Source: an uncultured Candidatus Saccharibacteria bacterium (GTDB lineage: Bacteria; Patescibacteriota; Minisyncoccia; Phycocordibacterales; XYD1-FULL-46-19). Taken from it: DNA of 64,000 nucleotides. The notes below the pieces were generated by a model. That model ran no database searches. It saw nothing but the letters and a program-made list of their open reading frames with translations, and was not told the DNA's origin. Positions within the stretch are counted from its first letter, which is position 1; the number at the start of each line of letters is the position of its first letter. Below are positions 1 through 64,000 of this stretch, piece by piece. The stretch covers positions 164,944 through 228,943 of the forward strand of contig CAZEAY010000001.1 in the NCBI GenBank assembly GCA_964510655.1. The letters run 5' to 3'. Both the position numbers and the translations under genes were made by a program.

Positions 1-80
1 CCAGAATAGCCATTAGGTACCAGAGGGCAGTACTCATCATTTGTTCTCCTGAGTGGATGGTGTTCAAAGGTTATTGGAGT

Positions 81-383
81 TTATGATCCGCCCATCGCCC
101 ATTTGACGTATTGGCCTAGCCAAACGAATGGACGGCTTAAGACGTAGCCGAGGACTCGGGTGGTTTTGGGGTGTCCGTCGTCGAGGTAGCTAACAAGCGC
201 TACTCCCAGGAAGAAAATCAAAAGTAGTGGCCAGAACAGGCACATCCCAAAAAACTCCCCATCGCTTGTTGGCTTGATGATTGAGCCTAAAATCCAAATC
301 AGAAATCGAACCACCAGGCTTCCAACGAAGAGCCAGATGACCAGTAGCAACAGTCCGATCAAGACTAGATTGGTGTGTGTCAT
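81..383 (-). CDS. hypothetical small integral membrane protein
   Basis: 100-aa ORF almost entirely hydrophobic (LVLIGLLLLVIWLFVGSLVV...); no recognisable motif. Confidence 0.35.
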   Translation of the reverse strand: MTHTNLVLIGLLLLVIWLFVGSLVVRFLIWILGSIIKPTSDGEFFGMCLFWPLLLIFFLGVALVSYLDDGHPKTTRVLGYVLSRPFVWLGQYVKWAMGGS

Positions 384-498
384 TACCGTTTTCTCCGCCT
401 TGTAGAATTGAAAGATCGTTTGTTTTGGAGTTTAGCAGTTTATTATTTTTTTATCAATTTCTGTTGAATTTTAGGCCACTTTCCCATATAGTTTCTTT

Positions 499-1719
499 AT
501 GAAGAGTGGAGCATTAAAACAATTCAACTTACCAGATAAACCAGGGGTTTATTTTTTTAAGCATGGGAAAAATATCCTTTATGTCGGCAAGGCTACTTCA
601 CTTAAAGATCGAGTACGGAGTTATTTTAATGTTGATCTAAATATTACGCGTGGACTCGGTATTGTTCAGATGGTTGAATTAGCTGATAGTATTTCTTTTA
701 TTGAAACAGACTCTGTTTTGGAGGCTTTGATTTTGGAGGCGGCTCAAATAAAAAAACATCGGCCGAAATATAATGTTAAAGAAAAAGATGATAAAAGTTT
801 TAATTTTGTGGTAATTACTAAAGAAGCTTTTCCACGAGTACTTTTGGTTCGTGGAAAACAATTACGAGAAGATGAAGAATTGGCTAAGCAGATAAAATTT
901 CAATTTGGTCCTTTTCCTCAGGGGAGTGAATTGAAAGAAGCTTTAAAAATAATTCGCAAAATATTTCCTTTTCGTGATAAATGCCTGCCTAAAGTTGGTA
1001 AACCTTGTTTCAATGCTCAAATCGGCTTATGTCCCGGGGTCTGTAGTGGGGCTGTTTCTGAACTGAACTATGCTCAAACAATAAAAAACCTAAAACGCTT
1101 ATTTGAGGGTAAGAAAAAAGATATTATTAAGGACCTAGAAAAACAAATGAAGGTTTTGGCGGGAAAGCAGGAGTTCGAAAAGGCTGGGGAGATAAAGAAA
1201 AAGATATTTACCCTGGGCCACATTCAAGATATTTCTTTGATCAAATATCGCGACAATCGAGAGAGGATTGGCGCTTTTCGGATTGAAGCCTATGACATCG
1301 CTCATCTAGCGGGTAAAGACACTGTGGGAGTGATGGCAGTGGTTTTAGATGGTGAAATGGATAAAAGTTCATACCGAAAATTTACCATAAAGGGACGTGG
1401 TAAAGACGTTGCCAATGATATTGAAAATTTAAAAGAAATTTTATCACGTCGCTTTAACCATGATGAATGGACCCTGCCTCAGATTATTGTTTTAGATGGT
1501 GGTAAGGCTCAACTAAAAGCCGGACAAAATATTTTAACAACCCTGGGTTTAGATATTGCTGCGGTTAGTGTTGTGAAGGATGAATTTCATCGAGCACGGG
1601 AAATTTTAGGCGATAAAAAAATAATTCGCGAGCACGAAAGAGAAATAATTTTAGCTAACAGTGAGGCTCATCGTTTCGCCATACATTTCCACAGGCAAAT
1701 TCGTGGACGGATGATATAA
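499..1719 (+). CDS. uvrC: UvrC-like excinuclease subunit (GIY-YIG + Cys motif + UVR + RNaseH-like endonuclease domain, no C-terminal HhH)
   Basis: GIY-YIG block GVYFFKHGKNILYVGKATSLKDRVRSYF, RPKYNVKEKDDKSF, Cys cluster PCFNAQIGLCPGVCSG, UVR-like QEFEKAGEIKKKI, endonuclease block IEAYDIAHLAGKDTVGVM...YRKFTIKG...IIVLDGGKAQL; ends at 406 aa without HhH. Confidence 0.8.
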   Translation: MKSGALKQFNLPDKPGVYFFKHGKNILYVGKATSLKDRVRSYFNVDLNITRGLGIVQMVELADSISFIETDSVLEALILEAAQIKKHRPKYNVKEKDDKSFNFVVITKEAFPRVLLVRGKQLREDEELAKQIKFQFGPFPQGSELKEALKIIRKIFPFRDKCLPKVGKPCFNAQIGLCPGVCSGAVSELNYAQTIKNLKRLFEGKKKDIIKDLEKQMKVLAGKQEFEKAGEIKKKIFTLGHIQDISLIKYRDNRERIGAFRIEAYDIAHLAGKDTVGVMAVVLDGEMDKSSYRKFTIKGRGKDVANDIENLKEILSRRFNHDEWTLPQIIVLDGGKAQLKAGQNILTTLGLDIAAVSVVKDEFHRAREILGDKKIIREHEREIILANSEAHRFAIHFHRQIRGRMI

Positions 1720-1789
1720 TAAAATAAATTACGAACTACTGCTTACGAATAATTTTGGTTATTCTTAATTTTTATTTCGAATTTATCTT

Positions 1790-3262
1790 ATGCCTGAAAA
1801 TTATTCATTTAAGTTGGCAGCCAATGAATGGTTAATAAAGACCAGATGGTTGTATTTGTTTTTGTTGGCGCTAACTTCTCTTGGGATAAATTGGAGCAAA
1901 CTTTCTGTTTTAAATTGGGCGAGTTTCACTTGGCTCAGTAATCCACTGCTGGTACTTTTTGTTTTGGCTTTTTTGGTCAACGCTTTACTGTATGTGGTTT
2001 CGCGAATGATTGATCTCGAGACTGCTCATCGTCACGTTTCCATCCTAAGTTTTCTCCAGGTTTCTTTTGAAATTGCGCTTATTTCGGCTCTTATTTATGA
2101 CTTTTCTGGAAGTATTAGTGTCGTTCCTGCTTTGTTATTTATTCCCATTGTTGAGTCTATTATTTTATTTGGGAATGTTGGACCCTTGGTGGTATCTATT
2201 CTAACGGGAGTGGTTTTAAATTTGATTGTTATTTTGGCTAATGCTCAAGCCGTACCATTTTTGTTTGGTCAAATAAAAGATGCCTCCTTTGATACTCTAA
2301 AAATTACCACTATCTTTAGTTGGTCTTTAATTTTTTCCGCTATCTATTTGGTGGTGGGGGCGATTTCAGCCTATATCGCTAAACAAATCGCGCAACGTGA
2401 GAAACTTTTGCTCCTAGAAACAGAAAATAAAGAAGTGCAAATGAATGCTTTGAAAAATTTTAATCAGGTTTTGGCTAGTGACACCAGAGCTTTGAAAGCT
2501 AAAGATTTTGAGTTAGAAATGGCCAACCGGAGACTAGAAACCCTAGAAGAGGCCAAATCCAAATTTATTTCTGTGACCGCTCATCAATTACGAACACCAT
2601 TGTCGGCTATTAAATGGACTTTTGATATGGTTTTGACTGGTGGATTGGGTCCGGTCACTCCTGAGCAGAAAGAATTTTTAAGTAAGGGGTTTGAGAGTAC
2701 TCAGCGAATGATCCATATTGTTAACGACTTACTTCATGTGGATCAGATGGATGCCAATAAAATTGAACTTAATTTTGAAAAGGTTAATCTAAACTCACTG
2801 ATTGAGAGTGTCAGTTTTGAATTTAATAATCAGGCGCAAAGTAAAGATATAAAATTGGATATAAAAGTTCCAGCTAAAGCCCTACCGGAAATTATGGGCG
2901 ATCAGTCTAAATTGCGAATTGTCTTGGAAAACCTCTTAGATAACGCAGTTAAATATACACCCAAAGGTGGTCAGATTACTCTAACCGCTTCTGATGCTAA
3001 ATTAAATTCGGCCCAAGCGATGATTGAAATTATTATTCAAGACTCTGGGATTGGGATCCCTGAATCTGAAAAATCTAAGATTTTTAGTAAGTTTTTCCGC
3101 GCGACTAATGCTATTCGCACGGAACCAGATGGTTCTGGTATCGGGCTCTTTATTTCTAAGGATATTATCGAAAAACATGGCGGGTCTTTGTGGTATGAAA
3201 GTAGCCCTAATAGTGGTTCAACTTTTTATGTCAGTTTGCCACTTAACCAGAAGGGTAAGTAG
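1790..3262 (+). CDS. sensor histidine kinase with polytopic N-terminal membrane domain
   Basis: multiple TM helices, H-box SVTAHQLRTPLSAIKW, N/G boxes LENLLDNAVKYT, DSGIGIPESEKSKIFSKFFRA, GSGIGLFISKDIIEKHGGSLW. Confidence 0.85.
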   Translation: MPENYSFKLAANEWLIKTRWLYLFLLALTSLGINWSKLSVLNWASFTWLSNPLLVLFVLAFLVNALLYVVSRMIDLETAHRHVSILSFLQVSFEIALISALIYDFSGSISVVPALLFIPIVESIILFGNVGPLVVSILTGVVLNLIVILANAQAVPFLFGQIKDASFDTLKITTIFSWSLIFSAIYLVVGAISAYIAKQIAQREKLLLLETENKEVQMNALKNFNQVLASDTRALKAKDFELEMANRRLETLEEAKSKFISVTAHQLRTPLSAIKWTFDMVLTGGLGPVTPEQKEFLSKGFESTQRMIHIVNDLLHVDQMDANKIELNFEKVNLNSLIESVSFEFNNQAQSKDIKLDIKVPAKALPEIMGDQSKLRIVLENLLDNAVKYTPKGGQITLTASDAKLNSAQAMIEIIIQDSGIGIPESEKSKIFSKFFRATNAIRTEPDGSGIGLFISKDIIEKHGGSLWYESSPNSGSTFYVSLPLNQKGK

Positions 3263-3334
3263 ATCGTCTTGTTTTTGCTAGGATTGTTAAGTATAATATG
3301 GTGAATTATTTAGTAAGCTTTAATTTTGAAGGCT

Positions 3335-3709
3335 ATGGCAGATCAAAAGAAAATTTTAATTGTAGAAGATGATGAATTTTTGCGTTCTTTAGCTGCAAAA
3401 CGTCTAGAAAAAGAGGGCTATCAGGTGCTGGCGGCGACCGATGGTGATATTGGTTTGAAAATGGCCAAGACGGAAAATCCAGTAATTATTCTTCTTGATC
3501 TTTTGTTGCCTGGTCTTTCTGGATATGAAGTGTTGGAAAAATTGCGAGAAGAGGAAGAAACTAAAAAGACTCCGATTATTGTTTTTTCTAATTTAGGGCA
3601 AAAAGAAGATGTTGAGAAGGCCAAGGGTTTGGGGGCCAATGACTTTTTAATTAAAGCCAACTTTACTCTTGACGATGTGGTAGAAAAGATTAAAACGTAC
3701 GTTGGTTAA
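3335..3709 (+). CDS. single-domain response regulator (receiver only)
   Basis: KILIVEDDEFLRSLAAKRLEKEGYQV...IILLDLLLPGLSGYEVLEKLR...IIVFSNLGQKEDVEKAKGLGANDFLIK; ATG at 3335 (track start at 3326 is a TTG). Confidence 0.85.
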   Translation: MADQKKILIVEDDEFLRSLAAKRLEKEGYQVLAATDGDIGLKMAKTENPVIILLDLLLPGLSGYEVLEKLREEEETKKTPIIVFSNLGQKEDVEKAKGLGANDFLIKANFTLDDVVEKIKTYVG

Positions 3710-3837
3710 ATTTTATTTTTGATTCTAAGATAAATAAAAACGGGGGATTTATTCCTCTGTTTTTTGTTACTCGTCTTGTTTAAATTATATTTTTAGATTA
3801 TTCTGATAAATAGATCTAGTGGGAAGGAGTATCTCTC

Positions 3838-4023
3838 ATGATCGATTCTGAAGAGAGGATGCGTATTCCCAAGGGCTTGCGCATTACCAAGACTCTTGGG
3901 GAACATCCTCAGCCAGCAGACGACGGTGTTCGTCTTGATGCTGTGGCTTTCCGAGAAGCTTCGAGGAGGAGAGTCGGGTGTTGTCATCCGACCAGATTCA
4001 TCGTTCTCCCTGATCGGAGCTGA
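3838..4023 (+). CDS. GC-rich ORFan mini-gene (61 aa) followed by its own terminator
   Basis: GGGAAGGAG SD 7 nt before ATG; local GC clearly above flanks; overlapping ORFs on both strands so a structured RNA cannot be excluded. Confidence 0.3.
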   Translation: MIDSEERMRIPKGLRITKTLGEHPQPADDGVRLDAVAFREASRRRVGCCHPTRFIVLPDRS

Positions 4024-4045
4024 CTCACTCCTGTGTCGAATTTTA

Positions 4046-4087
4046 CCCCACCCGTCGAAAGACAACGACGGGTGGGGATTTTGTTTG
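4046..4087 (+). terminator. intrinsic terminator
   Basis: ccccacccgtcg-aaagacaa-cgacgggtgggg hairpin then ATTTTGTTTG. Confidence 0.75.
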
Positions 4088-4183
4088 TAATTCAGGGTTA
4101 AATCTGGACCTATTTAGGTAGAAAAAAATTATTATAGATATACACAGTGGGACTTTGTTTTTTTGGGTGTTATAATTAAATCA

Positions 4184-5149
4184 ATGTCTCAAATTCGAGT
4201 TGGAATTGTCCGTGGTGGACCTAGTTCAGAATATGAAGTCTCTTTAAAAACAGGAGGCAGTGTTTTGGCTAATTTACCAACTCATTACCATAAAGAAGAT
4301 ATCTTAATTACGAAGGATGGTGTTTGGCATTTGCGTGGCGAACCGATTGCTCGACAAAATTTGCCTAATTATATCGACGTCGCCTTTCTGTGTCTTCATG
4401 GAGAATATGGAGAGGATGGTCAGGTTCAGCGAATTTTAGAAACCGTTGGTCTACCTTACACGGGGTCGGGGAGTTTGGCTTCGGCTTTAGGTATGAATAA
4501 GTTGCATACAAAAAAATATTTATCAGCCCATGGCATTAAAATGCCTCGTCATATTCACGTTGTGGCTGGTGACAATCCAATTGAAAAAACCCATGAAGTG
4601 TTTTTAAAGTTTGCTCCGCCTTACATTGTTAAACCGACCGACCGGGGTTCATCTGTCGGCTTGTTTGTTGTAAAAAGCGTCCATGATTTGCCTCAGGCTA
4701 TTTCTGCCTGTTTACAGATTTCAGATTCTGTCTTGGTGGAAGAATTTATTCGTGGTAGAGAGGCAACCTGTGGGGTGGTAGAAAAAATGCGTGGTCATGA
4801 TATTTATCCTCTTTATCCCACTGAGATTGTTCCTCCCCCTAAGCAAACCTATGATTATGATGCTAAATATAATTCGGTCGAGACAAAAATTGTTTGTCCT
4901 GGACGCTTTGCTCCAGAAGAAAAGCATCAGATTGCCAGGCTGGCGGTTTTAGCTCACGAAAAACTTGGACTTAGACATTATTCTCGTTCTGATTTTATCG
5001 TTTCTCCTCGAGGAATCTATTATCTGGAAACAAATACTCTTCCCGGTTTAACAGACCATTCCCTTGTTCCTAAGGCGGTCTCGGCGGCGGGAATCAATTA
5101 TGGCGATTTTTTAGATCACTTGATTAAGCTTGCTCTGGGTAAGATCTAA
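4184..5149 (+). CDS. ddl: D-alanine--D-alanine ligase
   Basis: IRVGIVRGGPSSEYEVSLKTG, CLHGEYGEDGQVQRILETVGLPYTGSGSLASALGMNKLHTK, ATP-grasp C-terminal half; ATG at 4184 preferred over the upstream TTG. Confidence 0.9.
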   Translation: MSQIRVGIVRGGPSSEYEVSLKTGGSVLANLPTHYHKEDILITKDGVWHLRGEPIARQNLPNYIDVAFLCLHGEYGEDGQVQRILETVGLPYTGSGSLASALGMNKLHTKKYLSAHGIKMPRHIHVVAGDNPIEKTHEVFLKFAPPYIVKPTDRGSSVGLFVVKSVHDLPQAISACLQISDSVLVEEFIRGREATCGVVEKMRGHDIYPLYPTEIVPPPKQTYDYDAKYNSVETKIVCPGRFAPEEKHQIARLAVLAHEKLGLRHYSRSDFIVSPRGIYYLETNTLPGLTDHSLVPKAVSAAGINYGDFLDHLIKLALGKI

Positions 5150-5206
5150 AATTGAGTTTTTTTATTACTTCTTGGATTTTAATTAGTCGACTGATATAAT
5201 GTCTTT

Positions 5207-5491
5207 ATGGAAGGCGTTTTAAAGTCGGATATTTTCTTTTTTATCACCTCACTCGTAGTAATTTTGATTGGGATTGGGTCAGTTATGGTTTTCTTTTATT
5301 TGGTTAATATTTTGCGTGACGTTAAAGATGTTTCGCGCACTGTCAAAGAGGAAACTAGGGGTATTGCCGAAGACCTTTCACAATTACGAACCAAAGTGAA
5401 AACTGGTGGCGTGGTGGTTGGGGTGCTGACTTTTTTCCGTCGCTTATTGTCACGCAGTAAAAAAGGTCGTAAACATAGTAAGGGTAATTAA
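5207..5491 (+). CDS. hypothetical small membrane protein
   Basis: one N-terminal TM helix, basic C-terminus. Confidence 0.4.
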   Translation: MEGVLKSDIFFFITSLVVILIGIGSVMVFFYLVNILRDVKDVSRTVKEETRGIAEDLSQLRTKVKTGGVVVGVLTFFRRLLSRSKKGRKHSKGN

Positions 5492-5516
5492 AAAAATAAT
5501 TTTAAATATAAATATT

Positions 5517-5885
5517 ATGGCAAGTAAGAAAACAACAGGTGTTGGCGCCGCTGGGATGGTCGGGATTGCGGCTACTTTAGCTGCGGCGGTGGCAGGAGGC
5601 TATTTTCTTTATGGTAAAGATGGGGCCAAAAATCGCAAAAAGATAAAAAGTTGGATGTTAAAAGCTAAGGGTGAGGTTTTAGAACAAATGGAGAAGGGGA
5701 AAGAGATGACCGAAGAAACCTATCACAATGTTATTGATAAGGTGTCCCAAAAATATCAAGCGGTTAAGAATATTGATCCCACTGAATTGCAACAGATGAC
5801 AAAAGAATTGAAGGGTCATTGGAAAAGTATCAAGAGCCAATTGTCCCCCAAGGCTAAAAGTAAAAAGAAAGTAGCTAAAAAGTAA
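5517..5885 (+). CDS. hypothetical membrane-anchored, Lys-rich coiled-coil protein
   Basis: N-terminal TM/Gly-Ala-rich helix then charged helical region. Confidence 0.4.
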   Translation: MASKKTTGVGAAGMVGIAATLAAAVAGGYFLYGKDGAKNRKKIKSWMLKAKGEVLEQMEKGKEMTEETYHNVIDKVSQKYQAVKNIDPTELQQMTKELKGHWKSIKSQLSPKAKSKKKVAKK

Positions 5886-5892
5886 TAAAATA

Positions 5893-5936
5893 AATCAAAA
5901 ATAGCCTAAATATGGGCTATTTTTGATTTATTTTAT
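5893..5936 (+). terminator. intrinsic terminator
   Basis: aaatcaaaaatagcc / ggctatttttgattt stem plus T-run. Confidence 0.7.
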
Positions 5937-6042
5937 ATCCCCAATTTTTTGCGTGCTTTTATTTTACTCATGTTATAATTGTGGACAGTAAGCTCGCTTC
6001 TTAGTGAACAGAGTTTATGCTTTTTATTATTAGTCGATTAAA

Positions 6043-7530
6043 ATGACAGAAAGAAAAATTTTCTTACGGTTTTTGTTTTTTATTGCTATTTTTTTTATCA
6101 ACAGTGGTCGTGTTTTTGCATCTCCTAATATTTTTGATATTTCGCCGACTTCGGGTAGCCGAATCAATGGTTTTACTAGTCTTACCTTTTCTACCACTGA
6201 GCTGAACGATGTTGGTTGTCAGATTGATGGTTTAAACTGGGGCAGACCCTGTGGCGCATCAAATTTTACTTCTATCCCTGGTTGGGGCAATGTTGAGGAG
6301 GGTACCGTCACTTTATTGATTAGTGGTACCGACCAAGAAGGAAATTCTTTCTCTACTACTACGACCTATCTTAAAGACACCCTGTTGCCAATTATTAATC
6401 TAATTGGTTCCAGTGAAGAGTCTGTGGTGGTGGGTACCACCTACACTGACCCTGGAGTCACTGCCTCTAACGAATTTGGAGTGGATTTAACTGCTGATGT
6501 TGTGGTTGGTGGAGACATTGTCGATATTAACACTCTCGGAGATTATACTATTACTTATAATGTAGCTGATTCACTTGGTGATCAGGCACTTGAGGTTCGT
6601 CGGATTGTTCATATTATTCCTTTTGCTGTCACTGGTTTGTCTGACGATTTTATTCCGACCAAAAATAAAACCTGGAGTTGGTCAGCCAATAAAGCCGATT
6701 CCACTTTTCGATTTTCCTTAGACCAAGATGTTTCTGGTGTCATCGATGGAGAATATTCCAGTCTAACAGGAACTAGTACTGAAAATTTAGCTGATGGAAC
6801 TTATTATTTACATGTTCAAGCTAAAGATTTATCAGATAATGAGAGTTTAGTGACAACTGTTTCTGTCGTTATTGATAATACTCCTCCAGTTATTGATGTT
6901 CTTGGTTCTAATCCCCTGAACTTAGTTGTTGGTGAAAGCTTCACTGATCCTGGAGCCACTTCTACTGATTCAATTGACGGAAGTGTGATTACTACTTCTG
7001 CTGGCTCAGTTGATAGTAATACGGCTGGGACTTATACGATTACTTATTCCGCCACTGATCGGGCGGGTAATGATGCTAGTGGTAGTCGCACGATTGTTGT
7101 TAGTCCCGCTCCATCTCGCAGCGGAGGTGGTGGAGGAGGAGGGTCTAGTCGAGTTTCTACTTCTCAGGTAAATGTAGCTCCAACTAGCCCCGTTTCTTCT
7201 GGGATTGTGTTGGGCGCCTCCACTTTTAGATTTTTGAAAGACTTATCTTTTGGAATGAAAAATAATGATGTCAATGAGTTACAGTTACGCTTGATTAAAG
7301 AGGGATACCTAAAATCTTTGAACACTGGTTATTTTGGGTCGCAAACTTTATTGGCGGTCAAAACTTATCAAAAAAGACACCAATTGCCAGCAAGTGGGTT
7401 TTTTGGCCCAATGACTCGTGCTATGATAAATGGAGATAATCAGACTGAGCTCGATCAGACAAAAATAAATGCTCTCCTTGAGCAATTAAAATATTTTCAA
7501 ACTTTGTTAGATAAGATTAAAAATAAATAA
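6043..7530 (+). CDS. secreted surface protein: signal peptide, Ig-like repeats, Gly linker, C-terminal peptidoglycan-binding (PG_binding_1-like) domain
   Basis: signal peptide LFFIAIFFINSGRVFA; repeated ...TDPGVTA/TDPGATS Ig-like modules; GGGGGGGS linker; C-terminal VNELQLRLIKEGYL...GYFGSQTLLAVKTYQKRHQLPASGFFGPMTRAMI. Confidence 0.7.
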   Translation: MTERKIFLRFLFFIAIFFINSGRVFASPNIFDISPTSGSRINGFTSLTFSTTELNDVGCQIDGLNWGRPCGASNFTSIPGWGNVEEGTVTLLISGTDQEGNSFSTTTTYLKDTLLPIINLIGSSEESVVVGTTYTDPGVTASNEFGVDLTADVVVGGDIVDINTLGDYTITYNVADSLGDQALEVRRIVHIIPFAVTGLSDDFIPTKNKTWSWSANKADSTFRFSLDQDVSGVIDGEYSSLTGTSTENLADGTYYLHVQAKDLSDNESLVTTVSVVIDNTPPVIDVLGSNPLNLVVGESFTDPGATSTDSIDGSVITTSAGSVDSNTAGTYTITYSATDRAGNDASGSRTIVVSPAPSRSGGGGGGGSSRVSTSQVNVAPTSPVSSGIVLGASTFRFLKDLSFGMKNNDVNELQLRLIKEGYLKSLNTGYFGSQTLLAVKTYQKRHQLPASGFFGPMTRAMINGDNQTELDQTKINALLEQLKYFQTLLDKIKNK

Positions 7531-7531
7531 C

Positions 7532-8905
7532 ATGAAAATCACTAATATTTTCTCTCGGCTAGTGTTGTCGGCCTTCCTCTGCCTAATTGTTTTGGTGGCG
7601 GTAAAGGCTTCGGCCGAGACCGTCGTCATTATCAAAAATGTCAATTCTGTTAGTCGTCAAGTGGAGTTAACTAACATAGTTGAAACCGATGTAGACTTGT
7701 CTGGTTGGAAGCTTGATCAGCAAAATCTACCAGTTGGCGAGGCGAATCCTTTGATTAGTACCGATTTGTCTGGAACAATTTCTGCAATGAGTGACAGAAG
7801 TTTTGCGGTTGAGGGATTTGGTCCTGAGGGGGCTATCTTTTATCTTTATGATCAAGATAATAATCTGGTTATGAGTGCCACCCTGGCTTTGAATGAAGAA
7901 GTCCCAGTGATTTCTGGAGTTTCTCCTGTTTCAGGAAGTCGGGTGGGAAGTCTAACAACTTTAACTTTTTCCAGTAGTAAATTTAATGATCCCGGGTGTC
8001 AGGTGGATGGTTTAAACTGGGGTAGTCCTTGCCAAGGGTTGACCTTTATGGCGATTCCGGGTTGGGGCAATGTAGAAGAGGGACCATTTACCTTAACCAT
8101 TAGAGATACTAATTCTGTTGGGGTAGAAGGTAGACTAGATATTAGCTATATCAAGGATGTAACTCCACCAACTCTTGTTAGTGCTACAGCTATTGATGCT
8201 ACAACCATTAGCTTGAGCTTTAACGAATACCTAAAATCTCCTGTTTTGTCTTCAGATTTTATGGTTAGTGGTAATAGTGGTGATAATCCTGTTGTCTCGG
8301 CGACCGTTGTTGGTTCTGTTATTGTCTTAAAACTCCAAAACTCATTTTTAAGTACGGATAATATTTTATTAAACATTAATCCATTTAATCCAATTAGTAT
8401 TAAAGATACTGTTGGTAATGAGTTTATTCCAGTTGAAACAATTTCAGTGGTTAACAATATTCCTGTTGTTGTGACTTCTCCAGCGGGACAGGGAAATTCA
8501 TCTGGAGGGGGAGGAGGTAGCAGAACTACTGGTTATCTTAATTTAACTCTGGCTCCTGGCGGACAAGTTTTGGGTTTTGCCATCTTCCGCTTCAACAACA
8601 ACTTATCCCAAGGACAAAAACATCCCGATGTGATGGAGTTACAAAAACGTTTGATTAGAGAAGGCTTTATGGCTTCCGCTAGCACAACTGATTATTTTGG
8701 ACCAAAAACTTTAGCGGCCGTAAAGCTTTACCAGAAAAAAAATAAATTGCCAACCAACGGTTATGTTGGTCCAATGACTCGTTCAGTACTAAATGGTTGG
8801 TTTACAAAAAATCGTCCAGTGACTAATTTGGCCAATGTTAATCAGCAAGAATTAATTAGGTTACAAAACTTGCTAGAAATGTTGTTAAAGTTGATTAAAA
8901 AGTAG
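7532..8905 (+). CDS. secreted paralog: lamin-tail-domain (LTD)-like N-terminus, shared DGLNWG..PGWGNVEEG module, Ig-like region, C-terminal peptidoglycan-binding domain
   Basis: signal peptide; LTD-like VVIIKNVNSVSRQVELTNIVETDVDLSGWKLDQ; DGLNWGSPCQGLTFMAIPGWGNVEEG matches DGLNWGRPCGASNFTSIPGWGNVEEG of 6043..7530; C-terminus MELQKRLIREGF...YFGPKTLAAVKLYQKKNKLPTNGYVGPMTRSVL. Confidence 0.7.
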   Translation: MKITNIFSRLVLSAFLCLIVLVAVKASAETVVIIKNVNSVSRQVELTNIVETDVDLSGWKLDQQNLPVGEANPLISTDLSGTISAMSDRSFAVEGFGPEGAIFYLYDQDNNLVMSATLALNEEVPVISGVSPVSGSRVGSLTTLTFSSSKFNDPGCQVDGLNWGSPCQGLTFMAIPGWGNVEEGPFTLTIRDTNSVGVEGRLDISYIKDVTPPTLVSATAIDATTISLSFNEYLKSPVLSSDFMVSGNSGDNPVVSATVVGSVIVLKLQNSFLSTDNILLNINPFNPISIKDTVGNEFIPVETISVVNNIPVVVTSPAGQGNSSGGGGGSRTTGYLNLTLAPGGQVLGFAIFRFNNNLSQGQKHPDVMELQKRLIREGFMASASTTDYFGPKTLAAVKLYQKKNKLPTNGYVGPMTRSVLNGWFTKNRPVTNLANVNQQELIRLQNLLEMLLKLIKK

Positions 8906-8955
8906 ACATGTTTCCTGAATAAAATTTTATTCCTAACTGTTTTGACGAATAACCA

Positions 8956-10068
8956 TTGTCATTTATGGATCTACAAAAAAAGATAAGAAATTTTTTCATC
9001 CCAACTCTGCAGAACCAACTAAGTCCTTATTCCTTAAGATATAAGACCTTGGTCTTTGTAGCGGTCCTGGCGGTGGCGATTGAGTTGTTGTTCTATGCTT
9101 ACGTTAATACAGCCTTCAAGCAAAATCTTTTACTCGGTAATATTATTGACAGTATTCAAACGACAGTGGCCGATGTTTTGCCTCAAGTTATTGCTGATGA
9201 GACAAACAACAATCGTCTTGCCAACAATGAGCCGCCACTCAAAAATAATCTTTACCTAACGATGGCGGCTAGGCTGAAGGTGGATGATATGGTAAAGAAA
9301 GGGTATTTTTCTCATCAGGGGCCAGATGGGAGTATGGCTTGGAATTGGATGGATAAGGTTAATTATTCTTATTCCTATGCAGGAGAAAACTTAGCGGTGA
9401 ATTTTTTTGACGCTCGTGACGTGGTTAGTGCTTGGATGAAATCTCCCACCCATCGAGAAAATATTTTAAGTCCTCATTTTACTGAAGTGGGGATTGCGGC
9501 TGCCCGTGGTGTTTGGGAGGGTAAAGAGACCGTCTTTGTTGTCCAAATGTTTGGTGCGCCTCCTGCTCCTGATAATATTTCTACTGGCTTGGCTAAAAAT
9601 GCGACTCCGCCTAAGATTTATAAAAAACCAGCCGAGTCCTCTCCAGTTGCGGTTTCTACCTCTAGTGTTAGTACTTCAACGGCTGTTACTCATTTAGCTG
9701 TTGCTACCTCTACAGTTATGGCAACATCGGTAGTTAACGGTGCCATTATACCAGGCAAAAGTCTTACCACTGTTCAAAAATGGTTAGTATCACCTCGTCA
9801 CTTGGCGAGAGATGCTTATATCGTTTTAATGATTTATATGTCTTTAGTCCTATTGATTCCAATGTTTATGATTTATCACCGTCATGTATCGGCTAGTCAA
9901 TGGCTGAGGTTCAAAGAAATATTTATTTTGTTCCGTCGCCCAATCACCTCGGCTCTTGTTACCTTCATCTTCATTTCATTGGCAATGTACCTAAACTATG
10001 CCTGGGGTAAGGCTGGTTCCAGTGTCCATAATATGTTTATTGAGGTGGGGGTATCCAAACAAATATAA
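8956..10068 (+). CDS. CAP (SCP/PR-1, YkwD-like) domain protein with membrane anchors
   Basis: LYLTMAARLKVDDMVKKGYFSHQGPDGSMAWNWM...AGENLAVNF...AWMKSPTHRENILSPHFTEVGIAAA; hydrophobic N- and C-terminal segments. Confidence 0.75.
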   Translation: MSFMDLQKKIRNFFIPTLQNQLSPYSLRYKTLVFVAVLAVAIELLFYAYVNTAFKQNLLLGNIIDSIQTTVADVLPQVIADETNNNRLANNEPPLKNNLYLTMAARLKVDDMVKKGYFSHQGPDGSMAWNWMDKVNYSYSYAGENLAVNFFDARDVVSAWMKSPTHRENILSPHFTEVGIAAARGVWEGKETVFVVQMFGAPPAPDNISTGLAKNATPPKIYKKPAESSPVAVSTSSVSTSTAVTHLAVATSTVMATSVVNGAIIPGKSLTTVQKWLVSPRHLARDAYIVLMIYMSLVLLIPMFMIYHRHVSASQWLRFKEIFILFRRPITSALVTFIFISLAMYLNYAWGKAGSSVHNMFIEVGVSKQI

Positions 10069-10112
10069 TAGGAGTATTATATAAACAATGGTTAATTTAA
10101 AGTATCACTAAT

Positions 10113-10487
10113 ATGGCTAAAAAAATCTTAATTGTTGACGATGATCCAAATATTACCGATGTTTATTCGATGAAATTTGCGGCTGATGGATATACTGTCG
10201 AGGTGGCTCCTAATACTAAAGAAGGTGAGGGAAAGATTGCCGGGGGCTATATTCCTGATTTGATTTTGTTGGATATCATTATGCCGGGTGATAATGGAAT
10301 TCAACTATTAGAACGTTTAGTTAAAAATCCTGTTTTAGCTAATACTAAAATTGTCATTTTCTCTAACTTAGATCAGCGAGCGGATATCGATGAAGAGATT
10401 GTAAAGAAGATTGCCGGTTACTATCTAAAGGTAAATATGATTCCTTCTGATATGTCTAAGAAAATTGCCGAGGTCTTGGCTGATTAA
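10113..10487 (+). CDS. orphan single-domain response regulator
   Basis: KILIVDDDPNITDVYSMKFAADGYTV...LILLDIIMPGDNGIQLLERL...KIVIFSNL. Confidence 0.85.
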   Translation: MAKKILIVDDDPNITDVYSMKFAADGYTVEVAPNTKEGEGKIAGGYIPDLILLDIIMPGDNGIQLLERLVKNPVLANTKIVIFSNLDQRADIDEEIVKKIAGYYLKVNMIPSDMSKKIAEVLAD

Positions 10488-10538
10488 ATTAAATAAAAAA
10501 AAATATTTTAGAAAACTGAAATCTCTTATAAAAAGATA

Positions 10539-10573
10539 ACCCCCAGATTGCTCAGTGCCGTCTGGGGGTTTCA
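10539..10573. terminator. bidirectional hairpin between convergent genes
   Basis: aacccccaga-ttgctcagtgccg-tctgggggtt; T-run follows on the minus strand. Confidence 0.65.
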
Positions 10574-10575
10574 TA

Positions 10576-11229
10576 TTAGGACTCTTCATGGTCATGAAGC
10601 AGGGTTGATCTTTGGATTGCCCGTTGAATGGCGAGCCAAACTTCTTCCTTGCTGTCCTCGGAGTTTATCGAGTGGAAGTGTTGGGGTAGACGACCGCGCA
10701 GGTGGTCCAACATAGGTACGGTTTGAGTTTGATAGACTGCCCACCGTTTCTCCCATTTTTCGAGGGTGTCGTCTGAACGCCGCTCTTCTCCTTGTTTGCC
10801 TCGATTAAGGCACCTCATCTGTGAGGTCTCTTTCGAAATAACCAGAGAGAGAACGATTGGAGAAAGCATTCTTTCTCGATCAGAATACTCACAAATTCTC
10901 AATGCCTGAAGCACTGTTCGGGGACAGCCGTTTAGAATAACTGTTCCCTTGGTCTTTGCCACTTCATTGAAAACTTGCTCCAAAATGGTTTGGTCGGGTA
11001 TTAAGCCCCCACTGCTCGCTAATTGGACCAAGTCGGGTATGCGTCGACATATGTCGCCAGTTCCGATGTAGTGTGAGCCCTTGGTCCAACTCACCAACTT
11101 CTTCTTCCCATGCTCATCTTTCCCGGCGCCGGGACCACCCTCCAAAATGACGAAGCGGCGCCCAATATTAATTATTGGCGGCGCCTCCACGGTTATCGCT
11201 GTAAAAGATTGCAATATCCTCCACCTCAA
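10576..11229 (-). CDS. adenylate-kinase-family (NMP kinase-like) protein, GC-rich cassette, divergent P-loop
   Basis: RRFVILEGGPGAGKDE (P-loop with GKDE instead of GKGT), IGTGDICRR, GGLIPDQTIL, VILNGCPRT (like LLDGFPRT); no ATG at the 5' end (TTG or other start); GC visibly about 50%. Confidence 0.6.
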   Translation of the reverse strand: MRWRILQSFTAITVEAPPIINIGRRFVILEGGPGAGKDEHGKKKLVSWTKGSHYIGTGDICRRIPDLVQLASSGGLIPDQTILEQVFNEVAKTKGTVILNGCPRTVLQALRICEYSDRERMLSPIVLSLVISKETSQMRCLNRGKQGEERRSDDTLEKWEKRWAVYQTQTVPMLDHLRGRLPQHFHSINSEDSKEEVWLAIQRAIQRSTLLHDHEES

Positions 11230-11523
11230 CTTTCTGCAAAGATCGTGGGATATAAAATACGGTTATCACCGTATTAGTCCGTTCATTATTTTATCGTTTT
11301 TGAAAAAGTTGTCAAATTTTAATTAGTGAAAATATGGCTTAATGAAGGCGTATAATTAATAGTATGTGGTCACTAATAAAATAATTACCGTCTCTTGTCG
11401 TGGTCAGGAATATTTTACTCGCCGTCGCTCGTAAAATTTCACGAAGCCTCTCGGCACGATTTACTAATCGCCTGCCTCGTGGTTTTGTGTGCTCACAAAA
11501 CATCATTCCGGCTTCCACATATT

Positions 11524-11556
11524 AAAAAAATCCGAAGCAGTTCGGATTTTTTTAAT
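11524..11556 (-). terminator. terminator downstream of tRNA-Ala(UGC)
   Basis: tccgaa-gcag-ttcgga hairpin flanked by A7/T7 runs. Confidence 0.65.
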
Positions 11557-11559
11557 ATG

Positions 11560-11630
11560 TGGACCCTAGGAGAATCGGACTCCTATCTCCCGGATGCAAA
11601 CCGGGTGCTCTACCACTAAGCTAAGGGCCC
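11560..11630 (-). tRNA. tRNA-Ala (anticodon UGC)
   Basis: reverse complement GGGCCCTTAGCTTAGTGGTAGAGCACCCGGTTTGCATCCGGGAGATAGGAGTCCGATTCTCCTAGGGTCCA folds as a cloverleaf; G3:U70 Ala identity pair; 7-nt anticodon loop TTTGCAT; CCA not encoded. Confidence 0.85.
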
Positions 11631-11911
11631 CTAAAACATTTTTTACTAAAAATGTTCGGGCGATCATTTAAATTACTATTTAAATGATTTAGCCAAACAT
11701 TTCTCTGAATACTACCTTAAAATGACTCTAAAATCAAAGAAGAATATTATTTTTTCTTCTCATTATAATGCTCTTTTAAAAAGAGAAATGGAAACCAGAG
11801 TATAAATAGAATGCTTTCTAATTCGAATTTCATTATCTGAATTTAGCAGAGGTAATCTTAAGAAGCAAATTATTTTATAGGGTTTATTTTGCTTTATTGA
11901 TTATTTGAGTA

Positions 11912-11955
11912 AAATAAAGGCCCCTGATGATGTGTTATACCACCAAGGGCCTTCT
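11912..11955 (-). terminator. intrinsic terminator for the 11962..12390 cassette
   Basis: aaggccc...gggcctt stem followed on the minus strand by TTTATTTT. Confidence 0.5.
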
Positions 11956-11961
11956 GTGAAG

Positions 11962-12390
11962 TTAAATCATGGATCTGATTTGGATTATATGAGCAGATCT
12001 GCTCAGACGTCCATACCCACAATCAACTTCGATTTTGTCGCCGACTTCGATATGATCGAAAAGTTCCTTGTTGACTTTGGTGTAGATATCCACACTGTCA
12101 ATTTTGAAACCAATTCGATACGATTCTTTGCGGCGCATCGGAACGAGAACTTTTCCGGTGTGAAGATAGATTATGCCAGCAGGGGACACATGCTTATCTT
12201 CAACCACCGTAATGACGGTTCTCCCCCGGTCTATTCCAACAGTATCAACCAGATCGAAGGCGAATAGCGCCAAACCTCCAAGCAGTGCGAGTGTTAACAT
12301 CAGCACCGTTGCGGCTACAAATCGATCTAGTAGTGTCGAGTGGCGTGAAAAAACAGCAATCCAGAGATCATTCCACATGTCTTTAATCAT
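11962..12390 (-). CDS. GC-rich cassette: membrane-anchored hypothetical protein (143 aa)
   Basis: ATG (MIKDMWND) preceded by AAGGGAGGG SD; N-terminal TM helix then beta-rich domain; perfect sigma70 promoter upstream. Confidence 0.55.
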   Translation of the reverse strand: MIKDMWNDLWIAVFSRHSTLLDRFVAATVLMLTLALLGGLALFAFDLVDTVGIDRGRTVITVVEDKHVSPAGIIYLHTGKVLVPMRRKESYRIGFKIDSVDIYTKVNKELFDHIEVGDKIEVDCGYGRLSRSAHIIQIRSMI

Positions 12391-12446
12391 GGTCAGACCC
12401 TCCCTTGTTTCTTTCGGAGATAGTTTGTGAATTTTCACCTTTTTAG

Positions 12447-12475
12447 ATTATAGCAAATATTTCACTAATTGTCAA
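12447..12475 (-). promoter_or_regulatory. consensus sigma70 promoter TTGACA-17-TATAAT
   Basis: minus-strand tTTGACAattagtgaaatatttgcTATAATc, about 50 nt upstream of the SD/ATG of the 11962..12390 gene. Confidence 0.65.
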
Positions 12476-12706
12476 ATATTCATCTTATAAAAAAGTTTTA
12501 GAAATTTACCCCCCTATTCAGGGTTTGATGCAATAATCTTTGCTCTGCTTTAGTGTAATTTTTTTTGTGACCCCACCAGGAGTCTTTCCTTACAGGAACA
12601 GTACAGCTTTCCCATTTGTTCGTTTATCTACTCACAAATATGGGAGAAGCTTTTCGACTTCCGGACGTAAGCAAAGCAGTTTGCTTACTTAAGTTCACTG
12701 AACAAA

Positions 12707-12740
12707 AATAGCAGCTATTACAGCTGCTATTTTTTACCAG
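12707..12740. terminator. bidirectional hairpin downstream of tRNA-Ala(GGC)
   Basis: aatagcagct-attac-agctgctatt flanked by A and T runs. Confidence 0.6.
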
Positions 12741-12811
12741 TGGACCTACCGGGAGTTGAACCCGGACCTGTTCCATGCCATGGAACCGTTCTACCGCTAT
12801 ACTATAGGCCC
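12741..12811 (-). tRNA. tRNA-Ala (anticodon GGC)
   Basis: reverse complement GGGCCTATAGTATAGCGGTAGAACGGTTCCATGGCATGGAACAGGTCCGGGTTCAACTCCCGGTAGGTCCA; G3:U70; T-stem CCGGG/CCCGG with loop TTCAACT; anticodon loop ATGGCAT. Confidence 0.8.
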
Positions 12812-12890
12812 TAAAAATAACAGTATTTACTATAACATATTTATTTAAATTTAAAAGTTTTTAGGGGATCTTTTCTTTTAACTTTTTTCT

Positions 12891-12934
12891 GTCCCAATAG
12901 TTTGGACGACCGTCCAAACTATTGGGACATTTTT
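12891..12934 (+). repeat. perfect 18-bp-arm palindrome plus T-run (terminator-like or operator-like)
   Basis: gtcccaatagtttggacg-ac-cgtccaaactattgggac then ATTTTT; no upstream plus-strand gene to terminate. Confidence 0.6.
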
Positions 12935-12980
12935 AATTAGTAATTTGATAAAGTGTCGTAAATTTGTTAAATTTAACACT

Positions 12981-13211
12981 ATGTTTAAAGAATTTTTAAT
13001 GAAAAAGATGTTGAAGGCTAAGGGGGTGCCAGAGGATCAAATTGATATGGTTATGACTTTGGTGGAAAAAAATCCCGCTTTGTTCACTAAAATATCCGAA
13101 GAAATCCAAGCTAAAATAAAAGGTGGTCAGGATCAGATGCAGGCTAGTATGGAAGTGATGTCTAAGTATAAAGATGAGGTACAGAAGATAATGGCTGAGA
13201 TAAAACAATAA
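12981..13211 (+). CDS. hypothetical small helical protein
   Basis: MFKEFLMKKMLKAKGVPEDQIDMVMTLVEKNPALF...; start ambiguous (12945, 12981 or 12999). Confidence 0.35.
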   Translation: MFKEFLMKKMLKAKGVPEDQIDMVMTLVEKNPALFTKISEEIQAKIKGGQDQMQASMEVMSKYKDEVQKIMAEIKQ

Positions 13212-13215
13212 TTCT

Positions 13216-14304
13216 ATGTCCTTAAGTATTGGCATTGTCGGGTTACCTAATGTCGGTAAATCCACCCTATTTAATGCGTTAACGCGCAAAAAAGTTCCGG
13301 CGGAGAATTATCCGTTTTGCACCATCGATCCATCGGTGGGTATTGTGGCTGTACCTGATGAACGAGTGGATATATTAAATGTTTTTTCTAAGTCGGCTAA
13401 GAAAATTCCCGCCGCCATTGAATTTGTGGATATTGCTGGTTTAGTCAAAGGAGCCGCCGAAGGCGAAGGTTTGGGTAACAAGTTTCTGTCTCATATTCGT
13501 GAGGTAGATGCTATCGCTGAAGTAGTTAGAATTTTCAAGGACGGAAATATTACTCATGTTTCCAATGAAGTAAATCCTATTGACGATATTGAGACTATCA
13601 ATCTGGAGCTTATCTTGGCTGACTTACAAACTGTTTCAAAACGTTTGGCTAATCTCTCTCATGACACTAAGAGGGGAGATAAAAAGGCAATGTTGGAAAG
13701 TGAATTTACTGCTCGTCTCCAAAAAGTTTTAGAGGAGGGAAAGATGGCTTCTACGATAAAAGATGAATTAACTGATGATGAAAAAATATATTTTCACAAT
13801 TTACATCTATTGTCCGGTAAGCCGATTTTATATGTATTGAATAAAAAAAGTGGAGCAGAACTGGTAGATACTGCACCCCTACTGAAATACTTAGCTGATT
13901 TAGGCGCCAATTACTGTTATGTTGATGCTCGAATTGAGCAGGAATTGTCTGATTTTGAAGGTGAAGAAAGAAAAATGTTTAAGGCTGAACTGGGGGCGAC
14001 CGATGATGATGGAATTGATAAATTGATCACAGAAAGCTATAAGATGCTCGATCTAATTACTTTTTTAACAACAGGAGAGGATGAAACGCGGGCTTGGACT
14101 ATTAAAAAAGGCTCGACGGCACCAGTAGCTGGGGGAGCGATTCATACAGATTTTACGGAAAAATTTATTAAAGCAGAAGTAGTTTTTTGGAAAGATTTAA
14201 TTGAAGCTGGATCGTATGGTTCGGCTCGTGAAAAAGGTTTGGTTCGAACAGAAGGAAAAGAATACATAGTTAAAGATGGGGACGTTATAGAGTTTAAGAT
14301 TTAA
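13216..14304 (+). CDS. ychF: ribosome-binding ATPase YchF (Obg-family GTPase)
   Basis: IGIVGLPNVGKSTLFNALT, NYPFCTIDPSVGIVAVPDERVD, DIAGLVKGAAEGEGLGNKFL, C-terminal TGS-like VIEFKI. Confidence 0.9.
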   Translation: MSLSIGIVGLPNVGKSTLFNALTRKKVPAENYPFCTIDPSVGIVAVPDERVDILNVFSKSAKKIPAAIEFVDIAGLVKGAAEGEGLGNKFLSHIREVDAIAEVVRIFKDGNITHVSNEVNPIDDIETINLELILADLQTVSKRLANLSHDTKRGDKKAMLESEFTARLQKVLEEGKMASTIKDELTDDEKIYFHNLHLLSGKPILYVLNKKSGAELVDTAPLLKYLADLGANYCYVDARIEQELSDFEGEERKMFKAELGATDDDGIDKLITESYKMLDLITFLTTGEDETRAWTIKKGSTAPVAGGAIHTDFTEKFIKAEVVFWKDLIEAGSYGSAREKGLVRTEGKEYIVKDGDVIEFKI

Positions 14305-14362
14305 ATTATTGACTTTTATCATATAAGTGATATAATTAAAAATAGATTGGAGTCAACTCACC

Positions 14363-14641
14363 ATGGATAAAAACTCGAAATGGATGGCTATTTCGGGAAT
14401 TACTGGACTATCATTCTTTTTGATCGCAAACTTTACGAATGTCTTCACGGGTTCAAGTGTTCTCGCGGGTTGTCTACAACTTTGTGTGAATGCATTTGTG
14501 TTCGTGACTTGGAAGAAATCATTCGTACAAAGTAGAGGGTTCAAAAAGTTTGTTGCATTCTTTGGAATTGTAGTGCCGTGTGTCATGGCAAGCATTACAA
14601 TCTGGAGAGTGCTGATTCCAGCCATTCTTCGTCTAGATTAA
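14363..14641 (+). CDS. hypothetical small membrane protein
   Basis: two or three hydrophobic helices; own terminator. Confidence 0.4.
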   Translation: MDKNSKWMAISGITGLSFFLIANFTNVFTGSSVLAGCLQLCVNAFVFVTWKKSFVQSRGFKKFVAFFGIVVPCVMASITIWRVLIPAILRLD

Positions 14642-14686
14642 CCCCGCAAAATCTCAAAGTAGATTTGTGGGGTTTTTGTTTTTTAG
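14642..14686 (+). terminator. intrinsic terminator
   Basis: ccccgcaaaatct / agatttgtgggg stem then TTTTTGTTTTTT. Confidence 0.75.
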
Positions 14687-14798
14687 TTTCTTATCTAAAA
14701 TTTTGACAAATAGTATTATGGATAGTGATTAATTCCAATATTTAAAAAAACAGACCCCTTTGCTGAAGCATTGGGGTCTGAAGAAGGTTCAGTGGTGG

Positions 14799-15437
14799 TC
14801 ATTTGGTGCCGAACACACGGTCTCCTGCATCTCCCAGACCAGGGAGAATGTAGGCCTGTTCGTTCAGTTTGCGATCAATGGTTGCAGCAATGATCTGAAC
14901 AGAGGGATAAGTGCTTTGAATCTCCTTGATTCCCTCAGGCGCTGCGATAATGCAGAGGAAGGTGATTTTTTTGCACCCCCATTCTGCTACTTGCGAGATC
15001 GCGCTCTTGGCTGAGCCGCCGGTAGCCAGCATGATGTCGAAAATCAGCGAGTGATGATTATCGAGCACCCGTTCGACTGTCGGTTGTGGATAGTAGCGTT
15101 GGGGTTGGTGTCCATTGGCATCATCACGGAACATGCCGAGATGATACACTGGGGATTCTGGGAAGAGGATTCTTGCTGGTGGAATCATTTCCATTCCCGC
15201 ACGCATGATTGGTATCAGGGCGATGTTTTCCGCTACCCGATACCCATCTGTCACCTCCAGAGGTGTTTCCACCTGTCCAGTTTGGATCTCGATATAGCGC
15301 AGAGCTTCGAAAAGTAACGGGACGCTGATTTCGCGGATCAGATGGGCAAAACGGTCAGAGGGCGTGTCTTTGTTTCGCAGTGCGGTCAGCATGAGTTGAA
15401 TTGCCCTGTGCCCAGAGAGATTAATCACGCGATTCAT
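14799..15437 (-). CDS. upp: uracil phosphoribosyltransferase (GC-rich relative to neighbours)
   Basis: FDIMLATGGSA (like DPMLATGGS), ILPGLGDAGDRVFGTK (like IPGLGDAGDKIFGTK), PIMRAGMEM; GGAAGGAG SD upstream. Confidence 0.9.
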   Translation of the reverse strand: MNRVINLSGHRAIQLMLTALRNKDTPSDRFAHLIREISVPLLFEALRYIEIQTGQVETPLEVTDGYRVAENIALIPIMRAGMEMIPPARILFPESPVYHLGMFRDDANGHQPQRYYPQPTVERVLDNHHSLIFDIMLATGGSAKSAISQVAEWGCKKITFLCIIAAPEGIKEIQSTYPSVQIIAATIDRKLNEQAYILPGLGDAGDRVFGTK

Positions 15438-15601
15438 TTTTCACGTGCTCCTTCCAAAAAATATAAAAACCTAAGTGGTTCCGTTTAAAACCCTAACATA
15501 TAAGGGTAAGGGTTTCCAGTTTCATAAATCAAAAAATGAAGAATCTTCCTTTTTCCCTTATTTAAGATTATTATATTTAGTATATTAGCTAATTTAATTA
15601 T

Positions 15602-16177
15602 ATGGACCAACTAGACGGCATTAAGCCACGAAAAAACTTCAATGTTTTGAAATGGCTTCTAATTATTAGTATTGTTATTGTTTTGAACCTGTTTTTTAAT
15701 TTTGCGATTATGTCGGTTTATCCGGCTCCTAAATATGAAGATTTTTGTAAAGCTGAACAGGTAAACGTTCAACCGGTCACTAAAGAAGCTTGTGTGGTCA
15801 TTGGTGGGCAGTGGAATGAATCATCTTCGGTGGAAAAAGTTGTTCCTGAAAGAGCCAGTGAACCACAAAAACTCCAAACCAATAGTTATTGTGATACCTC
15901 TTTTACTTGTCGGAAAAACTTTGAAGACGCTAATAATACTTATCAAAGAAATGTTTTTGTTGCCCTGATTGTCTTAGGTGTTATTTCTCTGATTGGCGGA
16001 TTTGTCTTGGCTTCTGTTTCTGTGGTTTCTCTTGGCCTCTCTTTTGGCGGTGTCTTATCCCTAGTAATTGCTTCAATGCGTTACTGGTCAGCGATGAATG
16101 AATATATTAGAGTGATCATTTTGGGAATTGCTCTGATTGTTCTGATCTGGATCGGCATGAAAAAATTTAAGGACTAG
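15602..16177 (+). CDS. hypothetical membrane protein
   Basis: N-terminal TM, Cys-containing extracytoplasmic region, C-terminal TM helices. Confidence 0.45.
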   Translation: MDQLDGIKPRKNFNVLKWLLIISIVIVLNLFFNFAIMSVYPAPKYEDFCKAEQVNVQPVTKEACVVIGGQWNESSSVEKVVPERASEPQKLQTNSYCDTSFTCRKNFEDANNTYQRNVFVALIVLGVISLIGGFVLASVSVVSLGLSFGGVLSLVIASMRYWSAMNEYIRVIILGIALIVLIWIGMKKFKD

Positions 16178-16203
16178 AGGTAATAAAGAATAGAGAATAA
16201 AGA

Positions 16204-16240
16204 ATTTAGAATAAAAAAACCCGGAAGAACTCCTTCCGGG
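16204..16240 (+). terminator. intrinsic terminator (flanked by roughly 20-bp imperfect inverted repeats at 16184-16207 and 16261-16285)
   Basis: aaaaaaacccggaag-aact-ccttccgggttttttt. Confidence 0.8.
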
Positions 16241-16370
16241 TTTTTTTGGTTAATTTTTATGTTCTATATTCTTTATTCTATGATCCTGTTTTATGTCTAG
16301 CCATACTGGTTTTTTTGTTGTAATATACAAGAATACTTTTTAACTTATTAAGTTTTATTTAACAGGATAA

Positions 16371-19241
16371 ATGAAAAAATACGATCCAAAGAAGATTGAG
16401 GGTAAGTGGCAGAAGGTTTGGGATAAATCTGGCATTTACCAGGCTAAAGATTTTTCTAAAAAACCCAAGTGGTATTCTTTGATCGAGTTTCCTTATCCTT
16501 CTGGTGATGGTCTTCATACTGGCCATATTCGGAGTAATACCGCAATGGATATTATCTCGCGTAAACGGCGTATGGAGGGCTACAACGTCCTTTATCCTAT
16601 TGGTTGGGATGCTTTTGGGTTACCAACAGAAAATTACGCTATTAAAACAGGTATCCATCCGGTGAAGGTAACGAAAAAAAATACTGATATTTTTCGTAAG
16701 CAACTTAAATCGGTAGGCTTTTCTTTTGACTGGAAACGCGAAATAAATACTAGTGATCCTAATTACTACAAATGGACTCAGTGGATTTTTTTGCAATTAT
16801 TCAAAAAGGGGCTGGCTTATAAACAAAAAACTTTAATCAACTGGTGCCCAAAAGATAAGACTGGACTGGCTAATGAGGAGGTGGTCAATGGTTGTTGTGA
16901 ACGCTGTGGAACCGAGGTGGTCAAAAAAGAAAAAGAACAGTGGATGTTGGCTATCACTAAATATGCGGATCGCCTTGATAAAGATTTAGATAAGGTGGAC
17001 TATTTGCCCCAGATTAAAACCCAACAACGTAATTGGATTGGTCGCTCTGAAGGAGCGGAGATAAAATTCAAAATTCAAGAGGTAAAAGGCCAAAGTGAAG
17101 GTCAAAATAGAAAAGTTGAACACGAAATTTCGGTTTTTACTACTCGTGCTGATACGTTGTTTGGGGTAACTTATGTTGTTTTGGCGCCAGAACATGAATT
17201 GGTTAATAATTTAAAGTTGGAAATTAAAAATTGGGAAGAAGTAAGTAACTATATTAAAAAGGTTAGCAAGGAAAGTGACACCGAGCGCACAGCGGAAAAT
17301 AGAGAGAAGACTGGTGTCAGGTTGGAGGGTATTACCGCCATTAATCCCGCCAATCAGGAAGAGGTACCGGTTTTTATTGCCGACTATGTTTTAGCTTCTT
17401 ATGGCACAGGAGCGGTAATGGCTGTACCGGCCCACGATGAACGAGATTGGGCTTTTGCAAAAAAATATAATTTGCCAATTAAAGAAGTTATCATTCCAGA
17501 GCGAATTGATAAGAGAAATCCACCGGTGGCTGGCAAAAAAGAAGTCGAAAGACAAAATGTTCATGCCATTGTTTACAATCCGCAGACTAAAAAATACCTC
17601 TGTCTTAATTGGAAAAAATATAATTGGAAAACTTTCCCAATGGGGGGAGTGGAAAAGGGTGAAAATGTTGTGGAAGCAGCTAGGCGTGAAGTTTTGGAGG
17701 AGACTGGCTATTCCGATTTAAAACTTGTCAGAGTTCTTGGCGGACAGGTAAAAGCTGAATATTTTGCTGCTCATAAAGACCAAAATCGAGTGGCTTATAC
17801 GAGTGCTGTTTATTTTGAATTAAAAAGTGAACAAAGAGAATCGGTGACTAAGACCGAAGAAGAGATGTATGATCTTGTGTGGTCGGATTGGAATGACATT
17901 ACGGTTGACAAAATGACTCACGCGGAAATGGATGTCTGGTTGGAACGATTAGAAAATGAAGAGAGATCATTTACTGATTATGGTATTTTGATTAACTCTG
18001 GACAATTTAACAAACTTAGCAGTGAACAAGCTAAAAAAGAAATCACTAAATTTGTTAAAGGAAAAATTGTCACCAAGTATAAATTACGTGATTGGGTTTT
18101 TTCTCGTCAGCGTTATTGGGGTGAACCAATTCCTCTGGTTTATTGTGAAAAAGACGGATGGGTGGCGGTACCAGAAAAAGAACTGCCGGTTGTTTTACCT
18201 AATGTAAAAAATTATCAGCCGTCTGATGAGGGGGAATCCCCACTGTCTCGTGATAAAAAATGGGTAAATACCACCTGTCCAACTTGTGGCGGTAAGGCGA
18301 CGAGAGAAACTGACACCATGCCAAACTGGGCCGGATCATCTTGGTATTCTTTGCGCTATATCGATCCAACTAATAAAAAGAGTTTGGCTGATGTGAAAAA
18401 ATTAAAATATTGGCAACCAGTAGATTGGTATAATGGTGGAGCTGAACATATTACCCTACACCTCCTTTATTCTCGTTTTTGGAGTAAGTTTTTATATGAT
18501 CTGGGTATGTCTCCAGCCGACGAACCTTATCTAAAAAGAACTACCCATGGGATGATTTTGGGGGCGGGAGGAATTAAAATGTCAAAATCTAAAGGTAATG
18601 TGGTAAATCCAGACACGACCGTAAAGACTTACGGGGCGGATACTCTGCGTGTTTATGAAATGTTTATGGGTCCTTTTGATCAGTCTATTGCTTGGAGTAC
18701 TGAAAGTATTATTGGTTCTCGCCGATTTTTAGATAAGGTTTGGAATATTGGCCAAAAAACCACCAAAATTAAACCAACAGAGGAATTTGAGATTTTGACC
18801 AACAAAACAATTAAAAAGGTAGGGGAAGATATTGAGGTCATGGGTTTCAATACGGCCATTTCTGCGATGATGATGTGGGCTAACGAAGCTGACAAGCTGG
18901 ACCAGGTTCCCATTTCTTCACTTTTGGATTTTCTCAAAGTTTTAGCTCCTTTTGCCCCTCATTTAGCCGAAGAGTTGTGGGCGAGTTTGGGTAACAAAAA
19001 AACCATTCACTTGGAAAAGTGGCCTATTTACGATGAAACTAAATTAAAAGATAAGACGGTAACAATTGTGGTGCAGATCAATGGTAAAGTTCGCGATTCT
19101 TTTGAAACAGAAGCGGGGATTAGTCAGTCAGACATGGAGGAAAAGGTCTTAGTAAGAGAGGTTGTAAAAAAATGGATGGAAGGTCAAACCGTTCGTAAAA
19201 TCATCTATGTTCCAGATAAGTTAGTGAATATTGTTTTATAA
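16371..19241 (+). CDS. leuS: leucyl-tRNA synthetase with an inserted Nudix hydrolase domain (about residues 378-536, nt 17502-17978)
   Basis: HTGHIRSNTAMD (HIGH), TTRADTLFGVTY, GTGAVMAVPAHDERDWAFAKKYNLPIK, KLRDWVFSRQRYWGEP, KMSKSKGN; insert contains a perfect Nudix box GGVEKGENVVEAARREVLEETGY (17643-17711). Confidence 0.95.
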   Translation: MKKYDPKKIEGKWQKVWDKSGIYQAKDFSKKPKWYSLIEFPYPSGDGLHTGHIRSNTAMDIISRKRRMEGYNVLYPIGWDAFGLPTENYAIKTGIHPVKVTKKNTDIFRKQLKSVGFSFDWKREINTSDPNYYKWTQWIFLQLFKKGLAYKQKTLINWCPKDKTGLANEEVVNGCCERCGTEVVKKEKEQWMLAITKYADRLDKDLDKVDYLPQIKTQQRNWIGRSEGAEIKFKIQEVKGQSEGQNRKVEHEISVFTTRADTLFGVTYVVLAPEHELVNNLKLEIKNWEEVSNYIKKVSKESDTERTAENREKTGVRLEGITAINPANQEEVPVFIADYVLASYGTGAVMAVPAHDERDWAFAKKYNLPIKEVIIPERIDKRNPPVAGKKEVERQNVHAIVYNPQTKKYLCLNWKKYNWKTFPMGGVEKGENVVEAARREVLEETGYSDLKLVRVLGGQVKAEYFAAHKDQNRVAYTSAVYFELKSEQRESVTKTEEEMYDLVWSDWNDITVDKMTHAEMDVWLERLENEERSFTDYGILINSGQFNKLSSEQAKKEITKFVKGKIVTKYKLRDWVFSRQRYWGEPIPLVYCEKDGWVAVPEKELPVVLPNVKNYQPSDEGESPLSRDKKWVNTTCPTCGGKATRETDTMPNWAGSSWYSLRYIDPTNKKSLADVKKLKYWQPVDWYNGGAEHITLHLLYSRFWSKFLYDLGMSPADEPYLKRTTHGMILGAGGIKMSKSKGNVVNPDTTVKTYGADTLRVYEMFMGPFDQSIAWSTESIIGSRRFLDKVWNIGQKTTKIKPTEEFEILTNKTIKKVGEDIEVMGFNTAISAMMMWANEADKLDQVPISSLLDFLKVLAPFAPHLAEELWASLGNKKTIHLEKWPIYDETKLKDKTVTIVVQINGKVRDSFETEAGISQSDMEEKVLVREVVKKWMEGQTVRKIIYVPDKLVNIVL

Positions 19242-19315
19242 GTGACCTCTGGTCTACGGGGTTGACCCCTGTAGTAGATTTTGACCAAAGGAGTCTTTCA
19301 AAATTCACTACGGGG

Positions 19316-19344
19316 TTGACTTATATTTCAAAAGATGATACAAA
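19316..19344 (+). promoter_or_regulatory. sigma70 promoter TTGACT-17-TACAAT
   Basis: ggggTTGACTtatatttcaaaagatgaTACAATag upstream of the 19406 gene; the 13-mer CTACGGGGTTGAC also occurs at 19253. Confidence 0.55.
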
Positions 19345-19405
19345 TAGACTATCGTAAAATTAATCAAAAGAAGATTTAATACGTTTTATTTATCAATAAA
19401 TTATT

Positions 19406-20440
19406 ATGGCTAAAGAAAATTTGTCGTTTAAACCCAAGGATGCGATCAAAAAACTTTTGTCTCCTCTCTCTGATCGAGCAAGAGATATTATCACCAAACG
19501 CTACGGTCTGGGTAAAAACTCTGTCCGAATGACTCTAGAGGCTATTGGTGGTGAATATAAGATTACTCGCGAACGGGTTCGCCAGATTGAAAATTTTGCC
19601 ATCAATACTATAAAAAAATCTGAACACTATCAAAAATCTGATCTCTATTTTAATGAAATAAAGACTTTGATGGATGATTTTGGTGGTGTGGTACATGAGT
19701 CAGAATTTTTAGAATCTATTTCTAAAGATAAGGCAACTCAGAATCATATCCATTTTATGTTGGTTCTCTCTGATGCCTTTTTTAAACTGCGAGAAGATGA
19801 AGAATTTCATCATCGCTGGACCACTAACCGTGAATTGGCCTCTAAGGTACACAACTCGATCAAGGACCTTTGCCAAAACTTTACGGAAAATGATTTAGTA
19901 TCAGAACAAGAATTAATCACTCGTTTCTTGGGTGAATTAAAAGAAATTGTTGATGATGATAAGACCCGCGCTTTTGCTAAGAAATGGCTGGCGATTTCTA
20001 AAAATATTGGTCAAAATCCCTTGGGTGAGTGGGGGTTAGTAAAATCTCCAAATGTAAAAATGCGTGGTATTAGAGACTATGCTTACTTAGTCATTCGTCA
20101 AAATGGTTCACCAATGCACTTTGTTGAAGTGGCTAAAGCGATTTCCACTACTTTTGGTAAAAAGGCTCATCCCGCTACTTGCCACAATGAATTAATTAAA
20201 GATAAGCGTTTTGTTTTGGTTGGTCGCGGTCTTTATGCCTTGGCTGAGTGGGGATACACCAAAGGTATCGTCGCCGATGTTATTCGTACTCTACTAAAGA
20301 AAGAAGGACCACTAACTCGAGAAGAAATTGTTGGAAAAGTATTAAAGGAACGTCACGTTAAAGAAAATACTATTATTGTAAACCTTCAAAATCCAAAGTA
20401 TTTCCGTAAGGAGAAGGGTGGGAAATATAGTATTGTTTAA
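19406..20440 (+). CDS. DNA-binding protein: N-terminal sigma-70 region-4-like HTH, C-terminal HARE-HTH-like domain
   Basis: ITKRYGLGKNSVRMTLEAIGGEYKITRERVRQIENFAI resembles sigma70 region 4.2; C-terminus YAYLVIRQNGSPMHFVEVAKAI...GLYALAEWGY resembles HARE-HTH. Confidence 0.5.
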   Translation: MAKENLSFKPKDAIKKLLSPLSDRARDIITKRYGLGKNSVRMTLEAIGGEYKITRERVRQIENFAINTIKKSEHYQKSDLYFNEIKTLMDDFGGVVHESEFLESISKDKATQNHIHFMLVLSDAFFKLREDEEFHHRWTTNRELASKVHNSIKDLCQNFTENDLVSEQELITRFLGELKEIVDDDKTRAFAKKWLAISKNIGQNPLGEWGLVKSPNVKMRGIRDYAYLVIRQNGSPMHFVEVAKAISTTFGKKAHPATCHNELIKDKRFVLVGRGLYALAEWGYTKGIVADVIRTLLKKEGPLTREEIVGKVLKERHVKENTIIVNLQNPKYFRKEKGGKYSIV

Positions 20441-20458
20441 AATCAAAATAGATAACTA

Positions 20459-20487
20459 AAAAAACGCTTACTGGCGTTTTTTTAGTT
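20459..20487 (+). terminator. intrinsic terminator
   Basis: aaaaacgc-ttactg-gcgtttttttag. Confidence 0.65.
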
Positions 20488-20552
20488 CTCCACATTTTTC
20501 AATTAAAATCTGTCGCTCTTTAAGTGAGAATGTTGTATTATTCTAAGTATCT

Positions 20553-21773
20553 ATGACTCCCGACCTATTTTTCCAACACCCAGTATTTATTTTGTGGGTT
20601 TGGGCTTGGCGTACAATTTTGTGGTGGTATCCAGTGGTAGCCGTCTATGCCTTAGGTTATGTCTATATGGCTTATATTAGGGCCAACTGGATTAAAAATA
20701 TTCCTTGGGTACTCTTAGAAATTAAGATGCCTAAAGAAATTTCCAAATCTCCTCAGGCTATGGAGGTGCTGTTTGCTCAAATGTATCAAACCGCCCCCAA
20801 TTCTTTAATTGATATCTACATTAAAGGACGCACTCGTTCGTGGTTTTCATTAGAAATTGTTTCTATTGAAGGAAATATCCATTTTTACATTCGCACGGAA
20901 GCCAAATTTAAAAAATTAATTGAATCGGGAATTTATTCTCAATATCCCGGCGTAGAAGTTTATGAGGCTGATGACTATGTTTACAAAGTTCCTTATGGTG
21001 TTCCCGGAAGCGACTGGGAAATATTTGGAGTGGAATTTAAATTATCAAAACCCGATGCGTTTCCAATCAAGACTTATGTTGATTATGGTCTAGATAAAGA
21101 CCCAAAAGAGGAATTTAAAATCGATCCACTAACCCAGGTGTTAGAATTTTTAGGTTCTATTGGTCAAGGAGAACAAATTTGGCTTCAAATACCTATGATG
21201 GCGGCACGTAATCGTTATCCTAAGCCTGGTACTTGGTTTGGAACCCAAAGTTGGCAGGACGTTGGTAAGGCGGAAATTAAAAAGCTTTCAGAGGCCGGTC
21301 AGAAGAAAGATGACCCTTATGGTGGAGTATTTAAATTAACTCCGGGAGAAATTGAGAAACTGAAGGCTGTTGAAAGGAGTTTGAGCAAATACGGCTTTGA
21401 CTGTGGTTATCGTGGCATTTATTTAGCCAAAGGTGAATCATTTGATGGGGTAAATATTGGCCGATTGATTGGTAGTATCAAACAGTATGGTTCTGAAAAT
21501 TTGAATGGTTTTAAACTAAATCTTAATACCAGTTTTGATTATCCTTGGCAAGATTTTCGGGGGATACGTTTGGCTAAAATGAAAAGGGACATCTTCAGAA
21601 ATTATCGTCGTCGGGCTTATTTTTTCCCTCCCGCGAAATCTGTTCCTTTCGTTTTGAACACAGAAGAATTGGCAACCATTTTCCACTTCCCTGGATTAGT
21701 GGCTAATACTCCAACTCTTGACCGTATTAGTTCGAAGCGAGGTGAACCGCCTCCAAATTTGCCCGTGGCCTAA
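20553..21773 (+). CDS. hypothetical membrane-anchored protein (406 aa)
   Basis: Trp-rich N-terminal TM helices then soluble domain; no recognised motif. Confidence 0.45.
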   Translation: MTPDLFFQHPVFILWVWAWRTILWWYPVVAVYALGYVYMAYIRANWIKNIPWVLLEIKMPKEISKSPQAMEVLFAQMYQTAPNSLIDIYIKGRTRSWFSLEIVSIEGNIHFYIRTEAKFKKLIESGIYSQYPGVEVYEADDYVYKVPYGVPGSDWEIFGVEFKLSKPDAFPIKTYVDYGLDKDPKEEFKIDPLTQVLEFLGSIGQGEQIWLQIPMMAARNRYPKPGTWFGTQSWQDVGKAEIKKLSEAGQKKDDPYGGVFKLTPGEIEKLKAVERSLSKYGFDCGYRGIYLAKGESFDGVNIGRLIGSIKQYGSENLNGFKLNLNTSFDYPWQDFRGIRLAKMKRDIFRNYRRRAYFFPPAKSVPFVLNTEELATIFHFPGLVANTPTLDRISSKRGEPPPNLPVA

Positions 21774-21788
21774 ATTAATATTTTTTTC

Positions 21789-22811
21789 ATGATTAAAAAA
21801 GAGGACCTAATAGCGCCCATAGTTAAACATTGTGATTGGGTTAAAGATAAATTAAATCATTATAAATTTTGGCGAGAGACTGGTCTGACAGTATTAGCTT
21901 TTTCTTTGTGGCTGTTGGGACTTTATGCTGTTTTTTGTTCGGCCCCCTTTGGTTTTCCTGAAGGGACGATAATGCGCGTGCATAAAAATACCAGTATCAG
22001 TCAGTTAAGTCTCTCTCTTTATGACAAAGAGATGATTCGTTCTCCTTTTGTTTTTAAAGTTTTAACAAGTCTTTTTGATTCAGGAAAAGTTTTTGCCGGC
22101 GACTATCGTTTTAAAGATAAAGAAAATGTTTTTACGTTAGCTCGTCGCTTTACCCGCGGAGAATTTGGAATCAATCCTACCAGAGTTACTATCTTAGAGG
22201 GATCTAGTTCCCGTGAAATTGCGACATTGTTAGATAAAAAATTACCTGTTTTCGAAAAAGATGCCTTTATCGCTTTAGCCGAGAAACAAGAGGGGCATCT
22301 TTTTCCTGATACTTACTTTATTAAGCCCTCTGATGACGAAGGCGACATTATCAAGTTGATGACCGATAATTTTGAGAAACAACTTAGCAAGATTAAGCTT
22401 GATGTTTTGGCCTCTAATCGCAGTTTTGATGATATTCTTACCATGGCTTCAATTATTGAATTAGAAACAAGAACACCAGAATCACGTCGAATGGTGTCTG
22501 GTATATTATGGAATCGGATTAAAAAAGATATGAAACTTCAGGTGGATGCAGTTTTTCCTTATATTATGAACAAATATAGTTTGCAGTTGACAATGAAAGA
22601 TTTGCAAACCGATTCTCCTTATAACACTTATAAATATAAAGGATTGCCGCCAGGACCAGTTGGCAACCCAGGTTTAGACTCTATTAAAGCGGCTCTCAAT
22701 CCAACCAAGACTTCTTACCTATATTATTTGTCAGACAAGCAAGGGAAGATGCATTATGCTGAAACCTATAAGGGACATATGGCGAACAGACGGAAATATT
22801 TAGGAATGTAG
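21789..22811 (+). CDS. mltG: endolytic murein transglycosylase MltG (YceG-like)
   Basis: N-terminal TM; LASIIELETRTPESRRMVSGILWNRIKKDMKLQVDA; YNTYKYKGLPPGPVGNPGLDSIKAALNP. Confidence 0.85.
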   Translation: MIKKEDLIAPIVKHCDWVKDKLNHYKFWRETGLTVLAFSLWLLGLYAVFCSAPFGFPEGTIMRVHKNTSISQLSLSLYDKEMIRSPFVFKVLTSLFDSGKVFAGDYRFKDKENVFTLARRFTRGEFGINPTRVTILEGSSSREIATLLDKKLPVFEKDAFIALAEKQEGHLFPDTYFIKPSDDEGDIIKLMTDNFEKQLSKIKLDVLASNRSFDDILTMASIIELETRTPESRRMVSGILWNRIKKDMKLQVDAVFPYIMNKYSLQLTMKDLQTDSPYNTYKYKGLPPGPVGNPGLDSIKAALNPTKTSYLYYLSDKQGKMHYAETYKGHMANRRKYLGM

Positions 22812-22919
22812 TTAAAAATTTACTCTTCTTTAGTAGACTTTAAATTATGTGAATAATGTTTTATACTTACTTTTCGCGACAGAATTTATTAAAGCCAAAC
22901 TAAAATATTATTTAAACAA

Positions 22920-23471
22920 GTGAAAAAAAGAAACCTAGCTTTTATTGATTTAGAAACCACCGGCTTGGATGCCGACAAACATGAAATTATTGAAATTGGC
23001 TGTATTATTGCGCGCCAAGTAGAACGAGACGGACGAGGAAATGATTTGGAAGTTATAGAAGAATTTGATTTAAAAGTAAAACCAGAACATATTGAAACTT
23101 CGGACCCAGAGTCCCTTAAAATAAATGGTTATCATGAAATGGATTGGATGTTTGCCGTTTCTTTAGAACAGGCAATGAAAATGTTAGCTGAGAAAACCGA
23201 TGGAGCGATGTTGGTCGCTCAAAATGTTGCCTTCGATTGGCTGTTTTTGGAAAAAGCTTTCGCTAAAACAGGGATAGAGAATAAAATGGATTTTCATCGG
23301 ATAGACATTTTATCGATGGCCTATGGAAAACTTTATCATGATGACAGAGCTCAGAGATTTTCTTTACGAGCCCTGTGTGAATATTTTGATATTAAAAATG
23401 ATCGAGCCCATTCCGCCTTAGCCGATATTCGGGCTGAATACGAGGTTTATAAAAAATTAATTGAGCTGTAA
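22920..23471 (+). CDS. DEDDh 3'-5' exonuclease (DnaQ/epsilon-like)
   Basis: LAFIDLETTGLDADKHEIIEIGCII (Exo I), AQNVAFDWLFL (Exo II), HSALADIRAEYEVYKKL (Exo III); GTG start. Confidence 0.8.
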   Translation: MKKRNLAFIDLETTGLDADKHEIIEIGCIIARQVERDGRGNDLEVIEEFDLKVKPEHIETSDPESLKINGYHEMDWMFAVSLEQAMKMLAEKTDGAMLVAQNVAFDWLFLEKAFAKTGIENKMDFHRIDILSMAYGKLYHDDRAQRFSLRALCEYFDIKNDRAHSALADIRAEYEVYKKLIEL

Positions 23472-23487
23472 GTTTTTATAAAAGAAA

Positions 23488-23518
23488 GCCCGCGACGTCA
23501 TTAGATGACGTCGCGGGC
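23488..23518. terminator. GC-rich hairpin, functional mainly for the minus-strand KH gene
   Basis: gcccgcgacgtcat-tag-atgacgtcgcgggc; T-run follows on the minus strand. Confidence 0.65.
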
Positions 23519-23542
23519 AACAAGAGACGTTGAACCCGAGGA

Positions 23543-23809
23543 TTATTCGATTACAGAGATCATTCCACGCATATCATCCTTGGCAAGAACTGCATATGCC
23601 AATTTACGGATTGCCTTGATTGTTTGACCACCAAGGCCGATAACCTGTCCGACCTCCTCTCGGGCGACACGGATTTCATAGATGACGGTGTTGTTTGTTG
23701 ACATCATATCCACGTCAACACGTTCTGGACTGTCCACGAGCAGGCGGACCCACAGAAGGATTGCTTCCTGTACCTGCTTTTCAGGAGGGATAGAAGATTC
23801 GGTAACCAT
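23543..23809 (-). CDS. KH-domain RNA-binding protein (KhpA/YlqC-like), GC-rich
   Basis: VGQVIGLGGQTIKAIRKLA GXXG KH motif; ATG (MVTESS) with GAGGTG SD; consensus promoter upstream; track ORF N-terminal extension is spurious. Confidence 0.6.
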   Translation of the reverse strand: MVTESSIPPEKQVQEAILLWVRLLVDSPERVDVDMMSTNNTVIYEIRVAREEVGQVIGLGGQTIKAIRKLAYAVLAKDDMRGMISVIE

Positions 23810-23873
23810 TGGAGCACCTCTCAGCGGGAACGGGTTCGGTGTGTCGTATAAAGAACACAGCTTACTGTCTAAA

Positions 23874-23902
23874 ATATTAACTAAATATTTTGATTTTGTC
23901 AA
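23874..23902 (-). promoter_or_regulatory. sigma70 promoter TTGACA-17-TAATAT for the KH gene
   Basis: minus-strand TTGACAaaatcaaaatatttagtTAATAT. Confidence 0.6.
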
Positions 23903-23922
23903 ATTGACCTAAATAACGATAT

Positions 23923-23951
23923 TTGACCATTTACTGAATAAGTTATATAAT
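23923..23951 (+). promoter_or_regulatory. sigma70 promoter TTGACC-17-TATAAT for the 23972 gene (divergent from the KH promoter)
   Basis: TTGACCatttactgaataagttaTATAAT; adjacent palindromic ttgtcaaattgacc. Confidence 0.6.
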
Positions 23952-23971
23952 AGAAGCTGAATTCTTTAAGA

Positions 23972-24265
23972 ATGGAGGTGGTAAATTTGCTTTACCTGTA
24001 TACTTTGGCTGAGGCCTCTCGTCTTATTCGAGAAAAAGATCCTGAGGCTTTCCCTGATCAAAACTGTTTGATTGCTGGCCAAGTAGCGCCTTTGAATTAC
24101 CTCTTATGGATGGTTAACACTGTGGCCGAAACAACAGATCGCGAGAAAGCGGCTCGCTTGGTCGGTTGGATCCTGGCTCATTTGGAGATACACGGTCTGC
24201 TGGATAAACAGACGAGCCATAATCTAGTCAAAAAAGATGTAGGAGCAAGCCCCTCGTCTTCCTGA
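23972..24265 (+). CDS. GC-rich ORFan (97 aa)
   Basis: GGAGGTGG SD region (start may be ATG at 23972 or the downstream TTG); followed by a hairpin terminator at 24270-24312. Confidence 0.35.
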   Translation: MEVVNLLYLYTLAEASRLIREKDPEAFPDQNCLIAGQVAPLNYLLWMVNTVAETTDREKAARLVGWILAHLEIHGLLDKQTSHNLVKKDVGASPSSS

Positions 24266-24317
24266 CTTTATGGGCCAAGGTTACTCGTGTGTAATCTTGG
24301 CCCACATTTTTTAATAT

Positions 24318-25421
24318 ATGAGTAATAAAATTACTAAAAAAGTTTTTGTTGGCATGTCTGGAGGAGTTGATTCTTCTGTTTCGGCGGCTTTGTTGCAAGA
24401 GCAAGGTTATGAAGTAATAGGAGTATTTATCAAGGCCTGGGAGCCAGAAGGTTTTGATTGTGGTTGGCGTGAAGAGCGGAGGGATACTATGAGAGTAGCT
24501 GCTCATCTAAAAATCCCCTTTGTCACCCTTGATCTTGGTAAAGAATACAAAGAATCTGTGGTGGATTATATGGTGGCTGAATATAAAGCTGGGCGAACAC
24601 CTAATCCAGATGTGATGTGCAATAAAGCAATTAAATTTGGTGCCTTCTTTAAAAGAGCCGTGTCTTTAGGGGCTGACTATGTGGCGATGGGACACTATGC
24701 ACAGATACAAAAAGCCAAATGTCAAAAGTCAAATGTCAAAAGCACAGAAGAAAAATATGAAATGCTTGCCGGAATAGACAAAAACAAAGATCAAACTTAT
24801 TTTCTCTGGACCTTAGGACAAGAGCAACTTAGTCACACCCTTTTTCCGGTTGGGCATTTAGAAAAAACTGAGGTAAGAAAGTTAGCGGAAAAGTTTAAAT
24901 TACCAAACAAAACCAAAAAAGACAGCCAGGGGATTTGTTTTGTTGGTCAACTTGATTTAAAAGAGTTTTTAAAAGAATTTATCGAAGAGAAAGATGGTGA
25001 TGTTTTAGATATGGAAGGAAATGTGGTGGGCAAACATCGCGGTGTTTTGTTTTACACTCTAGGAGAGCGTCATGGTTTTGAAATATTTAAGAAAACACCA
25101 AATGAATCACCTTTATATGTTATTTCTAAAGACTTAAAAAATAACACTATTACTGTTTCAGACAGCCCTTTTTCGAAAGATGATGATAAGGAAGTGCCAA
25201 TAGAGTCGGTAAATTGGGTATCTGGTCAAACTCCCGATTTATCAAAAAAATATCAAGCCCGTATTCGTTATCGCCAACCACTCCAAGAATGTCAGATTAG
25301 AGAAATTACTCCAAATAAATTTCAGGTGGTATTTGACCAACCACAAGCCTCGATTTCTTCTGGTCAGTCGGTCGTTATCTATGATGGTGAAATTTGTCTA
25401 GGTGGTGGAGTGATAAGTTAA
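24318..25421 (+). CDS. mnmA: tRNA-specific 2-thiouridylase MnmA
   Basis: VFVGMSGGVDSSVSAALL PP-loop, CNKAIKFGAFF, GICFVG. Confidence 0.9.
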   Translation: MSNKITKKVFVGMSGGVDSSVSAALLQEQGYEVIGVFIKAWEPEGFDCGWREERRDTMRVAAHLKIPFVTLDLGKEYKESVVDYMVAEYKAGRTPNPDVMCNKAIKFGAFFKRAVSLGADYVAMGHYAQIQKAKCQKSNVKSTEEKYEMLAGIDKNKDQTYFLWTLGQEQLSHTLFPVGHLEKTEVRKLAEKFKLPNKTKKDSQGICFVGQLDLKEFLKEFIEEKDGDVLDMEGNVVGKHRGVLFYTLGERHGFEIFKKTPNESPLYVISKDLKNNTITVSDSPFSKDDDKEVPIESVNWVSGQTPDLSKKYQARIRYRQPLQECQIREITPNKFQVVFDQPQASISSGQSVVIYDGEICLGGGVIS

Positions 25422-25452
25422 TTAAAAATTACGAATTACTAATTATAAATTA

Positions 25453-25497
25453 ATCATCACTTTGAGCTCGAACCTCAAAGTGATGATTTTTGCTTTT
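25453..25497 (+). terminator. intrinsic terminator
   Basis: atcatcactttgag-ctcgaac-ctcaaagtgatgat then TTTTGCTTTT. Confidence 0.8.
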
Positions 25498-25632
25498 GAG
25501 GCTGAATTTGATAGTATAATTAATACTTGTCCCGTTAAAAATAGACTTGTGGATTTAAGGTGGGCAAAACAAATAGTGGTAATTAACTGTGTGTTTCGAT
25601 GAGATTATATTAGAAAATAAATTTTTAATGGG

Positions 25633-27468
25633 ATGCAATCACACGAGATCAGAGAACGATTTTTAAAATTTTTTGAAAAAAGGGGACATGCCATAATTCC
25701 TTCAGCTTCTTTGGTGCCAGAAAATGATCCCTCCACCCTTTTTAATACCGCTGGGATGCAACCCCTCGTTCCTTATCTTTTAGGTACGCCACATCCGAAG
25801 GGTGTTCGTTTGGTAGACTGTCAAAAATGTGTCCGGACAGGTGATATTGACGATGTTGGTGATAATCGTCACCTTACTTTTTTTGAAATGTTGGGCAATT
25901 GGAGTCTGGGAGACTATTTTAAACAAGAAGCAATTAATTGGAGCTTGGAATTTTTAACTAATAAAGAAGAAGGCTTAGGACTTGATATAAACCGTTTTTA
26001 TGTAACTGTTTTTAAGGGCCTGCCTGCGCAGGCAGGTGAGAATGGTATACCGCGTGATGAAGAAGCCATTACTGTTTGGAAAGAAGCTTTTGCTAAATTT
26101 AATATTACAGCCGAAGTCGCTGGAGAAGATGAACAGGTTGGTGGAAATATTAGAATTATTCCATTAGGTGTTGATGATAACTTCTGGATTGCTGGTGCCA
26201 CTGGCCCCTGCGGTGGAGACACCGAAATGTTTTATGACACTCGCCCAGAAGAGGGTCCACTAGCTGGCAAATTTGGTGATTTGGTAGATTCCTACCGACT
26301 GATTGAGGTTTGGAATGATGTTTTTATGGAGTTCAATAAAACCGCCGATGGTAAATATGAACCCTTAGCCAAAAAGAATGTTGATACTGGTATGGGTTTG
26401 GAACGCACAACCGCCGTGGTCAATGGCCATGCCACTGTTTTCGATACCGACCTCTTTACCCCTGTTTTGTCAAAAATATCAGAACTAGCAAAAAACGATG
26501 ACGATCGAGCCGGGAGAATTGTCGCTGACCATCTCCGCACTGCTATTTTTATGATCGCCGACGGAGTAATCCCATCGAACACTGATCGTGGTTATGTTTT
26601 GCGTCGTCTGCTCAGACGAGCCATTCGCTATTCCGATGTTTTAGGTATGCCTGCAGGCTCTTTGATTACTCTACTTGATATTATCATCACCAAATACACT
26701 GATGTTTACGATAATTTGTTGTCACAAAAAGAAAACATTAAAGAAGAAATCTCTAAGGAGGAAAGTAAATTTAGACAAACTCTCGATAAAGGTTTGAAAG
26801 AAATTTCAAAACTTCTAGACAAACAAGAAAAAATTTCCGGTCTCGATGCTTTTAATCTCTATCAAAGTTATGGTTTCCCCATTGAAGTAACAAAAGAAAT
26901 CGCTCGGGAGAAAAATCTCACTGTCGATGAAACAGAATTCAATGACCAGATGAAAAAACATCAAGAGTTGTCTAAATCAGGTTCTGAAGAAAGATTTAAA
27001 GGTGGTTTAGGTGGCTCCAGTCAGCAAATTGTGAAGTATCATACCGCTACCCACTTGCTCCAGCAGGCCCTAGTTGACGTCCTGGGCCCCGAAATTGCCC
27101 AAAAGGGTAGTAATATTACTGATGAACGCCTCCGCTTCGATTTTGCTTGGCCAGCTAAAATGACCGATGAAGAAAAAGCTCAAGTGGAAAAGATTGTGAA
27201 TGAAAAAATTGAGGCCAGTTTACCAGTGAATAAAGTTATCCTTCCCAAAGACGAAGCCGAGAAAACCGGAGCTCGACATTTGTTCAATGAAAAATATGGC
27301 GATGAGGTCAGTATTTATTTTATCGGTGATTCTTTAGATACTGCTTACTCTAAAGAATTTTGTGGTGGACCCCACGTAACCAACACCAACACTCTTGGTC
27401 ATTTTAAAATTGCCAAAGAGGAAGCGGTGGCGGCGGGAGTCAGAAGAATTAAGGCGATATTGGAATAA
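25633..27468 (+). CDS. alaS: alanyl-tRNA synthetase, short form (catalytic, tRNA-recognition and editing domains; no C-Ala domain)
   Basis: FLKFFEKRGHAIIPSASLVPENDPSTLFNTAGMQP, WNDVFMEFN, editing-domain HTATHLLQQAL...CGGPHV; ends at 611 aa. Confidence 0.9.
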   Translation: MQSHEIRERFLKFFEKRGHAIIPSASLVPENDPSTLFNTAGMQPLVPYLLGTPHPKGVRLVDCQKCVRTGDIDDVGDNRHLTFFEMLGNWSLGDYFKQEAINWSLEFLTNKEEGLGLDINRFYVTVFKGLPAQAGENGIPRDEEAITVWKEAFAKFNITAEVAGEDEQVGGNIRIIPLGVDDNFWIAGATGPCGGDTEMFYDTRPEEGPLAGKFGDLVDSYRLIEVWNDVFMEFNKTADGKYEPLAKKNVDTGMGLERTTAVVNGHATVFDTDLFTPVLSKISELAKNDDDRAGRIVADHLRTAIFMIADGVIPSNTDRGYVLRRLLRRAIRYSDVLGMPAGSLITLLDIIITKYTDVYDNLLSQKENIKEEISKEESKFRQTLDKGLKEISKLLDKQEKISGLDAFNLYQSYGFPIEVTKEIAREKNLTVDETEFNDQMKKHQELSKSGSEERFKGGLGGSSQQIVKYHTATHLLQQALVDVLGPEIAQKGSNITDERLRFDFAWPAKMTDEEKAQVEKIVNEKIEASLPVNKVILPKDEAEKTGARHLFNEKYGDEVSIYFIGDSLDTAYSKEFCGGPHVTNTNTLGHFKIAKEEAVAAGVRRIKAILE

Positions 27469-27472
27469 AATT

Positions 27473-28075
27473 ATGAAAAAACAAATTGTTGTCATTCATG
27501 GCGGAACAACCTTCGACACATATGAGGAATACTTAGATTATTTAAATTCATGCAAGATAACCCTAGAAAGAATTAACTATAAAGACTGGAAGGATTTCTT
27601 AGTATCAAATTTACCTGATTTTGAAGTGATCTATCCTAAAATGCCAAATTCTAAAAATGCCCATTATTTAGAGTGGAAAATTTGGTTTGAAAAGTTGCTT
27701 CCACTGCTACGGGACGATGTCACCCTGATCGGTCATTCTCTGGGAGGTATTTTCTTGGCTAAATATCTAACAGAAAATAACTTTCCAATTAGAATCGCTT
27801 CAATTCATTTAGTTGCTGCTCCTTATGATACCGAGTTCTGCAAAGAATCCTTGGGAGATTTTGCCCTCTCTGGAAAAGTGGGTAAATTATCTATATACAC
27901 AGATAGTCTATTTCTCTATCAAAGTAAAGATGATCCTGAGGTTCCCTATGGTGATGTTGAAAATTATAAAAAAGATATTCCAGATGCTATCCTGACTACT
28001 TTTGAAGATCGAGGGCATTTTATTCAAAAAGACTTTCCTGAATTATTGGAAAATATTAAAAAATCTTCTGAATAA
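27473..28075 (+). CDS. alpha/beta-hydrolase-fold esterase (YdeN/RBBP9-like serine hydrolase)
   Basis: MKKQIVVIHGG..., nucleophile elbow LIGHSLGG; track ORF start 27395 overlaps alaS and is a spurious extension. Confidence 0.6.
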   Translation: MKKQIVVIHGGTTFDTYEEYLDYLNSCKITLERINYKDWKDFLVSNLPDFEVIYPKMPNSKNAHYLEWKIWFEKLLPLLRDDVTLIGHSLGGIFLAKYLTENNFPIRIASIHLVAAPYDTEFCKESLGDFALSGKVGKLSIYTDSLFLYQSKDDPEVPYGDVENYKKDIPDAILTTFEDRGHFIQKDFPELLENIKKSSE

Positions 28076-28077
28076 AA

Positions 28078-28478
28078 TGATTTTTTCAAGTTTACTAAAA
28101 GAATTAGATAAATTAAATTTACCTAAGGATAAATACGCCGTTACTTCGTCAGGACCACTGGCTATTCGTGGTATTCGCGAAGCCAAGGATATTGATTTGG
28201 TGGTTACTGAAGATTTGTGGAAAAAATTAAGTGAAGAATATCCAGTAAATGAAAAACCGATTTGTGACACAATAAATCTTGGCAACATTGAGGTCCTGGG
28301 TAATTTTCGCGGAGAGAATATTTTTTCAGCCAACGAACAGATTATTAAAGCTGATATTATAGATGGTCACAGGTTTGTAAATTTAGATATGATTATTTCT
28401 TTTAAAAAAGCCCTCGGACGAGAGAAGGATTTGGTTGATCTAAAATTGATTCAAGATTATCTATTGACTAATAATTAA
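28078..28478 (+). CDS. Pol-beta-superfamily minimal nucleotidyltransferase
   Basis: AVTSSGPLAIRGIREAKDIDLVV (GS...RG...DIDLVV NTase signature). Confidence 0.5.
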
Positions 28479-28591
28479 AGCAATATTGGGACAAAAAACA
28501 CTCTTAATAAATAACTTGAAAATTTAAATTGTTAGCGATAAGGTATAATTAGCATAGACAGTTCATCAAATAGAAAGTGGGGTGTCGCCAA

Positions 28592-28933
28592 ATGATTTTT
28601 ATGACGTCTGGTCAGGAAGAAGACAGAGGAGCTCTTGCCGAGTCTGAAGAAGGGAAAGAGGATATCCCAGCGGAGTTATGGGGTGGGATAGGACCGATAG
28701 AGATAGTCGTATTCTATAATGGAAAGAAGTTTGTCCAAAAAACGACAATTGCCGAGATGGCAATGTACGAAGCCTTAAAGCGTCTCGCCCCAGATTGGTG
28801 TCCTTACCCACACAGGGTTGACATGAGGACCCGTCAGGTGATGGCCTGGTTGATCACCGACACTGAACTTCGAGTAAGTCTGGGTGGACCAGACTTTGTG
28901 GATGCCTACACTCGCGACTTTCTCTACCTCTAG
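28592..28933 (+). CDS. GC-rich ORFan
   Basis: GC visibly higher than neighbours; TATAAT 40 nt upstream; own terminator. Confidence 0.35.
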   Translation: MIFMTSGQEEDRGALAESEEGKEDIPAELWGGIGPIEIVVFYNGKKFVQKTTIAEMAMYEALKRLAPDWCPYPHRVDMRTRQVMAWLITDTELRVSLGGPDFVDAYTRDFLYL

Positions 28934-28956
28934 CCCAGTTTTCTTGGTTGGAAATT

Positions 28957-28993
28957 GCCCATCACTCATCTAGAGCGATGGGCTTTCTTTTTT
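28957..28993 (+). terminator. intrinsic terminator
   Basis: gcccatc...gatgggc stem then TTTCTTTTTT. Confidence 0.65.
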
Positions 28994-29070
28994 AAAAAAT
29001 ATTAACTTAAAGTTATTCCCACTTTTTATTTACACCACAAACTTGTCTCGTGGTATAATCAGAAGTAATT

Positions 29071-30243
29071 ATGTCCTTCTGGAACCTTTTTGGAATTAAA
29101 AGAAATTCTGTGTTGGCTATTATTGATATTGGTAGCTCTCAAGTCAGCGGAGCGCTTGTGTTGGTTTCAAAAAATAGATCTGGACATAAAAATCATCAAA
29201 TTGTTTTTAATACAAAAGTAGAAATTAGTGTCGATGGTGAATTAGATTTCGACCGCTTTGACTTTGAGATCATCAAGGCTATTAAAATGGTCACCCACAA
29301 ACTGGTCCGAAGTGGCTTTACTCAACCGGAAAAATTTGTGTGTTTTCTTGCTTCCACCTTCCTTGTTTCCCAAACAAAGGTGATAAATTTTTCTCAAGAC
29401 AAGCAATTTGTTTTTACCCAAAAAATCCTTGAGGGTATTACCAAGCGTGAGGCAGAAGACTTTCGTGCTCGAAACGAAAAAGGTGATCAATTTCAGATTA
29501 TTGAAAACAAGGTAATGCAAATCAAGTTGGACGGTTATGAGGTGGCTAAGCCTTTTGATAAAAAAATAACAAAACTTAGCTTGGCGCAATTTTTAAGTGG
29601 TAGCCCAGTTAGCCAATTAAACAAAATAAGAAGTGCTATCGGTAGTCAGAGTCACAGTGAAAAAATAAGTTTTCATTCTTATAATTTTGCCGCTTTTTCC
29701 ACTCTAAGAGACCTTTTGGCGGGTAAGAAAAATTTTATTGCTGTTGATATTGGGGGAGAATTAACCGATGTTTCTCTATGTATGGACGGTGTTTTGCTAG
29801 AAAACTTGTCCTTTCCTTATGGCCTAAATGCTATTATTAGAGATACGGCTCGTTCCCAACAGACCTTTCGAGCTGAAGCTAAATCCCAACTAGCTTTATA
29901 TTCCGAAGGAAGACTGCAGTCACGAGCGAAAAATATTTTTGAGCAATCTTTAGCTGTTTCTCGGCAAAAATGGACAAGTTTAATGGCTGAGGCTTTATCT
30001 TTAATGATGGAAACTTCTGTGATTCCTGACCAAATTATTTTGACGGGCGACACTATTGCTAATCAAGTATTTGTAAATTGGTTAAAGGAGGGGGATTTCA
30101 AAAAATATATGTTGTCCAATAATCCATTTAAGGTATCATATATAGATCATTCCCGTTTATCTGATTTAGCGACCAGATCGAAGACGATAAAAGATACCTA
30201 TTTGGTTTTTGAATCAATGTTTTTAGAAAAAATTAATAATTAA
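29071..30243 (+). CDS. actin-like ATPase of the PilM/FtsA family
   Basis: LAIIDIGSSQVSGALVLV phosphate-1 motif; FIAVDIGGELTDVSL phosphate-2/adenosine motif; no adjacent ftsZ. Confidence 0.55.
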   Translation: MSFWNLFGIKRNSVLAIIDIGSSQVSGALVLVSKNRSGHKNHQIVFNTKVEISVDGELDFDRFDFEIIKAIKMVTHKLVRSGFTQPEKFVCFLASTFLVSQTKVINFSQDKQFVFTQKILEGITKREAEDFRARNEKGDQFQIIENKVMQIKLDGYEVAKPFDKKITKLSLAQFLSGSPVSQLNKIRSAIGSQSHSEKISFHSYNFAAFSTLRDLLAGKKNFIAVDIGGELTDVSLCMDGVLLENLSFPYGLNAIIRDTARSQQTFRAEAKSQLALYSEGRLQSRAKNIFEQSLAVSRQKWTSLMAEALSLMMETSVIPDQIILTGDTIANQVFVNWLKEGDFKKYMLSNNPFKVSYIDHSRLSDLATRSKTIKDTYLVFESMFLEKINN

Positions 30244-30266
30244 ATTTTTAAAACAATTACAAAAAT

Positions 30267-31589
30267 ATGGATGAAGTTCGTAAAAAAAGTCTAAGTGAAG
30301 TTCTCCCTAAAAAGGGGCTAGACCTTGCCGGACAAAAATCTAATCCTACCCGACGGCAAAAAATAGACTTAGGTGACGAACCGCTATCATCTGAGTCAAC
30401 AACAAAAAGGGGTGCCACCAAAAAATATTACGAAACTACTCGAGTTAAAACACCAAGACTGTCTTTTTTTGTTTGGTTTTGTATTGCCTTAATTTTGATT
30501 GTTGGTGGATATTTTTTATCTACCGTTTTCGCTTCAGTCACCGTTAAAATAACCCCTCGTCACCTAACATCCAATGTTGCTGGAACATACACTGCCAGCC
30601 GGGCTCCGGCTGAGGGAATCGAATTTTCCGTAATTAAATTAGAAGAAACTGCCACCAAGTCTGTTCCCGCTTCTGGGCAATCAAAAGTTGAAACAAAAGC
30701 TGTTGGCACAGTGGTGATCACTAATAATTTCAGCACAGCCTCACAAAAATTGGTTGCCGGAACAAGATTAGAAACGAAAAATGGTTTAATTTTTAAATTA
30801 GATAATACCGTAACAGTTCCCGGACAAACTAAAAAAGGAACAACAGTCACTCCTGGAGCGATTTTGGCTAAAGTGACCGCCTCGGAGGCTGGAGAAGATT
30901 ACAATGTTGGCCAAGCCAGCTTAAAAATTGTCGGTTTTAAAGGTACTCCTCGTTATGATAAGTTTACCGTTCAAACAAGAACAAATCTTGAGGGGGGTAA
31001 GCAGGGTGTAATCAGTGTTGTAAAACCCGAAGATCGTGCCAAGGCTTTGGCGGGCTTAGAGGCAGAATTAAAAGATAAGGTAGCAAAAAAAGCTCGTCTC
31101 CAAATTCCAAAAGATTTTATTATTTGGAACGATGGGGTAATAACCTCTCTTACTGATGAAATAAAAAATGATAGTGCTAGTTCTTCTAACGTCATCTTAT
31201 CGGCAAAAGTAACCATGATTGCGATTTTGTTTAACGTCAAAAATGTTAGCGAGTATTTTGCCGAAAAAGAGCTTAAGGATGAGTCGGTAACCGGAATCAG
31301 AATCTTCAACATTGAATCCTTAAAATTTACTCTAAAAGATAAAGATAAATTTGATTTTGAAAAAACCGATAAGATTAATTTCACTCTCGATGGCGAGGCT
31401 AATCTAGTCTGGCCAGTGGATAGTGCTAGCCTTAAATCCAAACTATTAAACACCTCAATCAAAGAAAAAGATAAGGTTTTTGCTAGTTTTCCGTCGGTCT
31501 ATCGGGCCGAAGCCGTAGTCCGTCCACCCTGGGTCTTGTCCTTTCCTAACAATCAAGATAAAATTAATATTAAGCTAATCATTGAATAA
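30267..31589 (+). CDS. hypothetical bitopic membrane protein with large extracytoplasmic domain
   Basis: basic N-terminus, single TM (FFVWFCIALILIVGGYFL), about 350-aa beta-rich ectodomain. Confidence 0.45.
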   Translation: MDEVRKKSLSEVLPKKGLDLAGQKSNPTRRQKIDLGDEPLSSESTTKRGATKKYYETTRVKTPRLSFFVWFCIALILIVGGYFLSTVFASVTVKITPRHLTSNVAGTYTASRAPAEGIEFSVIKLEETATKSVPASGQSKVETKAVGTVVITNNFSTASQKLVAGTRLETKNGLIFKLDNTVTVPGQTKKGTTVTPGAILAKVTASEAGEDYNVGQASLKIVGFKGTPRYDKFTVQTRTNLEGGKQGVISVVKPEDRAKALAGLEAELKDKVAKKARLQIPKDFIIWNDGVITSLTDEIKNDSASSSNVILSAKVTMIAILFNVKNVSEYFAEKELKDESVTGIRIFNIESLKFTLKDKDKFDFEKTDKINFTLDGEANLVWPVDSASLKSKLLNTSIKEKDKVFASFPSVYRAEAVVRPPWVLSFPNNQDKINIKLIIE

Positions 31590-31671
31590 AGATTGGAGAG
31601 CCTAAAAACCCTAAGATTTTCATAGTTTTACCTATTGAGGTCCATATTTTTAAAGTGGACTATTGTTGGGG

Positions 31672-31700
31672 TTGACTCTCTTAGAGTATTTTGTTAATAT
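31672..31700 (+). promoter_or_regulatory. sigma70 promoter TTGACT-17-TAATAT upstream of infA
   Basis: ggggTTGACTctcttagagtattttgtTAATATg. Confidence 0.6.
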
Positions 31701-31718
31701 GTTTCAGGTAAATAAGTA

Positions 31719-31958
31719 ATGGAAAAAACCGGTCAAAATCAAGGGTCTTCAACAAAAGAAGGCGAGATCGCTGTTGGAACAATAACAGAGGCTTTGCCTA
31801 ATACTTTGTTTAGAGTTGCCCTTACTGATGAGAAGGAAATCTTGGCTTATTTATCTGGAAAAATGCGTTTACACAGGATTCGCGTCCTGATTGGAGACAA
31901 GGTTGAGATGGTCCTCGATCCTTACGGAGGAAGAGGGCGAATCACTCGCCGATTATAA
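31719..31958 (+). CDS. infA: translation initiation factor IF-1
   Basis: GTITEALPNTLFRVALTDEKEILAYLSGKMRLHRIRVLIGDKVEMVLDPYGGRGRITRR. Confidence 0.9.
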   Translation: MEKTGQNQGSSTKEGEIAVGTITEALPNTLFRVALTDEKEILAYLSGKMRLHRIRVLIGDKVEMVLDPYGGRGRITRRL

Positions 31959-32016
31959 TAATAAGCTTAAGTACAACAGTCATTAAATAGAGTGACGTTG
32001 GAATTTTTTTTAACTA

Positions 32017-32133
32017 ATGAAAATCCGTTCAACAATAGAAAAGCGATGTACCCAATGCAAAATGGTCAAACGTCGGGGACATCTCTATATTATTTGTAAA
32101 AATAAGCCTCGTCACAAACAAAAACAGGCTTAG
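32017..32133 (+). CDS. rpmJ: 50S ribosomal protein L36 (not in the ORF track, 38 aa)
   Basis: MKIRSTIEKRCTQCKMVKRRGHLYIICKNKPRHKQKQA with the C..C...C....H zinc ribbon. Confidence 0.85.
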   Translation: MKIRSTIEKRCTQCKMVKRRGHLYIICKNKPRHKQKQA

Positions 32134-32174
32134 TTTTTAATTAACTTTTAATTTTTAACCCTTAATTTAATAAA

Positions 32175-32552
32175 ATGCGCATCTCTGGTATCACTCTTCC
32201 AAATAAAAGAATCGAATATGCCCTAACGGCAGTTTACGGCATTGGGATTGCTCGTTCCAAAAAAATAGTAGCTGATGCCGGAATTCCTTTGGGTAAAAAA
32301 CCAGATGAGTTGTCTACCGACGAAGAAAACAGTATTCGTCGCGTCGTAGAGCAATTTAAGATTGAGGGAGATTTAAAGCGCGAGGTTAGTGCTAACATTA
32401 AGCGCCTAAAAGACATTGGATCTTATCGTGGCTCACGTCACGCCAAAGGATTGCCTAGTCGAGGACAACGAACCAAGACTAATTCCCGAACTCGCCGTGG
32501 TAATACCCGCAAGACTATGGGTTCTGGTCGCAAGAAAGTAGAGAAGAAGTAA
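32175..32552 (+). CDS. rpsM: 30S ribosomal protein S13
   Basis: MRISGITLPNKRIEYALTAVYGIGIARSKKI...; basic C-terminus. Confidence 0.95.
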   Translation: MRISGITLPNKRIEYALTAVYGIGIARSKKIVADAGIPLGKKPDELSTDEENSIRRVVEQFKIEGDLKREVSANIKRLKDIGSYRGSRHAKGLPSRGQRTKTNSRTRRGNTRKTMGSGRKKVEKK

Positions 32553-32575
32553 TCCTAATTCATATATAAATCAAC

Positions 32576-33004
32576 ATGGGAAAGAAACGAATAATCAAAG
32601 CAGGTACAGGAGACACTGGTTCACAAGCCAAGACTGCTTCACGTGGAGCCAAACGCCGAATCGAACACGGCACCTTGTATATTAACTCCAGTTACAACAA
32701 CACCACCATGCTTTTGACCGATGAAAAGGGTAATGCTGCCATGTGGTCTTCTTCTGGTTCTCTTGGTTTCAAGGGGGCAAAGAAGGGTACTCCTTTTGCG
32801 GCTGGTAAAGTAGCTGAACAATTAGCCGACAAAGCAATTGCCGCTGGATTGAAGGAGATTGATATTGTCGTTAAAGGTGTTGGTTCTGGTCGGGAATCTT
32901 CCATCCGTTCGTTTATTTCCAAAGGAGTGGCTATCGCGACTATTAAAGACGAAACCCCAGTTCCATTCAACGGACCAAAACCAAAGAAACCACGACGCGT
33001 TTAA
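32576..33004 (+). CDS. rpsK: 30S ribosomal protein S11
   Basis: GTLYINSSYNNTTMLLTDEKGNAAMWSSSGSLGFKGAKKGTPFAA. Confidence 0.95.
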   Translation: MGKKRIIKAGTGDTGSQAKTASRGAKRRIEHGTLYINSSYNNTTMLLTDEKGNAAMWSSSGSLGFKGAKKGTPFAAGKVAEQLADKAIAAGLKEIDIVVKGVGSGRESSIRSFISKGVAIATIKDETPVPFNGPKPKKPRRV

Positions 33005-33027
33005 AAATAATTTTCAATTAAAAAAAT

Positions 33028-33642
33028 ATGAGAGTTGGACCAAAATACAAAATCGCCCGCCGATTAGGAGACCGAATTTTCCCCAAGACACAGGGGACTA
33101 AGTTTACTGTGTCTGGTACAGAAAAAAAGAGTCACAGCAAAAAAGGCAAGCGAACAATGAGTGAGTACGGTCTCCAGCTTATTGAAAAACAAAAAGCCAA
33201 ATATACCTACGGTACTTCCGAAAAGCAGTTTTCCAACTATGTAAAAAAGACTCGCACCATGAAAAATGATTTACCGGCTGCTAATCTTTACCGCGCCCTA
33301 GAATCTCGTTTGGATAACGTGGTCTTCCGTATGGGGTTGGTAAATTCCCGCGCTTTTGCTCGCCAAGCAGTTTCCCACGGTCACATCACTATCAAAGGAC
33401 GTAAGGTAACTATTCCTTCTTGTGAAATCCATGTTGGAGATGTTATTGGAATCCGCCCAGGGAGTAAGGATAATGGAATTTTTCGTGATTTAGCTGAAAA
33501 GATGAAAAACCACACCGCCCCAAATTGGCTGTTGGTAGATCCTCTTAAGTACGAAGCGACTGTTCAAGGCTTACCATCATACAAAGATAAAGAGCCAAAC
33601 TTGAATTTCGAAGCAATCTTGGAATTCTATAGTCGCGTATAA
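33028..33642 (+). CDS. rpsD: 30S ribosomal protein S4
   Basis: MRVGPKYKIARRLGDRIFPKTQ...; S4 domain NLYRALESRLDNVVFRMGL. Confidence 0.95.
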   Translation: MRVGPKYKIARRLGDRIFPKTQGTKFTVSGTEKKSHSKKGKRTMSEYGLQLIEKQKAKYTYGTSEKQFSNYVKKTRTMKNDLPAANLYRALESRLDNVVFRMGLVNSRAFARQAVSHGHITIKGRKVTIPSCEIHVGDVIGIRPGSKDNGIFRDLAEKMKNHTAPNWLLVDPLKYEATVQGLPSYKDKEPNLNFEAILEFYSRV

Positions 33643-33709
33643 AATTACAAATAAAAAGTCGCAGATATTTATTTAAATTTATTATTAGCTTTAGCTTCAC
33701 CATTGCAAC

Positions 33710-34681
33710 ATGCCAGATTTTAATATCATTTTGCCTTCAAAACCGGTGGTAATAACAGAAAGTGAAACTTCCGGTGTTTATGAAATTGAAGGTTTGTATC
33801 CTGGCTATGGCCATACTTTAGGCAATTCATTACGAAGAATTATTCTTTCGTCTTTGCCTGGTTTCGCCATTACCTCTGTCAAAATCGACGGAGTAAACCA
33901 CGAATTCTCCACCATCGACGGAGTAAAGGAAGATGTCATTACAATGATCCTAAACTTGAAGAAAGTACGTTTTCAAGTTACAGGTGATGAACCACAAACG
34001 GTAAATCTAACCATTAAAGACGCCAAAGAAGTTTTGGCTGGCGACATTAAAACCTCTGGAGGAGTAGAGGTTGCCAACAAAGATTTGTATCTCTGCACTG
34101 TTACCGGAAAAACAAACCTAAACATTGAGATGACTCTAGAAAAAGGTTTGGGCTATGTACCAAAAGAAGTCTTAAGTAAAGATAAAGTAGAAATTGGCAC
34201 CATTGTCATGGACGCTATTTTTACTCCAATTCGTCGCGTTAGTTACGAAGTAGAACACATGCGTGTTGGCAATCGTACCGATTACAACAAATTAAGAATT
34301 GCCATTGAAACCGATGGTTCCTTAACTGCTCGTGAGGCTCTTGAGAAGTCTATTGAAATCATGATTCATCAACTAAAAGCGATTATTGGTTTTAAAGAAG
34401 AAATCATTGAATCTGCTCAAATAGATGATAGTGAAGAGGCTTATGAAAGCGACGTTACTGCTGGAAATGATGCCAAACAAGAGGATATTCTTAAGACTCG
34501 TATCGAGGACCTAAACCTCTCGGTTCGAACCCAAAAAGCCCTTTCTGCTGCTTCCATCAGAACTATTGGTGGGTTGACTAAGAAGAAAGAAGATGATTTA
34601 CTATCTATCGCAGGCTTGGGTCAAAAGGGTGTCGAAGAAATCAAAAAAGCCTTAAGTAATTTTGGTATTAATCTTAAATAG
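33710..34681 (+). CDS. rpoA: DNA-directed RNA polymerase alpha subunit
   Basis: GYGHTLGNSLRRIILSSLPG; C-terminal domain LNLSVRTQKAL. Confidence 0.95.
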   Translation: MPDFNIILPSKPVVITESETSGVYEIEGLYPGYGHTLGNSLRRIILSSLPGFAITSVKIDGVNHEFSTIDGVKEDVITMILNLKKVRFQVTGDEPQTVNLTIKDAKEVLAGDIKTSGGVEVANKDLYLCTVTGKTNLNIEMTLEKGLGYVPKEVLSKDKVEIGTIVMDAIFTPIRRVSYEVEHMRVGNRTDYNKLRIAIETDGSLTAREALEKSIEIMIHQLKAIIGFKEEIIESAQIDDSEEAYESDVTAGNDAKQEDILKTRIEDLNLSVRTQKALSAASIRTIGGLTKKKEDDLLSIAGLGQKGVEEIKKALSNFGINLK

Positions 34682-34683
34682 AG

Positions 34684-34800
34684 ATAAACATACAAATATA
34701 CGAATTTTACAAATCTACGAATGGCTACGAATGAATACATAGAGAAACGCATTTATTCGCAGCCATTCGTACCATTCGCATCATTTGTAGATTAGCATAT
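34684..34800. repeat. intergenic inverted-repeat element, copy A (MITE-like or structured RNA)
   Basis: aaacatacaaatatacgaattttacaaatctacgaatggctacgaat ... cattcgtaccattcgcatcatttgtagat; 45/47 identical to 42108-42154. Confidence 0.7.
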
Positions 34801-34808
34801 TAACTTTT

Positions 34809-35162
34809 ATGAAACACCATTCAAAAATCAGAAAATTAGGACGAACAAAAAGTGTCAGAAAAGCCCTGATCCGATCATTGGCCGAGGCTTTGATTTTGAG
34901 TGGTAAAATCAAAACAACCGAAGCTAAAGCCAAAGAATTACGACCTTTTATTGAAAAACTTATCACCAAAGGTAAAAAGGGTGATTTAGCCGCCCGCCGA
35001 GTCGCTATTTCTCGCTTAATTGGTGTGGAATTGGTCGCTAAATTGTTTAATGAGATTGCCCCTAAGTTTACTGATCGCAACGGCGGTTACACTCGTATTA
35101 TAAAATTACCGGCCCGCGGTGGAGACGGCAGTAAGATGGCGATTATTGAATTTGTTGCATAA
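34809..35162 (+). CDS. rplQ: 50S ribosomal protein L17
   Basis: [29 protein letters not shown]... Confidence 0.9.
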
Positions 35163-35167
35163 AAATT

Positions 35168-35521
35168 ATGACTACCAGAGAATATACAATTGATGCAGAA
35201 GGAAGAACACTAGGTCGGGTTGCCTCCGAGGTAGCCACCTTACTTTGTGGCAAAGATTCTCCTGATTATGCTCGCAACTTAGTTAGTGATGTAAAAGTAT
35301 CGGTCACTAATATTTCTAAAATTAAAGTCATCAATAATAAATTAGAGTCTCGTTATCACAAGCACTACACTGGTAATCCTGGCGGTTTACGTGTCCAAAC
35401 CAACGCCCAAATTGTTGCTAAAAAGGGATACAGTGAATTATTGCGCTTGGCGGTACATGGAATGTTGCCAGACAACAAATTGAAACCACTTATGCTTAAG
35501 AATTTAATTATTTCAGAATAA
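35168..35521 (+). CDS. rplM: 50S ribosomal protein L13
   Basis: DAEGRTLGRVASEVATLLCGK...LAVHGMLP. Confidence 0.85.
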   Translation: MTTREYTIDAEGRTLGRVASEVATLLCGKDSPDYARNLVSDVKVSVTNISKIKVINNKLESRYHKHYTGNPGGLRVQTNAQIVAKKGYSELLRLAVHGMLPDNKLKPLMLKNLIISE

Positions 35522-35522
35522 A

Positions 35523-35933
35523 ATGGCAACTACTACCGAAAAAAATCGCTATATTGAAGCCGTTGGACGTCGCAAGACCTCTACTGCTCGAGTTCGTTTA
35601 ACCAAGAGTACCAAAGATACTTTTGAAGTGAACGGTAAGACAATGAAAGAATACTTTCCAACCGCTGAAATGCAGTCGACCGTCGTTGAAGCTTTAAAGA
35701 AAACAAACCTAGAGGGAGTATTCGCTATTACTGCTAAGATTGTTGGTGGGGGAATTCACTCTCAAGCCGAAGCTTTACGCTTAGGTATTGCCCGCGCTTT
35801 GCAAACCAACGAACCAGAACTTCGCAAACCATTAAAAGTAGAAGGATTGCTTAGTCGCGACCCACGCGCCAAAGAGCGGCGCAAATTCGGTCTCAAAAAG
35901 GCCCGCAAGAGTCCTCAGTGGAGTAAACGTTAA
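35523..35933 (+). CDS. rpsI: 30S ribosomal protein S9
   Basis: YIEAVGRRKTSTARVRLTK...RDPRAKERRKFGLKKARKSPQWSKR. Confidence 0.9.
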   Translation: MATTTEKNRYIEAVGRRKTSTARVRLTKSTKDTFEVNGKTMKEYFPTAEMQSTVVEALKKTNLEGVFAITAKIVGGGIHSQAEALRLGIARALQTNEPELRKPLKVEGLLSRDPRAKERRKFGLKKARKSPQWSKR

Positions 35934-35936
35934 AAA

Positions 35937-35966
35937 TTAAAACCCCTAAATGGGGTTTTAATTTTT
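35937..35966 (+). terminator. intrinsic terminator
   Basis: aaaacccc-taaat-ggggtttt then AATTTTT. Confidence 0.75.
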
Positions 35967-36029
35967 AAGAAAAGTTATATAATTTATTATGATTTTGGGA
36001 ACCTAATATAATTAGTAAAACATCGCCTC

Positions 36030-37598
36030 ATGAATACTCAAACATATAATGAGATTGGTAGAGAAGTAGGAACAGAACTAAATAATTTTTTTGAACAATT
36101 TTGTGTTAAATATCCTGAATACCAAACCATAAAGAATGACTATTTAAGAAAAAAGACTCACTTAAACGGTCTTCAGTTTTATGCCGGTTTTATAAGTGGG
36201 AAAAGTAAAAATTGGGAAAATCACATCGAAGTTCCTATTGCTATAGAAATGGTGATGATTTGGGCTTACAAAACTAATCGCATTTTAGATAAAAAGCAAG
36301 ATGTTTGGGCTAAGGAGGAAAATTTGAAAAATACTGCACTAGAACACGATTTGATGCTCGCTTGTATTTATAGTCTTTTAGAATCATATTCTCAAAAAAA
36401 AATCAGTAAAAATGAAAGGATAAAAGATATAATTGGTCATTGTTTATCTCGCCTAGCTTATGGTTTTTGGATCGAACGAAGCATAAGTGTAAAGTATACA
36501 AAACTTGAAGAAATTCTTATTGACTGGGATCTTAAACATGTCGATAGAAATATAAATTTTAACCTCGTGTACGATTATGCTTCTATTGTGGGTTATGCTA
36601 TTTCAAGCGGCGACTTTTCAATAATTGATAAATATGAAAGAGAATTTGACCCACAGGAACGATTTTCCAATGCGGGACAGATAATCAATGATCTTGGTGA
36701 TTTCGGAAACGACATTGATAAACATGTGAAAGTATATCAGGACCTATTTTCTGACATCCGAAATGGAATTATTACTTTTCCCGTACATACACTTATAGGA
36801 GAAAAATTAGTTTTAAGAGCTTTAAAAATGCCCAACCTTACACGGACAAAATTTTGGCAGTGGAGGATGAGGAGGTTGATTGCAAGTAAGAACGTCAGTG
36901 CGGATGTTCTTCGCATTTCCGAAAAAGCTTATTATGCTCATAAAAATTTTTTTGAAAAGCATATCCCAAATTTGAACCCGCTCCTTTTGAGAACTTACGG
37001 TATGCTTATCAACAACAAATATTTTAACCAAAATATTATTAAAGAAGAAGGCAGTGTACTTAGGAGTCGCGTGGTGCTTTGCAGTAATTTGGGAAAGACA
37101 TTGGGAAATTACGATAAACTAGCAGCTCATAAGGAAGGTAAACTGCATAAAGCTTTTTCCATCCTTGTGTTTAATAAAAAGGGAGAACTTTTGATTCAGA
37201 AAAGGGCTGAGGGCAAATATCATTCGGGTGGTTTATGGGCAAACACTTGCTGTAGTCATTATATGGAATCAGAAAGTGTGGAAGTAACAATTCATAGACG
37301 TCTTGAAGAAGAAATGGGATTTGATTGTGATTTGAAGAAAAGATTCAGTTTTGTTTACAATCTCGATGTTGGAAATGGGATGAGAGAACATGAATTTGAT
37401 ACGGTTTTTGAGGGTGAGTACAACGGAGAAATAAACCCCAACCCCGATGAAGTTAGTGATGTGAAATGGATTTCAATCAAAGAACTGAGAAAGGATATTA
37501 CCACGTATCCAGAAAAATATGCAGAATGGTTTAAAAAAATAATTGAGAGAATGAACGGATCAAAGGCCTACTTTACCAAAAACATGAATCAAAATTAA
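36030..37598 (+). CDS. fusion: divergent trans-polyprenyl-synthase-like domain + type-1 isopentenyl-diphosphate isomerase
   Basis: N-terminal about 340 aa with NDLGDFGNDIDK (degenerate second Asp-rich motif) and NGIITFPV (GK.T.P-like), but no clear first DDxxD; C-terminus LHKAFSILVFNKKGELLIQKRAEGKYHSGGLWANTCCSHYMESE...EHEFD = IDI-1 (Nudix fold). Confidence 0.7.
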   Translation: MNTQTYNEIGREVGTELNNFFEQFCVKYPEYQTIKNDYLRKKTHLNGLQFYAGFISGKSKNWENHIEVPIAIEMVMIWAYKTNRILDKKQDVWAKEENLKNTALEHDLMLACIYSLLESYSQKKISKNERIKDIIGHCLSRLAYGFWIERSISVKYTKLEEILIDWDLKHVDRNINFNLVYDYASIVGYAISSGDFSIIDKYEREFDPQERFSNAGQIINDLGDFGNDIDKHVKVYQDLFSDIRNGIITFPVHTLIGEKLVLRALKMPNLTRTKFWQWRMRRLIASKNVSADVLRISEKAYYAHKNFFEKHIPNLNPLLLRTYGMLINNKYFNQNIIKEEGSVLRSRVVLCSNLGKTLGNYDKLAAHKEGKLHKAFSILVFNKKGELLIQKRAEGKYHSGGLWANTCCSHYMESESVEVTIHRRLEEEMGFDCDLKKRFSFVYNLDVGNGMREHEFDTVFEGEYNGEINPNPDEVSDVKWISIKELRKDITTYPEKYAEWFKKIIERMNGSKAYFTKNMNQN

Positions 37599-37643
37599 AT
37601 AGTTTCTGACATTAAGGGGCTTTGTTCGTTATAGAATAAATCA

Positions 37644-38357
37644 ATGAATGATCTCGCTAAACTTCTGAAGGAAACCAAATCTCTAGCTAATCCAATTCAT
37701 GCCAAAACTCTGTCTTGGTTTTTTAAAACTGGAAAAGGGGACTATGGTGAGGGTGATAAATTTCTAGGCTTGAAAGTTCCTGTTTGCCGAACGGTGGCTA
37801 AAAAATATATTTCTTTAGATTGGACTGATTTAGACAAACTTATCAGATCAAAATATCACGAGGAGCGTTTGATTGCCTTGCTTATTTTGGTGGAAAAATA
37901 TTCTAGAGCTACAGAAACTGAAAAAACTAAAATCTATAAGTTTTATCTAGCTCACACTAAGTGGATTGACAACTGGGATTTAGTTGATCTTTCTGCCCCT
38001 AAAATTGTCGGGGTCTATTTATTTAATCAAGATAAGAGACCTTCCACGCTATTTAAACTGGCAAAGTCGAAAAACCTTTGGGAGAAACGAATTGCTATTG
38101 TAGGAAGCTACTATTTTATTAAACAACATCATTATCAAACAACTCTAGATCTAGCTGAAATTCTTCTTAGGGATAAACACGACCTAATTCACAAAGCCGT
38201 TGGCTGGATGTTGCGCGAGGTCGGCAAAGAATCCATTACCACCCTCACACCATTTCTAAAAAAACATTACCAAAAGATGCCCCGCACCATGTTGCGTTAT
38301 TCTATTGAAAAATTTCCAGAAGAAGTTAGACAGGCTTATCTTGCTGGAACTATTTAA
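37644..38357 (+). CDS. DNA alkylation repair protein (AlkD/AlkC-like HEAT-repeat glycosylase)
   Basis: ANPIHAKTLSWFFKTGKGDYGEGDKFLGLKVPVCR...NWDLVDLSAPKIVG...WEKRIAIV. Confidence 0.75.
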   Translation: MNDLAKLLKETKSLANPIHAKTLSWFFKTGKGDYGEGDKFLGLKVPVCRTVAKKYISLDWTDLDKLIRSKYHEERLIALLILVEKYSRATETEKTKIYKFYLAHTKWIDNWDLVDLSAPKIVGVYLFNQDKRPSTLFKLAKSKNLWEKRIAIVGSYYFIKQHHYQTTLDLAEILLRDKHDLIHKAVGWMLREVGKESITTLTPFLKKHYQKMPRTMLRYSIEKFPEEVRQAYLAGTI

Positions 38358-38394
38358 CTTTTAAAGACAGTGTGCTAGTCTATATAAAGCTTAA

Positions 38395-38592
38395 ATGTTC
38401 TTAAGCGTGATCTATTCCAACGTGATGATGGAGGTTACTATGGTTACACTGGCAGACGGTACGGCGTGGTACAAGGTCGGAGACAATTGGTTCGAGGTGA
38501 ACCCCACCGAAGAAGCCCTGAGCGGCTTCAAACCTTCCGGCTGGTACGGATCCAGGCCTGGTCATCGTGAGATGAACTACATCACCAATTAA
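38395..38592 (+). CDS. GC-rich ORFan mini-gene
   Basis: GGAGGT SD before ATGGTTACA (MVTLADGTAWYKVGDNWFEV...); GC about 50%. Confidence 0.3.
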   Translation: MFLSVIYSNVMMEVTMVTLADGTAWYKVGDNWFEVNPTEEALSGFKPSGWYGSRPGHREMNYITN

Positions 38593-38610
38593 CGCTCCTT
38601 CGGCGAATCG

Positions 38611-38652
38611 TGCCGCCAATCGTCCTAGACGATTGGCGGCATTCTTGATTCT
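38611..38652 (+). terminator. intrinsic terminator
   Basis: tgccgccaatcgtc-ctag-acgattggcggca then TTCTTGATTCT. Confidence 0.75.
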
Positions 38653-38683
38653 CAAACCCTAAAAGGGTAAGCTATTAGTATCT

Positions 38684-39232
38684 ATGAATATTACCACCCC
38701 AAAAGATCATCTTTATCAATTAGATATACCAAGAAAAATGAACAAGAAAAACGTCATTATTTTAACTGTGGTAATTGTTGTTTTAATTGTAGTTGGTTAC
38801 TTTTTTGGTAATCAAAAAATTGCTCTGGCTCCCGCTACGAATTTAAAAAATAATTCTAAGGTAGCAACCGATAAGGCTGTCGTTACCACTTCATCATCTA
38901 AGATTACAATAGCAAATCAAATTCCCGGAGAGGTTGTGTTAGTAAGTGAGGTAATGATGAATGAAAATGGTTGGGTAGCCGTACATGACGATGTCGACGG
39001 TAAACCAGGTAACATTTTAGGCGCCTACTTCTTGAACGCTGGTACTTATAAAAATCAAATGGTCCCGCTTTTGCGTGGAGTAACCGATGACCATTCCTAT
39101 CTAGTAGTAATTCACAAAGACGACGGAGACAAAGTTTTTGACTATAAAATAGATACTCCTGTCACTAATACTAAGGGGGAAGTGGAGACCGCCAGCTTCA
39201 ATGTCGTAGCCGAAAGCCCTCGGGGAGAATAG
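38684..39232 (+). CDS. hypothetical exported protein
   Basis: N-terminal TM anchor then beta-rich domain. Confidence 0.45.
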   Translation: MNITTPKDHLYQLDIPRKMNKKNVIILTVVIVVLIVVGYFFGNQKIALAPATNLKNNSKVATDKAVVTTSSSKITIANQIPGEVVLVSEVMMNENGWVAVHDDVDGKPGNILGAYFLNAGTYKNQMVPLLRGVTDDHSYLVVIHKDDGDKVFDYKIDTPVTNTKGEVETASFNVVAESPRGE

Positions 39233-39439
39233 TTAAACTTCTAAGTTTTTAAAAAGGTCGGGCATTTTGACCGTTGTTTTTTAAACTGGACACTTGTTGT
39301 TGATTTTTTATTTTTATGTATTATAATTGGATATATAGTTATAAAATAAATTATTGGTTTTGACAACTAGACCAGTCCTTAACTATTTTTTAAAATATCT
39401 TTTGTATTTAATTACCAACCTTTATAACTCAAGCAAAAA

Positions 39440-40027
39440 ATGCCAAAAGATGACTTAAATAATGATCGTGAGTTTGAGGAAATCCCAGAAGAAGTATTTA
39501 TGGACGATGACGATGGAACGGCTTCTTCGGAAAAAATAAAAAAAATAAAAGCTGAATTAAAAGCCTGCCAAAAAGAAAAACAAGAATACCTCACTGGCTG
39601 GCAAAGAGCCAAAGCCGACTACTTGAACCTTAAAAAAGAAGAAGAGAGCCGAAGATCTGACATTCATAAATATGCCAAAGCTGATGTTTTAAATGATTTG
39701 ATTCGCTTAGCCGACAGTTTCGAAATGGCCTTTGCCAACAAAACAGCTTGGGAAAATGTTCCGGAAAATTGGCGAAAAGGGGTGGAGTATATTCATAGTC
39801 AATTGCTAATTGTTTTCCGAGATCACGGATTAGAAGAAATCAATCCATTGGGCGAAATATCCGACCCGGCCCGCGATGAAAGTGTTGGAATTATTGAATC
39901 AGAAAATCCTGAGGACGAAAATAAGGTCATGGAAGTCGTTAAAAAGGGTTACCGTCTAAACGACAAAATAATTAGACCAGCACAAGTTCGAATCGGAGCA
40001 TACCGATTCGAAAAATCGAAATCCTAA
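39440..40027 (+). CDS. grpE: nucleotide exchange factor GrpE
   Basis: coiled-coil N-terminus, RRSDIHKYAKADVLNDLIRLADSFEMA, C-terminal beta domain VVKKGYRLNDKIIRPAQVRIG. Confidence 0.85.
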   Translation: MPKDDLNNDREFEEIPEEVFMDDDDGTASSEKIKKIKAELKACQKEKQEYLTGWQRAKADYLNLKKEEESRRSDIHKYAKADVLNDLIRLADSFEMAFANKTAWENVPENWRKGVEYIHSQLLIVFRDHGLEEINPLGEISDPARDESVGIIESENPEDENKVMEVVKKGYRLNDKIIRPAQVRIGAYRFEKSKS

Positions 40028-40188
40028 GCACGAAATTCTAAACAATATCAAAATTATAATGAACAAAATTCAAAACAAAAGTATTTCATTTAAAACATTA
40101 AGATTTTGAGATTTGAATTTGTTTCGGATTTCGATATTCGAATTTAATATTAACAACAAAAATTATTAATTAAATTAACAAAAAACAT

Positions 40189-42105
40189 ATGGCAAAAATT
40201 CTTGGTATTGATTTAGGGACAACAAACTCCGCAATGGCTTATGTAGAAGGTGGTGAGCCAAAAATTGTGGAAAACAGTGAAGGTAATCGCACCACACCAT
40301 CAATTGTGGCCATTTCTAAGGCGGGTGAGCGCTTGGTGGGCCTTTTGGCAAAGCGTCAGGCTATCACCAACCCGCAAAACACCATCTATGGCGTCAAACG
40401 CATGATGGGGCACTCTTTCAACGATCCCAACGTTCAAAAAGATAAAGATTCTGTTCCTTTTGCAATTGAAGCCTCTGAAGACGGCGGGGTAAAAGTAAAA
40501 ATTTCTGATAAATCTTATCGTCCCGAAGAAATCTCGGCGATGATTCTTCAAAAACTGAAGCATGATGCCGAAGCTAAGTTGGGTGAAAAAATAGAAGAAG
40601 CGGTAATTACCGTTCCGGCCTATTTCGACGACTCTCAACGCAAAGCTACTAAAGATGCGGGTGAAATTGCCGGTTTCAAAGTTCGTCGTATTATCAACGA
40701 ACCAACCGCCGCCGCTTTAGCTTACGGTTTCAACAAGAAAAAAGATGAAAAAATTGCCGTCTACGACTTTGGTGGCGGAACCTTTGATATTTCCATTTTG
40801 GAAATCACTGGTGGCTCCGACGGTGAGCAATCGATCGAAGTAAAAGCGACCGATGGTGACTCACACATGGGCGGTGAAGATATCGACCAAGATATTATTC
40901 ACTTTATTGGTGACAAATTCTCTAAAGAAAACGGTATCGATATTCTAAAAGATGAATTAGCTCTACAACGACTAAAAGAAGCCGCCGAAAAAGCTAAACA
41001 CGAATTGTCTACTGTCTTAGAAACCGAAATAAATATTCCTTTTATCACTTCCAACCAAGACGGTCCAAAACACCTCTTGATCAAATTTACCCGCGCTGAA
41101 TTAGAAAACTTAGCTAACAAATATATCGAACGCTCTATCGAAATCAGTAAACGAGCTGTCGATGCTTCTGGATTTAAAATCGGTGATATAAATGAAGTGA
41201 TTTTAGTTGGTGGTCAAACTCGTATGCCAGCTATCCAAGAAGCGGTTAAAAAACTGTTTGGCAAAGAACCAAATCGCTCCATCAACCCCGATGAAGTAGT
41301 TGCTATCGGCGCTGCGATTCAAGGAGGTATTTTCCAAGGAGATGTAAAAGATGTTTTGCTTTTGGATGTCACCCCATTGTCTTTGGGTATCGAAACTTAT
41401 GGCGGTATTGCCACCAAACTGCTGGAAAAAAATACCACCATCCCAACCACTCGCTCTCAAGTCTTTTCCACCGCGGCCGATAACCAGACATCCGTCGAAA
41501 TTCACATCGTCCAGGGTGAACGCGAAATGGCTGCCGACAACAAAACTCTAGGTCGGTTTATTCTAGACGGCATTCCACCTTCACCTCGTGGCTTACCACA
41601 AATTGAAGTCTCTTTTGACTTGGATGCTAATGGAATTCTGTCTGTCAAAGCTAAGGACAAGCAGACAAACAAAGAACAATCGATTCGTATTGAGGCTAAG
41701 ACTAGTCTTTCAAAAGAAGATATCGAGCGAATGAAAAAAGATGCCGAACTTCACGCTGATGAAGATAAAAAGAAAAAAGAAATGGTAGAAATTCGCATTG
41801 GAGCTGATCAAATGATTTATACCGCCGAAAAATCACTCAAAGATGCTGAGGGCAAAATTTCTGACGAATTGAAGAATGCCGTTCAAGCTAAAATTGACGA
41901 AGTGAAAAAAGTGAAAGACGGCGAGGATCAAGAAGCAATTAAAAAGGCTTCCAGTGAACTATCGTCCGAAATGATGAAGATTGGCGAAGAAATGCAGAAA
42001 CAGGCTCAAGCCAACCCAGAGTCCAAACCAGAAGGTGAAGCCAAATCAGATGAAGGTAAAGACAAGCCAGAAGAAGGCACCGTGCACGAGGCAGAAGTGA
42101 AATAG
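40189..42105 (+). CDS. dnaK: chaperone DnaK (Hsp70)
   Basis: [41 protein letters not shown]. Confidence 0.97.
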
Positions 42106-42232
42106 TTAAACATACAAATATACGAATTATACTAATCTACGAATGGCTACGAATTCGTCATTCCTTGAGTACGTAAAGTAAAATAAAAAACATTTGTAAT
42201 CATTCGTATTATTCGCATCATTCGCTGATTGG
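42106..42232. repeat. intergenic inverted-repeat element, copy B
   Basis: aaacatacaaatatacgaattatactaatctacgaatggctacgaat ... aatcattcgtattattcgcatcattcgctgatt; same architecture as 34684-34800. Confidence 0.7.
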
Positions 42233-42243
42233 TATATTTATTT

Positions 42244-43314
42244 ATGAAAAATTACTACGAAATCCTTGGACTACAGAAAGGTGCTTCCAAAGAGGAGGTT
42301 AAAAAGGCTTTCCATAAATTGGCGCACCAATATCACCCCGACAAAAAAGGGGGAAATGAGGCCAAATTCAAAGAAATCAACGAAGCCTACCAAATCCTCT
42401 CCGACGACCAGAAACGTGCCCAGTATGACAATTTTGGGTCTTACAACGGCTCTGCTGGGGCTGGTGGAGGCTTTAATGCTGGCGGTTTTGACTTTTCCGG
42501 TTTTACCGGTGGCAATGGCCAGGGTTTTGAGTTTGATTTAGGTGATATCTTTGGTGACATTTTTGGTGGTCGAGGAGGTGCTCGCGGTCAAAAACGCGGT
42601 CGGGATATTTCGGTAGATATTCAAATTTCATTTGCCGACGCCATCTTCGGAATTGAACGAAAAATTGCAATTAATAAAATTAGTAGCTGTGACACCTGTA
42701 CTGGTACTGGCGCCGAACCGCATACCTCACTAAAAACTTGTCCAACTTGTAAGGGTGAAGGGGCAATCAGAGAAAACAAACGCACTATGTTTGGAACTTT
42801 TGCTTCCACTCGCGAATGTATTACCTGCCACGGTCAAGGACAAATCCCTGAGAAAAAATGTCACACTTGTGGTGGTGACGGAGTACTTAAGAAAAATGAA
42901 GAAATCAAAGTCACTATTCCAGCCGGAATTGAAAGCGGCCAAATGATCAGACTTTCTGGTCGGGGCGAAGCGATTCCTCATGGCTTACCAGGTGATTTGT
43001 ATGTAAAAATTTATGTCGAAAGAGACGCTGTTTTCCATCGCAACAATCAAAATATTGAGATGGATCTGGAAATCAAACTGACAGAAGGACTATTGGGCGG
43101 TGAGAGGGAGATAAAAACACTAGACGGCAATTTAAAACTGAAAATTCCGGCTGGCATTTCTTCTGGCGAAATTTTACGTGTTCGGGATAAGGGTGTCCCT
43201 AGTCGGGGAGGCAAACGCGGAGATTTAATGATAAAAGTAATTATCAAAACTCCCGCCAAACTTTCCAAACAAGCCAGAAAATTAATCGATGAATTAAAGG
43301 AAGAGGGGTTATAA
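42244..43314 (+). CDS. dnaJ: chaperone DnaJ
   Basis: J-domain [34 protein letters not shown] region, four CxxCxGxG repeats; ATG at 42244 (track start is an upstream TTG). Confidence 0.95.
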
Positions 43315-43337
43315 AGATTATGATAGGTTAAGATTTA

Positions 43338-43367
43338 TTGACATTTTTTTATTTTAATATATAAAAT
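43338..43367 (+). promoter_or_regulatory. sigma70 promoter TTGACA-18-TAAAAT for the 43436 cassette
   Basis: ttaTTGACAtttttttattttaatataTAAAATaag. Confidence 0.5.
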
Positions 43368-43435
43368 AAGTAGATAGTTTCTATCTCATCTCGTTGTTTA
43401 TCCAACGACATGATTAAGAGGTTAAAGGTGAAACC

Positions 43436-43687
43436 ATGAAGCAGGAACATGCAAATGGGAAAACCTTCAAGCCTGACGATCGGGGTAGGGGGGTAGACGA
43501 AGATGGATTCGCCGTCTCCTCGGTAACCTTCATCACGAACATCAGAACCTGTGTTTCAGTGAACACGGGCGGAGAGATGATTCGTGTAAGGGGAACCAAC
43601 GACAAAACCCTGAATGAACTGTCATTCACCCGCGAAGAGTGGGCAGCGTTCATTGCTGGTGTCAAACTCGGCGAGTTCGACATTTGA
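43436..43687 (+). CDS. DUF397-like small protein (GC-rich cassette)
   Basis: C-terminus CVSVNTGGEMIRVRGTNDKTLNELSFTREEWAAFIAGVKLGEFD closely resembles the actinobacterial DUF397 C-terminal pattern (...CVEVA...VRDS.DP....L.FT..EW.AF..G.K.GEFD); AAAGGTGA SD. Confidence 0.5.
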   Translation: MKQEHANGKTFKPDDRGRGVDEDGFAVSSVTFITNIRTCVSVNTGGEMIRVRGTNDKTLNELSFTREEWAAFIAGVKLGEFDI

Positions 43688-43702
43688 ACCACACCCCAAA
43701 AA

Positions 43703-43740
43703 CCCCACAGTTTGACTCAAAAGGCTGTGGGGTTTACTTT
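43703..43740 (+). terminator. intrinsic terminator
   Basis: ccccacag...ctgtgggg stem then TTTACTTT. Confidence 0.7.
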
Positions 43741-43746
43741 ATATAT

Positions 43747-44508
43747 ATGAAAATTAAAAGTGCCACAAAGAAAGGAAGTTTACTTTATGCAGACTTAAGC
43801 CAACCAACCAAAGGCAATTCACAACTACTCATACCAATGAGTGGCTTTTCTGGTGGTTTGGACTTTGAGTTATTTAAATGTATAAAAGAAAAATTTCCAG
43901 ATGATCATACCGACACTCTAACTATTAATTTTTGTGATGAGGAAAATAAAAAAGATTATCCCCACACCATGAAAACGGAGGATTATTCATTAGGCATCTA
44001 TTCACGAGAATTAAAAAATATCATTGATTTATTTATTAAAAAATATTCAAATATAGTGTTAATTGGCCACAGTTTCGGCGCAATCATTGGTATAAAATTT
44101 TTGACCAAATATCCTAAGTATCAGAAAAAAATAAACCTTGTTATCTGGGACCCCAGTCTCCTCCCTTGGGGAATTAAAACTACTGAAGAGAACTTTGCGT
44201 TTGATAAAAAAAATAAACTATACAAATTTAATTTTGCTGATTTTTATATCAATAAAAAATTTTATAAGGAACTCGCAAAATTTGATTCCGTAAAATACTT
44301 CGGTAAAATTAAGACGCCCACACTAATAGTCGCTGCAGAAAACAGCGCAGATAAAGATTCAAAAAAATATTTATCTCATTCTCTAGATAAAAAAAATTCC
44401 AAGTTAGTCATACTTAAAAACACCGACCATTTCTTTACTGGAAGCAAAACTCGAAAAATCCTCTTAAAAGAAACAGCTGATTTTATAAAAAGTTCGCAAA
44501 CCTATTAA
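43747..44508 (+). CDS. alpha/beta hydrolase (esterase/lipase-like)
   Basis: MKIKSATKKGSLLYADL..., nucleophile elbow VLIGHSFGAI; track start 43639 is a spurious extension overlapping the previous gene. Confidence 0.6.
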   Translation: MKIKSATKKGSLLYADLSQPTKGNSQLLIPMSGFSGGLDFELFKCIKEKFPDDHTDTLTINFCDEENKKDYPHTMKTEDYSLGIYSRELKNIIDLFIKKYSNIVLIGHSFGAIIGIKFLTKYPKYQKKINLVIWDPSLLPWGIKTTEENFAFDKKNKLYKFNFADFYINKKFYKELAKFDSVKYFGKIKTPTLIVAAENSADKDSKKYLSHSLDKKNSKLVILKNTDHFFTGSKTRKILLKETADFIKSSQTY

Positions 44509-44545
44509 CAAATTGAAATAAGGGGGGTTATAAAAAATATTAATA

Positions 44546-44574
44546 TTGACAAAATAGTAATACGAAGTTACTAT
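44546..44574 (+). promoter_or_regulatory. sigma70 promoter TTGACA-17-TACTAT for the 44626 cassette
   Basis: TTGACAaaatagtaatacgaagtTACTAT. Confidence 0.55.
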
Positions 44575-44625
44575 CTGAAATAGACGTTCTTTAGAACGGT
44601 TCATTTTTAAGGAAGGTGAGGGACT

Positions 44626-45135
44626 ATGTTGGAGACTGAGGATCAGATCGCATTACGCGATCGTGTCAGAATTATACGATCTCTCGATTTGGAACCAATC
44701 AAGTATAAGTTGGTTCACTCGGAAGATAAAACCATAACCAGAGAAGAAGCGGATCTTTTGGAGACAAGATACAAGGATTTCCTTGTTCTTTGCCTCAAAT
44801 ATCCCGACACCAAGATCGTCCCAGATCGTGGTGTTGACAATTTCTGGCACACACATATCCTGGACACACGGAAATATGCGGAAGACTGTCAATGTGCTTT
44901 CGGACGCTTTCTCCACCACTTCCCCTATTTCGGAATGATGGGTGATGAAGACGCCGCAAACCTGCAGGACGCTTTCACTGAAACCCGGCGCCTGCTCGCA
45001 GAAGAATTTGGTGGACAATATCTGGACCACCAACAAGAATCCAGATCATCCGACTGTGATGCCCAGCAATGTGATCCGTCTGAGTGTCACAACTTCGCCA
45101 GTGCACGCCCAAGACCAACCTTTGCGGCCGCTTAA
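44626..45135 (+). CDS. DUF1399/GRDP-like Cys/His-motif protein (GC-rich cassette)
   Basis: DNFWHTHILDTRKYAEDCQCAFGRFLHHFPYFG resembles the W-H-T-H...Y..D...G..L.H core of glycine-rich-domain protein (DUF1399) families; GGAAGGTGAGG SD. Confidence 0.45.
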   Translation: MLETEDQIALRDRVRIIRSLDLEPIKYKLVHSEDKTITREEADLLETRYKDFLVLCLKYPDTKIVPDRGVDNFWHTHILDTRKYAEDCQCAFGRFLHHFPYFGMMGDEDAANLQDAFTETRRLLAEEFGGQYLDHQQESRSSDCDAQQCDPSECHNFASARPRPTFAAA

Positions 45136-45151
45136 AGCCGCAACAATCAAA

Positions 45152-45193
45152 CCCTGCCAATTTTGAAAGGAACTTTGGCAGGGTTTTTTATTT
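45152..45193 (+). terminator. intrinsic terminator
   Basis: ccctgccaa-ttttgaaaggaact-ttggcaggg then TTTTTTATTT. Confidence 0.75.
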
Positions 45194-46099
45194 ACCGTGA
45201 AATTCAAGATTTGGCAAAGATTCACAATTTTTCACAAATCTATTCATCCAATCAATAGACATTTCAGACGATTGTTGTTTTTGTTCACTAAGATAATGAT
45301 CGCCCCCCTCAAAAATCACGAGTCGATAAGGTACTTTATTTTTATATAGTTCTTCCGCCATTCTAATGGAATCCAGTGGATTTACTCGCCAATCAGCAGT
45401 ACCGTGCATTAATAGAATTGGTACATTTTTCGGTAACTTATCAGCCCAATAAAGAACTGAGCGTTTTTTTAATTCCTCTTCGTTCCCACCAAACATTTTA
45501 ATATAATGATCTTCCATTTCAGGACGAAACTCTTTTTTAGTCAACAAATCTGTTGTACCAGCAACAATAACAGCGGCCTTTATCCAGTCAGTTCGAGCTA
45601 AAGCCAAATAGGTCATCATTCCACCTCGACTTGCTCCATACATACCGATCCGCGACGCATCAGCTCGAGAATATTTTTTAAGAATAGGGTACAAATTTAA
45701 AACATCTTCAATATCAGTTCCTCCCATTTCATCAACACCTTCTCCTCCAGCATTTCCAGAATATTGACTAAAAATTGTAATATATCCAGCCTTAGCAAAA
45801 AGACTCAGACGTAAAAACAAGTGGCCAATCTTAATGGAGCCAAAATCCCCAGACCCACCTCGATTGTAAATAACGCAAGGTAGATTTTCTCCTTCTTTAG
45901 GTTCGACAATATATCCGACAACCCTATGTCCTTGTGATAAATAAACCATTCGATAGACATTAATTAGTTTAGAGTTTTTTTCGGCCTCTAACACATAATC
46001 TGAACCTATTTTATCTTTTAGCTCCTGATCTAAAATTATTGATTTAACATCAACAATTCCATCTATGGACTTTAAAATATCTATATTATCTTCCTTCAT
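45188..46099 (-). CDS. S9-family serine peptidase / alpha-beta hydrolase (prolyl-oligopeptidase catalytic domain only)
   Basis: GASRGGMMTY (GxSxGG), MHGTADWRVNP (S9 HGxxD block); start set at MKEDNID (46097-46099); longer track ORF N-terminus overlaps the neighbouring promoter/gene and looks spurious. Confidence 0.6.
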   Translation of the reverse strand: MKEDNIDILKSIDGIVDVKSIILDQELKDKIGSDYVLEAEKNSKLINVYRMVYLSQGHRVVGYIVEPKEGENLPCVIYNRGGSGDFGSIKIGHLFLRLSLFAKAGYITIFSQYSGNAGGEGVDEMGGTDIEDVLNLYPILKKYSRADASRIGMYGASRGGMMTYLALARTDWIKAAVIVAGTTDLLTKKEFRPEMEDHYIKMFGGNEEELKKRSVLYWADKLPKNVPILLMHGTADWRVNPLDSIRMAEELYKNKVPYRLVIFEGGDHYLSEQKQQSSEMSIDWMNRFVKNCESLPNLEFHGK

Positions 46100-46176
46100 C
46101 TTTTCATTATAACACATAAAACTACAATGATTAATACTGGTGTTAATACTTATTTTAGAATGATGTTTGAAAAAAG

Positions 46177-46205
46177 CTGGATATATTTGACATATACACC
46201 AATAT
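46177..46205 (+). promoter_or_regulatory. sigma70 promoter TTGACA-17-TATCAT for the 46269 cassette
   Basis: TTGACAtatacaccaatatatgcTATCAT; AAGGAGG SD before ATG. Confidence 0.55.
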
Positions 46206-46268
46206 ATGCTATCATTAGAATAGAGTCTTAAACAGACCAAGTATTGAAAATCTACAAGGAGGTGCGGG

Positions 46269-46880
46269 ATGAGTAATCTGCTTATCGCTCTCGCTATTAC
46301 TCTGATCATCTTCGTCCTGTTCCTCCTATCGAGGAATTGGCGGCGAGTCGTCCAGATCGTGGCCGGCTGGGGTCTCTATGGAGCCCTGAACTGGTTCTAT
46401 GACAATCCGTTCTGGTTGCTTATTCAGAACCATTTCGGAGTTGTCGTCGGTTCAGCCATGCTAACTGTTGGTGCATTCCTAATCAATTTCTGTGTCCTTC
46501 ATTGGTATCAGAAGAAGGGAGTGGACTGGCTCGGAGTAGGAGTTCTCGAAGAAATCAAGGAAAAAGGACATGCTTGGGCAGAAAAGCTTTGCAACCACAG
46601 TCAGTGGTATGTGAAGATTCCTGCCTACATTCCTGCCAAGTTCTTTCAAGTCCTCGTCTGGGGGCTGAAGAAGAATGATGTATTGGCCTTTGTATTTCTT
46701 TCAGTCACACAGGATTCCTTTATCACCACCGCTTTCCTTCGTCACGGACGATTTGGAAAGTTGAGTAGCTGGGATTATGTTATCTTCTCACTGAGCACTA
46801 TCGTGAGTTGCGTAGTGCACAGCGTGTGGATGGCCACTATCCTGAGCCTGATCAAGGCAATCCTGTTGAAGATGAGCTGA
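46269..46880 (+). CDS. GC-rich cassette: polytopic membrane protein (203 aa)
   Basis: five or six predicted TM helices; own promoter, SD and terminator. Confidence 0.5.
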   Translation: MSNLLIALAITLIIFVLFLLSRNWRRVVQIVAGWGLYGALNWFYDNPFWLLIQNHFGVVVGSAMLTVGAFLINFCVLHWYQKKGVDWLGVGVLEEIKEKGHAWAEKLCNHSQWYVKIPAYIPAKFFQVLVWGLKKNDVLAFVFLSVTQDSFITTAFLRHGRFGKLSSWDYVIFSLSTIVSCVVHSVWMATILSLIKAILLKMS

Positions 46881-46884
46881 GTAC

Positions 46885-46923
46885 GGGGTGGAGACGATGT
46901 GTCGTCTCCACCCCATTTTTTTA
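46885..46923 (+). terminator. intrinsic terminator
   Basis: ggggtggagacga-tgtg-tcgtctccacccc then ATTTTTTTA. Confidence 0.8.
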
Positions 46924-46996
46924 TAATTGAATTGTTAATCTAACAAAGGTATAATTATTAACACAAAAATAATCTTCTTACGAACAAAGAAACTTT

Positions 46997-47761
46997 ATGA
47001 CAATAGAGGATTTATACACCCCGCTGGAAGAAGCAAGGGAAGAAATAAAACGTCGGTGGGCTGATAAAGATTTAGAAAAAAAAGTACACGAATTTTTAAA
47101 GGGGAAAATCCCCGAAGTTTTTTTGAGTGAGCCAAGGGCGGTTTCTACTACCCATGTGGCCACGCCAAACTGGGCTCTTTTGCAATTTAAAAACGAAGCT
47201 AAAGAAGTGGGTCTAAGACCTTTAATTTTTGAATATCTCGAAGACGTCTTTGTCACTACAAATTTCGACAAAGCCTCTTTGGCCCGAATGGTTTTTTACC
47301 ATGGCAAAGATGATCATGGCGACATGATGACCTCCAGTCGTCACGCCATTGACCTTACCGGCAAACACGAAAAAAAGAAATTGAAAGAAATAGATACTCT
47401 ATGGGGTGAAAATTTAGTTGATTTTCACCATAAAGTTTTTGGTGAATATTGTCCGGAAATTGAAATTTACGATGGTTCTCATCATTATCACTCAATGGGT
47501 AGTTGCGCTAAGGAGTATTATCCATATATCTTAGCCCTCTATCTTAGAAATGGCATCTTATTTGAAAACTATTTAGCCAACAACCGCGAAAAGAAATTTT
47601 TAGAAGAAATCCTTTTTCCAGCATTTCAATTTGTGTATGAAAAATTTGGTATCAAACCTTTAATCGTCCCAATTACTCCTCAAAATGAAGCCGATAATAA
47701 ATATTGGTGGTGCTACCCAGAGTTTGTGAAGACTAGATTACCAAAACCAAAAACCGATTAA
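46997..47761 (+). CDS. hypothetical protein (254 aa)
   Basis: soluble, His/Cys-containing (HGKDDHGD, HHYHSMGSC); no recognised family. Confidence 0.45.
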   Translation: MTIEDLYTPLEEAREEIKRRWADKDLEKKVHEFLKGKIPEVFLSEPRAVSTTHVATPNWALLQFKNEAKEVGLRPLIFEYLEDVFVTTNFDKASLARMVFYHGKDDHGDMMTSSRHAIDLTGKHEKKKLKEIDTLWGENLVDFHHKVFGEYCPEIEIYDGSHHYHSMGSCAKEYYPYILALYLRNGILFENYLANNREKKFLEEILFPAFQFVYEKFGIKPLIVPITPQNEADNKYWWCYPEFVKTRLPKPKTD

Positions 47762-47839
47762 TGTCTTAAAAAACAACACCGGTGGATATCCCACGGTGTT
47801 GTTTTTTAAATAAGATGTTACAATATTCTCAATAACTAT

Positions 47840-48178
47840 ATGGACAAAAAATCTAAGATTTTATTATATTGTGTAGGTATCGCCTTTATCGCCTCAATTG
47901 GCACATCTTTTTATAAATACGTAATTACTAAAAATTACCAAATTTTTGCTGAAATCCCTTGTGATCCAACTTTAGATAATTGTTTTGTGCGAGAAGAAGA
48001 GGATGGCACAGTTAGTCACCTTTTTAAATTAAGTCGCCAAGCTTCTAATATTCCTCTTTGCGACCCAAATAAAGAGGAAAACTGCCAGGCTTTAACTTGC
48101 CAGCCAAACGAAAAAAATTGCACAATATCCAGTTGTTCTAAAGAAGAGTTACAAGAAGGAGAGAGTTGCTCGAGATAG
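47840..48178 (+). CDS. small Cys-rich exported protein
   Basis: N-terminal TM/signal then 10 Cys in about 70 aa (CDPTLDNCF...CDPNKEENCQALTCQPNEKNCTISSC...ESC). Confidence 0.45.
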   Translation: MDKKSKILLYCVGIAFIASIGTSFYKYVITKNYQIFAEIPCDPTLDNCFVREEEDGTVSHLFKLSRQASNIPLCDPNKEENCQALTCQPNEKNCTISSCSKEELQEGESCSR

Positions 48179-48188
48179 AATAATTATT

Positions 48189-48779
48189 ATGGATCTGTCA
48201 TTTTTATATAAAATAAAAAAATTTTTTACAAAAAAAGAAAAACCCTTTGAAATAAAAGACACGGGTAAATATGGCAACGGCTGTTTTGCAACGAGAGATA
48301 TAAAGAAAGGGGAAACTATTACATTTTTCAACGGAGAAGTTATTACTTTTGAAGAAACAGAAAAAAGAATAGTTACAGGGGATGAAAACAGGACAGACTC
48401 CTTTCAGGTTGATCTAGAGATGGATATGGATTTGAACGAAGAAAGCAGGTCTTTTAATCATAGCTGTAATCCAAATGCTGGTTTTAGAGGTTTTAGTGAG
48501 ATGATTGCCCTTAGAGATATTAACAGGGGGGAAGAAATAACATACGATTATTCAGCTACGGTTGGTCCAAATATCCCAAAAACTTTATGGGAAATGCCTT
48601 GTTTCTGTAAATCAAATAACTGCAGGAAAATTATAGGTAATGTATTAACTATTCCAAAAGACCAACTTGATCAATATGTAGAAGCTGGCACTCTTCAAGA
48701 TTATATAAAAAAAGAGCTCGAAATAATCAAAAAAAATAATGGAATTTTACCCAAATATAAAGAAATTAAACCTCTATAA
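48189..48779 (+). CDS. SET-domain protein (putative protein-lysine methyltransferase)
   Basis: GNGCFATRDIKKGETI, NHSCNPN, EEITYDY, post-SET CFCKSNNC. Confidence 0.75.
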   Translation: MDLSFLYKIKKFFTKKEKPFEIKDTGKYGNGCFATRDIKKGETITFFNGEVITFEETEKRIVTGDENRTDSFQVDLEMDMDLNEESRSFNHSCNPNAGFRGFSEMIALRDINRGEEITYDYSATVGPNIPKTLWEMPCFCKSNNCRKIIGNVLTIPKDQLDQYVEAGTLQDYIKKELEIIKKNNGILPKYKEIKPL

Positions 48780-48795
48780 AATAATTTAAATCAAT

Positions 48796-50604
48796 ATGGG
48801 AGAGAATTTAGTTACACATCTTGGTCACTGCATAACAGCCGCTTCAGAATTAGTTGGTGGTAATTTAAGTTTAGTTTATTATTCACACATACCCACAGTA
48901 GCCATAACATTGTTAATGGGTATATTTGTTCTTAGGGCAAGTAAGGGAAGTCTGCAGTCAAAAATATTCTTTTCGTTTTGTGTAGTATTTTCCCTTTGGG
49001 TAGTAGCAAATTTTGTAGCCTGGATTGGGACGAGTAGTGTGTGGATCAGTTTTTTTTGGTCTCTATTGGGATTATCGGATATCATATTTTATGTACTAGG
49101 TCTATATTTCTTCTATGTTTTTGTAGAAAATAAAGACACCACCTTTCGTTTAAAAATTATACTAAGTGCAATTTTAATTCCATTTCTGATCCTTGCGCCA
49201 ACAAAACTTAATCTACCAGGTTTTGACTATACAAACTGCGCGGCAATAGATACTTCATTTTTAGGATATCTATTCTACGCCAAAATGTTTATTGCTGGAT
49301 GGTTAATAGTTTTATCAATATATAAATATAAAAAATCTCAAAAGTCTGAGCGTCCAAAAATAATTCTACTGTCTATCGGGTTGGCTCTTTTCTTCTTATC
49401 ATTCTTCGTCACTGGTTATATTGCCGACACCTATCTCCGTTATGATATCGAACTTTACGGTCTATACGCCATGACGGCTTTTATGGGTATCTTGGCGTAT
49501 TTAATAGTCAAATATAAGGCTTTTGATATTAAGTTACTTGGAGCTCAAGCTCTGGTTTACTCTTTAATTATCTTACTTGGAGCGCAATTCCTCTTTATCA
49601 AAAGTCAGATAAACATGGTCCTAACCGGAATAGCTCTTTTCTTAACAATAATTTTTGGTTACTACCTCATTCTCGGAATCAAAAAAGAAATTGCGCAGAA
49701 AGAAGAAATTCAAAGATTGGCAACTAGTTTAGCAAGATCAAATGACCAATTAGTTGTCGCCAATGAAAAATTGAAAGAATTAGATAAGCAAAAAACCGAA
49801 TTCGTATCTTTGGCCTCGCACCAGTTGCGTAGCCCACTGACTGCGATCAAGGGTTATTCATCCATGATTTTGGAGGGTTCATTTGGAAAAATAAATGAGA
49901 AAGCCAAGGAGGCGGTTGGGCGAGTATTTGAATCCAGTCAAAAATTGGTTTTAGTCATTGAAGACTTCTTAAACATTACGCGCATTGAACTCGGCCGAAT
50001 GAAATATGATGTTTCGGAATTTAGTTTCAACAAATTGGTCACCAGTGTCATTGGCGAACAAAAACCAAACGTCGAGCGACGGGGTCTAGCCATTAGCTAT
50101 GAAGAGGATGCACCAGAATACAAAGTTTTTGCTGACTTCGGTAAAATCAGTCAGGTTATCTCAAATATTGTCGACAATGCCGTAAAATATTCTAAAGAGG
50201 GAAGTATCGCTGTTAAGGTGGTTGGGATTACCGACGGAAAAGATAAGAAGGTTCGTCTATCCGTCAAAGATACTGGGGTCGGAATTGAGCCACAAGTTTT
50301 ACCTCATTTATTCCAAAAATTCGTCCGCGCCTACGATGCTGGCAAAACCAATATTATTGGTACTGGGCTCGGCTTATTCGTAGCTAAGCAAATTGTCGAC
50401 TCTCATCCTGGAGGCAAGATCTGGGCCGAATCTGAGGGCAAAAACAAGGGTTCTACTTTCTTTGTCGAACTCTCTCTCTCGACAGGCGTAGCCCCAGTCC
50501 TAACTCCACCACCCGCCGACCCTGCTGTGGCTGAACCAGCCTCATCTTCTGCAACCACCACCGAACCCCCAATCCCACAACCCACCGCCGGCGATTTATC
50601 GTAA
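48796..50604 (+). CDS. sensor histidine kinase with about 7-TM N-terminal sensor domain and Pro/Thr-rich tail
   Basis: multiple TM helices; H-box SLASHQLRSPLTAIKGY; NIVDNAVKYS; DTGVGIEPQVLPHLFQKFVRA; GTGLGLFVAKQIVDSHPGGKIWAES. Confidence 0.85.
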   Translation: MGENLVTHLGHCITAASELVGGNLSLVYYSHIPTVAITLLMGIFVLRASKGSLQSKIFFSFCVVFSLWVVANFVAWIGTSSVWISFFWSLLGLSDIIFYVLGLYFFYVFVENKDTTFRLKIILSAILIPFLILAPTKLNLPGFDYTNCAAIDTSFLGYLFYAKMFIAGWLIVLSIYKYKKSQKSERPKIILLSIGLALFFLSFFVTGYIADTYLRYDIELYGLYAMTAFMGILAYLIVKYKAFDIKLLGAQALVYSLIILLGAQFLFIKSQINMVLTGIALFLTIIFGYYLILGIKKEIAQKEEIQRLATSLARSNDQLVVANEKLKELDKQKTEFVSLASHQLRSPLTAIKGYSSMILEGSFGKINEKAKEAVGRVFESSQKLVLVIEDFLNITRIELGRMKYDVSEFSFNKLVTSVIGEQKPNVERRGLAISYEEDAPEYKVFADFGKISQVISNIVDNAVKYSKEGSIAVKVVGITDGKDKKVRLSVKDTGVGIEPQVLPHLFQKFVRAYDAGKTNIIGTGLGLFVAKQIVDSHPGGKIWAESEGKNKGSTFFVELSLSTGVAPVLTPPPADPAVAEPASSSATTTEPPIPQPTAGDLS

Positions 50605-50646
50605 AAATCACAGAATAAAAGTTAACTAACCAGATTATATAGGCTA

Positions 50647-50675
50647 TTGACAGAAAACAGAATCTTCAATAGAGT
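50647..50675 (+). promoter_or_regulatory. sigma70 promoter TTGACA-17-TAGAGT for the 50683-57901 operon
   Basis: TTGACAgaaaacagaatcttcaaTAGAGT; ATG at 50683 lies only about 7 nt after the -10, so the mRNA may be leaderless. Confidence 0.45.
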
Positions 50676-50682
50676 TAAATTA

Positions 50683-51624
50683 ATGCTATTGGATGCCTAT
50701 AAAAAAATGTTCTTTATACGAACAGTGGAAGAACAAATAGCCGCTTATTACCTTAAGAATAAAATAGCAAGCCTCATTCATTTCTGTATTGGTCAGGAAG
50801 CGATAGCTGTGGGCGTCTGTAATGCACTACAGAAAGATGACCGTGTTATAGGAAATCATCGATCACACGGACATTACCTAGCCAAAGGAGGAAATCTTAA
50901 AAAGATGGTCTGTGAATTGTTGGGAAGGGGATACGGTTCGTCGAATGGTAAGGGTGGATCTATGCACCTAATTGACACATCGGTTAATTTTATTGGATCG
51001 ACGCCAATTCTTTCGAGCGCGGTGCCTCTCTCTTGCGGTAGTGCCTTTGAACAAAAATACCACAAAAGTGATGCGGTAACGGTCGTATTCTTGGGTGACG
51101 GCGCCTTTGAGGAGGGGGGTGTCTATGAATCTCTAAATCTTGCGGCTCTTTTTAATCTACCAATACTTTTTGTTGTTGAAAATAATCTCAGATCAATTAA
51201 TACACGCCTTTCGGAACGGCGATCCTCGGACCATAATATTGAAAATATCGTTACTGGCTTTGGAGTACGATACATAAAAGCTGATGGAAATGATTATTTA
51301 GACGTGACAATAAAAACTGGAAATCTTATAACTGGGGTACGAGCGGGCAAACCTGCTCTTATTGAATGTATGACATACCGTCACTTAGCACATAGTGGGC
51401 CAGATTTTGAAGAGGAAACTCGTGAAGAAGATACCGTAGAACGGCGGAAGGAAAAAGATTCGGTAGCAAAGATGAGACGAGAAAATCTAGCTTCAGGAAT
51501 TTCAGAAGAGGAAATTATTGCTGCGGAAAATGATATTAAAAGAGCTGTTGCCGATGCTATTCTGTACGCTGAACAGGCACCATTCCCAAAAAAAGAAAGT
51601 TTATATACGGATCTTTATGTCTAA
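50683..51624 (+). CDS. thiamine-diphosphate-dependent 2-oxoacid/acetoin dehydrogenase E1 alpha-like subunit
   Basis: GQEAIAVG, GDGAFEEGGVYESLNLAALFNLPILFVVENN (TPP motif GDG...N), YRHLAHSGPD; track start 50647 is a TTG inside the -35 box. Confidence 0.75.
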   Translation: MLLDAYKKMFFIRTVEEQIAAYYLKNKIASLIHFCIGQEAIAVGVCNALQKDDRVIGNHRSHGHYLAKGGNLKKMVCELLGRGYGSSNGKGGSMHLIDTSVNFIGSTPILSSAVPLSCGSAFEQKYHKSDAVTVVFLGDGAFEEGGVYESLNLAALFNLPILFVVENNLRSINTRLSERRSSDHNIENIVTGFGVRYIKADGNDYLDVTIKTGNLITGVRAGKPALIECMTYRHLAHSGPDFEEETREEDTVERRKEKDSVAKMRRENLASGISEEEIIAAENDIKRAVADAILYAEQAPFPKKESLYTDLYV

Positions 51625-52654
51625 TAGAATTATCAAATACACCGAAGCAATTAAGGAAGCCACTGACCAAATAATGGAGATAGATAAGGATGTTGTTGTC
51701 CTTGGTCTAGAAGTCTCATATAAAAACGGTGCGGACGGAACAACCGCTGGCCTTAAGGAAAAATATCCCAACCGAATAATTGAAACACCTCAATCAGAAA
51801 ATGCTGTAACAGGAATGGCTGTTGGGGCAGCTATAACGGGTCTTCATCCTATTGTGCATCACGGCAGAGTTGAGTTTGCGATCTTTGCGGCCGATCAGAT
51901 ATTTACACAGGCGGCGAAGTGGAATTATATGTTCGGCGGCGGTCAACCGGTTCCTGTTGTATTTAGGATCAATATTGGTCGACAATGGGGTCAGGGCCCA
52001 CAACACACTCAAGCACTCTATCCGCTTTTTGGTAATGCACTTGGCCTTAAGGTTGTGATCCCCTCTACTCCGCGTATGGCGAAGGGTTTACTTATCTCTG
52101 CAGTTCGAGACAAAAATCCCGTTGTTATTTTGGAACCGCGATGGCTTTTCTCTTTAAAACAAGATGTCCCAATTGAACCCTATGATAAACCTCTAGATAA
52201 AGGGGTCGTGGTTAAAGAGGGGGCAGATCTTACGATTGTTTCTTACGGAGATGGTCTGATTGCAGCTTATGAAGCTTTAGATCTGATTAACAACCATATT
52301 GACGTAGAACTTATAGATCTTGTCTCTATAAATCCTATAGATTATGTAACTGTCTTAAAATCAGTTAAAAAAACTGGCCGGCTTATCACAATTGATACCA
52401 CCAATCACGCTTTTAGTGTTGGCTCGGAGGTTATAGCAAATATTTCAGAGCAGCAGCTATCGTTAAAGAAAGCTCCAGTTGCACTTTCCTGTCCCGATGT
52501 TCCGGTACCTACTTCAACAATACTCACTGAATCTTACTATCCAACAAAAATAGATATAGCAAATGCTGCGTTACTCCTTATGGGTAAGCCAACCATAAAT
52601 CGCGAATTAACTTTTGAAGAACTACACCTTGGCCCTAATTTTGTTATTAAATAG
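51617..52654 (+). CDS. E1 beta-like (transketolase-type pyrimidine-binding + C-terminal) subunit
   Basis: MSNR... overlaps the alpha stop by 8 nt; ETPQSENAVTGMAVGAAITGLHPIV; C-terminal transketolase-like domain. Confidence 0.8.
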   Translation: MSNRIIKYTEAIKEATDQIMEIDKDVVVLGLEVSYKNGADGTTAGLKEKYPNRIIETPQSENAVTGMAVGAAITGLHPIVHHGRVEFAIFAADQIFTQAAKWNYMFGGGQPVPVVFRINIGRQWGQGPQHTQALYPLFGNALGLKVVIPSTPRMAKGLLISAVRDKNPVVILEPRWLFSLKQDVPIEPYDKPLDKGVVVKEGADLTIVSYGDGLIAAYEALDLINNHIDVELIDLVSINPIDYVTVLKSVKKTGRLITIDTTNHAFSVGSEVIANISEQQLSLKKAPVALSCPDVPVPTSTILTESYYPTKIDIANAALLLMGKPTINRELTFEELHLGPNFVIK

Positions 52655-52656
52655 TT

Positions 52657-54228
52657 ATGATATTTTATAATAGCAAACAAAAGATTATAAGAAATAAAAA
52701 TCTTCCCAAATCCGTACGATCTGTAGTACGTATGTATCCACCTAACCAGGTCAATAGATTATTTTATGGCGGACTCCCTCATCTAGGCAACACTCTTTTG
52801 AACTCTTGGAAATCGACCGCGATACAAGAAGCAGCGAAGACATATGAGGACTACAGTCTTTCTTCAAACCTTCTTATAAAAGGTTTTAAAGATCCTACTG
52901 CGGACAAGGTAAGACTAGGAATTGGAAGTCCTGCGCGTTTCAAACCTTTTGACAAGTGTATTACTGGAATAGAACATGCCTTGGGAAATAGGATCCTTTC
53001 TGACTACCAATTAGCTGCAGGATATAGTGAGGACAAAGGACCAATCATAAAATATTTTAAAGTTACTCATGATTTAGAAATCACAGAGAATAATATTATT
53101 TTCACTCATTCAAGCACTCAGGCGCTTTCTCTTGTTATGGAGGCAATACTTGACTATGGGGATGCGGTCATTATGACAGCTCCCAATTATGGACTTTTTG
53201 CCTTTATACCGGAGAGAATTGGGGGCGAAGTTAGGCTTTTACCGCTTACCAGCCTTAATAATTGGAAGATTAACCCGAAAGAACTTAAACAGCTCATTGT
53301 TAATACAAATGATGAACTTAAGCGGGATTATGACATGAATCGTGGGAAATATATTTTCAGGCGTTCTGGTATACCGCCAAGAGTTTCGGCTTTTCTTAAT
53401 TTAAATCCGCACAACCCGACGGGTGTTGTGTATAGTGCAAAGGATAGATTGTTGTTGACAGAAATTTCCAATGTTTGCAATCGGGCTGGCGTATTTATTA
53501 TTGATGATTTGGCTTATTTTGGCCTAGAGTTCGACAGAAATTCCACTGCCTTGCCCGTTTGTAGCTTGGAGGATAATTTTAATAATACAATAACAATGTA
53601 TTCTCTTTCTAAATCTTATGGGTTAGCTGGCTTAAGATCAGGTATAATCATAGCTAACGAGGTGATTATCTCCCTGATAAGAGATAAAATATTTCAAAGT
53701 TTGGATTCATTGTCTTTATTGCAATCGGCCGCTATGAGCGCAATTTTCTTAACGGAAAATAATGCTATTTTTGAAAGAGAGAAGTATTTTACCGATATTA
53801 CCAGAAAATATTATGAAAGATATATCTTTACAAAAGCCGTTATTATGGGAGTTGATAAAATTAATAATGAAGAAAAAATACTACTAGACAAAATCATTAA
53901 GAATAACAAGCTGAATTTTAATATAAAAAAATCTATGAGCGGCATCAAAGATGTTAGTATCGCTCTTGAACCGCAGTCTGGTTTTTTTATAATTTTGGAT
54001 TTAAGCAAAATACTCGGAAAATCATATAAAGGATTCAAGATAGTTGATGATGTAACTTTGTTAAAATTTTTGTATACATCAAGCAATATTAAATTATTGA
54101 CCGGCAGAGCATTTTGTTGGCCTAACCAAAGCCAGCTTACTGCCAGGGTAACTATCGCGTTTGATAAATATGAAGATTTATTGAAATCTTTTTTACGCCT
54201 CAAATCATCTATAGAGCTATTAGTATGA
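52657..54228 (+). CDS. PLP-dependent class I/II aminotransferase (long, 523 aa)
   Basis: NPHNPTGVVYS, YSLSKSYGLAGLRSGII (PLP-Lys block); about 100-aa N-terminal extension. Confidence 0.75.
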   Translation: MIFYNSKQKIIRNKNLPKSVRSVVRMYPPNQVNRLFYGGLPHLGNTLLNSWKSTAIQEAAKTYEDYSLSSNLLIKGFKDPTADKVRLGIGSPARFKPFDKCITGIEHALGNRILSDYQLAAGYSEDKGPIIKYFKVTHDLEITENNIIFTHSSTQALSLVMEAILDYGDAVIMTAPNYGLFAFIPERIGGEVRLLPLTSLNNWKINPKELKQLIVNTNDELKRDYDMNRGKYIFRRSGIPPRVSAFLNLNPHNPTGVVYSAKDRLLLTEISNVCNRAGVFIIDDLAYFGLEFDRNSTALPVCSLEDNFNNTITMYSLSKSYGLAGLRSGIIIANEVIISLIRDKIFQSLDSLSLLQSAAMSAIFLTENNAIFEREKYFTDITRKYYERYIFTKAVIMGVDKINNEEKILLDKIIKNNKLNFNIKKSMSGIKDVSIALEPQSGFFIILDLSKILGKSYKGFKIVDDVTLLKFLYTSSNIKLLTGRAFCWPNQSQLTARVTIAFDKYEDLLKSFLRLKSSIELLV

Positions 54229-55100
54229 AAATATATATTGCATCATCAGAAGAGCATGTGGGAAAAATTAAAGAAGATATTTATATTCGCGACGCTTATA
54301 GAGATAAGGGATTTTTTTGTGAAATCTTTACACTGGAAGACATCATAAGGATATCAAAACCATCTGATGTGGTAATTTTAAAAAGCATCTGGGGGTATCA
54401 TTTACATTACCGAGAATTTCTAAAGAAAATATCAATACTCAAAGAAAAGAAGATTAAATTAATAAACGGCTATGAATTTATTTTTTGGAATATTGATAAG
54501 TATAAATACTTATCCGAATTAAAACATCTAAACGTGGTCCCAACAGTGCTTCTTAATTTCAAAAGTGCCGAGACTGCATCTGAGATTAGAAATAAAATAT
54601 CGCAGGCAAATAAAAAGTTGAATACAGATACCTTAGTTATTAAACCTTGTATTTCAGAAAGCGGTTATTTAACTTTTAAATACGATAAAACTAAAAACAA
54701 TAAGGCTACTATTGCAATGCTGAAAAAGAATAAACATTTTAACTTTGTCGCGCAGCCTTACCGGCCGGATGTCTTGACGGGAGAGCTGTCTGTAATCATA
54801 ATTAACGGCATACCCTTGTATGGCATCAAGAGATTCTCAGGAATTTTCACTGAAAAGAAAGACTTGGAGTATATTGATCAACAAAAAATTCCTAAACAAA
54901 TTACGGATCAAGTGAGACTATTACTTAATTTTTTTGTTAATAAATTTAAGTCTTTGCCAAAAATTTGTAGAGTGGATTTTGTAAAACATGACTTAAAGTA
55001 TGAACTTTTGGAAATTGAGTTGATTGACCCTGATTTATTTTTTAGATTTCTTCCAGAGAGGGTATTACATAAATGTCTGGCAGGACTTATTGGTATTTAG
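54225..55100 (+). CDS. ATP-grasp-fold ligase (RimK/glutathione-synthetase-like)
   Basis: LVIKPCISESGYLTF, RVDFVKHDLKYELLEIELIDPD; ATGA overlap with the aminotransferase stop. Confidence 0.5.
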   Translation: MKIYIASSEEHVGKIKEDIYIRDAYRDKGFFCEIFTLEDIIRISKPSDVVILKSIWGYHLHYREFLKKISILKEKKIKLINGYEFIFWNIDKYKYLSELKHLNVVPTVLLNFKSAETASEIRNKISQANKKLNTDTLVIKPCISESGYLTFKYDKTKNNKATIAMLKKNKHFNFVAQPYRPDVLTGELSVIIINGIPLYGIKRFSGIFTEKKDLEYIDQQKIPKQITDQVRLLLNFFVNKFKSLPKICRVDFVKHDLKYELLEIELIDPDLFFRFLPERVLHKCLAGLIGI

Positions 55101-55167
55101 AAAAGATAAATTTTATGCATAATCATAAATTTATTGAAATCAAAAATTATAAGCCCGCAATTAATAA

Positions 55168-55698
55168 ATGATAAATCTTATGAAAAAAAAAGTATCAGAA
55201 ATAAAAAATGAATCAGATACTTCTTCGGACGTGAAAAAACAAATTTTTAGAAAAGGAGTTTCTGCTCTGATCTTAAATAAGAATCAGGAAGTTCTCTTGG
55301 TTAATCTCAGATCATTCGAGACTAAATTTTATGCTGTTCCGGGGGGAGGGATAGAAGCGGGTGAAACGTTAGACGATGCGGCTTACAGGGAAATCAAGGA
55401 GGAATTAGGTATTTCTAAAAAACTTCTTGAGTCAGTTGGTATGTCTACTAGTCCAATTAAGCTCTTATTTAAAACAGGGAAACTTAAAAGGGATGGGGTT
55501 GAATATGATGGCATGGAGAGATTCTTTTTTGGGTTTCACTTTTTAGGAAAAGATGACTACATAACCCTGCAATCCGATGAAATAAGAGGTTATAAATGGG
55601 TTACATTTAGTAACCTCAAAGATCATCTTCTTTTCGAAAATCAACTAGAGGATACTACTGAAAAATTACTAGAATTATTCCCCCATTTGAAGAGATGA
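55168..55698 (+). CDS. Nudix hydrolase
   Basis: Nudix box GGIEAGETLDDAAYREIKEELGI. Confidence 0.8.
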   Translation: MINLMKKKVSEIKNESDTSSDVKKQIFRKGVSALILNKNQEVLLVNLRSFETKFYAVPGGGIEAGETLDDAAYREIKEELGISKKLLESVGMSTSPIKLLFKTGKLKRDGVEYDGMERFFFGFHFLGKDDYITLQSDEIRGYKWVTFSNLKDHLLFENQLEDTTEKLLELFPHLKR

Positions 55699-55710
55699 AG
55701 ATATTATTTT

Positions 55711-56955
55711 ATGGATTATAAAGCTCCCCTTAATAAACCAACCCTTCTTTTTGTTGAGGAGTATGAGAGTACCCTATCTAGAAGTGTCATCTCGAACCAG
55801 ACAATCACATTAGTTTTATTGCGATTTAAGCAAAATATGTTATTTAGTCAGGAACACTTGGATAGGAGCTCTCATGTTCCCTGCTTTGTTTTCGACAAAA
55901 CGAAGCCGATAGAAAGTGAAACAAAGAAATTTAAAAAATTCTGTCGAGAAAGTGGGATTGTGGTTAATTATTTCTATAATGACTCTGAATATAACCAGGA
56001 GGTGATTCAGAAATTTGCCTCGCTGCTTGAATTTCCGGGTGCGCTGAATGAATATCAGGCCCGCTGTGTAAGAGATAAGGCCGTAATGAAAGATAAATTG
56101 CAAGAACTTGGATATCGGACAATGTCTTATCAAGAGCTGGGTTCTGTTGATGATGCGTTGGACTTTGCTGAAAAAAATGGCGGTTTTCCTTTTATTGTTA
56201 AGTGGCGCAGAGGACTTTCATCTAAAGAAGTATACCGGATTGAAAGCAGGGGGCAATTAGAAGCCCTTCAGCTTGATTATTCTACCGGGCGATTCATTGC
56301 AGAAACATATTGCCCATACTTGATCTGGAGTTTTGATTCACTAGTACAAGATGGGAAAGTTGTGGGAACTTTTCTTACTTGGCTTCCATACACCAATCTT
56401 AGCTTCGCAGAAAAGAAGGAGAAGTTCGCTCAAATCACAGTTGCAGAACAGCCGAAGAGTATTAGATTTGATGGAAGAAAAATAACTCAGGATATTATTA
56501 ATGGGATTGGCTTGGAAAATGGATACATAGAAGTCGAAGTGTTTGTTGATCCTTACGGGTCCCCTACAGTGTGCGAAATTGCGTGGCGAACCCCCGGAGA
56601 GCACATGTTGTCAAATCAAAGCCTAGCCTTTGGAGTAGATGTCTGCTCTTTATTAGTCGATATTATGGTTGGCAAAAAAATCCAACCGCTTCCTCTAAAT
56701 GGTCGACAGTGCGTCGGTGATATGTTTTTACCACTGACCAGTGGTACTGTCACTCAAATTTCTTCCTATGAGGATATAAGCGGTCTCGATGGAGTAATCA
56801 ATGGCGACGTTGTGTATAAACAAGGAGATGTTATCGAGTCAAAAAGACAATATACGAGTTGTGCCGGCTGGGTCCAAATCATCGGACAAAGTGCGGATGA
56901 GGTCTTAAATAGGATGTTAAGGGTATATGAGAAGTTTAAAATTGAAACGACCTAA
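55711..56955 (+). CDS. ATP-grasp-domain enzyme (carboxylate-amine ligase-like) with unknown N-terminal domain
   Basis: RDKAVMKDKLQELGYRTMSYQELGSVDDALDFAEKNGGFPFIVKWRRGLSSKEVYRIES. Confidence 0.55.
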   Translation: MDYKAPLNKPTLLFVEEYESTLSRSVISNQTITLVLLRFKQNMLFSQEHLDRSSHVPCFVFDKTKPIESETKKFKKFCRESGIVVNYFYNDSEYNQEVIQKFASLLEFPGALNEYQARCVRDKAVMKDKLQELGYRTMSYQELGSVDDALDFAEKNGGFPFIVKWRRGLSSKEVYRIESRGQLEALQLDYSTGRFIAETYCPYLIWSFDSLVQDGKVVGTFLTWLPYTNLSFAEKKEKFAQITVAEQPKSIRFDGRKITQDIINGIGLENGYIEVEVFVDPYGSPTVCEIAWRTPGEHMLSNQSLAFGVDVCSLLVDIMVGKKIQPLPLNGRQCVGDMFLPLTSGTVTQISSYEDISGLDGVINGDVVYKQGDVIESKRQYTSCAGWVQIIGQSADEVLNRMLRVYEKFKIETT

Positions 56956-57010
56956 GCAACTTAGTTCCATCTGAGACCAGCACTATGAAAAAAGTACAAT
57001 AAAACCAAGT

Positions 57011-57901
57011 ATGAAAAAATTCAATAAAATAGCTATTATTGATACAGTTAAAATTGCTGAGGAGGCAAAGGAGCAAATACAGCTTTACTCAAGTGAACCG
57101 GTTATTTATCCTGACCACGACACAAAAGATGAGAAGGAAATTTCTCAGAGAATTAATGACGCAGATGCTGCGTTGGGAAATTGGCATTCAAAAATAAATG
57201 CTTCAATCTTAAAACATACTCCAAATCTTAAATATATTGGAATTTGTGGAACAAGTTTAGCGAATATTGATCTTGAGGCGATAAGAAAACATAACATAGT
57301 TATCAAAAACGTCACAGATTATGGCGATCAAAGTACGGCTGAATATATTTTTGCGCAACTACTCAATCTCTTTAGGGGGTTCGGTAAACACATGTGGAGA
57401 ACCGAACCTAGTGAGCTTTACACAAAAACAATTGGAATCGTCGGTCTAGGAGCAACAGGGCAGCAAGTTGCCGGGATGGCTTTGGGATTTAAAATGAAAG
57501 TTTTATATTACAGTAAAACCAGAAAGGCGGAGTGGGAGAAGAAAGGAGTTCAATATTTTCCCATTGATGATTTACTAAGGAAGAGCGATATCATATCTAT
57601 GCACGTTCCTAAAAATACTAAGATTATTGGAAAAGATGAATTGGAAAAAATCGGTAATGGCAAAATTATAACCGATACTTGCTTAGGAAACATTTATAAA
57701 GATATTGATGCAGTCCGACTGTGGCTTGGAAATGAAAATAATTTTTTAATAAGAGATCATCATCCTGAAATAAAAGAAAAACTCGGTGATTTGAGTAGAT
57801 TTATATACACAGATGCAATAGCCGGAATAACAGCAGATACCCGAGAAAGGCTAGGTGCGAAGGTTATAGATAATATCAAAGCCTATCTAAAAGACAATTA
57901 A
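57011..57901 (+). CDS. D-isomer-specific 2-hydroxyacid dehydrogenase family (NAD-binding)
   Basis: TIGIVGLGATGQQVAGMALGFKMKVLYYSK (GxGxxG Rossmann), DIISMHVPKN. Confidence 0.75.
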   Translation: MKKFNKIAIIDTVKIAEEAKEQIQLYSSEPVIYPDHDTKDEKEISQRINDADAALGNWHSKINASILKHTPNLKYIGICGTSLANIDLEAIRKHNIVIKNVTDYGDQSTAEYIFAQLLNLFRGFGKHMWRTEPSELYTKTIGIVGLGATGQQVAGMALGFKMKVLYYSKTRKAEWEKKGVQYFPIDDLLRKSDIISMHVPKNTKIIGKDELEKIGNGKIITDTCLGNIYKDIDAVRLWLGNENNFLIRDHHPEIKEKLGDLSRFIYTDAIAGITADTRERLGAKVIDNIKAYLKDN

Positions 57902-57929
57902 CTCGTGCTGAAAGTGTGGGCCACAACTT

Positions 57930-57967
57930 AGAACTAAAAATACCCAAGCAAGAATCTGCTTGGGTAT
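57930..57967 (-). terminator. intrinsic terminator for the NDK-like gene
   Basis: acccaagcag-attc-ttgcttgggt then T-run on the minus strand. Confidence 0.6.
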
Positions 57968-58401
57968 CATAGCATGCGGAAGACCCCAACGTCTTTTTCC
58001 GCTTCCATCATGTTCCTAGATCGATGAATGATATTTTGATAATATCTGACACCATCGATCATAAGGGGTTTTCTCCCGCCGAATTTAAAGCGTATACTTT
58101 CGGGGGAGCAATCGACAGGATCAAGTTCTGTGCCTGTGATTCGAAGAAGCGTACTAATAGCGTTTTTCCCAACTACAAGCCCTGCTTCAACGAGTCCATC
58201 CACAAGAGGTTTGAAAATTGCATCTCTGTACCTCTCAGGCAGGTCAGAATAAATGATTTCCAATGCCCAACGTGGCATCTCAAGACTCTTGCTACCTGAG
58301 ATAGTTAGGCCACCAGCCTCGATCATTGCTCTGACTTCTTCACGAAATACCAAACCATGGGGCTTGATAATGTAAAAACTAGTTTCCAGAGTACTGTCCA
58401 T
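57967..58401 (-). CDS. nucleoside-diphosphate-kinase-like protein (divergent, GC-rich)
   Basis: YIIKPHGL (like IIKPDG), PLVDGLVEAGLVVG, NIIHRSRN (NDK active-site N..H.S pattern); AGGAG SD; consensus promoter upstream. Confidence 0.55.
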   Translation of the reverse strand: MDSTLETSFYIIKPHGLVFREEVRAMIEAGGLTISGSKSLEMPRWALEIIYSDLPERYRDAIFKPLVDGLVEAGLVVGKNAISTLLRITGTELDPVDCSPESIRFKFGGRKPLMIDGVRYYQNIIHRSRNMMEAEKDVGVFRML

Positions 58402-58466
58402 GAACCCAGCTCCTATTTAAAAAACTGAGTTGTGCTTGTTTTAAACACAAACTACATCCTTTCTTT

Positions 58467-58495
58467 TTTATATACCATATTTCACATATTGTCAA
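58467..58495 (-). promoter_or_regulatory. sigma70 promoter TTGACA-17-TATAAA for the NDK-like gene
   Basis: minus-strand TTGACAatatgtgaaatatggtaTATAAA. Confidence 0.55.
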
Positions 58496-58538
58496 TATTA
58501 CACCTAAAGCACACCTGGAGTAGTTTGAGAAAAAATAC

Positions 58539-59183
58539 TCACACTAACTTAAAGTAATCCAAGCTTGTTTTTATGAAACTTTCAGTGTCAGACTGTTTTA
58601 GCCAGATATTTTTGATTTCCTGTAATTTACCTTTTAGGTCGGGATAGAAAAGTAATTCTTCTGCTCCAATCGCTTTTTGGATTGACGGTAAATTTAGAAA
58701 AATCACATTAAATATCTCCGACAACTCCCAAAGCTTGTCGTCATTTCTAATTCCTAATTTCTCACAAAAATCATAAAAGGCAAAGTGGGTTAATTCATGG
58801 GCAATAACCTCTTTTCGCATATCATATGAACGCTTGTAATAGACCTGGAAGCTCTTAGTTTCTAGATAGCGTGGGTTGCAGTTAAAAATAGACAAGTAAC
58901 AAGTATAGTTTTCTTTACTATAATCTTTGCCAAAATATTTTTTAAGTTCAAAAAATAGCGGCTCTTTTATTTCATTGAAACAATTTCCAGTATCTTCTAA
59001 AACTTTCTCTAATTCATCCTTTTTTGCAATATAAAAATCATCTATGTACTCTACATGATTTTCTTTCTTAATATTTGGATGATCATCACGTATTTTTTTA
59101 CCAAAATCTGCACCACCAATAACAGCATCACAAAAAGCCAAATATACTTCTTTATCTAATTTTTTATTTAATTCTATTTCCAT
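58539..59183 (-). CDS. hypothetical HExxH-motif protein (putative Zn-metallohydrolase)
   Basis: VIAHELTHFAF; similar size and motif context to the 62586 gene. Confidence 0.4.
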   Translation of the reverse strand: MEIELNKKLDKEVYLAFCDAVIGGADFGKKIRDDHPNIKKENHVEYIDDFYIAKKDELEKVLEDTGNCFNEIKEPLFFELKKYFGKDYSKENYTCYLSIFNCNPRYLETKSFQVYYKRSYDMRKEVIAHELTHFAFYDFCEKLGIRNDDKLWELSEIFNVIFLNLPSIQKAIGAEELLFYPDLKGKLQEIKNIWLKQSDTESFIKTSLDYFKLV

Positions 59184-59185
59184 AT

Positions 59186-59779
59186 TTAAAAGATAACATC
59201 AAAAAGTTCAGTATTAGAAACTTCTGACCCATAAGTAACTGCCTTCATCCTATTTTCTATCGCGAAATGACAATTTAAACCGCTGTCGTCTATAACCAAA
59301 ATATCTTCTGGAGCAATAGCGGGGTTTAATTTTTGTGTTTCTTGGATGGCAAATTGCCAAAAGGCGTCGTCTGGCTTGGCCACCCCGGCTTCGGACGAGT
59401 TTATCACCAAGTCTGGCAAATCGGCTATTTGATATTTTTCCATTAACACACCGAGGGCACTGGAGTTATTTGTCGTATAAACAATCAATTTGCCAGCCTG
59501 TTTCGCCTTTAATAAAAGATCATACAGAGCATTGTTTCTACTCTCTGAATCAAATAATTCAGAACAGTATTTATTCCAAATTTCCCCAGATACACCTTTT
59601 TCTTTTAAGAAATCATCAATTTCTTTATCTGTTCTATCTTTAGTCTGTAAGTATTTAAAAATTTCACCCACAAGCTCTTTCTTGAGTCCAAATTCTTTTT
59701 CATATTTTTCTTTTATCGCTGATGTATTATTTACAACAAGCACACCACCAATATCAACAAATAAAACTTTAATGGACAT
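59186..59779 (-). CDS. HAD-superfamily hydrolase
   Basis: motif I VLFVDIGGVL (DxG), motif IV ILVIDDSGLN. Confidence 0.65.
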   Translation of the reverse strand: MSIKVLFVDIGGVLVVNNTSAIKEKYEKEFGLKKELVGEIFKYLQTKDRTDKEIDDFLKEKGVSGEIWNKYCSELFDSESRNNALYDLLLKAKQAGKLIVYTTNNSSALGVLMEKYQIADLPDLVINSSEAGVAKPDDAFWQFAIQETQKLNPAIAPEDILVIDDSGLNCHFAIENRMKAVTYGSEVSNTELFDVIF

Positions 59780-59905
59780 AGTTATTATAATTCACAAAAT
59801 CTTCTTAAACATATTCAGAGAGATTTTAATTAGGAATAAAGCTATGGGCATTATAGATTAAGGACCATTTGATTACAACACAGAATATAGTAGACTGGAA
59901 TTACT

Positions 59906-60319
59906 ATGGAAAAAAGAGTCAGGGCTGTAATTATTCAGAATGGTTCTGTTCTACTGATTCATCGGGTCAAACCAGACCGAGAATACTGGGTTTTCCCCGG
60001 AGGCGGCCTTAAGAAAACCGATGCTACACCTCAGGATGGCCTGAAACGTGAGTGTCTAGAGGAGCTCGGAGTTACTATTGAGGTCGGAGATCTCTTTAAG
60101 GAAGAGATATATGATTTTTCTCTCGAAAAACAGATTGAGCTCTTCTATCTCTGCAGGATTACTGGTGGGAAAATTGGAACTGGCACTGGTCCAGAGTTTA
60201 CCCGTGATCCGGGGCAATCTGGTACCTACGAACCTCAATGGATCTTAATCAGCGATCTCAACAGCAAGAATGTCCAGCCGACCACAATAAGAAATATGGT
60301 GGTAAGTGTAAGTTCATAA
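59906..60319 (+). CDS. Nudix hydrolase
   Basis: WVFPGGGLKKTDATPQDGLKRECLEELGV (Nudix-box variant with RECLEELGV). Confidence 0.7.
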   Translation: MEKRVRAVIIQNGSVLLIHRVKPDREYWVFPGGGLKKTDATPQDGLKRECLEELGVTIEVGDLFKEEIYDFSLEKQIELFYLCRITGGKIGTGTGPEFTRDPGQSGTYEPQWILISDLNSKNVQPTTIRNMVVSVSS

Positions 60320-60330
60320 AAATAATTAAC

Positions 60331-61311
60331 ATGAAAAAAATATATCCAAAAAAATTACAGGCGGGTGATGAGATAAGAATAGTTGCTCCCTCACATTCTA
60401 TATCAATTATTTCAGAGGCAAACCGTGAAATCGCTAATAAACGTCTTTCTGATTTAGGCTTTAAAGTAACGTTTGGTAAAAACGTAGAAGAAAGTGATGA
60501 ATTTCATTCTTCATCCATTAAATCTCGGGTCGCAGACTTACACAAAGCCTTTTTGGATAAAAAGGTAAAAGGAATCTTTACTGTCATTGGCGGATTTAAC
60601 TGTAATCAGCTTTTAAAATATATTGATTGGAAAATAATCAAAAACAATCCTAAAGTATTTATTGGATATTCAGACACAACTGCGTTACAAAATGCCATTT
60701 TTGCCAAAACTGGTTTAATTACATATTCTGGACCCGCCTGGTCTACCTTTGGTCAAAAACTACATTTCGATTACACACTAGACTATTTCAAGAAATGCTT
60801 AATGTCTGACGAGGTCGTTGAAATTAAGCCGGCTAAAGAATGGAGCGACGACGCTTGGTATAAAGATCAAGATAATCGAGTATTGATAAAAAATGACGGC
60901 TGGCTCATCATAAATAAAGGGCAAGCTTCGGGAACAATCCTGGGAGCTAATCTTTGTACCTTAAACCTACTCCAAGGAACAGAGTATTTCCCAAATTTAA
61001 AAGATTCAGTTTTGTTCATAGAAGATGATGAAGAATCGAAGTCTGGAAATTTTGACCGAGACTTACAATCTCTCATTCACCAGCCATCATTCAAAGGGGT
61101 AAAAGGAATTGTAATCGGACGATTCCAAAATGCGAGTAAAATGACGAACGATAAGTTGATAAAAATAATAAAAACCAAAGCCGAATTAAAAAATATTCCC
61201 GTAATTACCAATGTGGATTTTGGTCACACCAGCCCAATCATCACTTTCCCAATTGGTGGAGAGGTAAAGATCGATACTAAAAAGAAGAGTATTGTAATTA
61301 CCAAACACTAA
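60331..61311 (+). CDS. LD-carboxypeptidase / MccF-like peptidase S66
   Basis: GDEIRIVAPS, nucleophile block FIGYSDTTAL, C-terminal GHTSP; ATG at 60331 (track start 60238 overlaps the Nudix gene). Confidence 0.8.
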   Translation: MKKIYPKKLQAGDEIRIVAPSHSISIISEANREIANKRLSDLGFKVTFGKNVEESDEFHSSSIKSRVADLHKAFLDKKVKGIFTVIGGFNCNQLLKYIDWKIIKNNPKVFIGYSDTTALQNAIFAKTGLITYSGPAWSTFGQKLHFDYTLDYFKKCLMSDEVVEIKPAKEWSDDAWYKDQDNRVLIKNDGWLIINKGQASGTILGANLCTLNLLQGTEYFPNLKDSVLFIEDDEESKSGNFDRDLQSLIHQPSFKGVKGIVIGRFQNASKMTNDKLIKIIKTKAELKNIPVITNVDFGHTSPIITFPIGGEVKIDTKKKSIVITKH

Positions 61312-61313
61312 AA

Positions 61314-61952
61314 ATGGATAGGAATCTGATATATTTAGCCGGTGGAGGAGGGGAACAGCAAACCTTTTTATTTGATGATGTTTATCTAAAAAGCCTACCT
61401 AAAAACGGCAAAATTTTATATTTACCAATTGCTCTTCGTGGTCATAAATTATATGAAGATGCTCCGAAGTGGCTCAGGGACTTAATAAATTCACACAACC
61501 GACAAGATATAGAGATTGAAACATGGACAGAAATAGAAAATAAAAACTTTTCTGATTTACAAGATTTTGACAGTATCTTCATTGGTGGTGGAAACACTTG
61601 GAGTTTACTCAAAGAAATCAGAGAATCTGACTTTGATAAACTACTTATAGAATTTCTGGCGACAAGAGGATCAATTTATGGAGGCAGTGCTGGAGCAATT
61701 ATTTTGGGTAAAAAAATTACTAGCCCAGATGAAAATGAAGTTGAATGGAAAGATGACAACGGCCTTGACCTGCTGGGAGATTATTCGGTCTTCTGCCATT
61801 ACAAAACTGATCAAGAAAATGAGTGTCAAAAATGGTCTGAGGACAATAAACTACCAGTAATCTGCCTATCGGAAGAAACAGGAAGTGTGTTTGATGAAGG
61901 AAGGTTTGAAATTATTGGAGATGGGCAAGGAATGATAATTAAAACAACATAA
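61314..61952 (+). CDS. peptidase S51 family (dipeptidase E / cyanophycinase-like)
   Basis: IYLAGGGG, FIGGGNTWSLL, GGSAGAIILG (S51 Ser block). Confidence 0.75.
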   Translation: MDRNLIYLAGGGGEQQTFLFDDVYLKSLPKNGKILYLPIALRGHKLYEDAPKWLRDLINSHNRQDIEIETWTEIENKNFSDLQDFDSIFIGGGNTWSLLKEIRESDFDKLLIEFLATRGSIYGGSAGAIILGKKITSPDENEVEWKDDNGLDLLGDYSVFCHYKTDQENECQKWSEDNKLPVICLSEETGSVFDEGRFEIIGDGQGMIIKTT

Positions 61953-62519
61953 TTATTTATTTTTTCCCAAATACTCGGCGAGCTTAGACCAAGTATCTAA
62001 TTTTTCACTCCAGAAATTTAACATTTCTTCATCAGAAATCTCAGTCGCAATTTGAGAAAAACCTTCAGGAATAAAAACTTGATTAATAGGGGAATATCCC
62101 ACTGGTCCCACAGAAAGAGGCATTTTACCAAAAGCGGACGAACAAAAAACAACCGGCTCTTGTCCGGGAACACAATAAGCTAAACTACTGCGCACCTCAA
62201 TTTTTCGATTTTCTTTTCCAGACATTAGGAGCAAGTAATCTTCCGCCGATAACCAATTATTAGTGAATTTAATAAATGGTCCCGGAAAGCCATTTAGGGC
62301 TTCAATGTAATAGCCAGCATCTTCCACAATTACAGGAGCGTTTAATTCATTAGCCGCTAGTTTAGCCGAGAAAGCGGAAATCTCATTCACATCAGTAGAT
62401 TGAATCTCGTGAAGGTTCTCAATGTTTTTATGAGTGAGATTTATTCCAAAAGCACCAAGTGCCTTTTGGGCAACTTCAAATTTTCGACTGTTGCTGGTGA
62501 CAAAAATTAAATCAGCCAT
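61953..62519 (-). CDS. non-canonical purine NTP pyrophosphatase (Ham1/RdgB/ITPase)
   Basis: LIFVTSNSRKFEVAQ, EDAGYYIEALNGFPGPFIKF. Confidence 0.85.
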   Translation of the reverse strand: MADLIFVTSNSRKFEVAQKALGAFGINLTHKNIENLHEIQSTDVNEISAFSAKLAANELNAPVIVEDAGYYIEALNGFPGPFIKFTNNWLSAEDYLLLMSGKENRKIEVRSSLAYCVPGQEPVVFCSSAFGKMPLSVGPVGYSPINQVFIPEGFSQIATEISDEEMLNFWSEKLDTWSKLAEYLGKNK

Positions 62520-62585
62520 GTTTTTATCTCTATTATGAAAGACGTATAAATTCTAATAAATTAGGCATATAATATCATTTAATTA

Positions 62586-63269
62586 GTGAAACATAAACCA
62601 AGTATGGAAACTTTTGAACAAAAAGAGGGTGAGCCAACAAAATTAGACTTTGAATTTAGCGTCAAGCAAGATACCGACCGAATAAAAAACACCCTACAAA
62701 AAGCGGGGTGGTATCAAAAAAATGGTTATAAACCCAAGATGCCAAAAGACCTTTCATTAGAAGAAATGGGGGACTTATCTGAAGAAGAAGTTAAAAAAAT
62801 AATTGCTGATGAATTTGATGGGGAGGAATATAAATCAATTATTAGTAAGATTGAAGAAGACTGGGAAAAATTTGAACCACAACTACGCATTGGATTAGCT
62901 AATTTGGGAATAGACATAGACACTCGGTATCAAATAATGTTAACAAGATACGGGACCGGCGGGAGTTATAATAATAATTGGAATCCTAAGGGGGTGACAG
63001 TAAACATTGCCGAAAAACAAGAAGTTTCTGTTATTGCAATAATCTGTCATGAAATAGTCCACCTATGTATTCAGGATTTGATTGAAAAATATAACGTGTC
63101 GCACTGGTCAAAAGAGCATATTGTAGATTTGATAATAAAAAGTATTTTTGCAGATGAAAGGATGCAGAAAATCGATCCAATCCTTGCATCCCAAATTGAC
63201 GAAATATTTGGAAGAGATAAAACAAATATAGAGGATATAATTAAAAAAGTTGGTAATTTAAAACAATGA
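62586..63269 (+). CDS. hypothetical HExxH-motif protein (putative Zn-metallohydrolase)
   Basis: VIAIICHEIVHL; acidic N-terminus. Confidence 0.4.
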   Translation: MKHKPSMETFEQKEGEPTKLDFEFSVKQDTDRIKNTLQKAGWYQKNGYKPKMPKDLSLEEMGDLSEEEVKKIIADEFDGEEYKSIISKIEEDWEKFEPQLRIGLANLGIDIDTRYQIMLTRYGTGGSYNNNWNPKGVTVNIAEKQEVSVIAIICHEIVHLCIQDLIEKYNVSHWSKEHIVDLIIKSIFADERMQKIDPILASQIDEIFGRDKTNIEDIIKKVGNLKQ

Positions 63270-63808
63270 AAATAATAGTCGGATCGGTTAGTGACCGGAA
63301 AATTAAAACAGTGGAGAAGGTGGTCAGGCAACTGGTTGGCGAATCTAGCGACCTCAACGTTTGTGGCTATGCCGCAAATTCTGGTGTTCCCAATACTCCT
63401 TATGACAAACAAACATACACTGGAGCCCATAATCGATCCAAGGAAAGCCGATTAGGAGCCGGAGAAGCCGATTATTATATTGGGCTAGAAAGTGGTCTAG
63501 TAGAGCGTTATGGTCATTTATACGAAGAGGCTTGGGCTTGTATAATAGACAAAAACGGTCAAGATTTTTTTGGTTATTCTAGTGGTCTAAAAGTACCAGA
63601 CTATGTTTTAAAAAGAATGAAAGAATGTGAGTTAGAACATTGTGATGTAATGTATGAGCTAGAAAAAGAAAATAATAAACTTCGCAACAGTGACACCTGG
63701 CATAGTTATTCTGGTGGACTAATATTGCGAGAGATCAGTTTAGAAGAAGCTGTCCGCAATGCATTTATCCAGATCATCGCTCCGGAGAATAGTTTCTATC
63801 AAAAATAA
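63266..63808 (+). CDS. YjjX-like (DUF84) inosine/xanthosine triphosphatase
   Basis: MKIIVGSVSDRKIKTVEKVVRQLV, GYAANSGVPNTPYDKQTYTGAHNRS, ADYYIGLESGL resemble the YjjX pattern; ATGA overlap with the previous gene. Confidence 0.65.
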   Translation: MKIIVGSVSDRKIKTVEKVVRQLVGESSDLNVCGYAANSGVPNTPYDKQTYTGAHNRSKESRLGAGEADYYIGLESGLVERYGHLYEEAWACIIDKNGQDFFGYSSGLKVPDYVLKRMKECELEHCDVMYELEKENNKLRNSDTWHSYSGGLILREISLEEAVRNAFIQIIAPENSFYQK

Positions 63809-63939
63809 GAGATATAAACTCTTTTTTATTTCGCCCATCGGAGAGATAGAACCAACAAAAAAAAATGATTTGACATTTGAATCAACAATGGTATAGTTAT
63901 TTGCGGACAATTCTTATTTTGACGAGGAGGTGCCTGAAG

Positions 63940-64000
63940 ATGAAACACCTAAGCCGTGCAGAAAAAGAAGCCTTGATATTGACAGATGTAAGGAATGCAC
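63940..64000 (+). CDS. 5' end of an unidentified gene (partial, runs off the window)
   Basis: GAGGAGGTG SD 6 nt before ATGAAACACCTAAGC... Confidence 0.3.
   Translation, partial: MKHLSRAEKEALILTDVRNA

Follow-up and report, generated by a model that had tools for sequence, protein, structure and literature searches.

Members of the BldB (DUF397) family are regulators of development and antibiotic production whose biochemical function is unknown. BldB does not bind DNA and hetero-oligomerises with paralogues that are encoded beside WhiJ, a regulator with XRE and DUF5753 domains, and AbaA; the canonical bldB gene is adjacent to neither whiJ nor abaA (PMC10294661). The family has been described as restricted to Actinobacteria (PMC10294661, PMC7159879), and actinobacterial genomes that carry it contain a median of 19 BldB paralogues (PMC10294661). 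The domain consists of four strands and a helix and contains CxE and RDS motifs (PMC7159879). DUF397 proteins were also predicted to be toxins that are paired with Xre antitoxins in type II toxin-antitoxin systems (PMC2701414; also PMC7159879), and none of the 14 DUF397 proteins that were overexpressed in S. coelicolor was toxic (PMC10364602).

The window that we analysed is a 64-kb stretch of DNA in which a forward-strand ORF (43436-43687) encodes a protein of 83 aa. A sequence-only reading of this DNA had recognised a DUF397 motif at the C-terminus of the protein and proposed that the Pfam profile be searched. The C-terminus consists of exactly the residues that had been quoted, and PF04149 (DUF397), the sole Pfam-A match of the protein, aligned to residues 38-77 over profile positions 16-55 of 55 with a score of 31 bits (gathering score 24; E = 2.8e-7), which bears out membership in the family. 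The AF2 model (pLDDT 86.2) contained the strands (residues 40-43, 49-53 and 61-64) and C-terminal helix (66-77) expected of the BldB family, together with beta-bridges (19-20 and 26-27) at the predicted position of the first strand and an ordered N-terminal extension. A comparison with solved structures returned no confident relative. BldB and its paralogues from Streptomyces and other Actinobacteria belong to the same family, are 60-100 aa in size and likewise have beta-strands followed by a C-terminal helix. The window protein shares with them the invariant Cys of strand 2 (Cys39), the Arg of strand 3 (Arg52) and an EW..F..GVKxGEFD C-terminus. However, it lacks the complete CxE motif of strand 2 and the complete RDS motif at the end of strand 3; the Cys and Arg are retained but the Glu and Ser are lost, such that these positions read CVS (C39-V-S41) and RGT (R52-G-T54). 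In contrast to the median of 19 copies in actinobacterial genomes with BldB, we found one DUF397 copy, a count that applies to the 64-kb window only. A 92-aa antisense ORF (43414-43692, minus strand) spans the entire DUF397 gene, and we assumed it to be a side effect of GC richness in the sense frame.

A word-indexed homology search with the single protein recovered only the protein itself and one relative. When 1.84 billion representatives were searched exhaustively with HMMER (E ≤ 1e-3), 203 representative relatives were identified, the best of which were about 83 aa long, 45-55% identical and aligned over the whole query. A separate scan of one genome per GTDB species, with a 6-sequence alignment as the query, yielded 80 loci. 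The closest relatives were full length and 44-57% identical, and all of the best genome matches were in CPR MAGs, with lineages that included Nomurabacteria, Paceibacterota, Wolfebacteria, Kaiserbacteria, Zambryskibacteria, Taylorbacteria, Saccharibacteria, Andersenbacteria, Minisyncoccia and Parcubacteria. Every match in the genome scan that extended over residues 1-83 or 21-83 at 44-53% identity was from CPR/Patescibacteria, whereas actinobacterial matches (Pseudonocardia, Actinokineospora, Streptosporangiaceae and others) were confined to residues 39-83 at 30-48% identity. When a trimmed alignment was used, the mean identity of the window protein was 46% to CPR-type sequences (maximum 56%) and 37% to actinobacterial sequences (maximum 48%).

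A CPR-type profile matched 587 clusters at the 90% identity level (E ≤ 1e-5). All 120 of the matches listed for this profile carry the PF04149 annotation, their named source organisms are CPR with the one exception of Verminephrobacter, and the NCBI label of these relatives is 'DUF397 domain-containing protein'. The consensus of the CPR branch is CV[S/A] and R[D/N]T where Actinobacteria have CxE and RDS, and many of its members contain a 'GNGxxF...GxKVDEDGF' N-terminal extension. Thus, the branch to which the window protein belongs differs from BldB in its occurrence in CPR, in both motifs and in its N-terminal extension. The sequence-only reading had also asked for a phylogeny with actinobacterial homologs, which was run as an NJ tree. 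The window protein grouped with CPR neighbours, the Nomurabacteria and Paceibacterota proteins of loci L002 and L003, with a bootstrap value of 72/100, but the strict CPR-type bipartition was recovered in only 15/100 replicates of this 67-column alignment. Because the latter value is weak, we placed the protein by its sequence identity, alignment coverage and gene context and not by the tree.

The family is not confined to Actinobacteria, as its members include hundreds of CPR clusters as well as proteins from some gammaproteobacterial MAGs, Endozoicomonas and Verminephrobacter. DUF397 genes were present at native GC in three Gammaproteobacteria MAGs (L012, L019 and L041), an Endozoicomonas MAG (L036) and Verminephrobacter (P0256), and neither an XRE gene nor a hydrolase gene was found among the ORFs flanking these five genes. 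With proteobacterial genomes carrying the gene at native GC, the family extends beyond both Actinobacteria and CPR.

The window gene had been thought to stand alone, which is not the case. Directly downstream on the same strand is a gene (43747-44508) for a 253-aa serine esterase with an alpha/beta-hydrolase fold, which was identified by motif, AF2 modelling and synteny; this gene has no Shine-Dalgarno (SD) sequence and a GC content of 0.30. We clustered the neighbours of 25 CPR loci plus the window and found that the gene adjacent to DUF397 in CPR falls into one of two clusters, c1 or c2. The c2 proteins, among them the window copy, are about 250 aa long and contain a GHSFGA motif. The c1 proteins are 150-195 aa long, contain GFSxGA or GHSIGG, and are encoded on the same strand as DUF397 or convergently. 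The two clusters are homologous (hhalign probability 97.4%, E = 1e-11). A hydrolase gene adjoins DUF397 in 19 of 25 CPR loci that were picked without regard to their neighbours (20 from the genome scan and five more). Within the genome-scan portion, clustering and tblastn placed a c1 or c2 gene next to DUF397 in 16 of 20 loci that had enough downstream sequence. The five additional CPR-type loci, also chosen blind to context, contained one c2 gene, two c1 genes, one S9 prolyl-oligopeptidase gene and, in one case, no hydrolase gene. The loci without the hydrolase (5-6 of 25) include L011, L028, L032, L168 and L172, the last of which has the S9 peptidase instead. When the search was started from the hydrolase, a DUF397 ORF was immediately upstream in three of four further independent c2 loci, one of these ORFs being uncalled in the source annotation. 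Overall, 11 of the 12 independent c2 loci have DUF397 directly upstream of the hydrolase gene, and L085 is the exception. The hydrolase gene is convergent in three loci (L004, L006 and L017), and none was found in the actinobacterial, gammaproteobacterial or viral DUF397 loci that we examined.

The order dnaJ-DUF397-hydrolase is common to the window and a Nomurabacteria MAG (L014) whose DnaJ is 51% identical, which is in line with the earlier view that the gene sits in a CPR-like genome. For 10 c2 pairs, DUF397 and hydrolase pairwise distances were correlated (Mantel r = 0.54, p = 0.015), a correlation that could reflect shared species history. Several related observations were made near these genes. 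At L172 (3001-5461, Patescibacteria MAG), DUF397 is followed by a terminator and then by the gene for the 678-aa S9 prolyl-oligopeptidase, which is also a serine hydrolase with an alpha/beta-hydrolase fold. The window encodes an S9 peptidase as well (45188-46309, minus strand), 1.5 kb downstream of the DUF397 region and on the opposite strand. Just past the window hydrolase is the gene for a GRDP-like/UCP032817-like protein (44626-45135) with a 42%-identical relative at L082 (1433-1921), where the gene lies about 2 kb upstream of the DUF397-hydrolase pair of that locus. It is possible that the GRDP-like protein belongs to the neighbourhood as a third, more loosely associated member.

This arrangement resembles the XRE-DUF397 pairs of Actinobacteria (Scr1/Scr2, WhiJ-BldB and the DUF397-Xre toxin-antitoxin pairs predicted by Makarova et al. 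2009) in that a small DUF397 protein is encoded beside one conserved partner. Retention of DUF397 beside one conserved partner gene suggests that the protein acts through that partner. However, the pairs differ in three respects. The XRE gene comes first in Actinobacteria, whereas DUF397 is first in the CPR pair; the actinobacterial partner is an HTH regulator with a DUF5753 domain, whereas the CPR partner is an enzyme; and the CPR pair, unlike the XRE-DUF397 pairs, has a terminator between its genes. Also in contrast to the BldB paralogues, the CPR gene has the esterase rather than WhiJ or AbaA as its neighbour. A search for a partner HTH gene elsewhere in the genome had been suggested. We compared an HMM of WhiJ-like proteins (36 actinobacterial neighbours) with a six-frame translation of the entire 64-kb window and obtained no match at E ≤ 10, nor was there a conserved HTH regulator beside the CPR-type DUF397 genes among the main neighbour clusters of the 25 CPR loci that we clustered. 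We also considered whether the CPR hydrolase could be a relative of the actinobacterial partner WhiJ/DUF5753, and this possibility was ruled out (hhalign probability 0.1%).

The predicted structure of the 43747-44508 product (AF2; pLDDT 90.9, pTM 0.90) has the alpha/beta-hydrolase fold with a GxSxG elbow and a catalytic His. Foldseek matched the model to esterases and lipases with a probability of 1.0, and the top PDB folds were cinnamoyl/feruloyl esterases, TTL lipase, PET46 and monoacylglycerol lipase (TM 0.75-0.83, 16-21% identity). GHSFG and His228 are invariant in 14 hydrolase sequences. The catalytic acid probably belongs to the NSADKD stretch and is not strictly conserved. Both c1 and c2 proteins gave weak matches to many alpha/beta-hydrolase Pfam families; all matches of the partner enzyme to Pfam and NCBIfam hydrolase families were below threshold and pointed to no specific family. 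From its residues and predicted fold, the partner is apparently an active serine esterase whose catalytic Ser and His are intact. It resembles LJ0536, Est1E, TTL lipase and PET46 in its fold, small inserted lid, GxSxG motif and catalytic His but is only 16-21% identical to them in sequence. No DUF397 partner is known for any of these four enzymes.

Examination of the window revealed the signals that had been described around the DUF397 gene. A sigma-70-like promoter (43338-43367, plus strand), which is a pattern match only, consists of TTGACA (43338-43343), an 18-nt spacer and TAAAAT (43362-43367); with 11 of 12 consensus matches, it was the best within the 1.5-kb region scanned. An SD-like AAGGTGA (43425-43431, plus strand) ends 4 nt upstream of the DUF397 ATG. 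A hairpin scan identified an intrinsic terminator-like structure between the DUF397 and hydrolase genes (43700-43745, plus strand), in which a hairpin of 14 pairs, six of them G-C (43700-43735; RNAfold -21.5 to -22.5 kcal/mol), is followed by a T-rich tail. The statement that the GC content of the gene is above that of the backbone was correct (0.512 versus 0.381 for the window), and its GC3 of 0.595 is the highest of the 59 ORFs in the window (mean 0.345, sd 0.073), 3.4 sd above the mean.

These properties recur across the CPR branch. The same-strand DUF397-hydrolase pairs are separated by 44-127 nt. Under a strict rule, 14 of 16 pair spacers and 3 of 16 control spacers contained a strong, GC-rich hairpin with a T-run after it, the controls being 16 other spacers of similar length from the window (Fisher p = 2.4e-4). 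The hairpins occupy the same position, yet their sequences are unrelated from locus to locus. The hydrolase ATG is 5-20 nt past the hairpin within AT-rich sequence. An SD-like motif precedes the DUF397 gene in 19 of 21 CPR loci and the hydrolase gene in 2 of 19, against 14-27% of the other genes at the 21 loci. In the window, such a motif (-4 to -18) was found in only 6 of the 53 other ORFs, which is about the level of chance; the dnaK, grpE and apparent ribosomal-protein genes (32175-33642) have AT-rich leaders, and those of dnaK and the ribosomal-protein genes are without an SD sequence. Thus, the genome of the window seems to be largely SD-independent, as do the neighbouring genes at the 21 other loci. 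We rejected the absence of an SD sequence as a hallmark of the hydrolase because most genes in these genomes lack one; the DUF397 gene is the exception. DUF397 had a higher GC3 than the genes around it in 24 of 30 loci (mean +0.10, p = 7.5e-5), whereas the partner hydrolase had a lower GC3 than the genes around it in 15 of 16 (p = 6e-5). When the DUF397 genes of 21 loci were pooled, the GC excess was apparent for NNY (0.56 versus 0.37), NNR (0.47 versus 0.36) and four-fold sites (0.54 versus 0.44). With its candidate promoter, SD sequence, GC-rich codons and own putative terminator hairpin, the DUF397 gene appears to be a self-contained unit. Upstream of the hydrolase, the terminator T-run is followed in two loci (L005 6216-6290 and L009 1145-1216) by TATAAT, 6 nt and the hydrolase ATG, a spacing that would yield a leaderless mRNA, and other loci contain a TATAAT-like sequence 2-5 nt from the hydrolase ATG.

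Elsewhere in the window, additional GC3-rich genes (0.41-0.58 versus the mean of 0.345) were identified at 44626-45135 and 46269-46880 and, on the minus strand, at 14799-15437, 10576-11229 and 57967-58401. Unlike nearly all of the native genes, most of them have a canonical SD sequence (such as aaggaggtg upstream of 46269 and ggaaggtgagg upstream of 44626), and their products include the GRDP-like protein, a membrane protein without a Pfam match, UPRTase and an adenylate kinase-like protein. Two are within 3 kb downstream of DUF397, so that the 43.4-46.9 kb region is a mosaic of GC-rich genes with SD sequences and AT-rich genes without them. The window also encodes a SET-domain protein (48189-48779; PF00856, 61.8 bits) beside a histidine kinase and contains two tRNA-Ala genes with TGC and GGC anticodons (11559-11630 and 12740-12811, minus strand), 1.1 kb apart.

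The sequence-only reading had put the DUF397 gene of the window forward as a strong candidate for host-to-symbiont transfer, a proposal to be weighed against close homologs being widespread in other Patescibacteria. On this explanation, the gene would be a lone foreign insert that a CPR episymbiont recently received from an actinobacterial host. Its high GC3 and its SD sequence in a genome where few ORFs have one would fit such an import, as would the abundance of the family in Actinobacteria, to which it has been assigned exclusively in print (PMC10294661, PMC7159879), and the presence of the classic CxE/RDS type in some CPR MAGs (L050, a Saccharibacteria MAG, and L081). However, close homologs are indeed widespread, since the nearest relatives are full-length proteins from many CPR lineages and actinobacterial proteins align over residues 39-83 only; the CxE and RDS motifs of Actinobacteria are missing from the window protein, its dnaJ-DUF397-hydrolase order is found in a distant Nomurabacteria MAG, and the partner hydrolase was specific to CPR among the loci that we examined. 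The whole CPR branch shares high GC3, an SD sequence and a private terminator, so these features do not mark the window gene as a recent import. On these comparisons of sequence and gene order, the import explanation appears largely refuted, and we consider it very improbable. Actinobacteria and CPR may nevertheless have exchanged the gene in the distant past, at the root of the branch; a domain of about 65 residues carries too little signal for so old an event.

Two readings of the distinctive layout remain: it may serve to express a small protein strongly, or it may mark a self-contained cassette that moves among CPR genomes. According to the latter, DUF397 would travel between CPR, possibly on phage or integrative elements, the window copy would have come from a GC-richer, SD-using CPR donor, and its adjacency to the esterase gene would reflect a landing-site preference or co-transfer. 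Mobility would account for GC being raised at all three synonymous-site classes and for the frequency of SD sequences in DUF397 genes relative to other genes. It would also fit the divergence of the window copy, which is the most divergent of the c2-paired set (≤ 55% identity to any other), the large serine recombinases near DUF397 in L005 and L073, the CPR-type copy on a predicted viral contig (L089), the match of the window protein to PHROG 10815 (39.5 bits), and the other GC3-rich, SD-bearing genes close by at 44626 and 46269. However, dnaJ synteny is kept between the window and L014, and DUF397 and hydrolase distances are correlated. Moreover, we found no repeats, integrase or tRNA flanking the gene in the window, and the composition of the hydrolase is biased in the opposite direction, which is unexpected under co-transfer. 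On balance we regard movement of a cassette as rather unlikely.

Our preferred interpretation is that the window ORF is a divergent BldB-family member of a CPR-wide branch, that it is not a recent actinobacterial import and that it acts on its esterase partner; we assign this interpretation a probability of roughly 60%. In the proposed mechanism, the small DUF397 protein would be produced in excess and would work by protein-protein contact, as is thought for the BldB paralogues and their neighbouring regulators. Here it would act on the esterase so as to restrain, target or otherwise modulate this enzyme, and the terminator would set the ratio of the two products, with high DUF397 and low esterase. 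The more specific proposal that the CPR pair is an unrecognised two-protein module, in which an excess of the BldB-like protein directly binds and controls the serine esterase, is offered tentatively; co-function, binding and the direction of the effect are all suggested by gene arrangement and by analogy with BldB.

A hairpin between the genes is also what would be expected of two unrelated transcription units. The esterase could be a housekeeping enzyme that happens to be encoded nearby, with DUF397 acting alone, like canonical BldB, on a partner encoded elsewhere. Such independence would be consistent with the strength of the intervening terminator, with the differences in codon and SD usage between the genes, with loci in which the hydrolase is missing or convergent, and with the absence of whiJ and abaA next to canonical bldB (PMC10294661). 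Less easily reconciled with it is adjacency at about 76-80% of loci from lineages in which the surrounding genes are wholly different. The pairing holds for two divergent hydrolase subfamilies, and DUF397 is upstream in all but one of the 12 c2 loci. We therefore doubt that the two genes are unrelated, although this alternative is nearly as credible as direct control of the esterase in a two-protein module.

The order of the genes, a small gene with strong expression signals followed by an attenuated enzyme gene, is also reminiscent of a toxin-antitoxin or effector-immunity pair, in which a harmful esterase or lipase would be limited by the terminator and neutralised by abundant DUF397 protein, or the roles would be swapped. 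DUF397 was once predicted to be a component of toxin-antitoxin systems (PMC2701414, PMC7159879); however, the 14 DUF397 proteins overexpressed in S. coelicolor were non-toxic (PMC10364602). PADLOC protein models (E ≤ 0.01) matched neither the DUF397 protein, either hydrolase type nor the GRDP-like neighbour, inspection of the esterase N-terminus by eye identified no obvious signal peptide-like start, and a mobile-element context was not seen in most loci. A pair of this type is improbable, clearly more so than unrelated neighbours.

Inspection of DUF397 loci in other genomes revealed several unusual arrangements. The DUF397 gene of L073 (5962-6192; Candidatus Parcubacteria MAG, JALUMP010000159.1) contains two in-frame TGA codons, both at positions where its relatives have Trp, one of which is the invariant Trp of the EEW motif. 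When TGA was read as sense, a neighbouring ORF (4775-5653) was extended from 203 to 299 aa, and the upstream serine recombinase uses TGG nine times and TGA never. Either TGA is recoded as Trp in a mobile element, or two TGG codons have become TGA stops by mutation. In L009 (843-1145; Candidatus Parcubacteria MAG, JBEDID010000062.1), an in-frame TGA is at the position of the invariant DUF397 Cys, which is present in its close relative L005. This gene could be a pseudogene or contain a sequencing error, or the TGA could in principle be part of a Sec/Cys pair.

L050 (4751-6138, Saccharibacteria MAG) and L081 (4969-6120, Parcubacteria M6-OD1-1) encode DUF397 proteins of the classic CxE/RDS-like type at the low GC native to their genomes. 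The proteins contain an internal duplication of the CVEV strand, and the DUF397 gene of each locus adjoins a divergent, homologous gene for a 250-aa TrmB-like winged-helix regulator (PF01978, 27 bits), a pairing that differs from the actinobacterial XRE pairing. The L050 and L081 copies would be better candidates for host-derived DUF397 genes than the window gene. In IMG/VR we found 84 DUF397 relatives, L090-L167 among the loci, nearly all of them of the classic type on high-GC contigs (median 0.67) resembling actinophages. The CPR-type gene of L089 is on a predicted viral contig of 43.9 kb with a GC content of 0.42 (IMGVR_UViG_3300024520_000149).

These findings carry a caution for the interpretation of single loci, as high GC, an SD sequence and a private terminator can mimic a recent foreign insert and yet be traits of a gene family. 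The CPR branch widens the range of the BldB family beyond the Actinobacteria-only distribution stated in the literature (PMC10294661, PMC7159879). What is new in this branch is an enzyme partner in place of the XRE regulator, together with a distinctive expression layout, and it offers a simpler setting in which to examine the role of the fold. If the two-protein module exists as proposed, the BldB fold would be a general partner-binding adaptor, and the biochemical role of BldB, which has been unsettled in Streptomyces for decades, would be open to study in a minimal two-gene system.

Follow-up and report, generated by a model that had tools for sequence, protein, structure and literature searches.

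A conserved aminotransferase, ATP-grasp and Nudix cassette in a seven-gene operon of a Candidatus Saccharibacteria bacterium, with a putative role in amide-forming small-molecule metabolism

Gene organization and transcription signals

ORF analysis of the window, the whole 64,000-nucleotide stretch of DNA under study, identified an operon of seven tightly packed genes that run in one direction from 50683 to 57901 (Table 1). The seven genes and domain assignments of an earlier sequence-only reading were borne out by ORF and Pfam matches, and its junctions (8-nt overlap, 2-nt gap and ATGA) were reproduced exactly from the coordinates: the E1 beta (E1b) ATG at 51617 lies 8 nt into the end of E1 alpha (E1a; stop codon 51622-51624), 2 nt separate the E1b stop (52654) from the aminotransferase ATG (52657), and the aminotransferase end and AG1 start share an ATGA at 54225-54228. 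The remaining gaps are 67 nt (AG1-Nudix), 12 nt (Nudix-AG2) and 55 nt (AG2-HADH), and GC3 is even along the whole operon. The description of a single tightly coupled unit is supported. A hairpin terminator lies between the HADH gene and ndk, a gene that in most Paceibacteria loci converges on AG2 or HADH.

The start of the first gene had been placed at 50647 and is corrected here to the ATG at 50683, as the TTG at 50647 belongs to the -35 hexamer. Promoter-like matches are no commoner in the region than in shuffled sequence (27 versus 25.2), and so the match alone carries little weight. The layout TTGAC(A/T)-16/17-TAnAAT-7 nt-ATG is kept before E1a in six distinct related loci (listed as L002, L003, L004, L027/L078 and L041/L073), where the DNA farther upstream is unrelated between loci. 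Given that the -10 element sits only 7 nt from the ATG, the E1a mRNA is probably leaderless, as had been suggested earlier, and the conserved layout supports such a start at 50683.

Table 1. Positions of the operon genes, their signals and other features in the window
Feature	Position	Strand	Length	Match or remark
Ddl, separate gene	4163-5149			
Promoter	50647-50675	+		-35 TTGACA 50647-50652, 17-nt spacer, -10 TAGAGT 50670-50675
E1 alpha (E1a), TPP-binding	50683-51624	+	313 aa	Pfam E1_dh 1.6e-61
E1 beta (E1b)	51617-52654	+	345 aa	Transket_pyr + Transketolase_C
Class I/II PLP aminotransferase, long	52657-54228	+	523 aa	Aminotran_1_2 2.1e-29
ATP-grasp 1 (AG1), DcsG (D-cycloserine synthetase) clade	54225-55100	+	291 aa	weak GSH-S_ATP/DcsG match
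Nudix hydrolase	55168-55698	+	176 aa	NUDIX 5.9e-19; alternative start 55180
ATP-grasp 2 (AG2), L-amino-acid-ligase clade	55711-56955	+	414 aa	LAL_C2
2-HADH-fold NAD(P)-binding protein (HADH)	57011-57901	+	296 aa	Pfam 2-Hacid_dh + 2-Hacid_dh_C
Hairpin terminator	57939-57968	.		13-bp stem, scan match on - strand
ndk	57967-58401	-		convergent with operon
S66 peptidase	60238-61311			
S51 peptidase	61314-61952			

Family assignment and catalytic residues

E1a possesses an intact TPP motif, GDG-X26-NN (aa 138-168, nt 51094-51186), and its best solved-structure match is human PDH E1a (1.8e-42); E1b matches E1b structures at ~1e-55 and its homologues are 345-346 aa in length. Neither subunit reaches the NCBIfam PDH cut-offs, with E1a scoring 289 bits against the 394-bit cut-off of TIGR03182. 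No E2 or E3 gene was found among window ORFs of at least 300 aa, nor within ~8 kb of the E1a-E1b pair (E1ab) in four other Paceibacteria, which supports, within these bounds, the claim that the pair lacks such partners. Stand-alone E1ab is common in Paceibacteria, and its presence, previously described as unexpected in a minimal genome, is therefore not unexpected for the group. In Paceibacteria, relatives of E1b with 68-73% identity occur in the order ZnADH-E1a-E1b-(PfkB/SDR), and E1ab relatives are surrounded by glycan and heptose clusters. A precedent is Plm8/Plm9, an E1ab-like pair that adds a pyruvate-derived two-carbon branch to NDP-sugars, in work that also cites avilamycin (PMC4802897).

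The aminotransferase has an intact PLP site (NPHNPTG at aa 250, DDLAY at aa 283 and SLSKSYGLAGLR at aa 316) and reaches the cut-off of no NCBIfam equivalog, the best being GntC at 107 of 415 bits. Class I/II aminotransferases usually act on alpha-amino and alpha-keto acids. Profile classification of the two ligases, which had been proposed as a check, assigned AG1 to the DcsG clade and AG2 to that of the L-amino-acid ligases. The AG1 family profile (A2) aligns full-length with the structure of DcsG (6jil, 5.8e-22), with GshB the runner-up at 0.0056, and AG1 relatives bear PF27100 DcsG_N; AG1 itself scores 60 of 360 bits against NCBIfam DcsG. The AG2 profile (A1) matches RizA (4wd3, 4.7e-21), BacD (7e-13) and BL00235 (1e-11), and Ddl at merely ~1e-4. 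Housekeeping Ddl or RimK identities were rejected for both ligases on the basis of these clades and the separately encoded Ddl. Characterised DcsG and L-amino-acid ligases act on free amino acids.

The Nudix box is intact (aa 60-82, nt 55345-55413), its residues are almost invariant in alignment A3, and the closest structures are generic RppH, Ap4A and NudI types. HADH, when aligned to the glyoxylate reductases 5aov and 2dbq, exhibits Leu225 in place of Arg241, His in place of Glu270 and Ala in place of His288, at sites within DTCLG (nt 57674-57688), RDHHPE (57752-57769) and YTDAIAG (57806-57826). HADH thus lacks the carboxylate-binding Arg, the Glu and the catalytic His of the family, and all eight of eight HADH orthologues carry the Leu/His/Ala substitutions. 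Replacement of this triad makes a hydroxyacid-to-oxoacid step doubtful, and the interconversion previously proposed to supply the aminotransferase is unlikely; the protein could be catalytically dead.

Conserved core and accessory module

The aminotransferase, AG1, Nudix and AG2 genes occur in this order in ~38 Paceibacteria loci (~18 genome and ~20 metagenome), and two cluster types of Firmicutes also combine the aminotransferase and both ligases with Nudix genes. These four genes constitute an uncharacterised cassette common to Paceibacteria and gut Firmicutes, and the gene adjacency noted in the sequence-only reading is strongly conserved. E1ab and HADH, however, are restricted to loci whose AG2 is at least ~75% identical to that of the window, and both are present in all eight loci with both ends assessable (window, L002-L004, L027, L041, L073 and L078), remaining linked even in the rearranged order AG2-HADH-E1a-E1b of L027 and L078. 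This distribution identifies the three genes as an addition specific to this clade, acquired and lost as a set, so that the operon divides into a core and an accessory module rather than forming one indivisible pathway. The 5' half of the cluster is gone from L063, a close relative, indicating that the pathway is dispensable.

The Nudix gene, which had been mentioned as a side detail, is in fact a conserved partner. Nudix domains are fused to four pathway partners: the aminotransferase, AG2 (P0068), a methyltransferase and, in L022/L029, an N-terminal domain that has no Pfam match and carries, by eye, 2OG-oxygenase-like HxD...H...RxS motifs. Nudix domains from Firmicutes share only 18-22% identity with that of the window, and one has a degenerate box, suggesting that Nudix may have been recruited independently. 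Other variable neighbours include PhyH, GH20 and kinases of four unrelated families (APH, SCO1664-like, AAA_28 and CPT-like).

One Firmicutes type adds an NTP-transferase, the Nudix-aminotransferase fusion, a PIG-L deacetylase, B12-radical-SAM enzymes, GT2 and an M24 peptidase, and one copy of it adjoins a Mob_Pre relaxase gene. In the gut type, the aminotransferase, AG1 and AG2 are accompanied by a polar amino-acid ABC transporter in 24 of 24 long loci, by a Cof-type HAD phosphatase in 23, by an upstream Nudix gene in 22 and by a LysR regulator in 20, with dNK-like kinase and MobA-like genes variable and a nucleoside phosphorylase in a few. Nucleotide- or sugar-handling genes recur across all three cluster types. 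No exporter or obvious resistance gene was found in the window operon.

Proposed pathway and alternative readings

The genes, families, synteny, co-occurrence, promoter conservation and triad substitution were observed directly; all substrates, step order and product are inferred. A specialised small-molecule pathway is suggested by the changing set of tailoring genes, a pattern typical of a biosynthetic cluster, by kinases from unrelated families, by the Nudix fusions and by genes that handle nucleotides or sugars, and we consider it somewhat likelier than otherwise that the locus encodes an amide-forming pathway of this kind in two layers, core and accessory. The operon most likely makes a small amide-linked metabolite, perhaps with a nucleoside or sugar as its scaffold. 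The aminotransferase would convert a carbonyl precursor to an amine or amino acid; AG1 and AG2 would both turn a carboxylate into an activated acyl phosphate and, with amino acids, form two amide bonds, or one amide and one DcsG-like ring closure. Nudix, followed in some relatives by a HAD phosphatase, would take a pyrophosphate or nucleotide handle off an intermediate or precursor derived from a nucleotide, and the product would probably be an aminoacyl- or peptidyl-type derivative. In the accessory layer, E1ab would decarboxylate a 2-oxo acid, probably pyruvate, and transfer or condense the C2 'active aldehyde' in acyloin-type chemistry rather than feed an E2, with HADH as a putative redox partner, a role that Zn-ADH or SDR genes next to E1ab fill in other Paceibacteria.

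For the product, we tentatively favour an amine borne on a nucleoside- or sugar-type scaffold. The operon resembles in logic the pseudouridimycin pathway, which comprises an oxidase, a transaminase, two amide ligases (PumK being an ATP-grasp), a kinase and a phosphatase (PMC7955054, PMC10127198), although the aminotransferase is of a different subclass from PumG/SapH (PMC10127198) and the core contains no conserved oxidase able to form a nucleoside or sugar carbonyl. Counting against the two-layer reading are the class I/II assignment, the use of free amino acids by characterised DcsG and L-amino-acid ligases, the size of the Paceibacteria Nudix family (419 members versus 155 for AG2) and a Nudix member, 62% identical, outside any cluster (L043). 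The low identity of the Firmicutes Nudix domains, the lack of an exporter or obvious resistance gene in the operon, the dispensability seen in L063 and a possibly inactive HADH weigh in the same direction.

An amino-acid-derived, bacilysin-like 'Trojan-horse' di- or tripeptide antimetabolite, in which E1ab and HADH would make an unusual 2-oxo acid, the aminotransferase a non-proteinogenic amino acid, AG1 would cyclise or extend it, AG2 would add an L-amino acid, nearby peptidases would process or detoxify the product and Nudix would be peripheral, is unlikely. It is in essence the sequence-only reading, of which the coupling, the lack of nearby E2/E3 and the non-housekeeping ligases stand, and the single pathway, the HADH step and the peptidase link do not. 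The AG2 placement alongside RizA and BacD, the DcsG-like AG1 acting on a free amino acid, the aminotransferase class and the invariable gut-type amino-acid transporter are consistent with a peptide, as are recurring peptidases, including M24 in Firmicutes; the S66 and S51 genes lie where described, but their link is weak, with S66 near the cluster in ~4 longer loci and S51 near just a few gut-type clusters. A core Nudix fused to four different enzymes, nucleotide- or sugar-handling genes in every cluster type, a HADH devoid of the carboxylate-binding Arg and catalytic His, and closest E1ab relatives in glycan clusters rather than amino-acid pathways argue against it.

Cell-envelope modification is decidedly unlikely. 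Here, the ligases would attach amino acids to a peptidoglycan precursor linked to a nucleotide, in the manner of an Asl-type D-Asp ligase, or amidate a surface-glycan uronic acid, and E1ab would decorate a sugar. The glycan and heptose surroundings of E1ab relatives, the S66 LD-carboxypeptidase, GH20, PIG-L or GT2 genes of some loci, and Campylobacter jejuni Cj1435-Cj1438, where an aminotransferase, an ATP-grasp and a phosphatase amidate capsular glucuronate (PMC11800379), favour this; Cj1438, however, has a TupA-like fold (PMC11800379), unlike AG1 and AG2, whose clades are of small-molecule enzymes. Furthermore, Paceibacteria core loci neighbour ndk, histidine kinase and similar genes and not glycosyltransferases, flippases or mur genes. 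AG2 belongs to a rare family, with 155 of 5.8 billion clusters at 90% identity, and one copy adjoins the relaxase gene.

Salvage or catabolism of an imported amino acid or nucleoside, LysR-regulated in gut bacteria, in place of biosynthesis of a bioactive compound, would fit the regulator, importer, HAD phosphatase and occasional nucleoside phosphorylase of gut loci, yet is highly improbable, as two ATP-consuming ligases are unexpected for catabolism, neither the transporter nor the regulator occurs in Paceibacteria loci, and the oxygenase-like domain, methyltransferases and radical SAM enzymes suggest product diversification. An ordinary pyruvate or 2-oxoacid dehydrogenase E1, with E2/E3 elsewhere and housekeeping ATP-grasp paralogues adjacent by chance, is barely credible: E1ab is bona fide E1-family with its TPP motif intact and the E2/E3 search covered the 64-kb window of a ~395-kb contig, but this reading is largely refuted by the sub-cut-off PDH scores, the lack of E2/E3 near E1ab in the window and four other contexts, the separate Ddl, the joint gain and loss with HADH, and an adjacency that survives rearrangement.

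Layout and conservation of the operon

Seven successive open reading frames lie on the forward strand between 50.6 and 57.9 kb, and the sequence-only reading of them as a translationally coupled operon is exact in its gene junctions. The stop codon of E1a, the TPP-dependent E1alpha subunit (51622-51624), and the ATG of E1b (51617) produce the described 8-nt overlap, E1b and the aminotransferase (AT) are separated by 2 nt, and AT and the first ATP-grasp ligase (AG1) share an ATGA (54225-54228). The other intergenic distances are 67, 12 and 55 nt (AG1-Nudix, Nudix-AG2 and AG2-HADH, respectively), which are too short for a carrier gene and rule out a LysW/amino-group-carrier pathway. The proposed domains were recovered using Pfam and NCBIfam: E1_dh; Transket_pyr with Transketolase_C; Aminotran_1_2; a weak GSH-S_ATP/DcsG-like ATP-grasp; NUDIX; LAL_C2; and 2-Hacid_dh. 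GC3 is even along the operon (0.29-0.38), giving no sign of recent foreign origin and ruling out a horizontal-transfer island by composition.

Features of the operon and the rest of the window
Feature	Position	Strand	Detail
Ordinary Ddl	4163-5149		outside the operon
Two tRNA-Ala genes	11559-11630; 12740-12811	-	anticodons TGC and GGC
Leucyl-tRNA synthetase	16371-19241	+	956 aa
Protein with C-terminal Nudix fold	36030-37598	+	522 aa
Bacterial SET-domain protein	48189-48779	+
Membrane histidine kinase	48796-50604	+
Promoter, -35 box	50647-50652	+	TTGACA; 17 nt to the -10 box
Promoter, -10 box	50670-50675	+	TAGAGT; ends 7 nt before the ATG at 50683
E1a	50683-51624	+	E1alpha
E1b	51617-52654	+	E1beta
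AT	52657-54228	+	aminotransferase
AG1	54225-55100	+	first ATP-grasp ligase
Nudix	55168-55698	+
AG2	55711-56955	+	second ATP-grasp ligase
HADH-like	57011-57901	+	2-HADH-fold protein
Hairpin	57939-57968		13 bp; between the last operon gene and convergent ndk
214-aa HExxH protein and HAD-family hydrolase	58539-59183; 59186-59779	-
Second Nudix ORF	59906-60319
S66 peptidase, as annotated	60238-61311

Shuffled sequence yields promoter-like matches about as often as the region itself (25.2 versus 27), and so the match upstream of E1a proves little alone. The layout TTGAC(A/T)-16/17-TAnAAT-7 nt-ATG recurs upstream of E1a in the homologous loci L002, L003, L004, L027/L078 and L041/L073, among which the sequence further 5' is unrelated, and it is retained where the E1a/E1b pair (E1ab) is instead found 3' of the other cluster genes. 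This conservation upholds the claimed promoter and indicates that E1a starts at ATG 50683, that the operon mRNA is likely leaderless, as had been supposed, and that the E1 module is predicted to have its own promoter; the start listed at 50647 is not upheld, as the TTG chosen by the ORF finder is part of the -35 box. No common promoter pattern was seen in the AT upstream regions of loci without E1.

A profile-guided scan of one genome per species yielded 31 loci with AG2 relatives and a metagenome scan yielded 80 further loci, at which synteny was judged by tblastn. Among loci long enough to judge, the order AT-AG1-Nudix-AG2 is present in approximately 38 from Paceibacteria/Parcubacteria, with AG2 identity to the window ranging from 88% to 49%, and the gene-order search suggested by the sequence-only reading therefore recovers a conserved four-gene adjacency. 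E1ab and the HADH-like gene are present only in the closest relatives (AG2 identity of about 75% or more), where both occur in all eight loci with both ends visible (the window, L002-L004, L027, L041, L073 and L078); they are jointly missing from the other loci, in which ndk directly follows AG2. Because E1ab and the HADH-like gene are gained and lost jointly, the two operon ends are best explained as a single accessory module around a four-gene core, and the claimed seven-gene unit, although tightly coupled, is composite. The order within it is not fixed, being AG2-HADH-E1a-E1b in L027 and L078, and the Nudix gene is relocated upstream in L041 and L073.

In the close relative L063 (8362-12135) the cluster is eroded: unrelated genes stand in place of E1ab, AT and the AG1 N-terminus, leaving only the C-terminal half of AG1 and, after it, the Nudix, AG2 and HADH-like genes. 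This loss of the 5' half shows that the pathway is dispensable. The AT gene of L008 (6097-7661) is split into two overlapping ORFs of 169 and 363 aa, representing a frameshift/pseudogene or an assembly error. The AG2 family is rare (155 clusters at 90% identity), and a search of viral contigs for AG2 relatives found none. Neighbours of the core in Paceibacteria vary and include a methyltransferase-Nudix fusion, PhyH, GH20, a recurrent protein of ~220 aa with no known function, and kinases of four unrelated families (APH, SCO1664-like, AAA_28 and CPT-like). Nudix is also fused to AG2 in the protein P0068 and, in some Paceibacteria loci, to an N-terminal domain without a Pfam match in which 2OG-oxygenase-like HxD...H...RxS motifs are discernible by eye only.

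A second cluster type, in Peptostreptococcaceae/Lachnospiraceae MAGs, encodes, in this order, an NTP-transferase, a Nudix::AT fusion, a PIG-L deacetylase, AT, DcsG-like and LAL enzymes, a B12-radical-SAM enzyme, more radical-SAM enzymes, GT2 and an M24 peptidase. In one case such a cluster adjoins a Mob_Pre relaxase gene, suggesting that the core cassette is mobile. A third type, in 24 long loci from human-gut metagenomes, possesses AT, DcsG-like and LAL genes and a polar amino-acid ABC transporter throughout (24/24), with a Nudix gene upstream in 22/24, a further Nudix gene downstream in at least 19/24, a Cof-type HAD phosphatase in 23/24 and LysR in 20/24. Its variable genes encode AAA_28, a dNK-like kinase, and MobA-like transferase and sugar-O-methyltransferase-like proteins, and a few loci contain a nucleoside phosphorylase, GNAT and S51. 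Human-gut contigs L085-L124 (for example, L114 at 3280-18067) carry a large, well-conserved operon in the order LysR, Nudix, AT, DcsG-like, (AAA_28), LAL, polar amino-acid ABC transporter, (methyltransferase/MobA-like/kinase), Nudix and Cof-type HAD, preceded in some by S51, GNAT and nucleoside phosphorylase genes; this operon appears to be uncharacterised so far.

Enzyme families of the core and the accessory module

The clade of each ATP-grasp ligase, which the sequence-only reading had left to profile searches, differs between the two. The AG1 family profile matches the structure of the D-cycloserine synthetase DcsG (PDB 6jil) over its full length (5.8e-22), with glutathione synthetase next (0.0056), and AG1 relatives bear Pfam DcsG_N. 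NCBIfam DcsG (NF058666), however, scores only 60 bits for the window AG1 and 116 bits for a Firmicutes relative against a cut-off of 360, and dcsA-E are absent from the context, so that AG1 is best classed as a clade-level relative and not an orthologue of DcsG; as no other dcs genes are present, the operon is not a cycloserine pathway. AG2 scores 31.2 bits with LAL_C2 (cut-off 29.4), and its family profile, A1, matches RizA (4.7e-21), BacD (7e-13) and BL00235, whereas Ddl reaches only about 1e-4 (2e-4). A single-sequence search of AG2 against solved LALs gave a best E of 2.6e-7 at very low identity. By these profiles AG2 is placed in the LAL clade of ATP-grasp enzymes, and the suggestion that the two ligases could be generic RimK/Ddl housekeeping paralogs fails, as neither is Ddl-type and the window has a separate Ddl gene outside the operon.

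AT has the hallmarks of a class I/II PLP aminotransferase (Aminotran_1_2, with the Schiff-base Lys motif SxSK as SLSK at aa 316-319, NPxG within NPHNPTG at aa 250 and D..Y within DDLAY at aa 283) and reaches no NCBIfam equivalog at its cut-off. The operon Nudix protein possesses the box GX5EX7REUXEEXGU with its catalytic Glu residues (GGIEAGETLDDAAYREIKEELGI, aa 60-82), which is near-invariant among Paceibacteria orthologues, and its matches to solved structures are generic and indicate no substrate class.

The HADH-like protein had been read as a D-2-hydroxyacid dehydrogenase, of which the fold and the Rossmann motif stand (GLGATG at aa 145 for GxGxxG; Pfam 2-Hacid_dh_C, 3.4e-22) but the catalytic triad does not. 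Arg241/Glu270/His288 of the Pyrococcus glyoxylate reductases (5aov, 2dbq) are replaced by Leu225, His and Ala, within DTCLG, RDHHPE and YTDAIAG, and the substitutions are kept in 8/8 orthologues. The protein is thus a 2-HADH-fold NAD(P) protein and not demonstrably a 2-hydroxyacid dehydrogenase. A VanH/VanA-like D-Ala-D-Lac logic was rejected on this missing triad and on the ligases not being Ddl-type.

On their motifs, E1a and E1b are true E1 subunits of the heterotetramer type, and the TPP motif is intact: GDG-X26-NN is present at aa 138-168 of E1a (rule GDG-X(24-27)-NN), and E1b combines Transket_pyr with Transketolase_C. The pair had been described as lacking E2/E3 partners, and no E2/E3 domains, and so no E1+E2+E3 complex, were found in window ORFs of at least 300 aa or within ~8 kb of E1ab in four Paceibacteria loci (L033, L035, L036/L037 and L042). 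E1b homologues number in the thousands, at least 120 of them at 66% or more identity and mostly from Paceibacteria. The same four loci (68-73% identity) have the order ZnADH-E1a-E1b-(PfkB or SDR) within gene clusters for surface glycans or heptoses, alongside glycosyltransferases, methyltransferases, epimerases, flippase/ABC exporters and GmhA/HldE-like genes, and a reductase (Zn-ADH or SDR) always sits beside E1ab in these four relatives. This suggests a TPP-dependent sugar-modifying role for E1ab in Paceibacteria glycan clusters, despite the usual naming as pyruvate/acetoin dehydrogenase E1. A literature search on E1 in Parcubacteria found nothing useful.

Another comparison is acetoin dehydrogenase AcoA/AcoB with butanediol dehydrogenase: the ZnADH-E1a-E1b arrangement of other Paceibacteria resembles a dehydrogenase plus AcoAB, and some sources call E1b relatives 'acetoin:DCPIP oxidoreductase beta'. 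Here, however, AcoC/AcoL (E2/E3) are absent and the window pair forms part of a translationally coupled operon with an aminotransferase and two ligases. E1ab-like pairs add a pyruvate-derived two-carbon branch to NDP-sugars in the paulomycin (Plm8/Plm9), avilamycin and kosinostatin pathways (PMC4802897), and by description these are likewise pairs without E2/E3 within a biosynthetic cluster. The likeness extends to the E1ab family of other Paceibacteria, with its sugar/glycan clusters and adjacent reductase, whereas the window operon has no NDP-sugar pathway genes and its partner reductase is an atypical 2-HADH-fold protein. Given that both genes are gained and lost jointly and that E1ab elsewhere adjoins a reductase, a 2-oxo acid would be the source of a C2 'active aldehyde' that E1ab makes or transfers in the formation or cleavage of an acyloin, and the carbonyl or alcohol so produced would be acted on by the HADH-like protein. 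An acyloin ketone as AT substrate would be compatible with the tight E1a-E1b-AT coupling (8-nt overlap, then 2-nt gap). As stand-alone E1alpha/beta are widespread in Paceibacteria glycan clusters and would have been recruited to this operon, many candidate-phyla genes annotated as 'pyruvate dehydrogenase E1' may encode C-C bond-forming tailoring enzymes and not enzymes of central metabolism, and their re-annotation would change metabolic reconstructions.

Candidate products of the pathway

The core is fixed, its tailoring enzymes differ between lineages, and the cluster is rare, dispensable and probably mobile; these traits are the signature of a specialised small-molecule pathway and not of central metabolism or housekeeping ligases. 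From their families, AT would transaminate a carbonyl, AG1 and AG2 would each form an amide via an acyl phosphate, one of the two reactions possibly being a DcsG-like ring closure, and Nudix would cleave a linkage of (pyro)phosphate or nucleotide type. The amine is tentatively placed on a scaffold of nucleoside or sugar type because Nudix is retained and, among related clusters, fused to four different partner enzymes, because kinases, phosphatases, an NTP-transferase and a nucleoside phosphorylase recur in those clusters, and because the nearest E1ab relatives lie in glycan clusters. As signs of a peptidyl-nucleoside pathway, the conserved Nudix and its fusions, the kinases, NTP-transferase, HAD phosphatase and nucleoside phosphorylase are circumstantial. 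The scaffold is uncertain because no oxidase that would create the carbonyl is conserved in the core, and because class I/II aminotransferases and DcsG- and LAL-clade enzymes normally take free amino and keto acids. It is also uncertain because the Paceibacteria Nudix family, one member of which lies outside any cluster, has more members than the AG2 family, and because the Nudix domains in Firmicutes are only distant relatives of the one in the window operon.

The proposed logic has a counterpart in pseudouridimycin biosynthesis, which employs the PumI oxidase, PumG transaminase, PumK/PumM amide ligases (of which PumK is an ATP-grasp), PumH kinase and PumD phosphatase (PMC7955054; PMC10127198), such that a transaminase-made amine is acylated twice by ATP-dependent amide ligases, with kinase/phosphatase steps on a nucleoside. 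The likeness is one of logic only. PumG/SapH belong to fold-type I subclass II whereas the window AT is class I/II, and the operon has no pseudouridine synthase or GMC oxidase.

A bacilysin-like dipeptide, a dipeptide being among the products first proposed for the operon, is a serious rival. AG2 shares the LAL clade with BacD of bacilysin and RizA of rhizocticin biosynthesis, and bacilysin genes likewise encode a class I/II aminotransferase and redox enzymes beside the ligase. Both pathways, however, are without the second, DcsG-type ATP-grasp and the conserved Nudix of this cassette, and no exporter is encoded in the window operon. Envelope modification is less likely. Campylobacter jejuni HS:2 capsule amidation, in which the Cj1437 PLP transaminase makes an amine, the Cj1438 ATP-grasp couples it to a carboxylate and the Cj1435 phosphatase acts afterwards (PMC11800379), shares the transaminase and ATP-grasp amide logic, whereas the ligases of the window cluster are of DcsG and LAL type and no glycosyltransferase gene accompanies them. 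A salvage route is also less likely. A phosphonate pathway, prompted by literature combining ATP-grasp, Nudix and AT, was rejected, as Pfam detected no PEP mutase in the operon, its immediate flanks or ORFs of at least 300 aa. An ordinary pyruvate dehydrogenase with chance neighbours is essentially excluded; the equivalogs TIGR03182 and NF006667 for its E1 are not reached (alpha 289 versus 394 bits, beta 250 versus 321).

The nucleoside- or sugar-type reading can be extended to a broader proposal, which in its entirety is rather unlikely: Paceibacteria and gut Firmicutes would share an unrecognised cluster family for aminoacyl-/peptidyl-nucleoside- (or amino-sugar-) type antimetabolites, made by DcsG-type and LAL-type ligases, a class I/II transaminase and Nudix, and here C2-decorated by a stand-alone, leaderless E1alpha/beta and a re-tooled 2-HADH-fold reductase, as a chemical weapon or signal of ultra-small episymbionts. 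The enzyme families are all known; uncharacterised are the conserved grouping of a DcsG-type and an LAL-type ligase with a class I/II AT and Nudix, the three architectures of this cassette in Patescibacteria/Firmicutes, and its decoration by stand-alone E1ab and a triad-less 2-HADH-fold protein. A literature search found no published description of the cassette. Patescibacteria are regarded as metabolically minimal, with little specialised metabolism, and, if the proposal is true, the core cassette, common to human-gut Firmicutes and variously decorated, would be a testable candidate for a new small-molecule family of Patescibacteria. The DcsG and LAL pair, the recurrent Nudix partner and the rewired 2-HADH-fold active site are enzymology problems open to clear assays.

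Flanking genes and other features of the window

The S66 and S51 peptidase genes lie downstream of the operon, as had been noted, but their association with the cluster across loci is only sporadic and they were rejected as conserved partners; the gene beside S66 in L003 encodes GrpB, not S51. The second Nudix ORF overlaps the annotated S66 start by 82 nt. As residue 46 is the first residue of the S66 Pfam domain, translation of S66 probably begins 3' of the annotated position. Two adjacent genes in the interval from the operon to the Nudix/S66/S51 genes encode a HAD-family hydrolase and a 214-aa protein without a family match; the HExxH motif (IAHELTHF) of the latter marks it as a possible metallopeptidase. 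Directly upstream of E1a in L003 (1244-4977), on the same strand, are genes for Nudix, an unassigned protein, a chloramphenicol-phosphotransferase-like kinase, an S66 peptidase and a GrpB nucleotidyltransferase-fold protein, a set that resembles drug-modifying or self-resistance functions. The window operon is preceded by a membrane histidine kinase, itself directly downstream of a SET-domain protein, with no response regulator seen beside the pair; both are also near the cluster in L003, and a kinase adjoins AT in L008 and L009.

The two tRNA-Ala genes, approximately 1.1 kb apart, are the only RNA families detected in the window. At least four Nudix-fold domains occur in its 64 kb, mutually distant (identity of 37% or less over short stretches), and this lineage appears to use Nudix modules heavily. 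Besides the operon gene and the second Nudix ORF, one is inserted in leucyl-tRNA synthetase (aa 394-525, E 3.6e-16) directly after the CP1 editing domain (aa 220-380), with a seemingly intact box (GGVEKGENVVEAARREVLEETG), which is an unusual architecture for an aminoacyl-tRNA synthetase. The fourth follows an N-terminal region of ~370 aa without assignment in the 522-aa protein and contains LWANTCCSH, a motif typical of type-1 isopentenyl-diphosphate isomerase, so that this protein may be an isoprenoid-enzyme fusion.

What the first reader, a model, noticed from the sequence alone, without database searches (positions are those of the whole stretch)
57967..63808. Dense nucleotide-housecleaning and peptidase neighbourhood, including an MccF-like peptidase
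Within 6 kb there are nine genes: an NDK-like gene, an HExxH protein, a HAD hydrolase, a Nudix hydrolase, an S66 LD-carboxypeptidase/MccF-like peptidase, an S51 peptidase, a Ham1/RdgB ITPase, a second HExxH protein and a YjjX-like ITP/XTPase. Two independent non-canonical NTP pyrophosphatases (Ham1 and YjjX) plus Nudix and HAD enzymes suggest intense sanitation or processing of unusual nucleotides. S66/MccF enzymes are known to hydrolyse aminoacyl-nucleotide antibiotics of the microcin C type. This could be a detox/immunity locus linked to the adjacent biosynthetic-looking operon. It could equally be a salvage module for imported peptidoglycan peptides and nucleotides in an auxotrophic symbiont.
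Basis: inference. Interest (0 to 1): 0.5.

Follow-up and report, generated by a model that had tools for sequence, protein, structure and literature searches.

The report
Shuffled small-hydrolase gene patch, CPR bacterium
Nine small enzyme genes really are packed into 5.8 kb of an ultra-small (CPR/Patescibacteria) bacterial genome, but related genomes shuffle, replace or lack them, so this looks like a flexible patch of ordinary clean-up and peptide-cutting enzymes, not one dedicated antibiotic-immunity system.

Summary
Nine ORFs fill 94% of 57967-63808. Both fold as minimal zincins and are only remote homologues of each other.

The nine genes form at least four transcription units and are not conserved as a block.
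- The NDK-like gene belongs to the neighbouring aminotransferase/ATP-grasp/Nudix/L-amino-acid-ligase operon. It sits convergent to that operon in 16 of 23 metagenome loci.
- In the closest relatives, different small genes follow NDK.
- The patch lies in a roughly 21-kb flexible region between dnaK-dnaJ and a class-I tRNA-synthetase gene.

The S66 enzyme is not housekeeping LdcA. It belongs to the uncharacterised BA_5613/Lmo1638 clade, sister to true MccF. Its catalytic triad is intact and it has the MccF-type loop, but it lacks the three other E. coli MccF positions I compared (N220, R246, K247).

This clade is spread across CPR, DPANN archaea and Bacillaceae. In CPR/DPANN it recurrently sits in strings of small hydrolase genes, with Nudix about five-fold enriched nearby (p about 0.03). 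That is a recurring theme without a fixed system. No MccB-like producer gene is present. Substrates remain unknown.

The parts
57939..57968 (.). Hairpin with a 13-bp stem between the convergent 2-hydroxyacid dehydrogenase and NDK-like genes. It looks like a shared terminator.
   Evidence: It is the only terminator-like site found in 57800-64000.
57967..58401 (-). Divergent NDK-like gene (144 aa). It belongs functionally to the upstream operon block (50647-57901), not to the hydrolase patch.
   Evidence: Pfam NDK scores 44.7 bits. PDB NDKs score only about 29 bits, but the NxxH catalytic His region aligns ('QNIIHRS' against 'KNVIHAS'). The gene is convergent to the LAL operon in L008, L086-L088 and 16 of 23 metagenome loci.
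58539..59183 (-). HEx1, a 214-aa minimal zincin-fold protein ('IAHELTHF') with no curated family. It starts 2 nt after the HAD stop.
59186..59779 (-). HAD-superfamily hydrolase (197 aa) with an atypical motif I, 'VDIGGV'. It is the first gene of the minus-strand unit HAD->HEx1.
   Evidence: Pfam Hydrolase scores 38.7 bits. NCBIfam gives only weak sub-cut-off hits to HAD-IA and nucleotidase models. Motif I is read from the sequence. A promoter-like site lies at 59878-59850 on the minus strand. The same HAD-HEx1 pair is on Logan contig L001.
59906..60319 (+). Nudix hydrolase (137 aa), the first gene of the likely tri-cistron Nudix->S66->S51.
   Evidence: Pfam NUDIX scores 52.8 bits. The 'RECLEELGV' Nudix-box core is visible in the sequence. 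The gap to S66 is 11 nt.
60331..61311 (+). S66 serine peptidase (326 aa) of the BA_5613/Lmo1638 'MccF-like' clade, with catalytic triad S114/E231/H299.
   Evidence: Both S66 domains match in Pfam. PDB ranking. Alignment with genuine E. coli MccF and LdcA. NJ tree. Scan of 80 genomes.
61314..61952 (+). S51-family peptidase or class-I amidotransferase-like protein (212 aa). It starts 2 nt after the S66 stop.
   Evidence: Pfam Peptidase_S51 scores 69.1 bits. The PepE equivalog scores only 37.5 against a cut-off of 156. The best PDB match is the uncharacterised Lmo0363 at 34.5 bits, with PepE at 23.5.
61953..62519 (-). Ham1/RdgB-family non-canonical purine NTP pyrophosphatase (188 aa), monocistronic. 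It abuts the S51 stop with no gap.
   Evidence: Pfam Ham1p_like scores 73.3 bits. NCBIfam XTP/dITP diphosphatase scores 114.1 against a cut-off of 203.
62586..63269 (+). HEx2, a minimal gluzincin-like protein ('ICHEIVHL'). The recorded product of 221 aa is consistent with a start at 62604. It overlaps the YjjX start by 4 nt.
63266..63808 (+). YjjX-like NTPase_I-T (DUF84) inosine/xanthosine triphosphatase-family protein (180 aa).
   Evidence: Pfam NTPase_I-T scores 97.7 bits. NCBIfam equivalogs score 61.9-72.7, below their cut-offs.

Best explanation
The stretch is the right-hand part of a roughly 21-kb flexible region in a Paceibacteria-type CPR genome. That region lies between dnaK-dnaJ (40.2-43.3 kb) and a class-I Trp/Tyr-type tRNA-synthetase gene about 1.3 kb past the window end.

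It is not one system. It holds separate small transcription units:
- HAD->HEx1 (minus strand).
- Nudix->S66->S51 (plus strand, gaps of 11 and 2 nt).
- Ham1 alone (minus strand).
- HEx2->YjjX (plus strand, 4-nt overlap).

The NDK-like gene is the conserved convergent partner of the neighbouring operon: aminotransferase, ATP-grasp, Nudix, L-amino-acid ligase, plus or minus 2-hydroxyacid dehydrogenase and E1 alpha/beta.

Inferred mechanism: each enzyme acts on its own on small soluble molecules that an auxotrophic episymbiont imports or damages.
- Ham1 and the YjjX-like enzyme remove deaminated purine NTPs (ITP/XTP).
- Nudix and HAD trim other nucleotide derivatives.
- S66, S51 and the two zincins cut short peptides or peptide-like amides.

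S66 is a catalytically intact Ser-His-Glu enzyme of the uncharacterised BA_5613/Lmo1638 clade. It is sister to MccF and has the MccF-type loop, but its pocket residues differ, so its substrate is probably neither murein tetrapeptide nor aspartyl-adenylate exactly.

Shown: gene calls, family membership, lack of block synteny, the NDK-operon link, the placement of S66, and the recurrence of S66 among Nudix-rich strings of small genes. Inferred: all substrates, and the independence of the units.
For: HMM assignments.

Gene spacing and strands. The single strong terminator lies between 2HADH and NDK.

Close relatives L086 and L087 (operon proteins 63-92% identical) keep E1a..2HADH plus the convergent NDK. 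Beyond NDK they carry a different Nudix, a CPT-like kinase and an AAA_18 kinase. L087 has an IS481-type transposase there.

L008 (about 80% identical) places S66 on the other side of the operon.

Partners are not conserved:
- HEx1 orthologues (77-80% identical) sit next to PRK-type kinases or small ORFs and YchF, not HAD.
- HEx2 relatives are never next to YjjX.
- S51 lies within 10 kb of S66 in only 2 of 50 loci.

Regional synteny: DnaK and DnaJ homologues lie upstream of S66 in L003 and L004, and the 46.3-kb gene/SET/HisK group lies near S66 in L003, L005 and L008. A tRNA-synt_1b gene lies downstream, and likewise about 1.8 kb downstream of the HEx2 relative in L093.

Many CPR loci show analogous strings that are not orthologous. 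Examples are L020 (Ham1-HAD-GNAT-Nudix-S66-CYTH) and L014 (Nudix-S66-Nudix-Nudix).

NUDIX is found in 10 of 150 ORFs near S66 against 2 of 150 far from it.

Per-gene GC ranges from 30 to 45%.

Patescibacteria are reported to carry many genomic islands and to exchange genes mostly within the phylum (PMC12455944).
Against: - Tight coupling (gaps of 11 and 2 nt, and a 4-nt overlap) suggests that at least Nudix-S66-S51 and HEx2-YjjX are co-expressed and could cooperate.
- The recurrent co-location of S66 with Nudix, ABC exporters (10 of 50 loci), GNAT and zincin-like genes hints at a shared task and not mere co-residence.
- S66 lies within 10 kb of the ligase operon in 3 of about 11 loci with adequate flanks.
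- Only pieces of about 21 kb of related genomes could be read. The other genes may be linked elsewhere in those genomes.
Confidence: 0.6

Rival explanations
1. Detoxification or immunity module. The MccF-like S66, helped by Nudix, zincins and S51, destroys aminoacyl- or peptidyl-nucleotide 'Trojan-horse' toxins. The toxin could be environmental, or it could be the product of the adjacent aminotransferase/ATP-grasp/Nudix/LAL/NDK operon, which would make this self-immunity.
For: - S66 is sister to experimentally proven MccF enzymes and far from LdcA. It keeps the triad and the loop that LdcA lacks, with a conserved Trp176.
- MccF cleaves the aminoacyl-nucleotide amide, stand-alone homologues confer resistance, and LdcA cannot (PMC8323819).
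- Predicted immunity genes of mcc-like clusters include zincins, S66 and GNATs (PMC4010828). CPR loci combine S66 with zincin-like, GNAT, Nudix and ABC-exporter genes.
- S66 flanks the operon in the window, L008 and L104, the last together with an ABC exporter.
- The clade occurs in DPANN archaea, with one contig confirmed by an adjacent archaeal Nre gene. By general knowledge DPANN archaea lack murein.
Against: - No MccB/ThiF homologue occurs in the window or in any of about 120 loci.
- The E. coli MccF positions N220, R246 and K247 are C209, E234 and E235 here, and W186 aligns with K178.
- Most operon loci (L086, L087, L097, L107-L109, L116) have no S66 nearby.
- Only 1 of 50 S66 loci has the operon.
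- The window and L008 share ancestry, so they are not independent.
- The Nudix genes next to S66 are different Nudix lineages.
- In Bacillaceae the orthologue has unrelated metabolic neighbours.
Confidence: 0.2
2. Salvage module. S66 acts as an LD-carboxypeptidase on imported murein tetrapeptides. S51 and the zincins finish peptide breakdown. Ham1, YjjX, Nudix and HAD condition imported nucleotides.
For: - There are four peptidase-type and four nucleotide-hydrolase-type genes.
- S66 is the LD-carboxypeptidase family, and the LdcA equivalog is its only NCBIfam hit.
- An S9 peptidase and alpha/beta hydrolases lie in the same flexible region.
Against: - S66 scores only 77 and 55 bits to solved LdcA structures, against 391 to the MccF-like clade.
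- It carries the loop insertion that LdcA lacks.
- Close homologues occur in archaeal MAGs, which by general knowledge have no murein.
- No murein-recycling or peptide-transport gene is adjacent.
- The partners are not conserved.
Confidence: 0.14
3. Anti-phage defence or counter-defence island that uses Nudix and other nucleotide-degrading enzymes.
For: The region is variable. The Nudix protein matches the PADLOC candidate PDC-S07 at 51.8 bits. Resolvase/recombinase and restriction-modification genes occur near S66 in some loci.
Against: No other PADLOC system protein matches. No integrase, toxin or nuclease effector lies in the stretch. The PDC-S07 hit is generic Nudix similarity.
Confidence: 0.03

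Closest known systems
BA_5613 (PDB 4E5S/5FD8) and Lmo1638 (4H1H/4INJ), structural-genomics 'MccF-like' S66 peptidases of Bacillus anthracis and Listeria
   Same: They are the best PDB matches, at 391 and 378 bits over the full length. Related Bacillaceae genome sequences are 54-59% identical. They show the same 'SWY.DQ.NR'-type loop and the acidic stretch after the catalytic Glu.
   Different: No substrate is known for this clade, and nothing was found in the literature search. One table note says that loss of lmo1638 alters listerial accumulation in the liver. The Bacillaceae genes have unrelated neighbours: aminotransferase class III, GDSL, MsrAB, CoA-transferase and M20.
MccF, the microcin C immunity peptidase (E. 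coli plasmid mcc operon; B. anthracis stand-alone MccF)
   Same: It is S66 with the same Ser-His-Glu triad (S118/E243/H311 against S114/E231/H299). It has an extra loop that LdcA lacks. It forms the sister clade in the tree.
   Different: Identity is only about 32%. W186, the adenine-stacking residue, aligns with K178, though a conserved W176 lies two residues away. N220 becomes C209, and R246/K247 become E234/E235. There is no mccABCDE-type context.
LdcA, the murein tetrapeptide LD-carboxypeptidase (E. coli, P. aeruginosa PA5198)
   Same: It shares the S66 fold and triad, and it is the only NCBIfam model hit.
   Different: The score of 122.6 bits is far below the equivalog cut-off of 378. Solved LdcA structures score 77 and 55 bits. 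LdcA lacks the loop of about 25 residues. In the NJ tree rooted on LdcA, it is separated from the MccF and MccF-like clades by the longest branch.
House-cleaning NTP pyrophosphatases RdgB/Ham1 and YjjX (both present in E. coli, from general knowledge)
   Same: Both families are present, 747 nt apart, with clear Pfam matches.
   Different: Both score below the NCBIfam equivalog cut-offs. They lie on opposite strands in different transcription units. No relative examined had the two together.
Minimal zincins and gluzincins (M1 aminopeptidase catalytic domain, YbeY, Wss1/WLM, thermolysin)
Predicted immunity gene sets of mcc-like clusters (zincin, S66 and GNAT plus an efflux pump; PMC4010828)
   Same: CPR loci combine S66 with zincin-like, GNAT and ABC-exporter genes.
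   Different: There is no MccA/MccB producer part. The combinations vary and are not orthologous.

Membership tests
Peptidase S66 (LD-carboxypeptidase/MccF superfamily) | Both S66 domains and the Ser-His-Glu catalytic triad | tested here: met
   PF02016 scores 121.8 and PF17676 scores 102.7 bits. S114, E231 and H299 align with E. coli MccF S118, E243 and H311.
MccF (microcin C immunity peptidase) | Closer to proven MccF than to LdcA | tested here: met
   185 and 144 bits to B. anthracis and E. coli MccF, against 77 and 55 to LdcA. Sister clade in the NJ tree.
MccF (microcin C immunity peptidase) | Loop carrying the adenine-stacking Trp (E. coli W186) | tested here: inconclusive
   The loop is present, whereas LdcA lacks it. 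W186 aligns with K178, and a clade-conserved W176-Y177 lies two residues upstream. Alignment within the loop is uncertain.
MccF (microcin C immunity peptidase) | E. coli MccF positions N220, R246 and K247 (chosen from memory as pocket residues; not checked in a paper) | tested here: not met
   They are C209, E234 and E235 in the window protein and its clade.
MccF (microcin C immunity peptidase) | Genomic link to an MccB (ThiF-type adenylyltransferase) cluster. This is not obligatory, since stand-alone homologues exist. | tested here: not met
   tblastn with E. coli MccB, MccC and MccE found no MccB or MccC in the window or in about 120 loci.
MccF (microcin C immunity peptidase) | Hydrolysis of aminoacyl-adenylate analogues, or resistance to McC | not testable with these tools
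   This needs an enzyme assay or heterologous expression.
LdcA (muramoyltetrapeptide carboxypeptidase) | Reaches the NCBIfam equivalog cut-off, with LdcA-type architecture lacking the loop insertion | tested here: not met
   NF008424 scores 122.6 against a cut-off of 378. The insertion is present.
Ham1/RdgB ITPase | Pfam Ham1p_like at gathering score; equivalog-level match | tested here: inconclusive
   Pfam is met, at 73.3 against 22.5. The equivalogs are not met, at 114.1 against 203 and 89.6 against 145.35.
YjjX / NTPase_I-T (ITP/XTPase) | Pfam NTPase_I-T at gathering score; equivalog-level match | tested here: inconclusive
   Pfam is met, at 97.7 against 25. TIGR00258 scores 61.9 against a cut-off of 117.1.
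Nucleoside diphosphate kinase | NDK fold match and the catalytic His in the NxxH motif | tested here: met
   Pfam scores 44.7 against 27. 'QNIIHRS' aligns with 'KNVIHAS' of 3VVT. The equivalog scores only 38.3 against 155, so this is a divergent subfamily.
HAD phosphatase | Motif I DxDx(T/V), with the second Asp as acid/base | tested here: not met
   The sequence reads VDIGGV, with Gly at the +2 position. The Pfam Hydrolase match itself is met, at 38.7 against 26.4.
Peptidase S51 (PepE/cyanophycinase) | Pfam S51 at gathering score; PepE equivalog | tested here: inconclusive
   Pfam scores 69.1 against 23.9. PepE scores 37.5 against 156. PDB PepE scores 23.5 bits.
Zincin metallohydrolases (HEx1, HEx2) | Invariant HExxH, a downstream Glu ligand and the zincin fold | tested here: met
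HEx1 and HEx2 as paralogues | Detectable homology between the two | tested here: inconclusive
Single conserved gene cluster or 'system' | Co-occurrence of the gene set in related genomes | tested here: not met
   Only NDK with the operon is a conserved linkage. S66 with Nudix recurs at superfamily level only.
Known anti-phage defence systems (PADLOC) | HMM match to system proteins | tested here: not met
   The only hits are a generic Nudix match (PDC-S07, 51.8 bits) and marginal ones.

The most novel reading that the evidence does not exclude
The MccF-like S66 clade, together with the Nudix, zincin-like, GNAT and ABC-exporter genes that travel with it in CPR and DPANN genomes, is a horizontally exchanged toolkit against aminoacyl- or peptidyl-nucleotide toxins. 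In this lineage it serves as self-immunity or processing for an unknown nucleotide-linked peptide made by the adjacent conserved aminotransferase/ATP-grasp/Nudix/L-amino-acid-ligase/NDK operon. That would be a natural-product pathway in organisms thought to have almost no secondary metabolism.
Probability: 0.12. Interest if true: 0.65.

Novelty: new member of a known kind. Interest (0 to 1): 0.3.

Why it matters
Mostly this is a clarification. The eye-catching density of clean-up enzymes is real, but it is not a dedicated locus, so it should not be annotated as a microcin-type immunity or murein-salvage system.

Three by-products may help people who work on ultra-small symbionts:
1. An S66 clade that is neither LdcA nor classical MccF. 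It is very conserved and shared between CPR bacteria, DPANN archaea and Bacillaceae, and structures are already solved (4E5S, 4H1H), yet its substrate is unknown.
2. Two uncharacterised minimal zincin families. One (HEx1) is 63-82% identical among the 120 closest homologues listed; the named ones are CPR/Parcubacteria-group MAG proteins.
3. A conserved ligase operon with its own divergent NDK-like gene, which deserves a finding of its own.

Tried and rejected
- **Pairwise paralogy of the two HExxH proteins.** No signal. Only profile and fold evidence exists.
- **HAD-HEx1 as a conserved pair.** Rejected. HEx1 orthologues follow PRK-type kinases or small ORFs.
- **HEx2-YjjX as a conserved pair.** Rejected.
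- **S66-S51 as a conserved pair.** Found in 2 of 50 loci only.
- **Search for an McC-type producer (MccB, MccC).** Nothing found. One weak hit resembling the MccE C-terminal domain occurred in L020.
- **Defence-system HMMs.** Nothing specific.
- **Bacillaceae neighbours of the S66 orthologue as a functional clue.** The neighbours were unrelated metabolic genes.
- **Literature on BA_5613/Lmo1638.** No functional study found.
- **Nudix-box regular expression for the distance-decay test.** It was too strict, giving only 18 hits, although the trend was the same. It was replaced by the Pfam census.
- **Exact look-up of the window's own contig.** Only short Logan contigs were returned. The NCBI contig of 394,723 bp is on record but unnamed, so the organism's name was not obtained.
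- **afdb50 fold search.** The library was unavailable.
- **Rfam and tRNA scans.** Nothing lies in the stretch.
- **GC composition.** It is mosaic (30-45% per gene) but not diagnostic.

Full report

Yes. The ORF listing finds the nine ORFs at the stated coordinates. They cover 94% of 57967-63808.

Pfam confirms seven labels at or above gathering score: NDK (44.7 bits), HAD (38.7), NUDIX (52.8), Peptidase_S66 N- and C-domains (121.8 and 102.7), Peptidase_S51 (69.1), Ham1p_like (73.3) and NTPase_I-T/DUF84 (97.7).

NCBIfam agrees on family, but every equivalog score is far below its cut-off. The names therefore hold at family level only.

The S66 gene starts at 60331 (326 aa). That product is the one on record, while the ORF beginning at 60238 overlaps the Nudix gene.

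No tRNA or Rfam element lies in the stretch.

**2. Organisation**

The genes fall into separate units:
- HAD (59779-59186) is followed 2 nt later by HEx1 (59183-58539) on the minus strand. NDK follows after a 137-nt gap.
- Nudix, S66 and S51 follow each other on the plus strand, with gaps of 11 and 2 nt.
- Ham1 is alone on the minus strand and abuts the S51 stop.
- HEx2 overlaps YjjX by 4 nt on the plus strand.

The only terminator-like hairpin (13-bp stem, 57939-57968) lies between the upstream 2-hydroxyacid dehydrogenase and the convergent NDK. This gives at least four transcription units, not one operon.

**3. Whose genome?**

The S66 protein's best genomic matches (78-82%) are Patescibacteria/Paceibacterota MAGs. 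HEx1's relatives are Vogel-, Kaiser-, Taylor- and Azambacteria proteins. The exact proteins are on record on one unnamed NCBI contig of 394,723 bp. This is a Parcubacteria/Paceibacteria-type CPR bacterium.

**4. Is the neighbourhood conserved?**

It is not conserved as a block.

The closest relatives were found through the NDK-like protein (92% identity; L086, L087). They keep E1-alpha, E1-beta, aminotransferase, ATP-grasp, Nudix, LAL and 2-hydroxyacid dehydrogenase (63-91% identical) and the convergent NDK. Beyond NDK they carry a different Nudix, a CPT-like kinase and an AAA_18 kinase. L087 also has an IS481-type transposase there.

A metagenome scan with the LAL protein gave 23 loci. NDK is convergent right after LAL or 2HADH in 16 of them, and most of the others are truncated. 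The NDK-like gene therefore belongs to that operon. It keeps the NxxH catalytic-His region but is very divergent, at about 29 bits to solved NDKs.

In L008 (about 80% identity) S66 lies on the other side of the same operon, preceded by Nudix, a HEx1-family zincin and a CPT-like kinase, and followed by GrpB.

Other pairings do not hold up:
- HEx1 orthologues (77-80%) lie after PRK-type kinases or small ORFs and before YchF.
- HEx2 relatives lie next to unknown ORFs, once inside the ribosomal S10 operon, and never beside YjjX.
- S51 lies within 10 kb of S66 in only 2 of 50 loci.

The wider frame is as follows. DnaK and DnaJ (40.2-43.3 kb) are followed by alpha/beta-hydrolase, S9 peptidase, SET, histidine kinase, the operon, the patch, two small ORFs and then a class-I tRNA synthetase. 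DnaK and DnaJ homologues precede S66 in L003 and L004. The SET/HisK group accompanies S66 in L003, L005 and L008. The patch is thus part of a roughly 21-kb flexible region whose most constant resident is S66.

**5. A recurring theme**

Around the S66 gene of 50 other CPR, DPANN and other non-Bacillaceae loci, the recurrent neighbours within 4 kb are ABC exporters (10 loci), Nudix (8), histidine phosphatase (5), CYTH (4), ThrRS (4), ASCH, AAA_18 kinases and HEx1-like zincins (3 each).

Gene maps show co-directional strings such as these:
- L020: Ham1-HAD-GNAT-Nudix-S66-CYTH...Nudix.
- L014: Nudix-S66-Nudix-Nudix-x-Nudix.
- L005: ASCH-Nudix-hydrolase-GNAT-HisPhos-S66-Nudix-zincin.

A Pfam census found NUDIX in 10 of 150 ORFs within 2.5 kb of S66, against 2 of 150 at 5.5 kb or more (Fisher p=0.035). 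A motif count gave the same trend (p=0.033). The loci are not independent.

A Nudix gene directly abuts S66 on the same strand in L005, L014, L020 and L049, as it does in the window. These Nudix proteins belong to different lineages, at 24-37% identity to either window Nudix.

**6. The S66 enzyme**

PDB ranking:

| Match | Bits |
|---|---|
| BA_5613 'MccF-like' | 391 |
| Lmo1638 | 378 |
| B. anthracis MccF | 185 |
| E. coli MccF | 144 |
| E. coli LdcA | 77 |
| PA5198 LdcA | 55 |

I retrieved genuine E. coli MccF from an mcc operon plasmid, where the S66 gene lies divergent to the GNAT, methyltransferase, MFS and ThiF genes. I also retrieved E. coli LdcA.

In the alignment the triad is conserved (S114/E231/H299). 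The extra loop that LdcA lacks is present. E. coli MccF W186 (the adenine-stacking residue) aligns with K178, with a clade-conserved W176 two residues away. N220, R246 and K247 correspond to C209, E234 and E235.

An NJ tree rooted on LdcA places the clade as sister to MccF. A Bacillaceae branch and a CPR/DPANN/TM6 branch separate within it. Most archaeal sequences group together inside the CPR/DPANN branch, and one is nested among CPR sequences. A Roizmanbacteria and a Nomurabacteria sequence are nearly identical.

One archaeal contig was verified by an adjacent archaeal Nre gene.

No functional study of this clade was found. One table note links lmo1638 loss to liver accumulation.

Verdict on S66: it works like an S66 Ser-His-Glu carboxypeptidase or amidase, closer to MccF than to LdcA. 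It is not a demonstrated member of either functional family.

**7. The HExxH proteins**

HEx1 has 312 homologues, the 120 listed being 63-82% identical. HExxH, a downstream Glu and four Cys are invariant.

HEx2 has only 3 word-index hits but 553 cluster representatives by full HMMER. The invariant residues are G117, H149, E150, H153, K170 and E171, with 17 residues between H153 and E171.

They are remote homologues within the zincin fold, not recent paralogues. A HEx2-like gene sits 280 nt upstream of the HEx1 orthologue in L085. HEx1-family genes lie near S66 in L003, L005 and L008.

**8. Link to the adjacent operon**

S66 lies within 10 kb of the operon in the window, in L008 and in L104. 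In L104 it is accompanied by an ABC exporter and a Nudix. That is 3 of about 11 loci with usable flanks, or 2 of about 8 independent lineages (p about 0.02 against an assumed 3% background).

Most operon loci lack S66, and only 1 of 50 S66 loci has the operon. No MccB-like gene exists anywhere in the data. The LAL and ATP-grasp proteins have almost no solved relatives. The link is possible but unproven.

**9. Conclusion**

The best-supported reading (about 0.6) is a flexible patch of independently acting small hydrolases in a CPR genome, with NDK reassigned to the neighbouring operon. The detox/immunity reading (about 0.2) and the murein/nucleotide salvage reading (about 0.14) remain open, because the substrate of this S66 clade is unknown. 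A defence-island reading is unlikely.

Interest is modest. The gene families are known, and the apparent 'system' dissolves on comparison. What remains are an uncharacterised, widely exchanged MccF-like clade, two unnamed zincin families and a conserved ligase operon.

Noticed in passing
window 50647-58401; also L008, L086, L087, L097-L119: A conserved, uncharacterised operon: aminotransferase (523 aa), ATP-grasp (weak DcsG_N/GSH-S match), Nudix and an L-amino-acid-ligase-type ATP-grasp, with or without 2-hydroxyacid dehydrogenase and E1 alpha/beta. A divergent NDK-like gene almost always sits convergent to it. A histidine kinase or an ABC exporter is often nearby. It looks like a small-molecule or peptide pathway in CPR bacteria.
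   Followed up: partly
L091 8001-10190 and L092 122-2311: A HEx2-family zincin gene plus three unknown ORFs (198, 135 and 166 aa) is inserted between rplB (L2) and rpsS (S19) inside the otherwise canonical ribosomal S10 operon of a Paceibacterota genome.
   Followed up: no
window 58539-59183 (HEx1 family, alignment A2): HEx1 is 63-82% identical among the 120 closest homologues listed (named ones are CPR/Parcubacteria-group MAGs). Besides HExxH it has four invariant cysteines (C68, C95, C102, C140), which hints at a second metal site or a redox role. In other genomes its orthologues sit beside YchF and PRK-type kinases.
   Followed up: partly
L022, L023, L025, L029, L031, L032, L044, L045 (S66 genes): S66 proteins 61-65% identical to the window's occur in DPANN archaeal MAGs. 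In L023 the gene lies about 100 nt from an archaeal Nre gene. Most archaeal sequences group together within the CPR/DPANN branch of the tree. A Roizmanbacteria and a Nomurabacteria S66 are nearly identical. Both points suggest cross-domain and cross-class transfer.
   Followed up: partly
L004, L020, L023, L024 (next to S66); 10 of 50 S66 loci: A threonyl-tRNA synthetase gene lies within 4 kb of S66 in four unrelated loci, and an ABC exporter (ABC_membrane plus ABC_tran) in ten. This is curious, given that MccF-type enzymes counter tRNA-synthetase inhibitors. It may be chance.
   Followed up: no
plasmid NC_006277.2 40388-41377 (hit H5): The Agrobacterium radiobacter plasmid NC_006277.2 (44,420 bp) carries an S66 peptidase 32.7% identical to the window's. 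From memory this is pAgK84, the agrocin 84 producer plasmid; that identification was not checked.
   Followed up: no
L087 1175-2047: An IS481-type (rve) transposase is inserted between NDK and the adjacent Nudix gene in a close relative. This marks the junction as a site of rearrangement.
   Followed up: no
window 59186-59779: Motif I of the HAD protein reads VDIGGV. The second Asp of the usual DxDx(T/V) is missing, so it may not be a standard phosphatase or nucleotidase.
   Followed up: no
L020 7021-14633: A Nealsonbacteria locus carries a co-directional string: a GNAT resembling the MccE C-terminal domain, Ham1, HAD, a second GNAT, Nudix, S66, CYTH, three unknown ORFs and another Nudix. It is the closest analogue of the window's patch found, but it is built from non-orthologous members.
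   Followed up: partly
window 57967-63808: Per-gene GC is mosaic: NDK 44%, Nudix 45%, HEx1 30% and HEx2 34%, against a window mean of 38%. This fits a patchwork origin but is not diagnostic for such short genes.
   Followed up: no
window 43639-48779: The same flexible region also holds an alpha/beta hydrolase, an S9 prolyl-oligopeptidase-family gene, two ORFs with no Pfam match and a SET-domain protein upstream of the histidine kinase.
   Followed up: no
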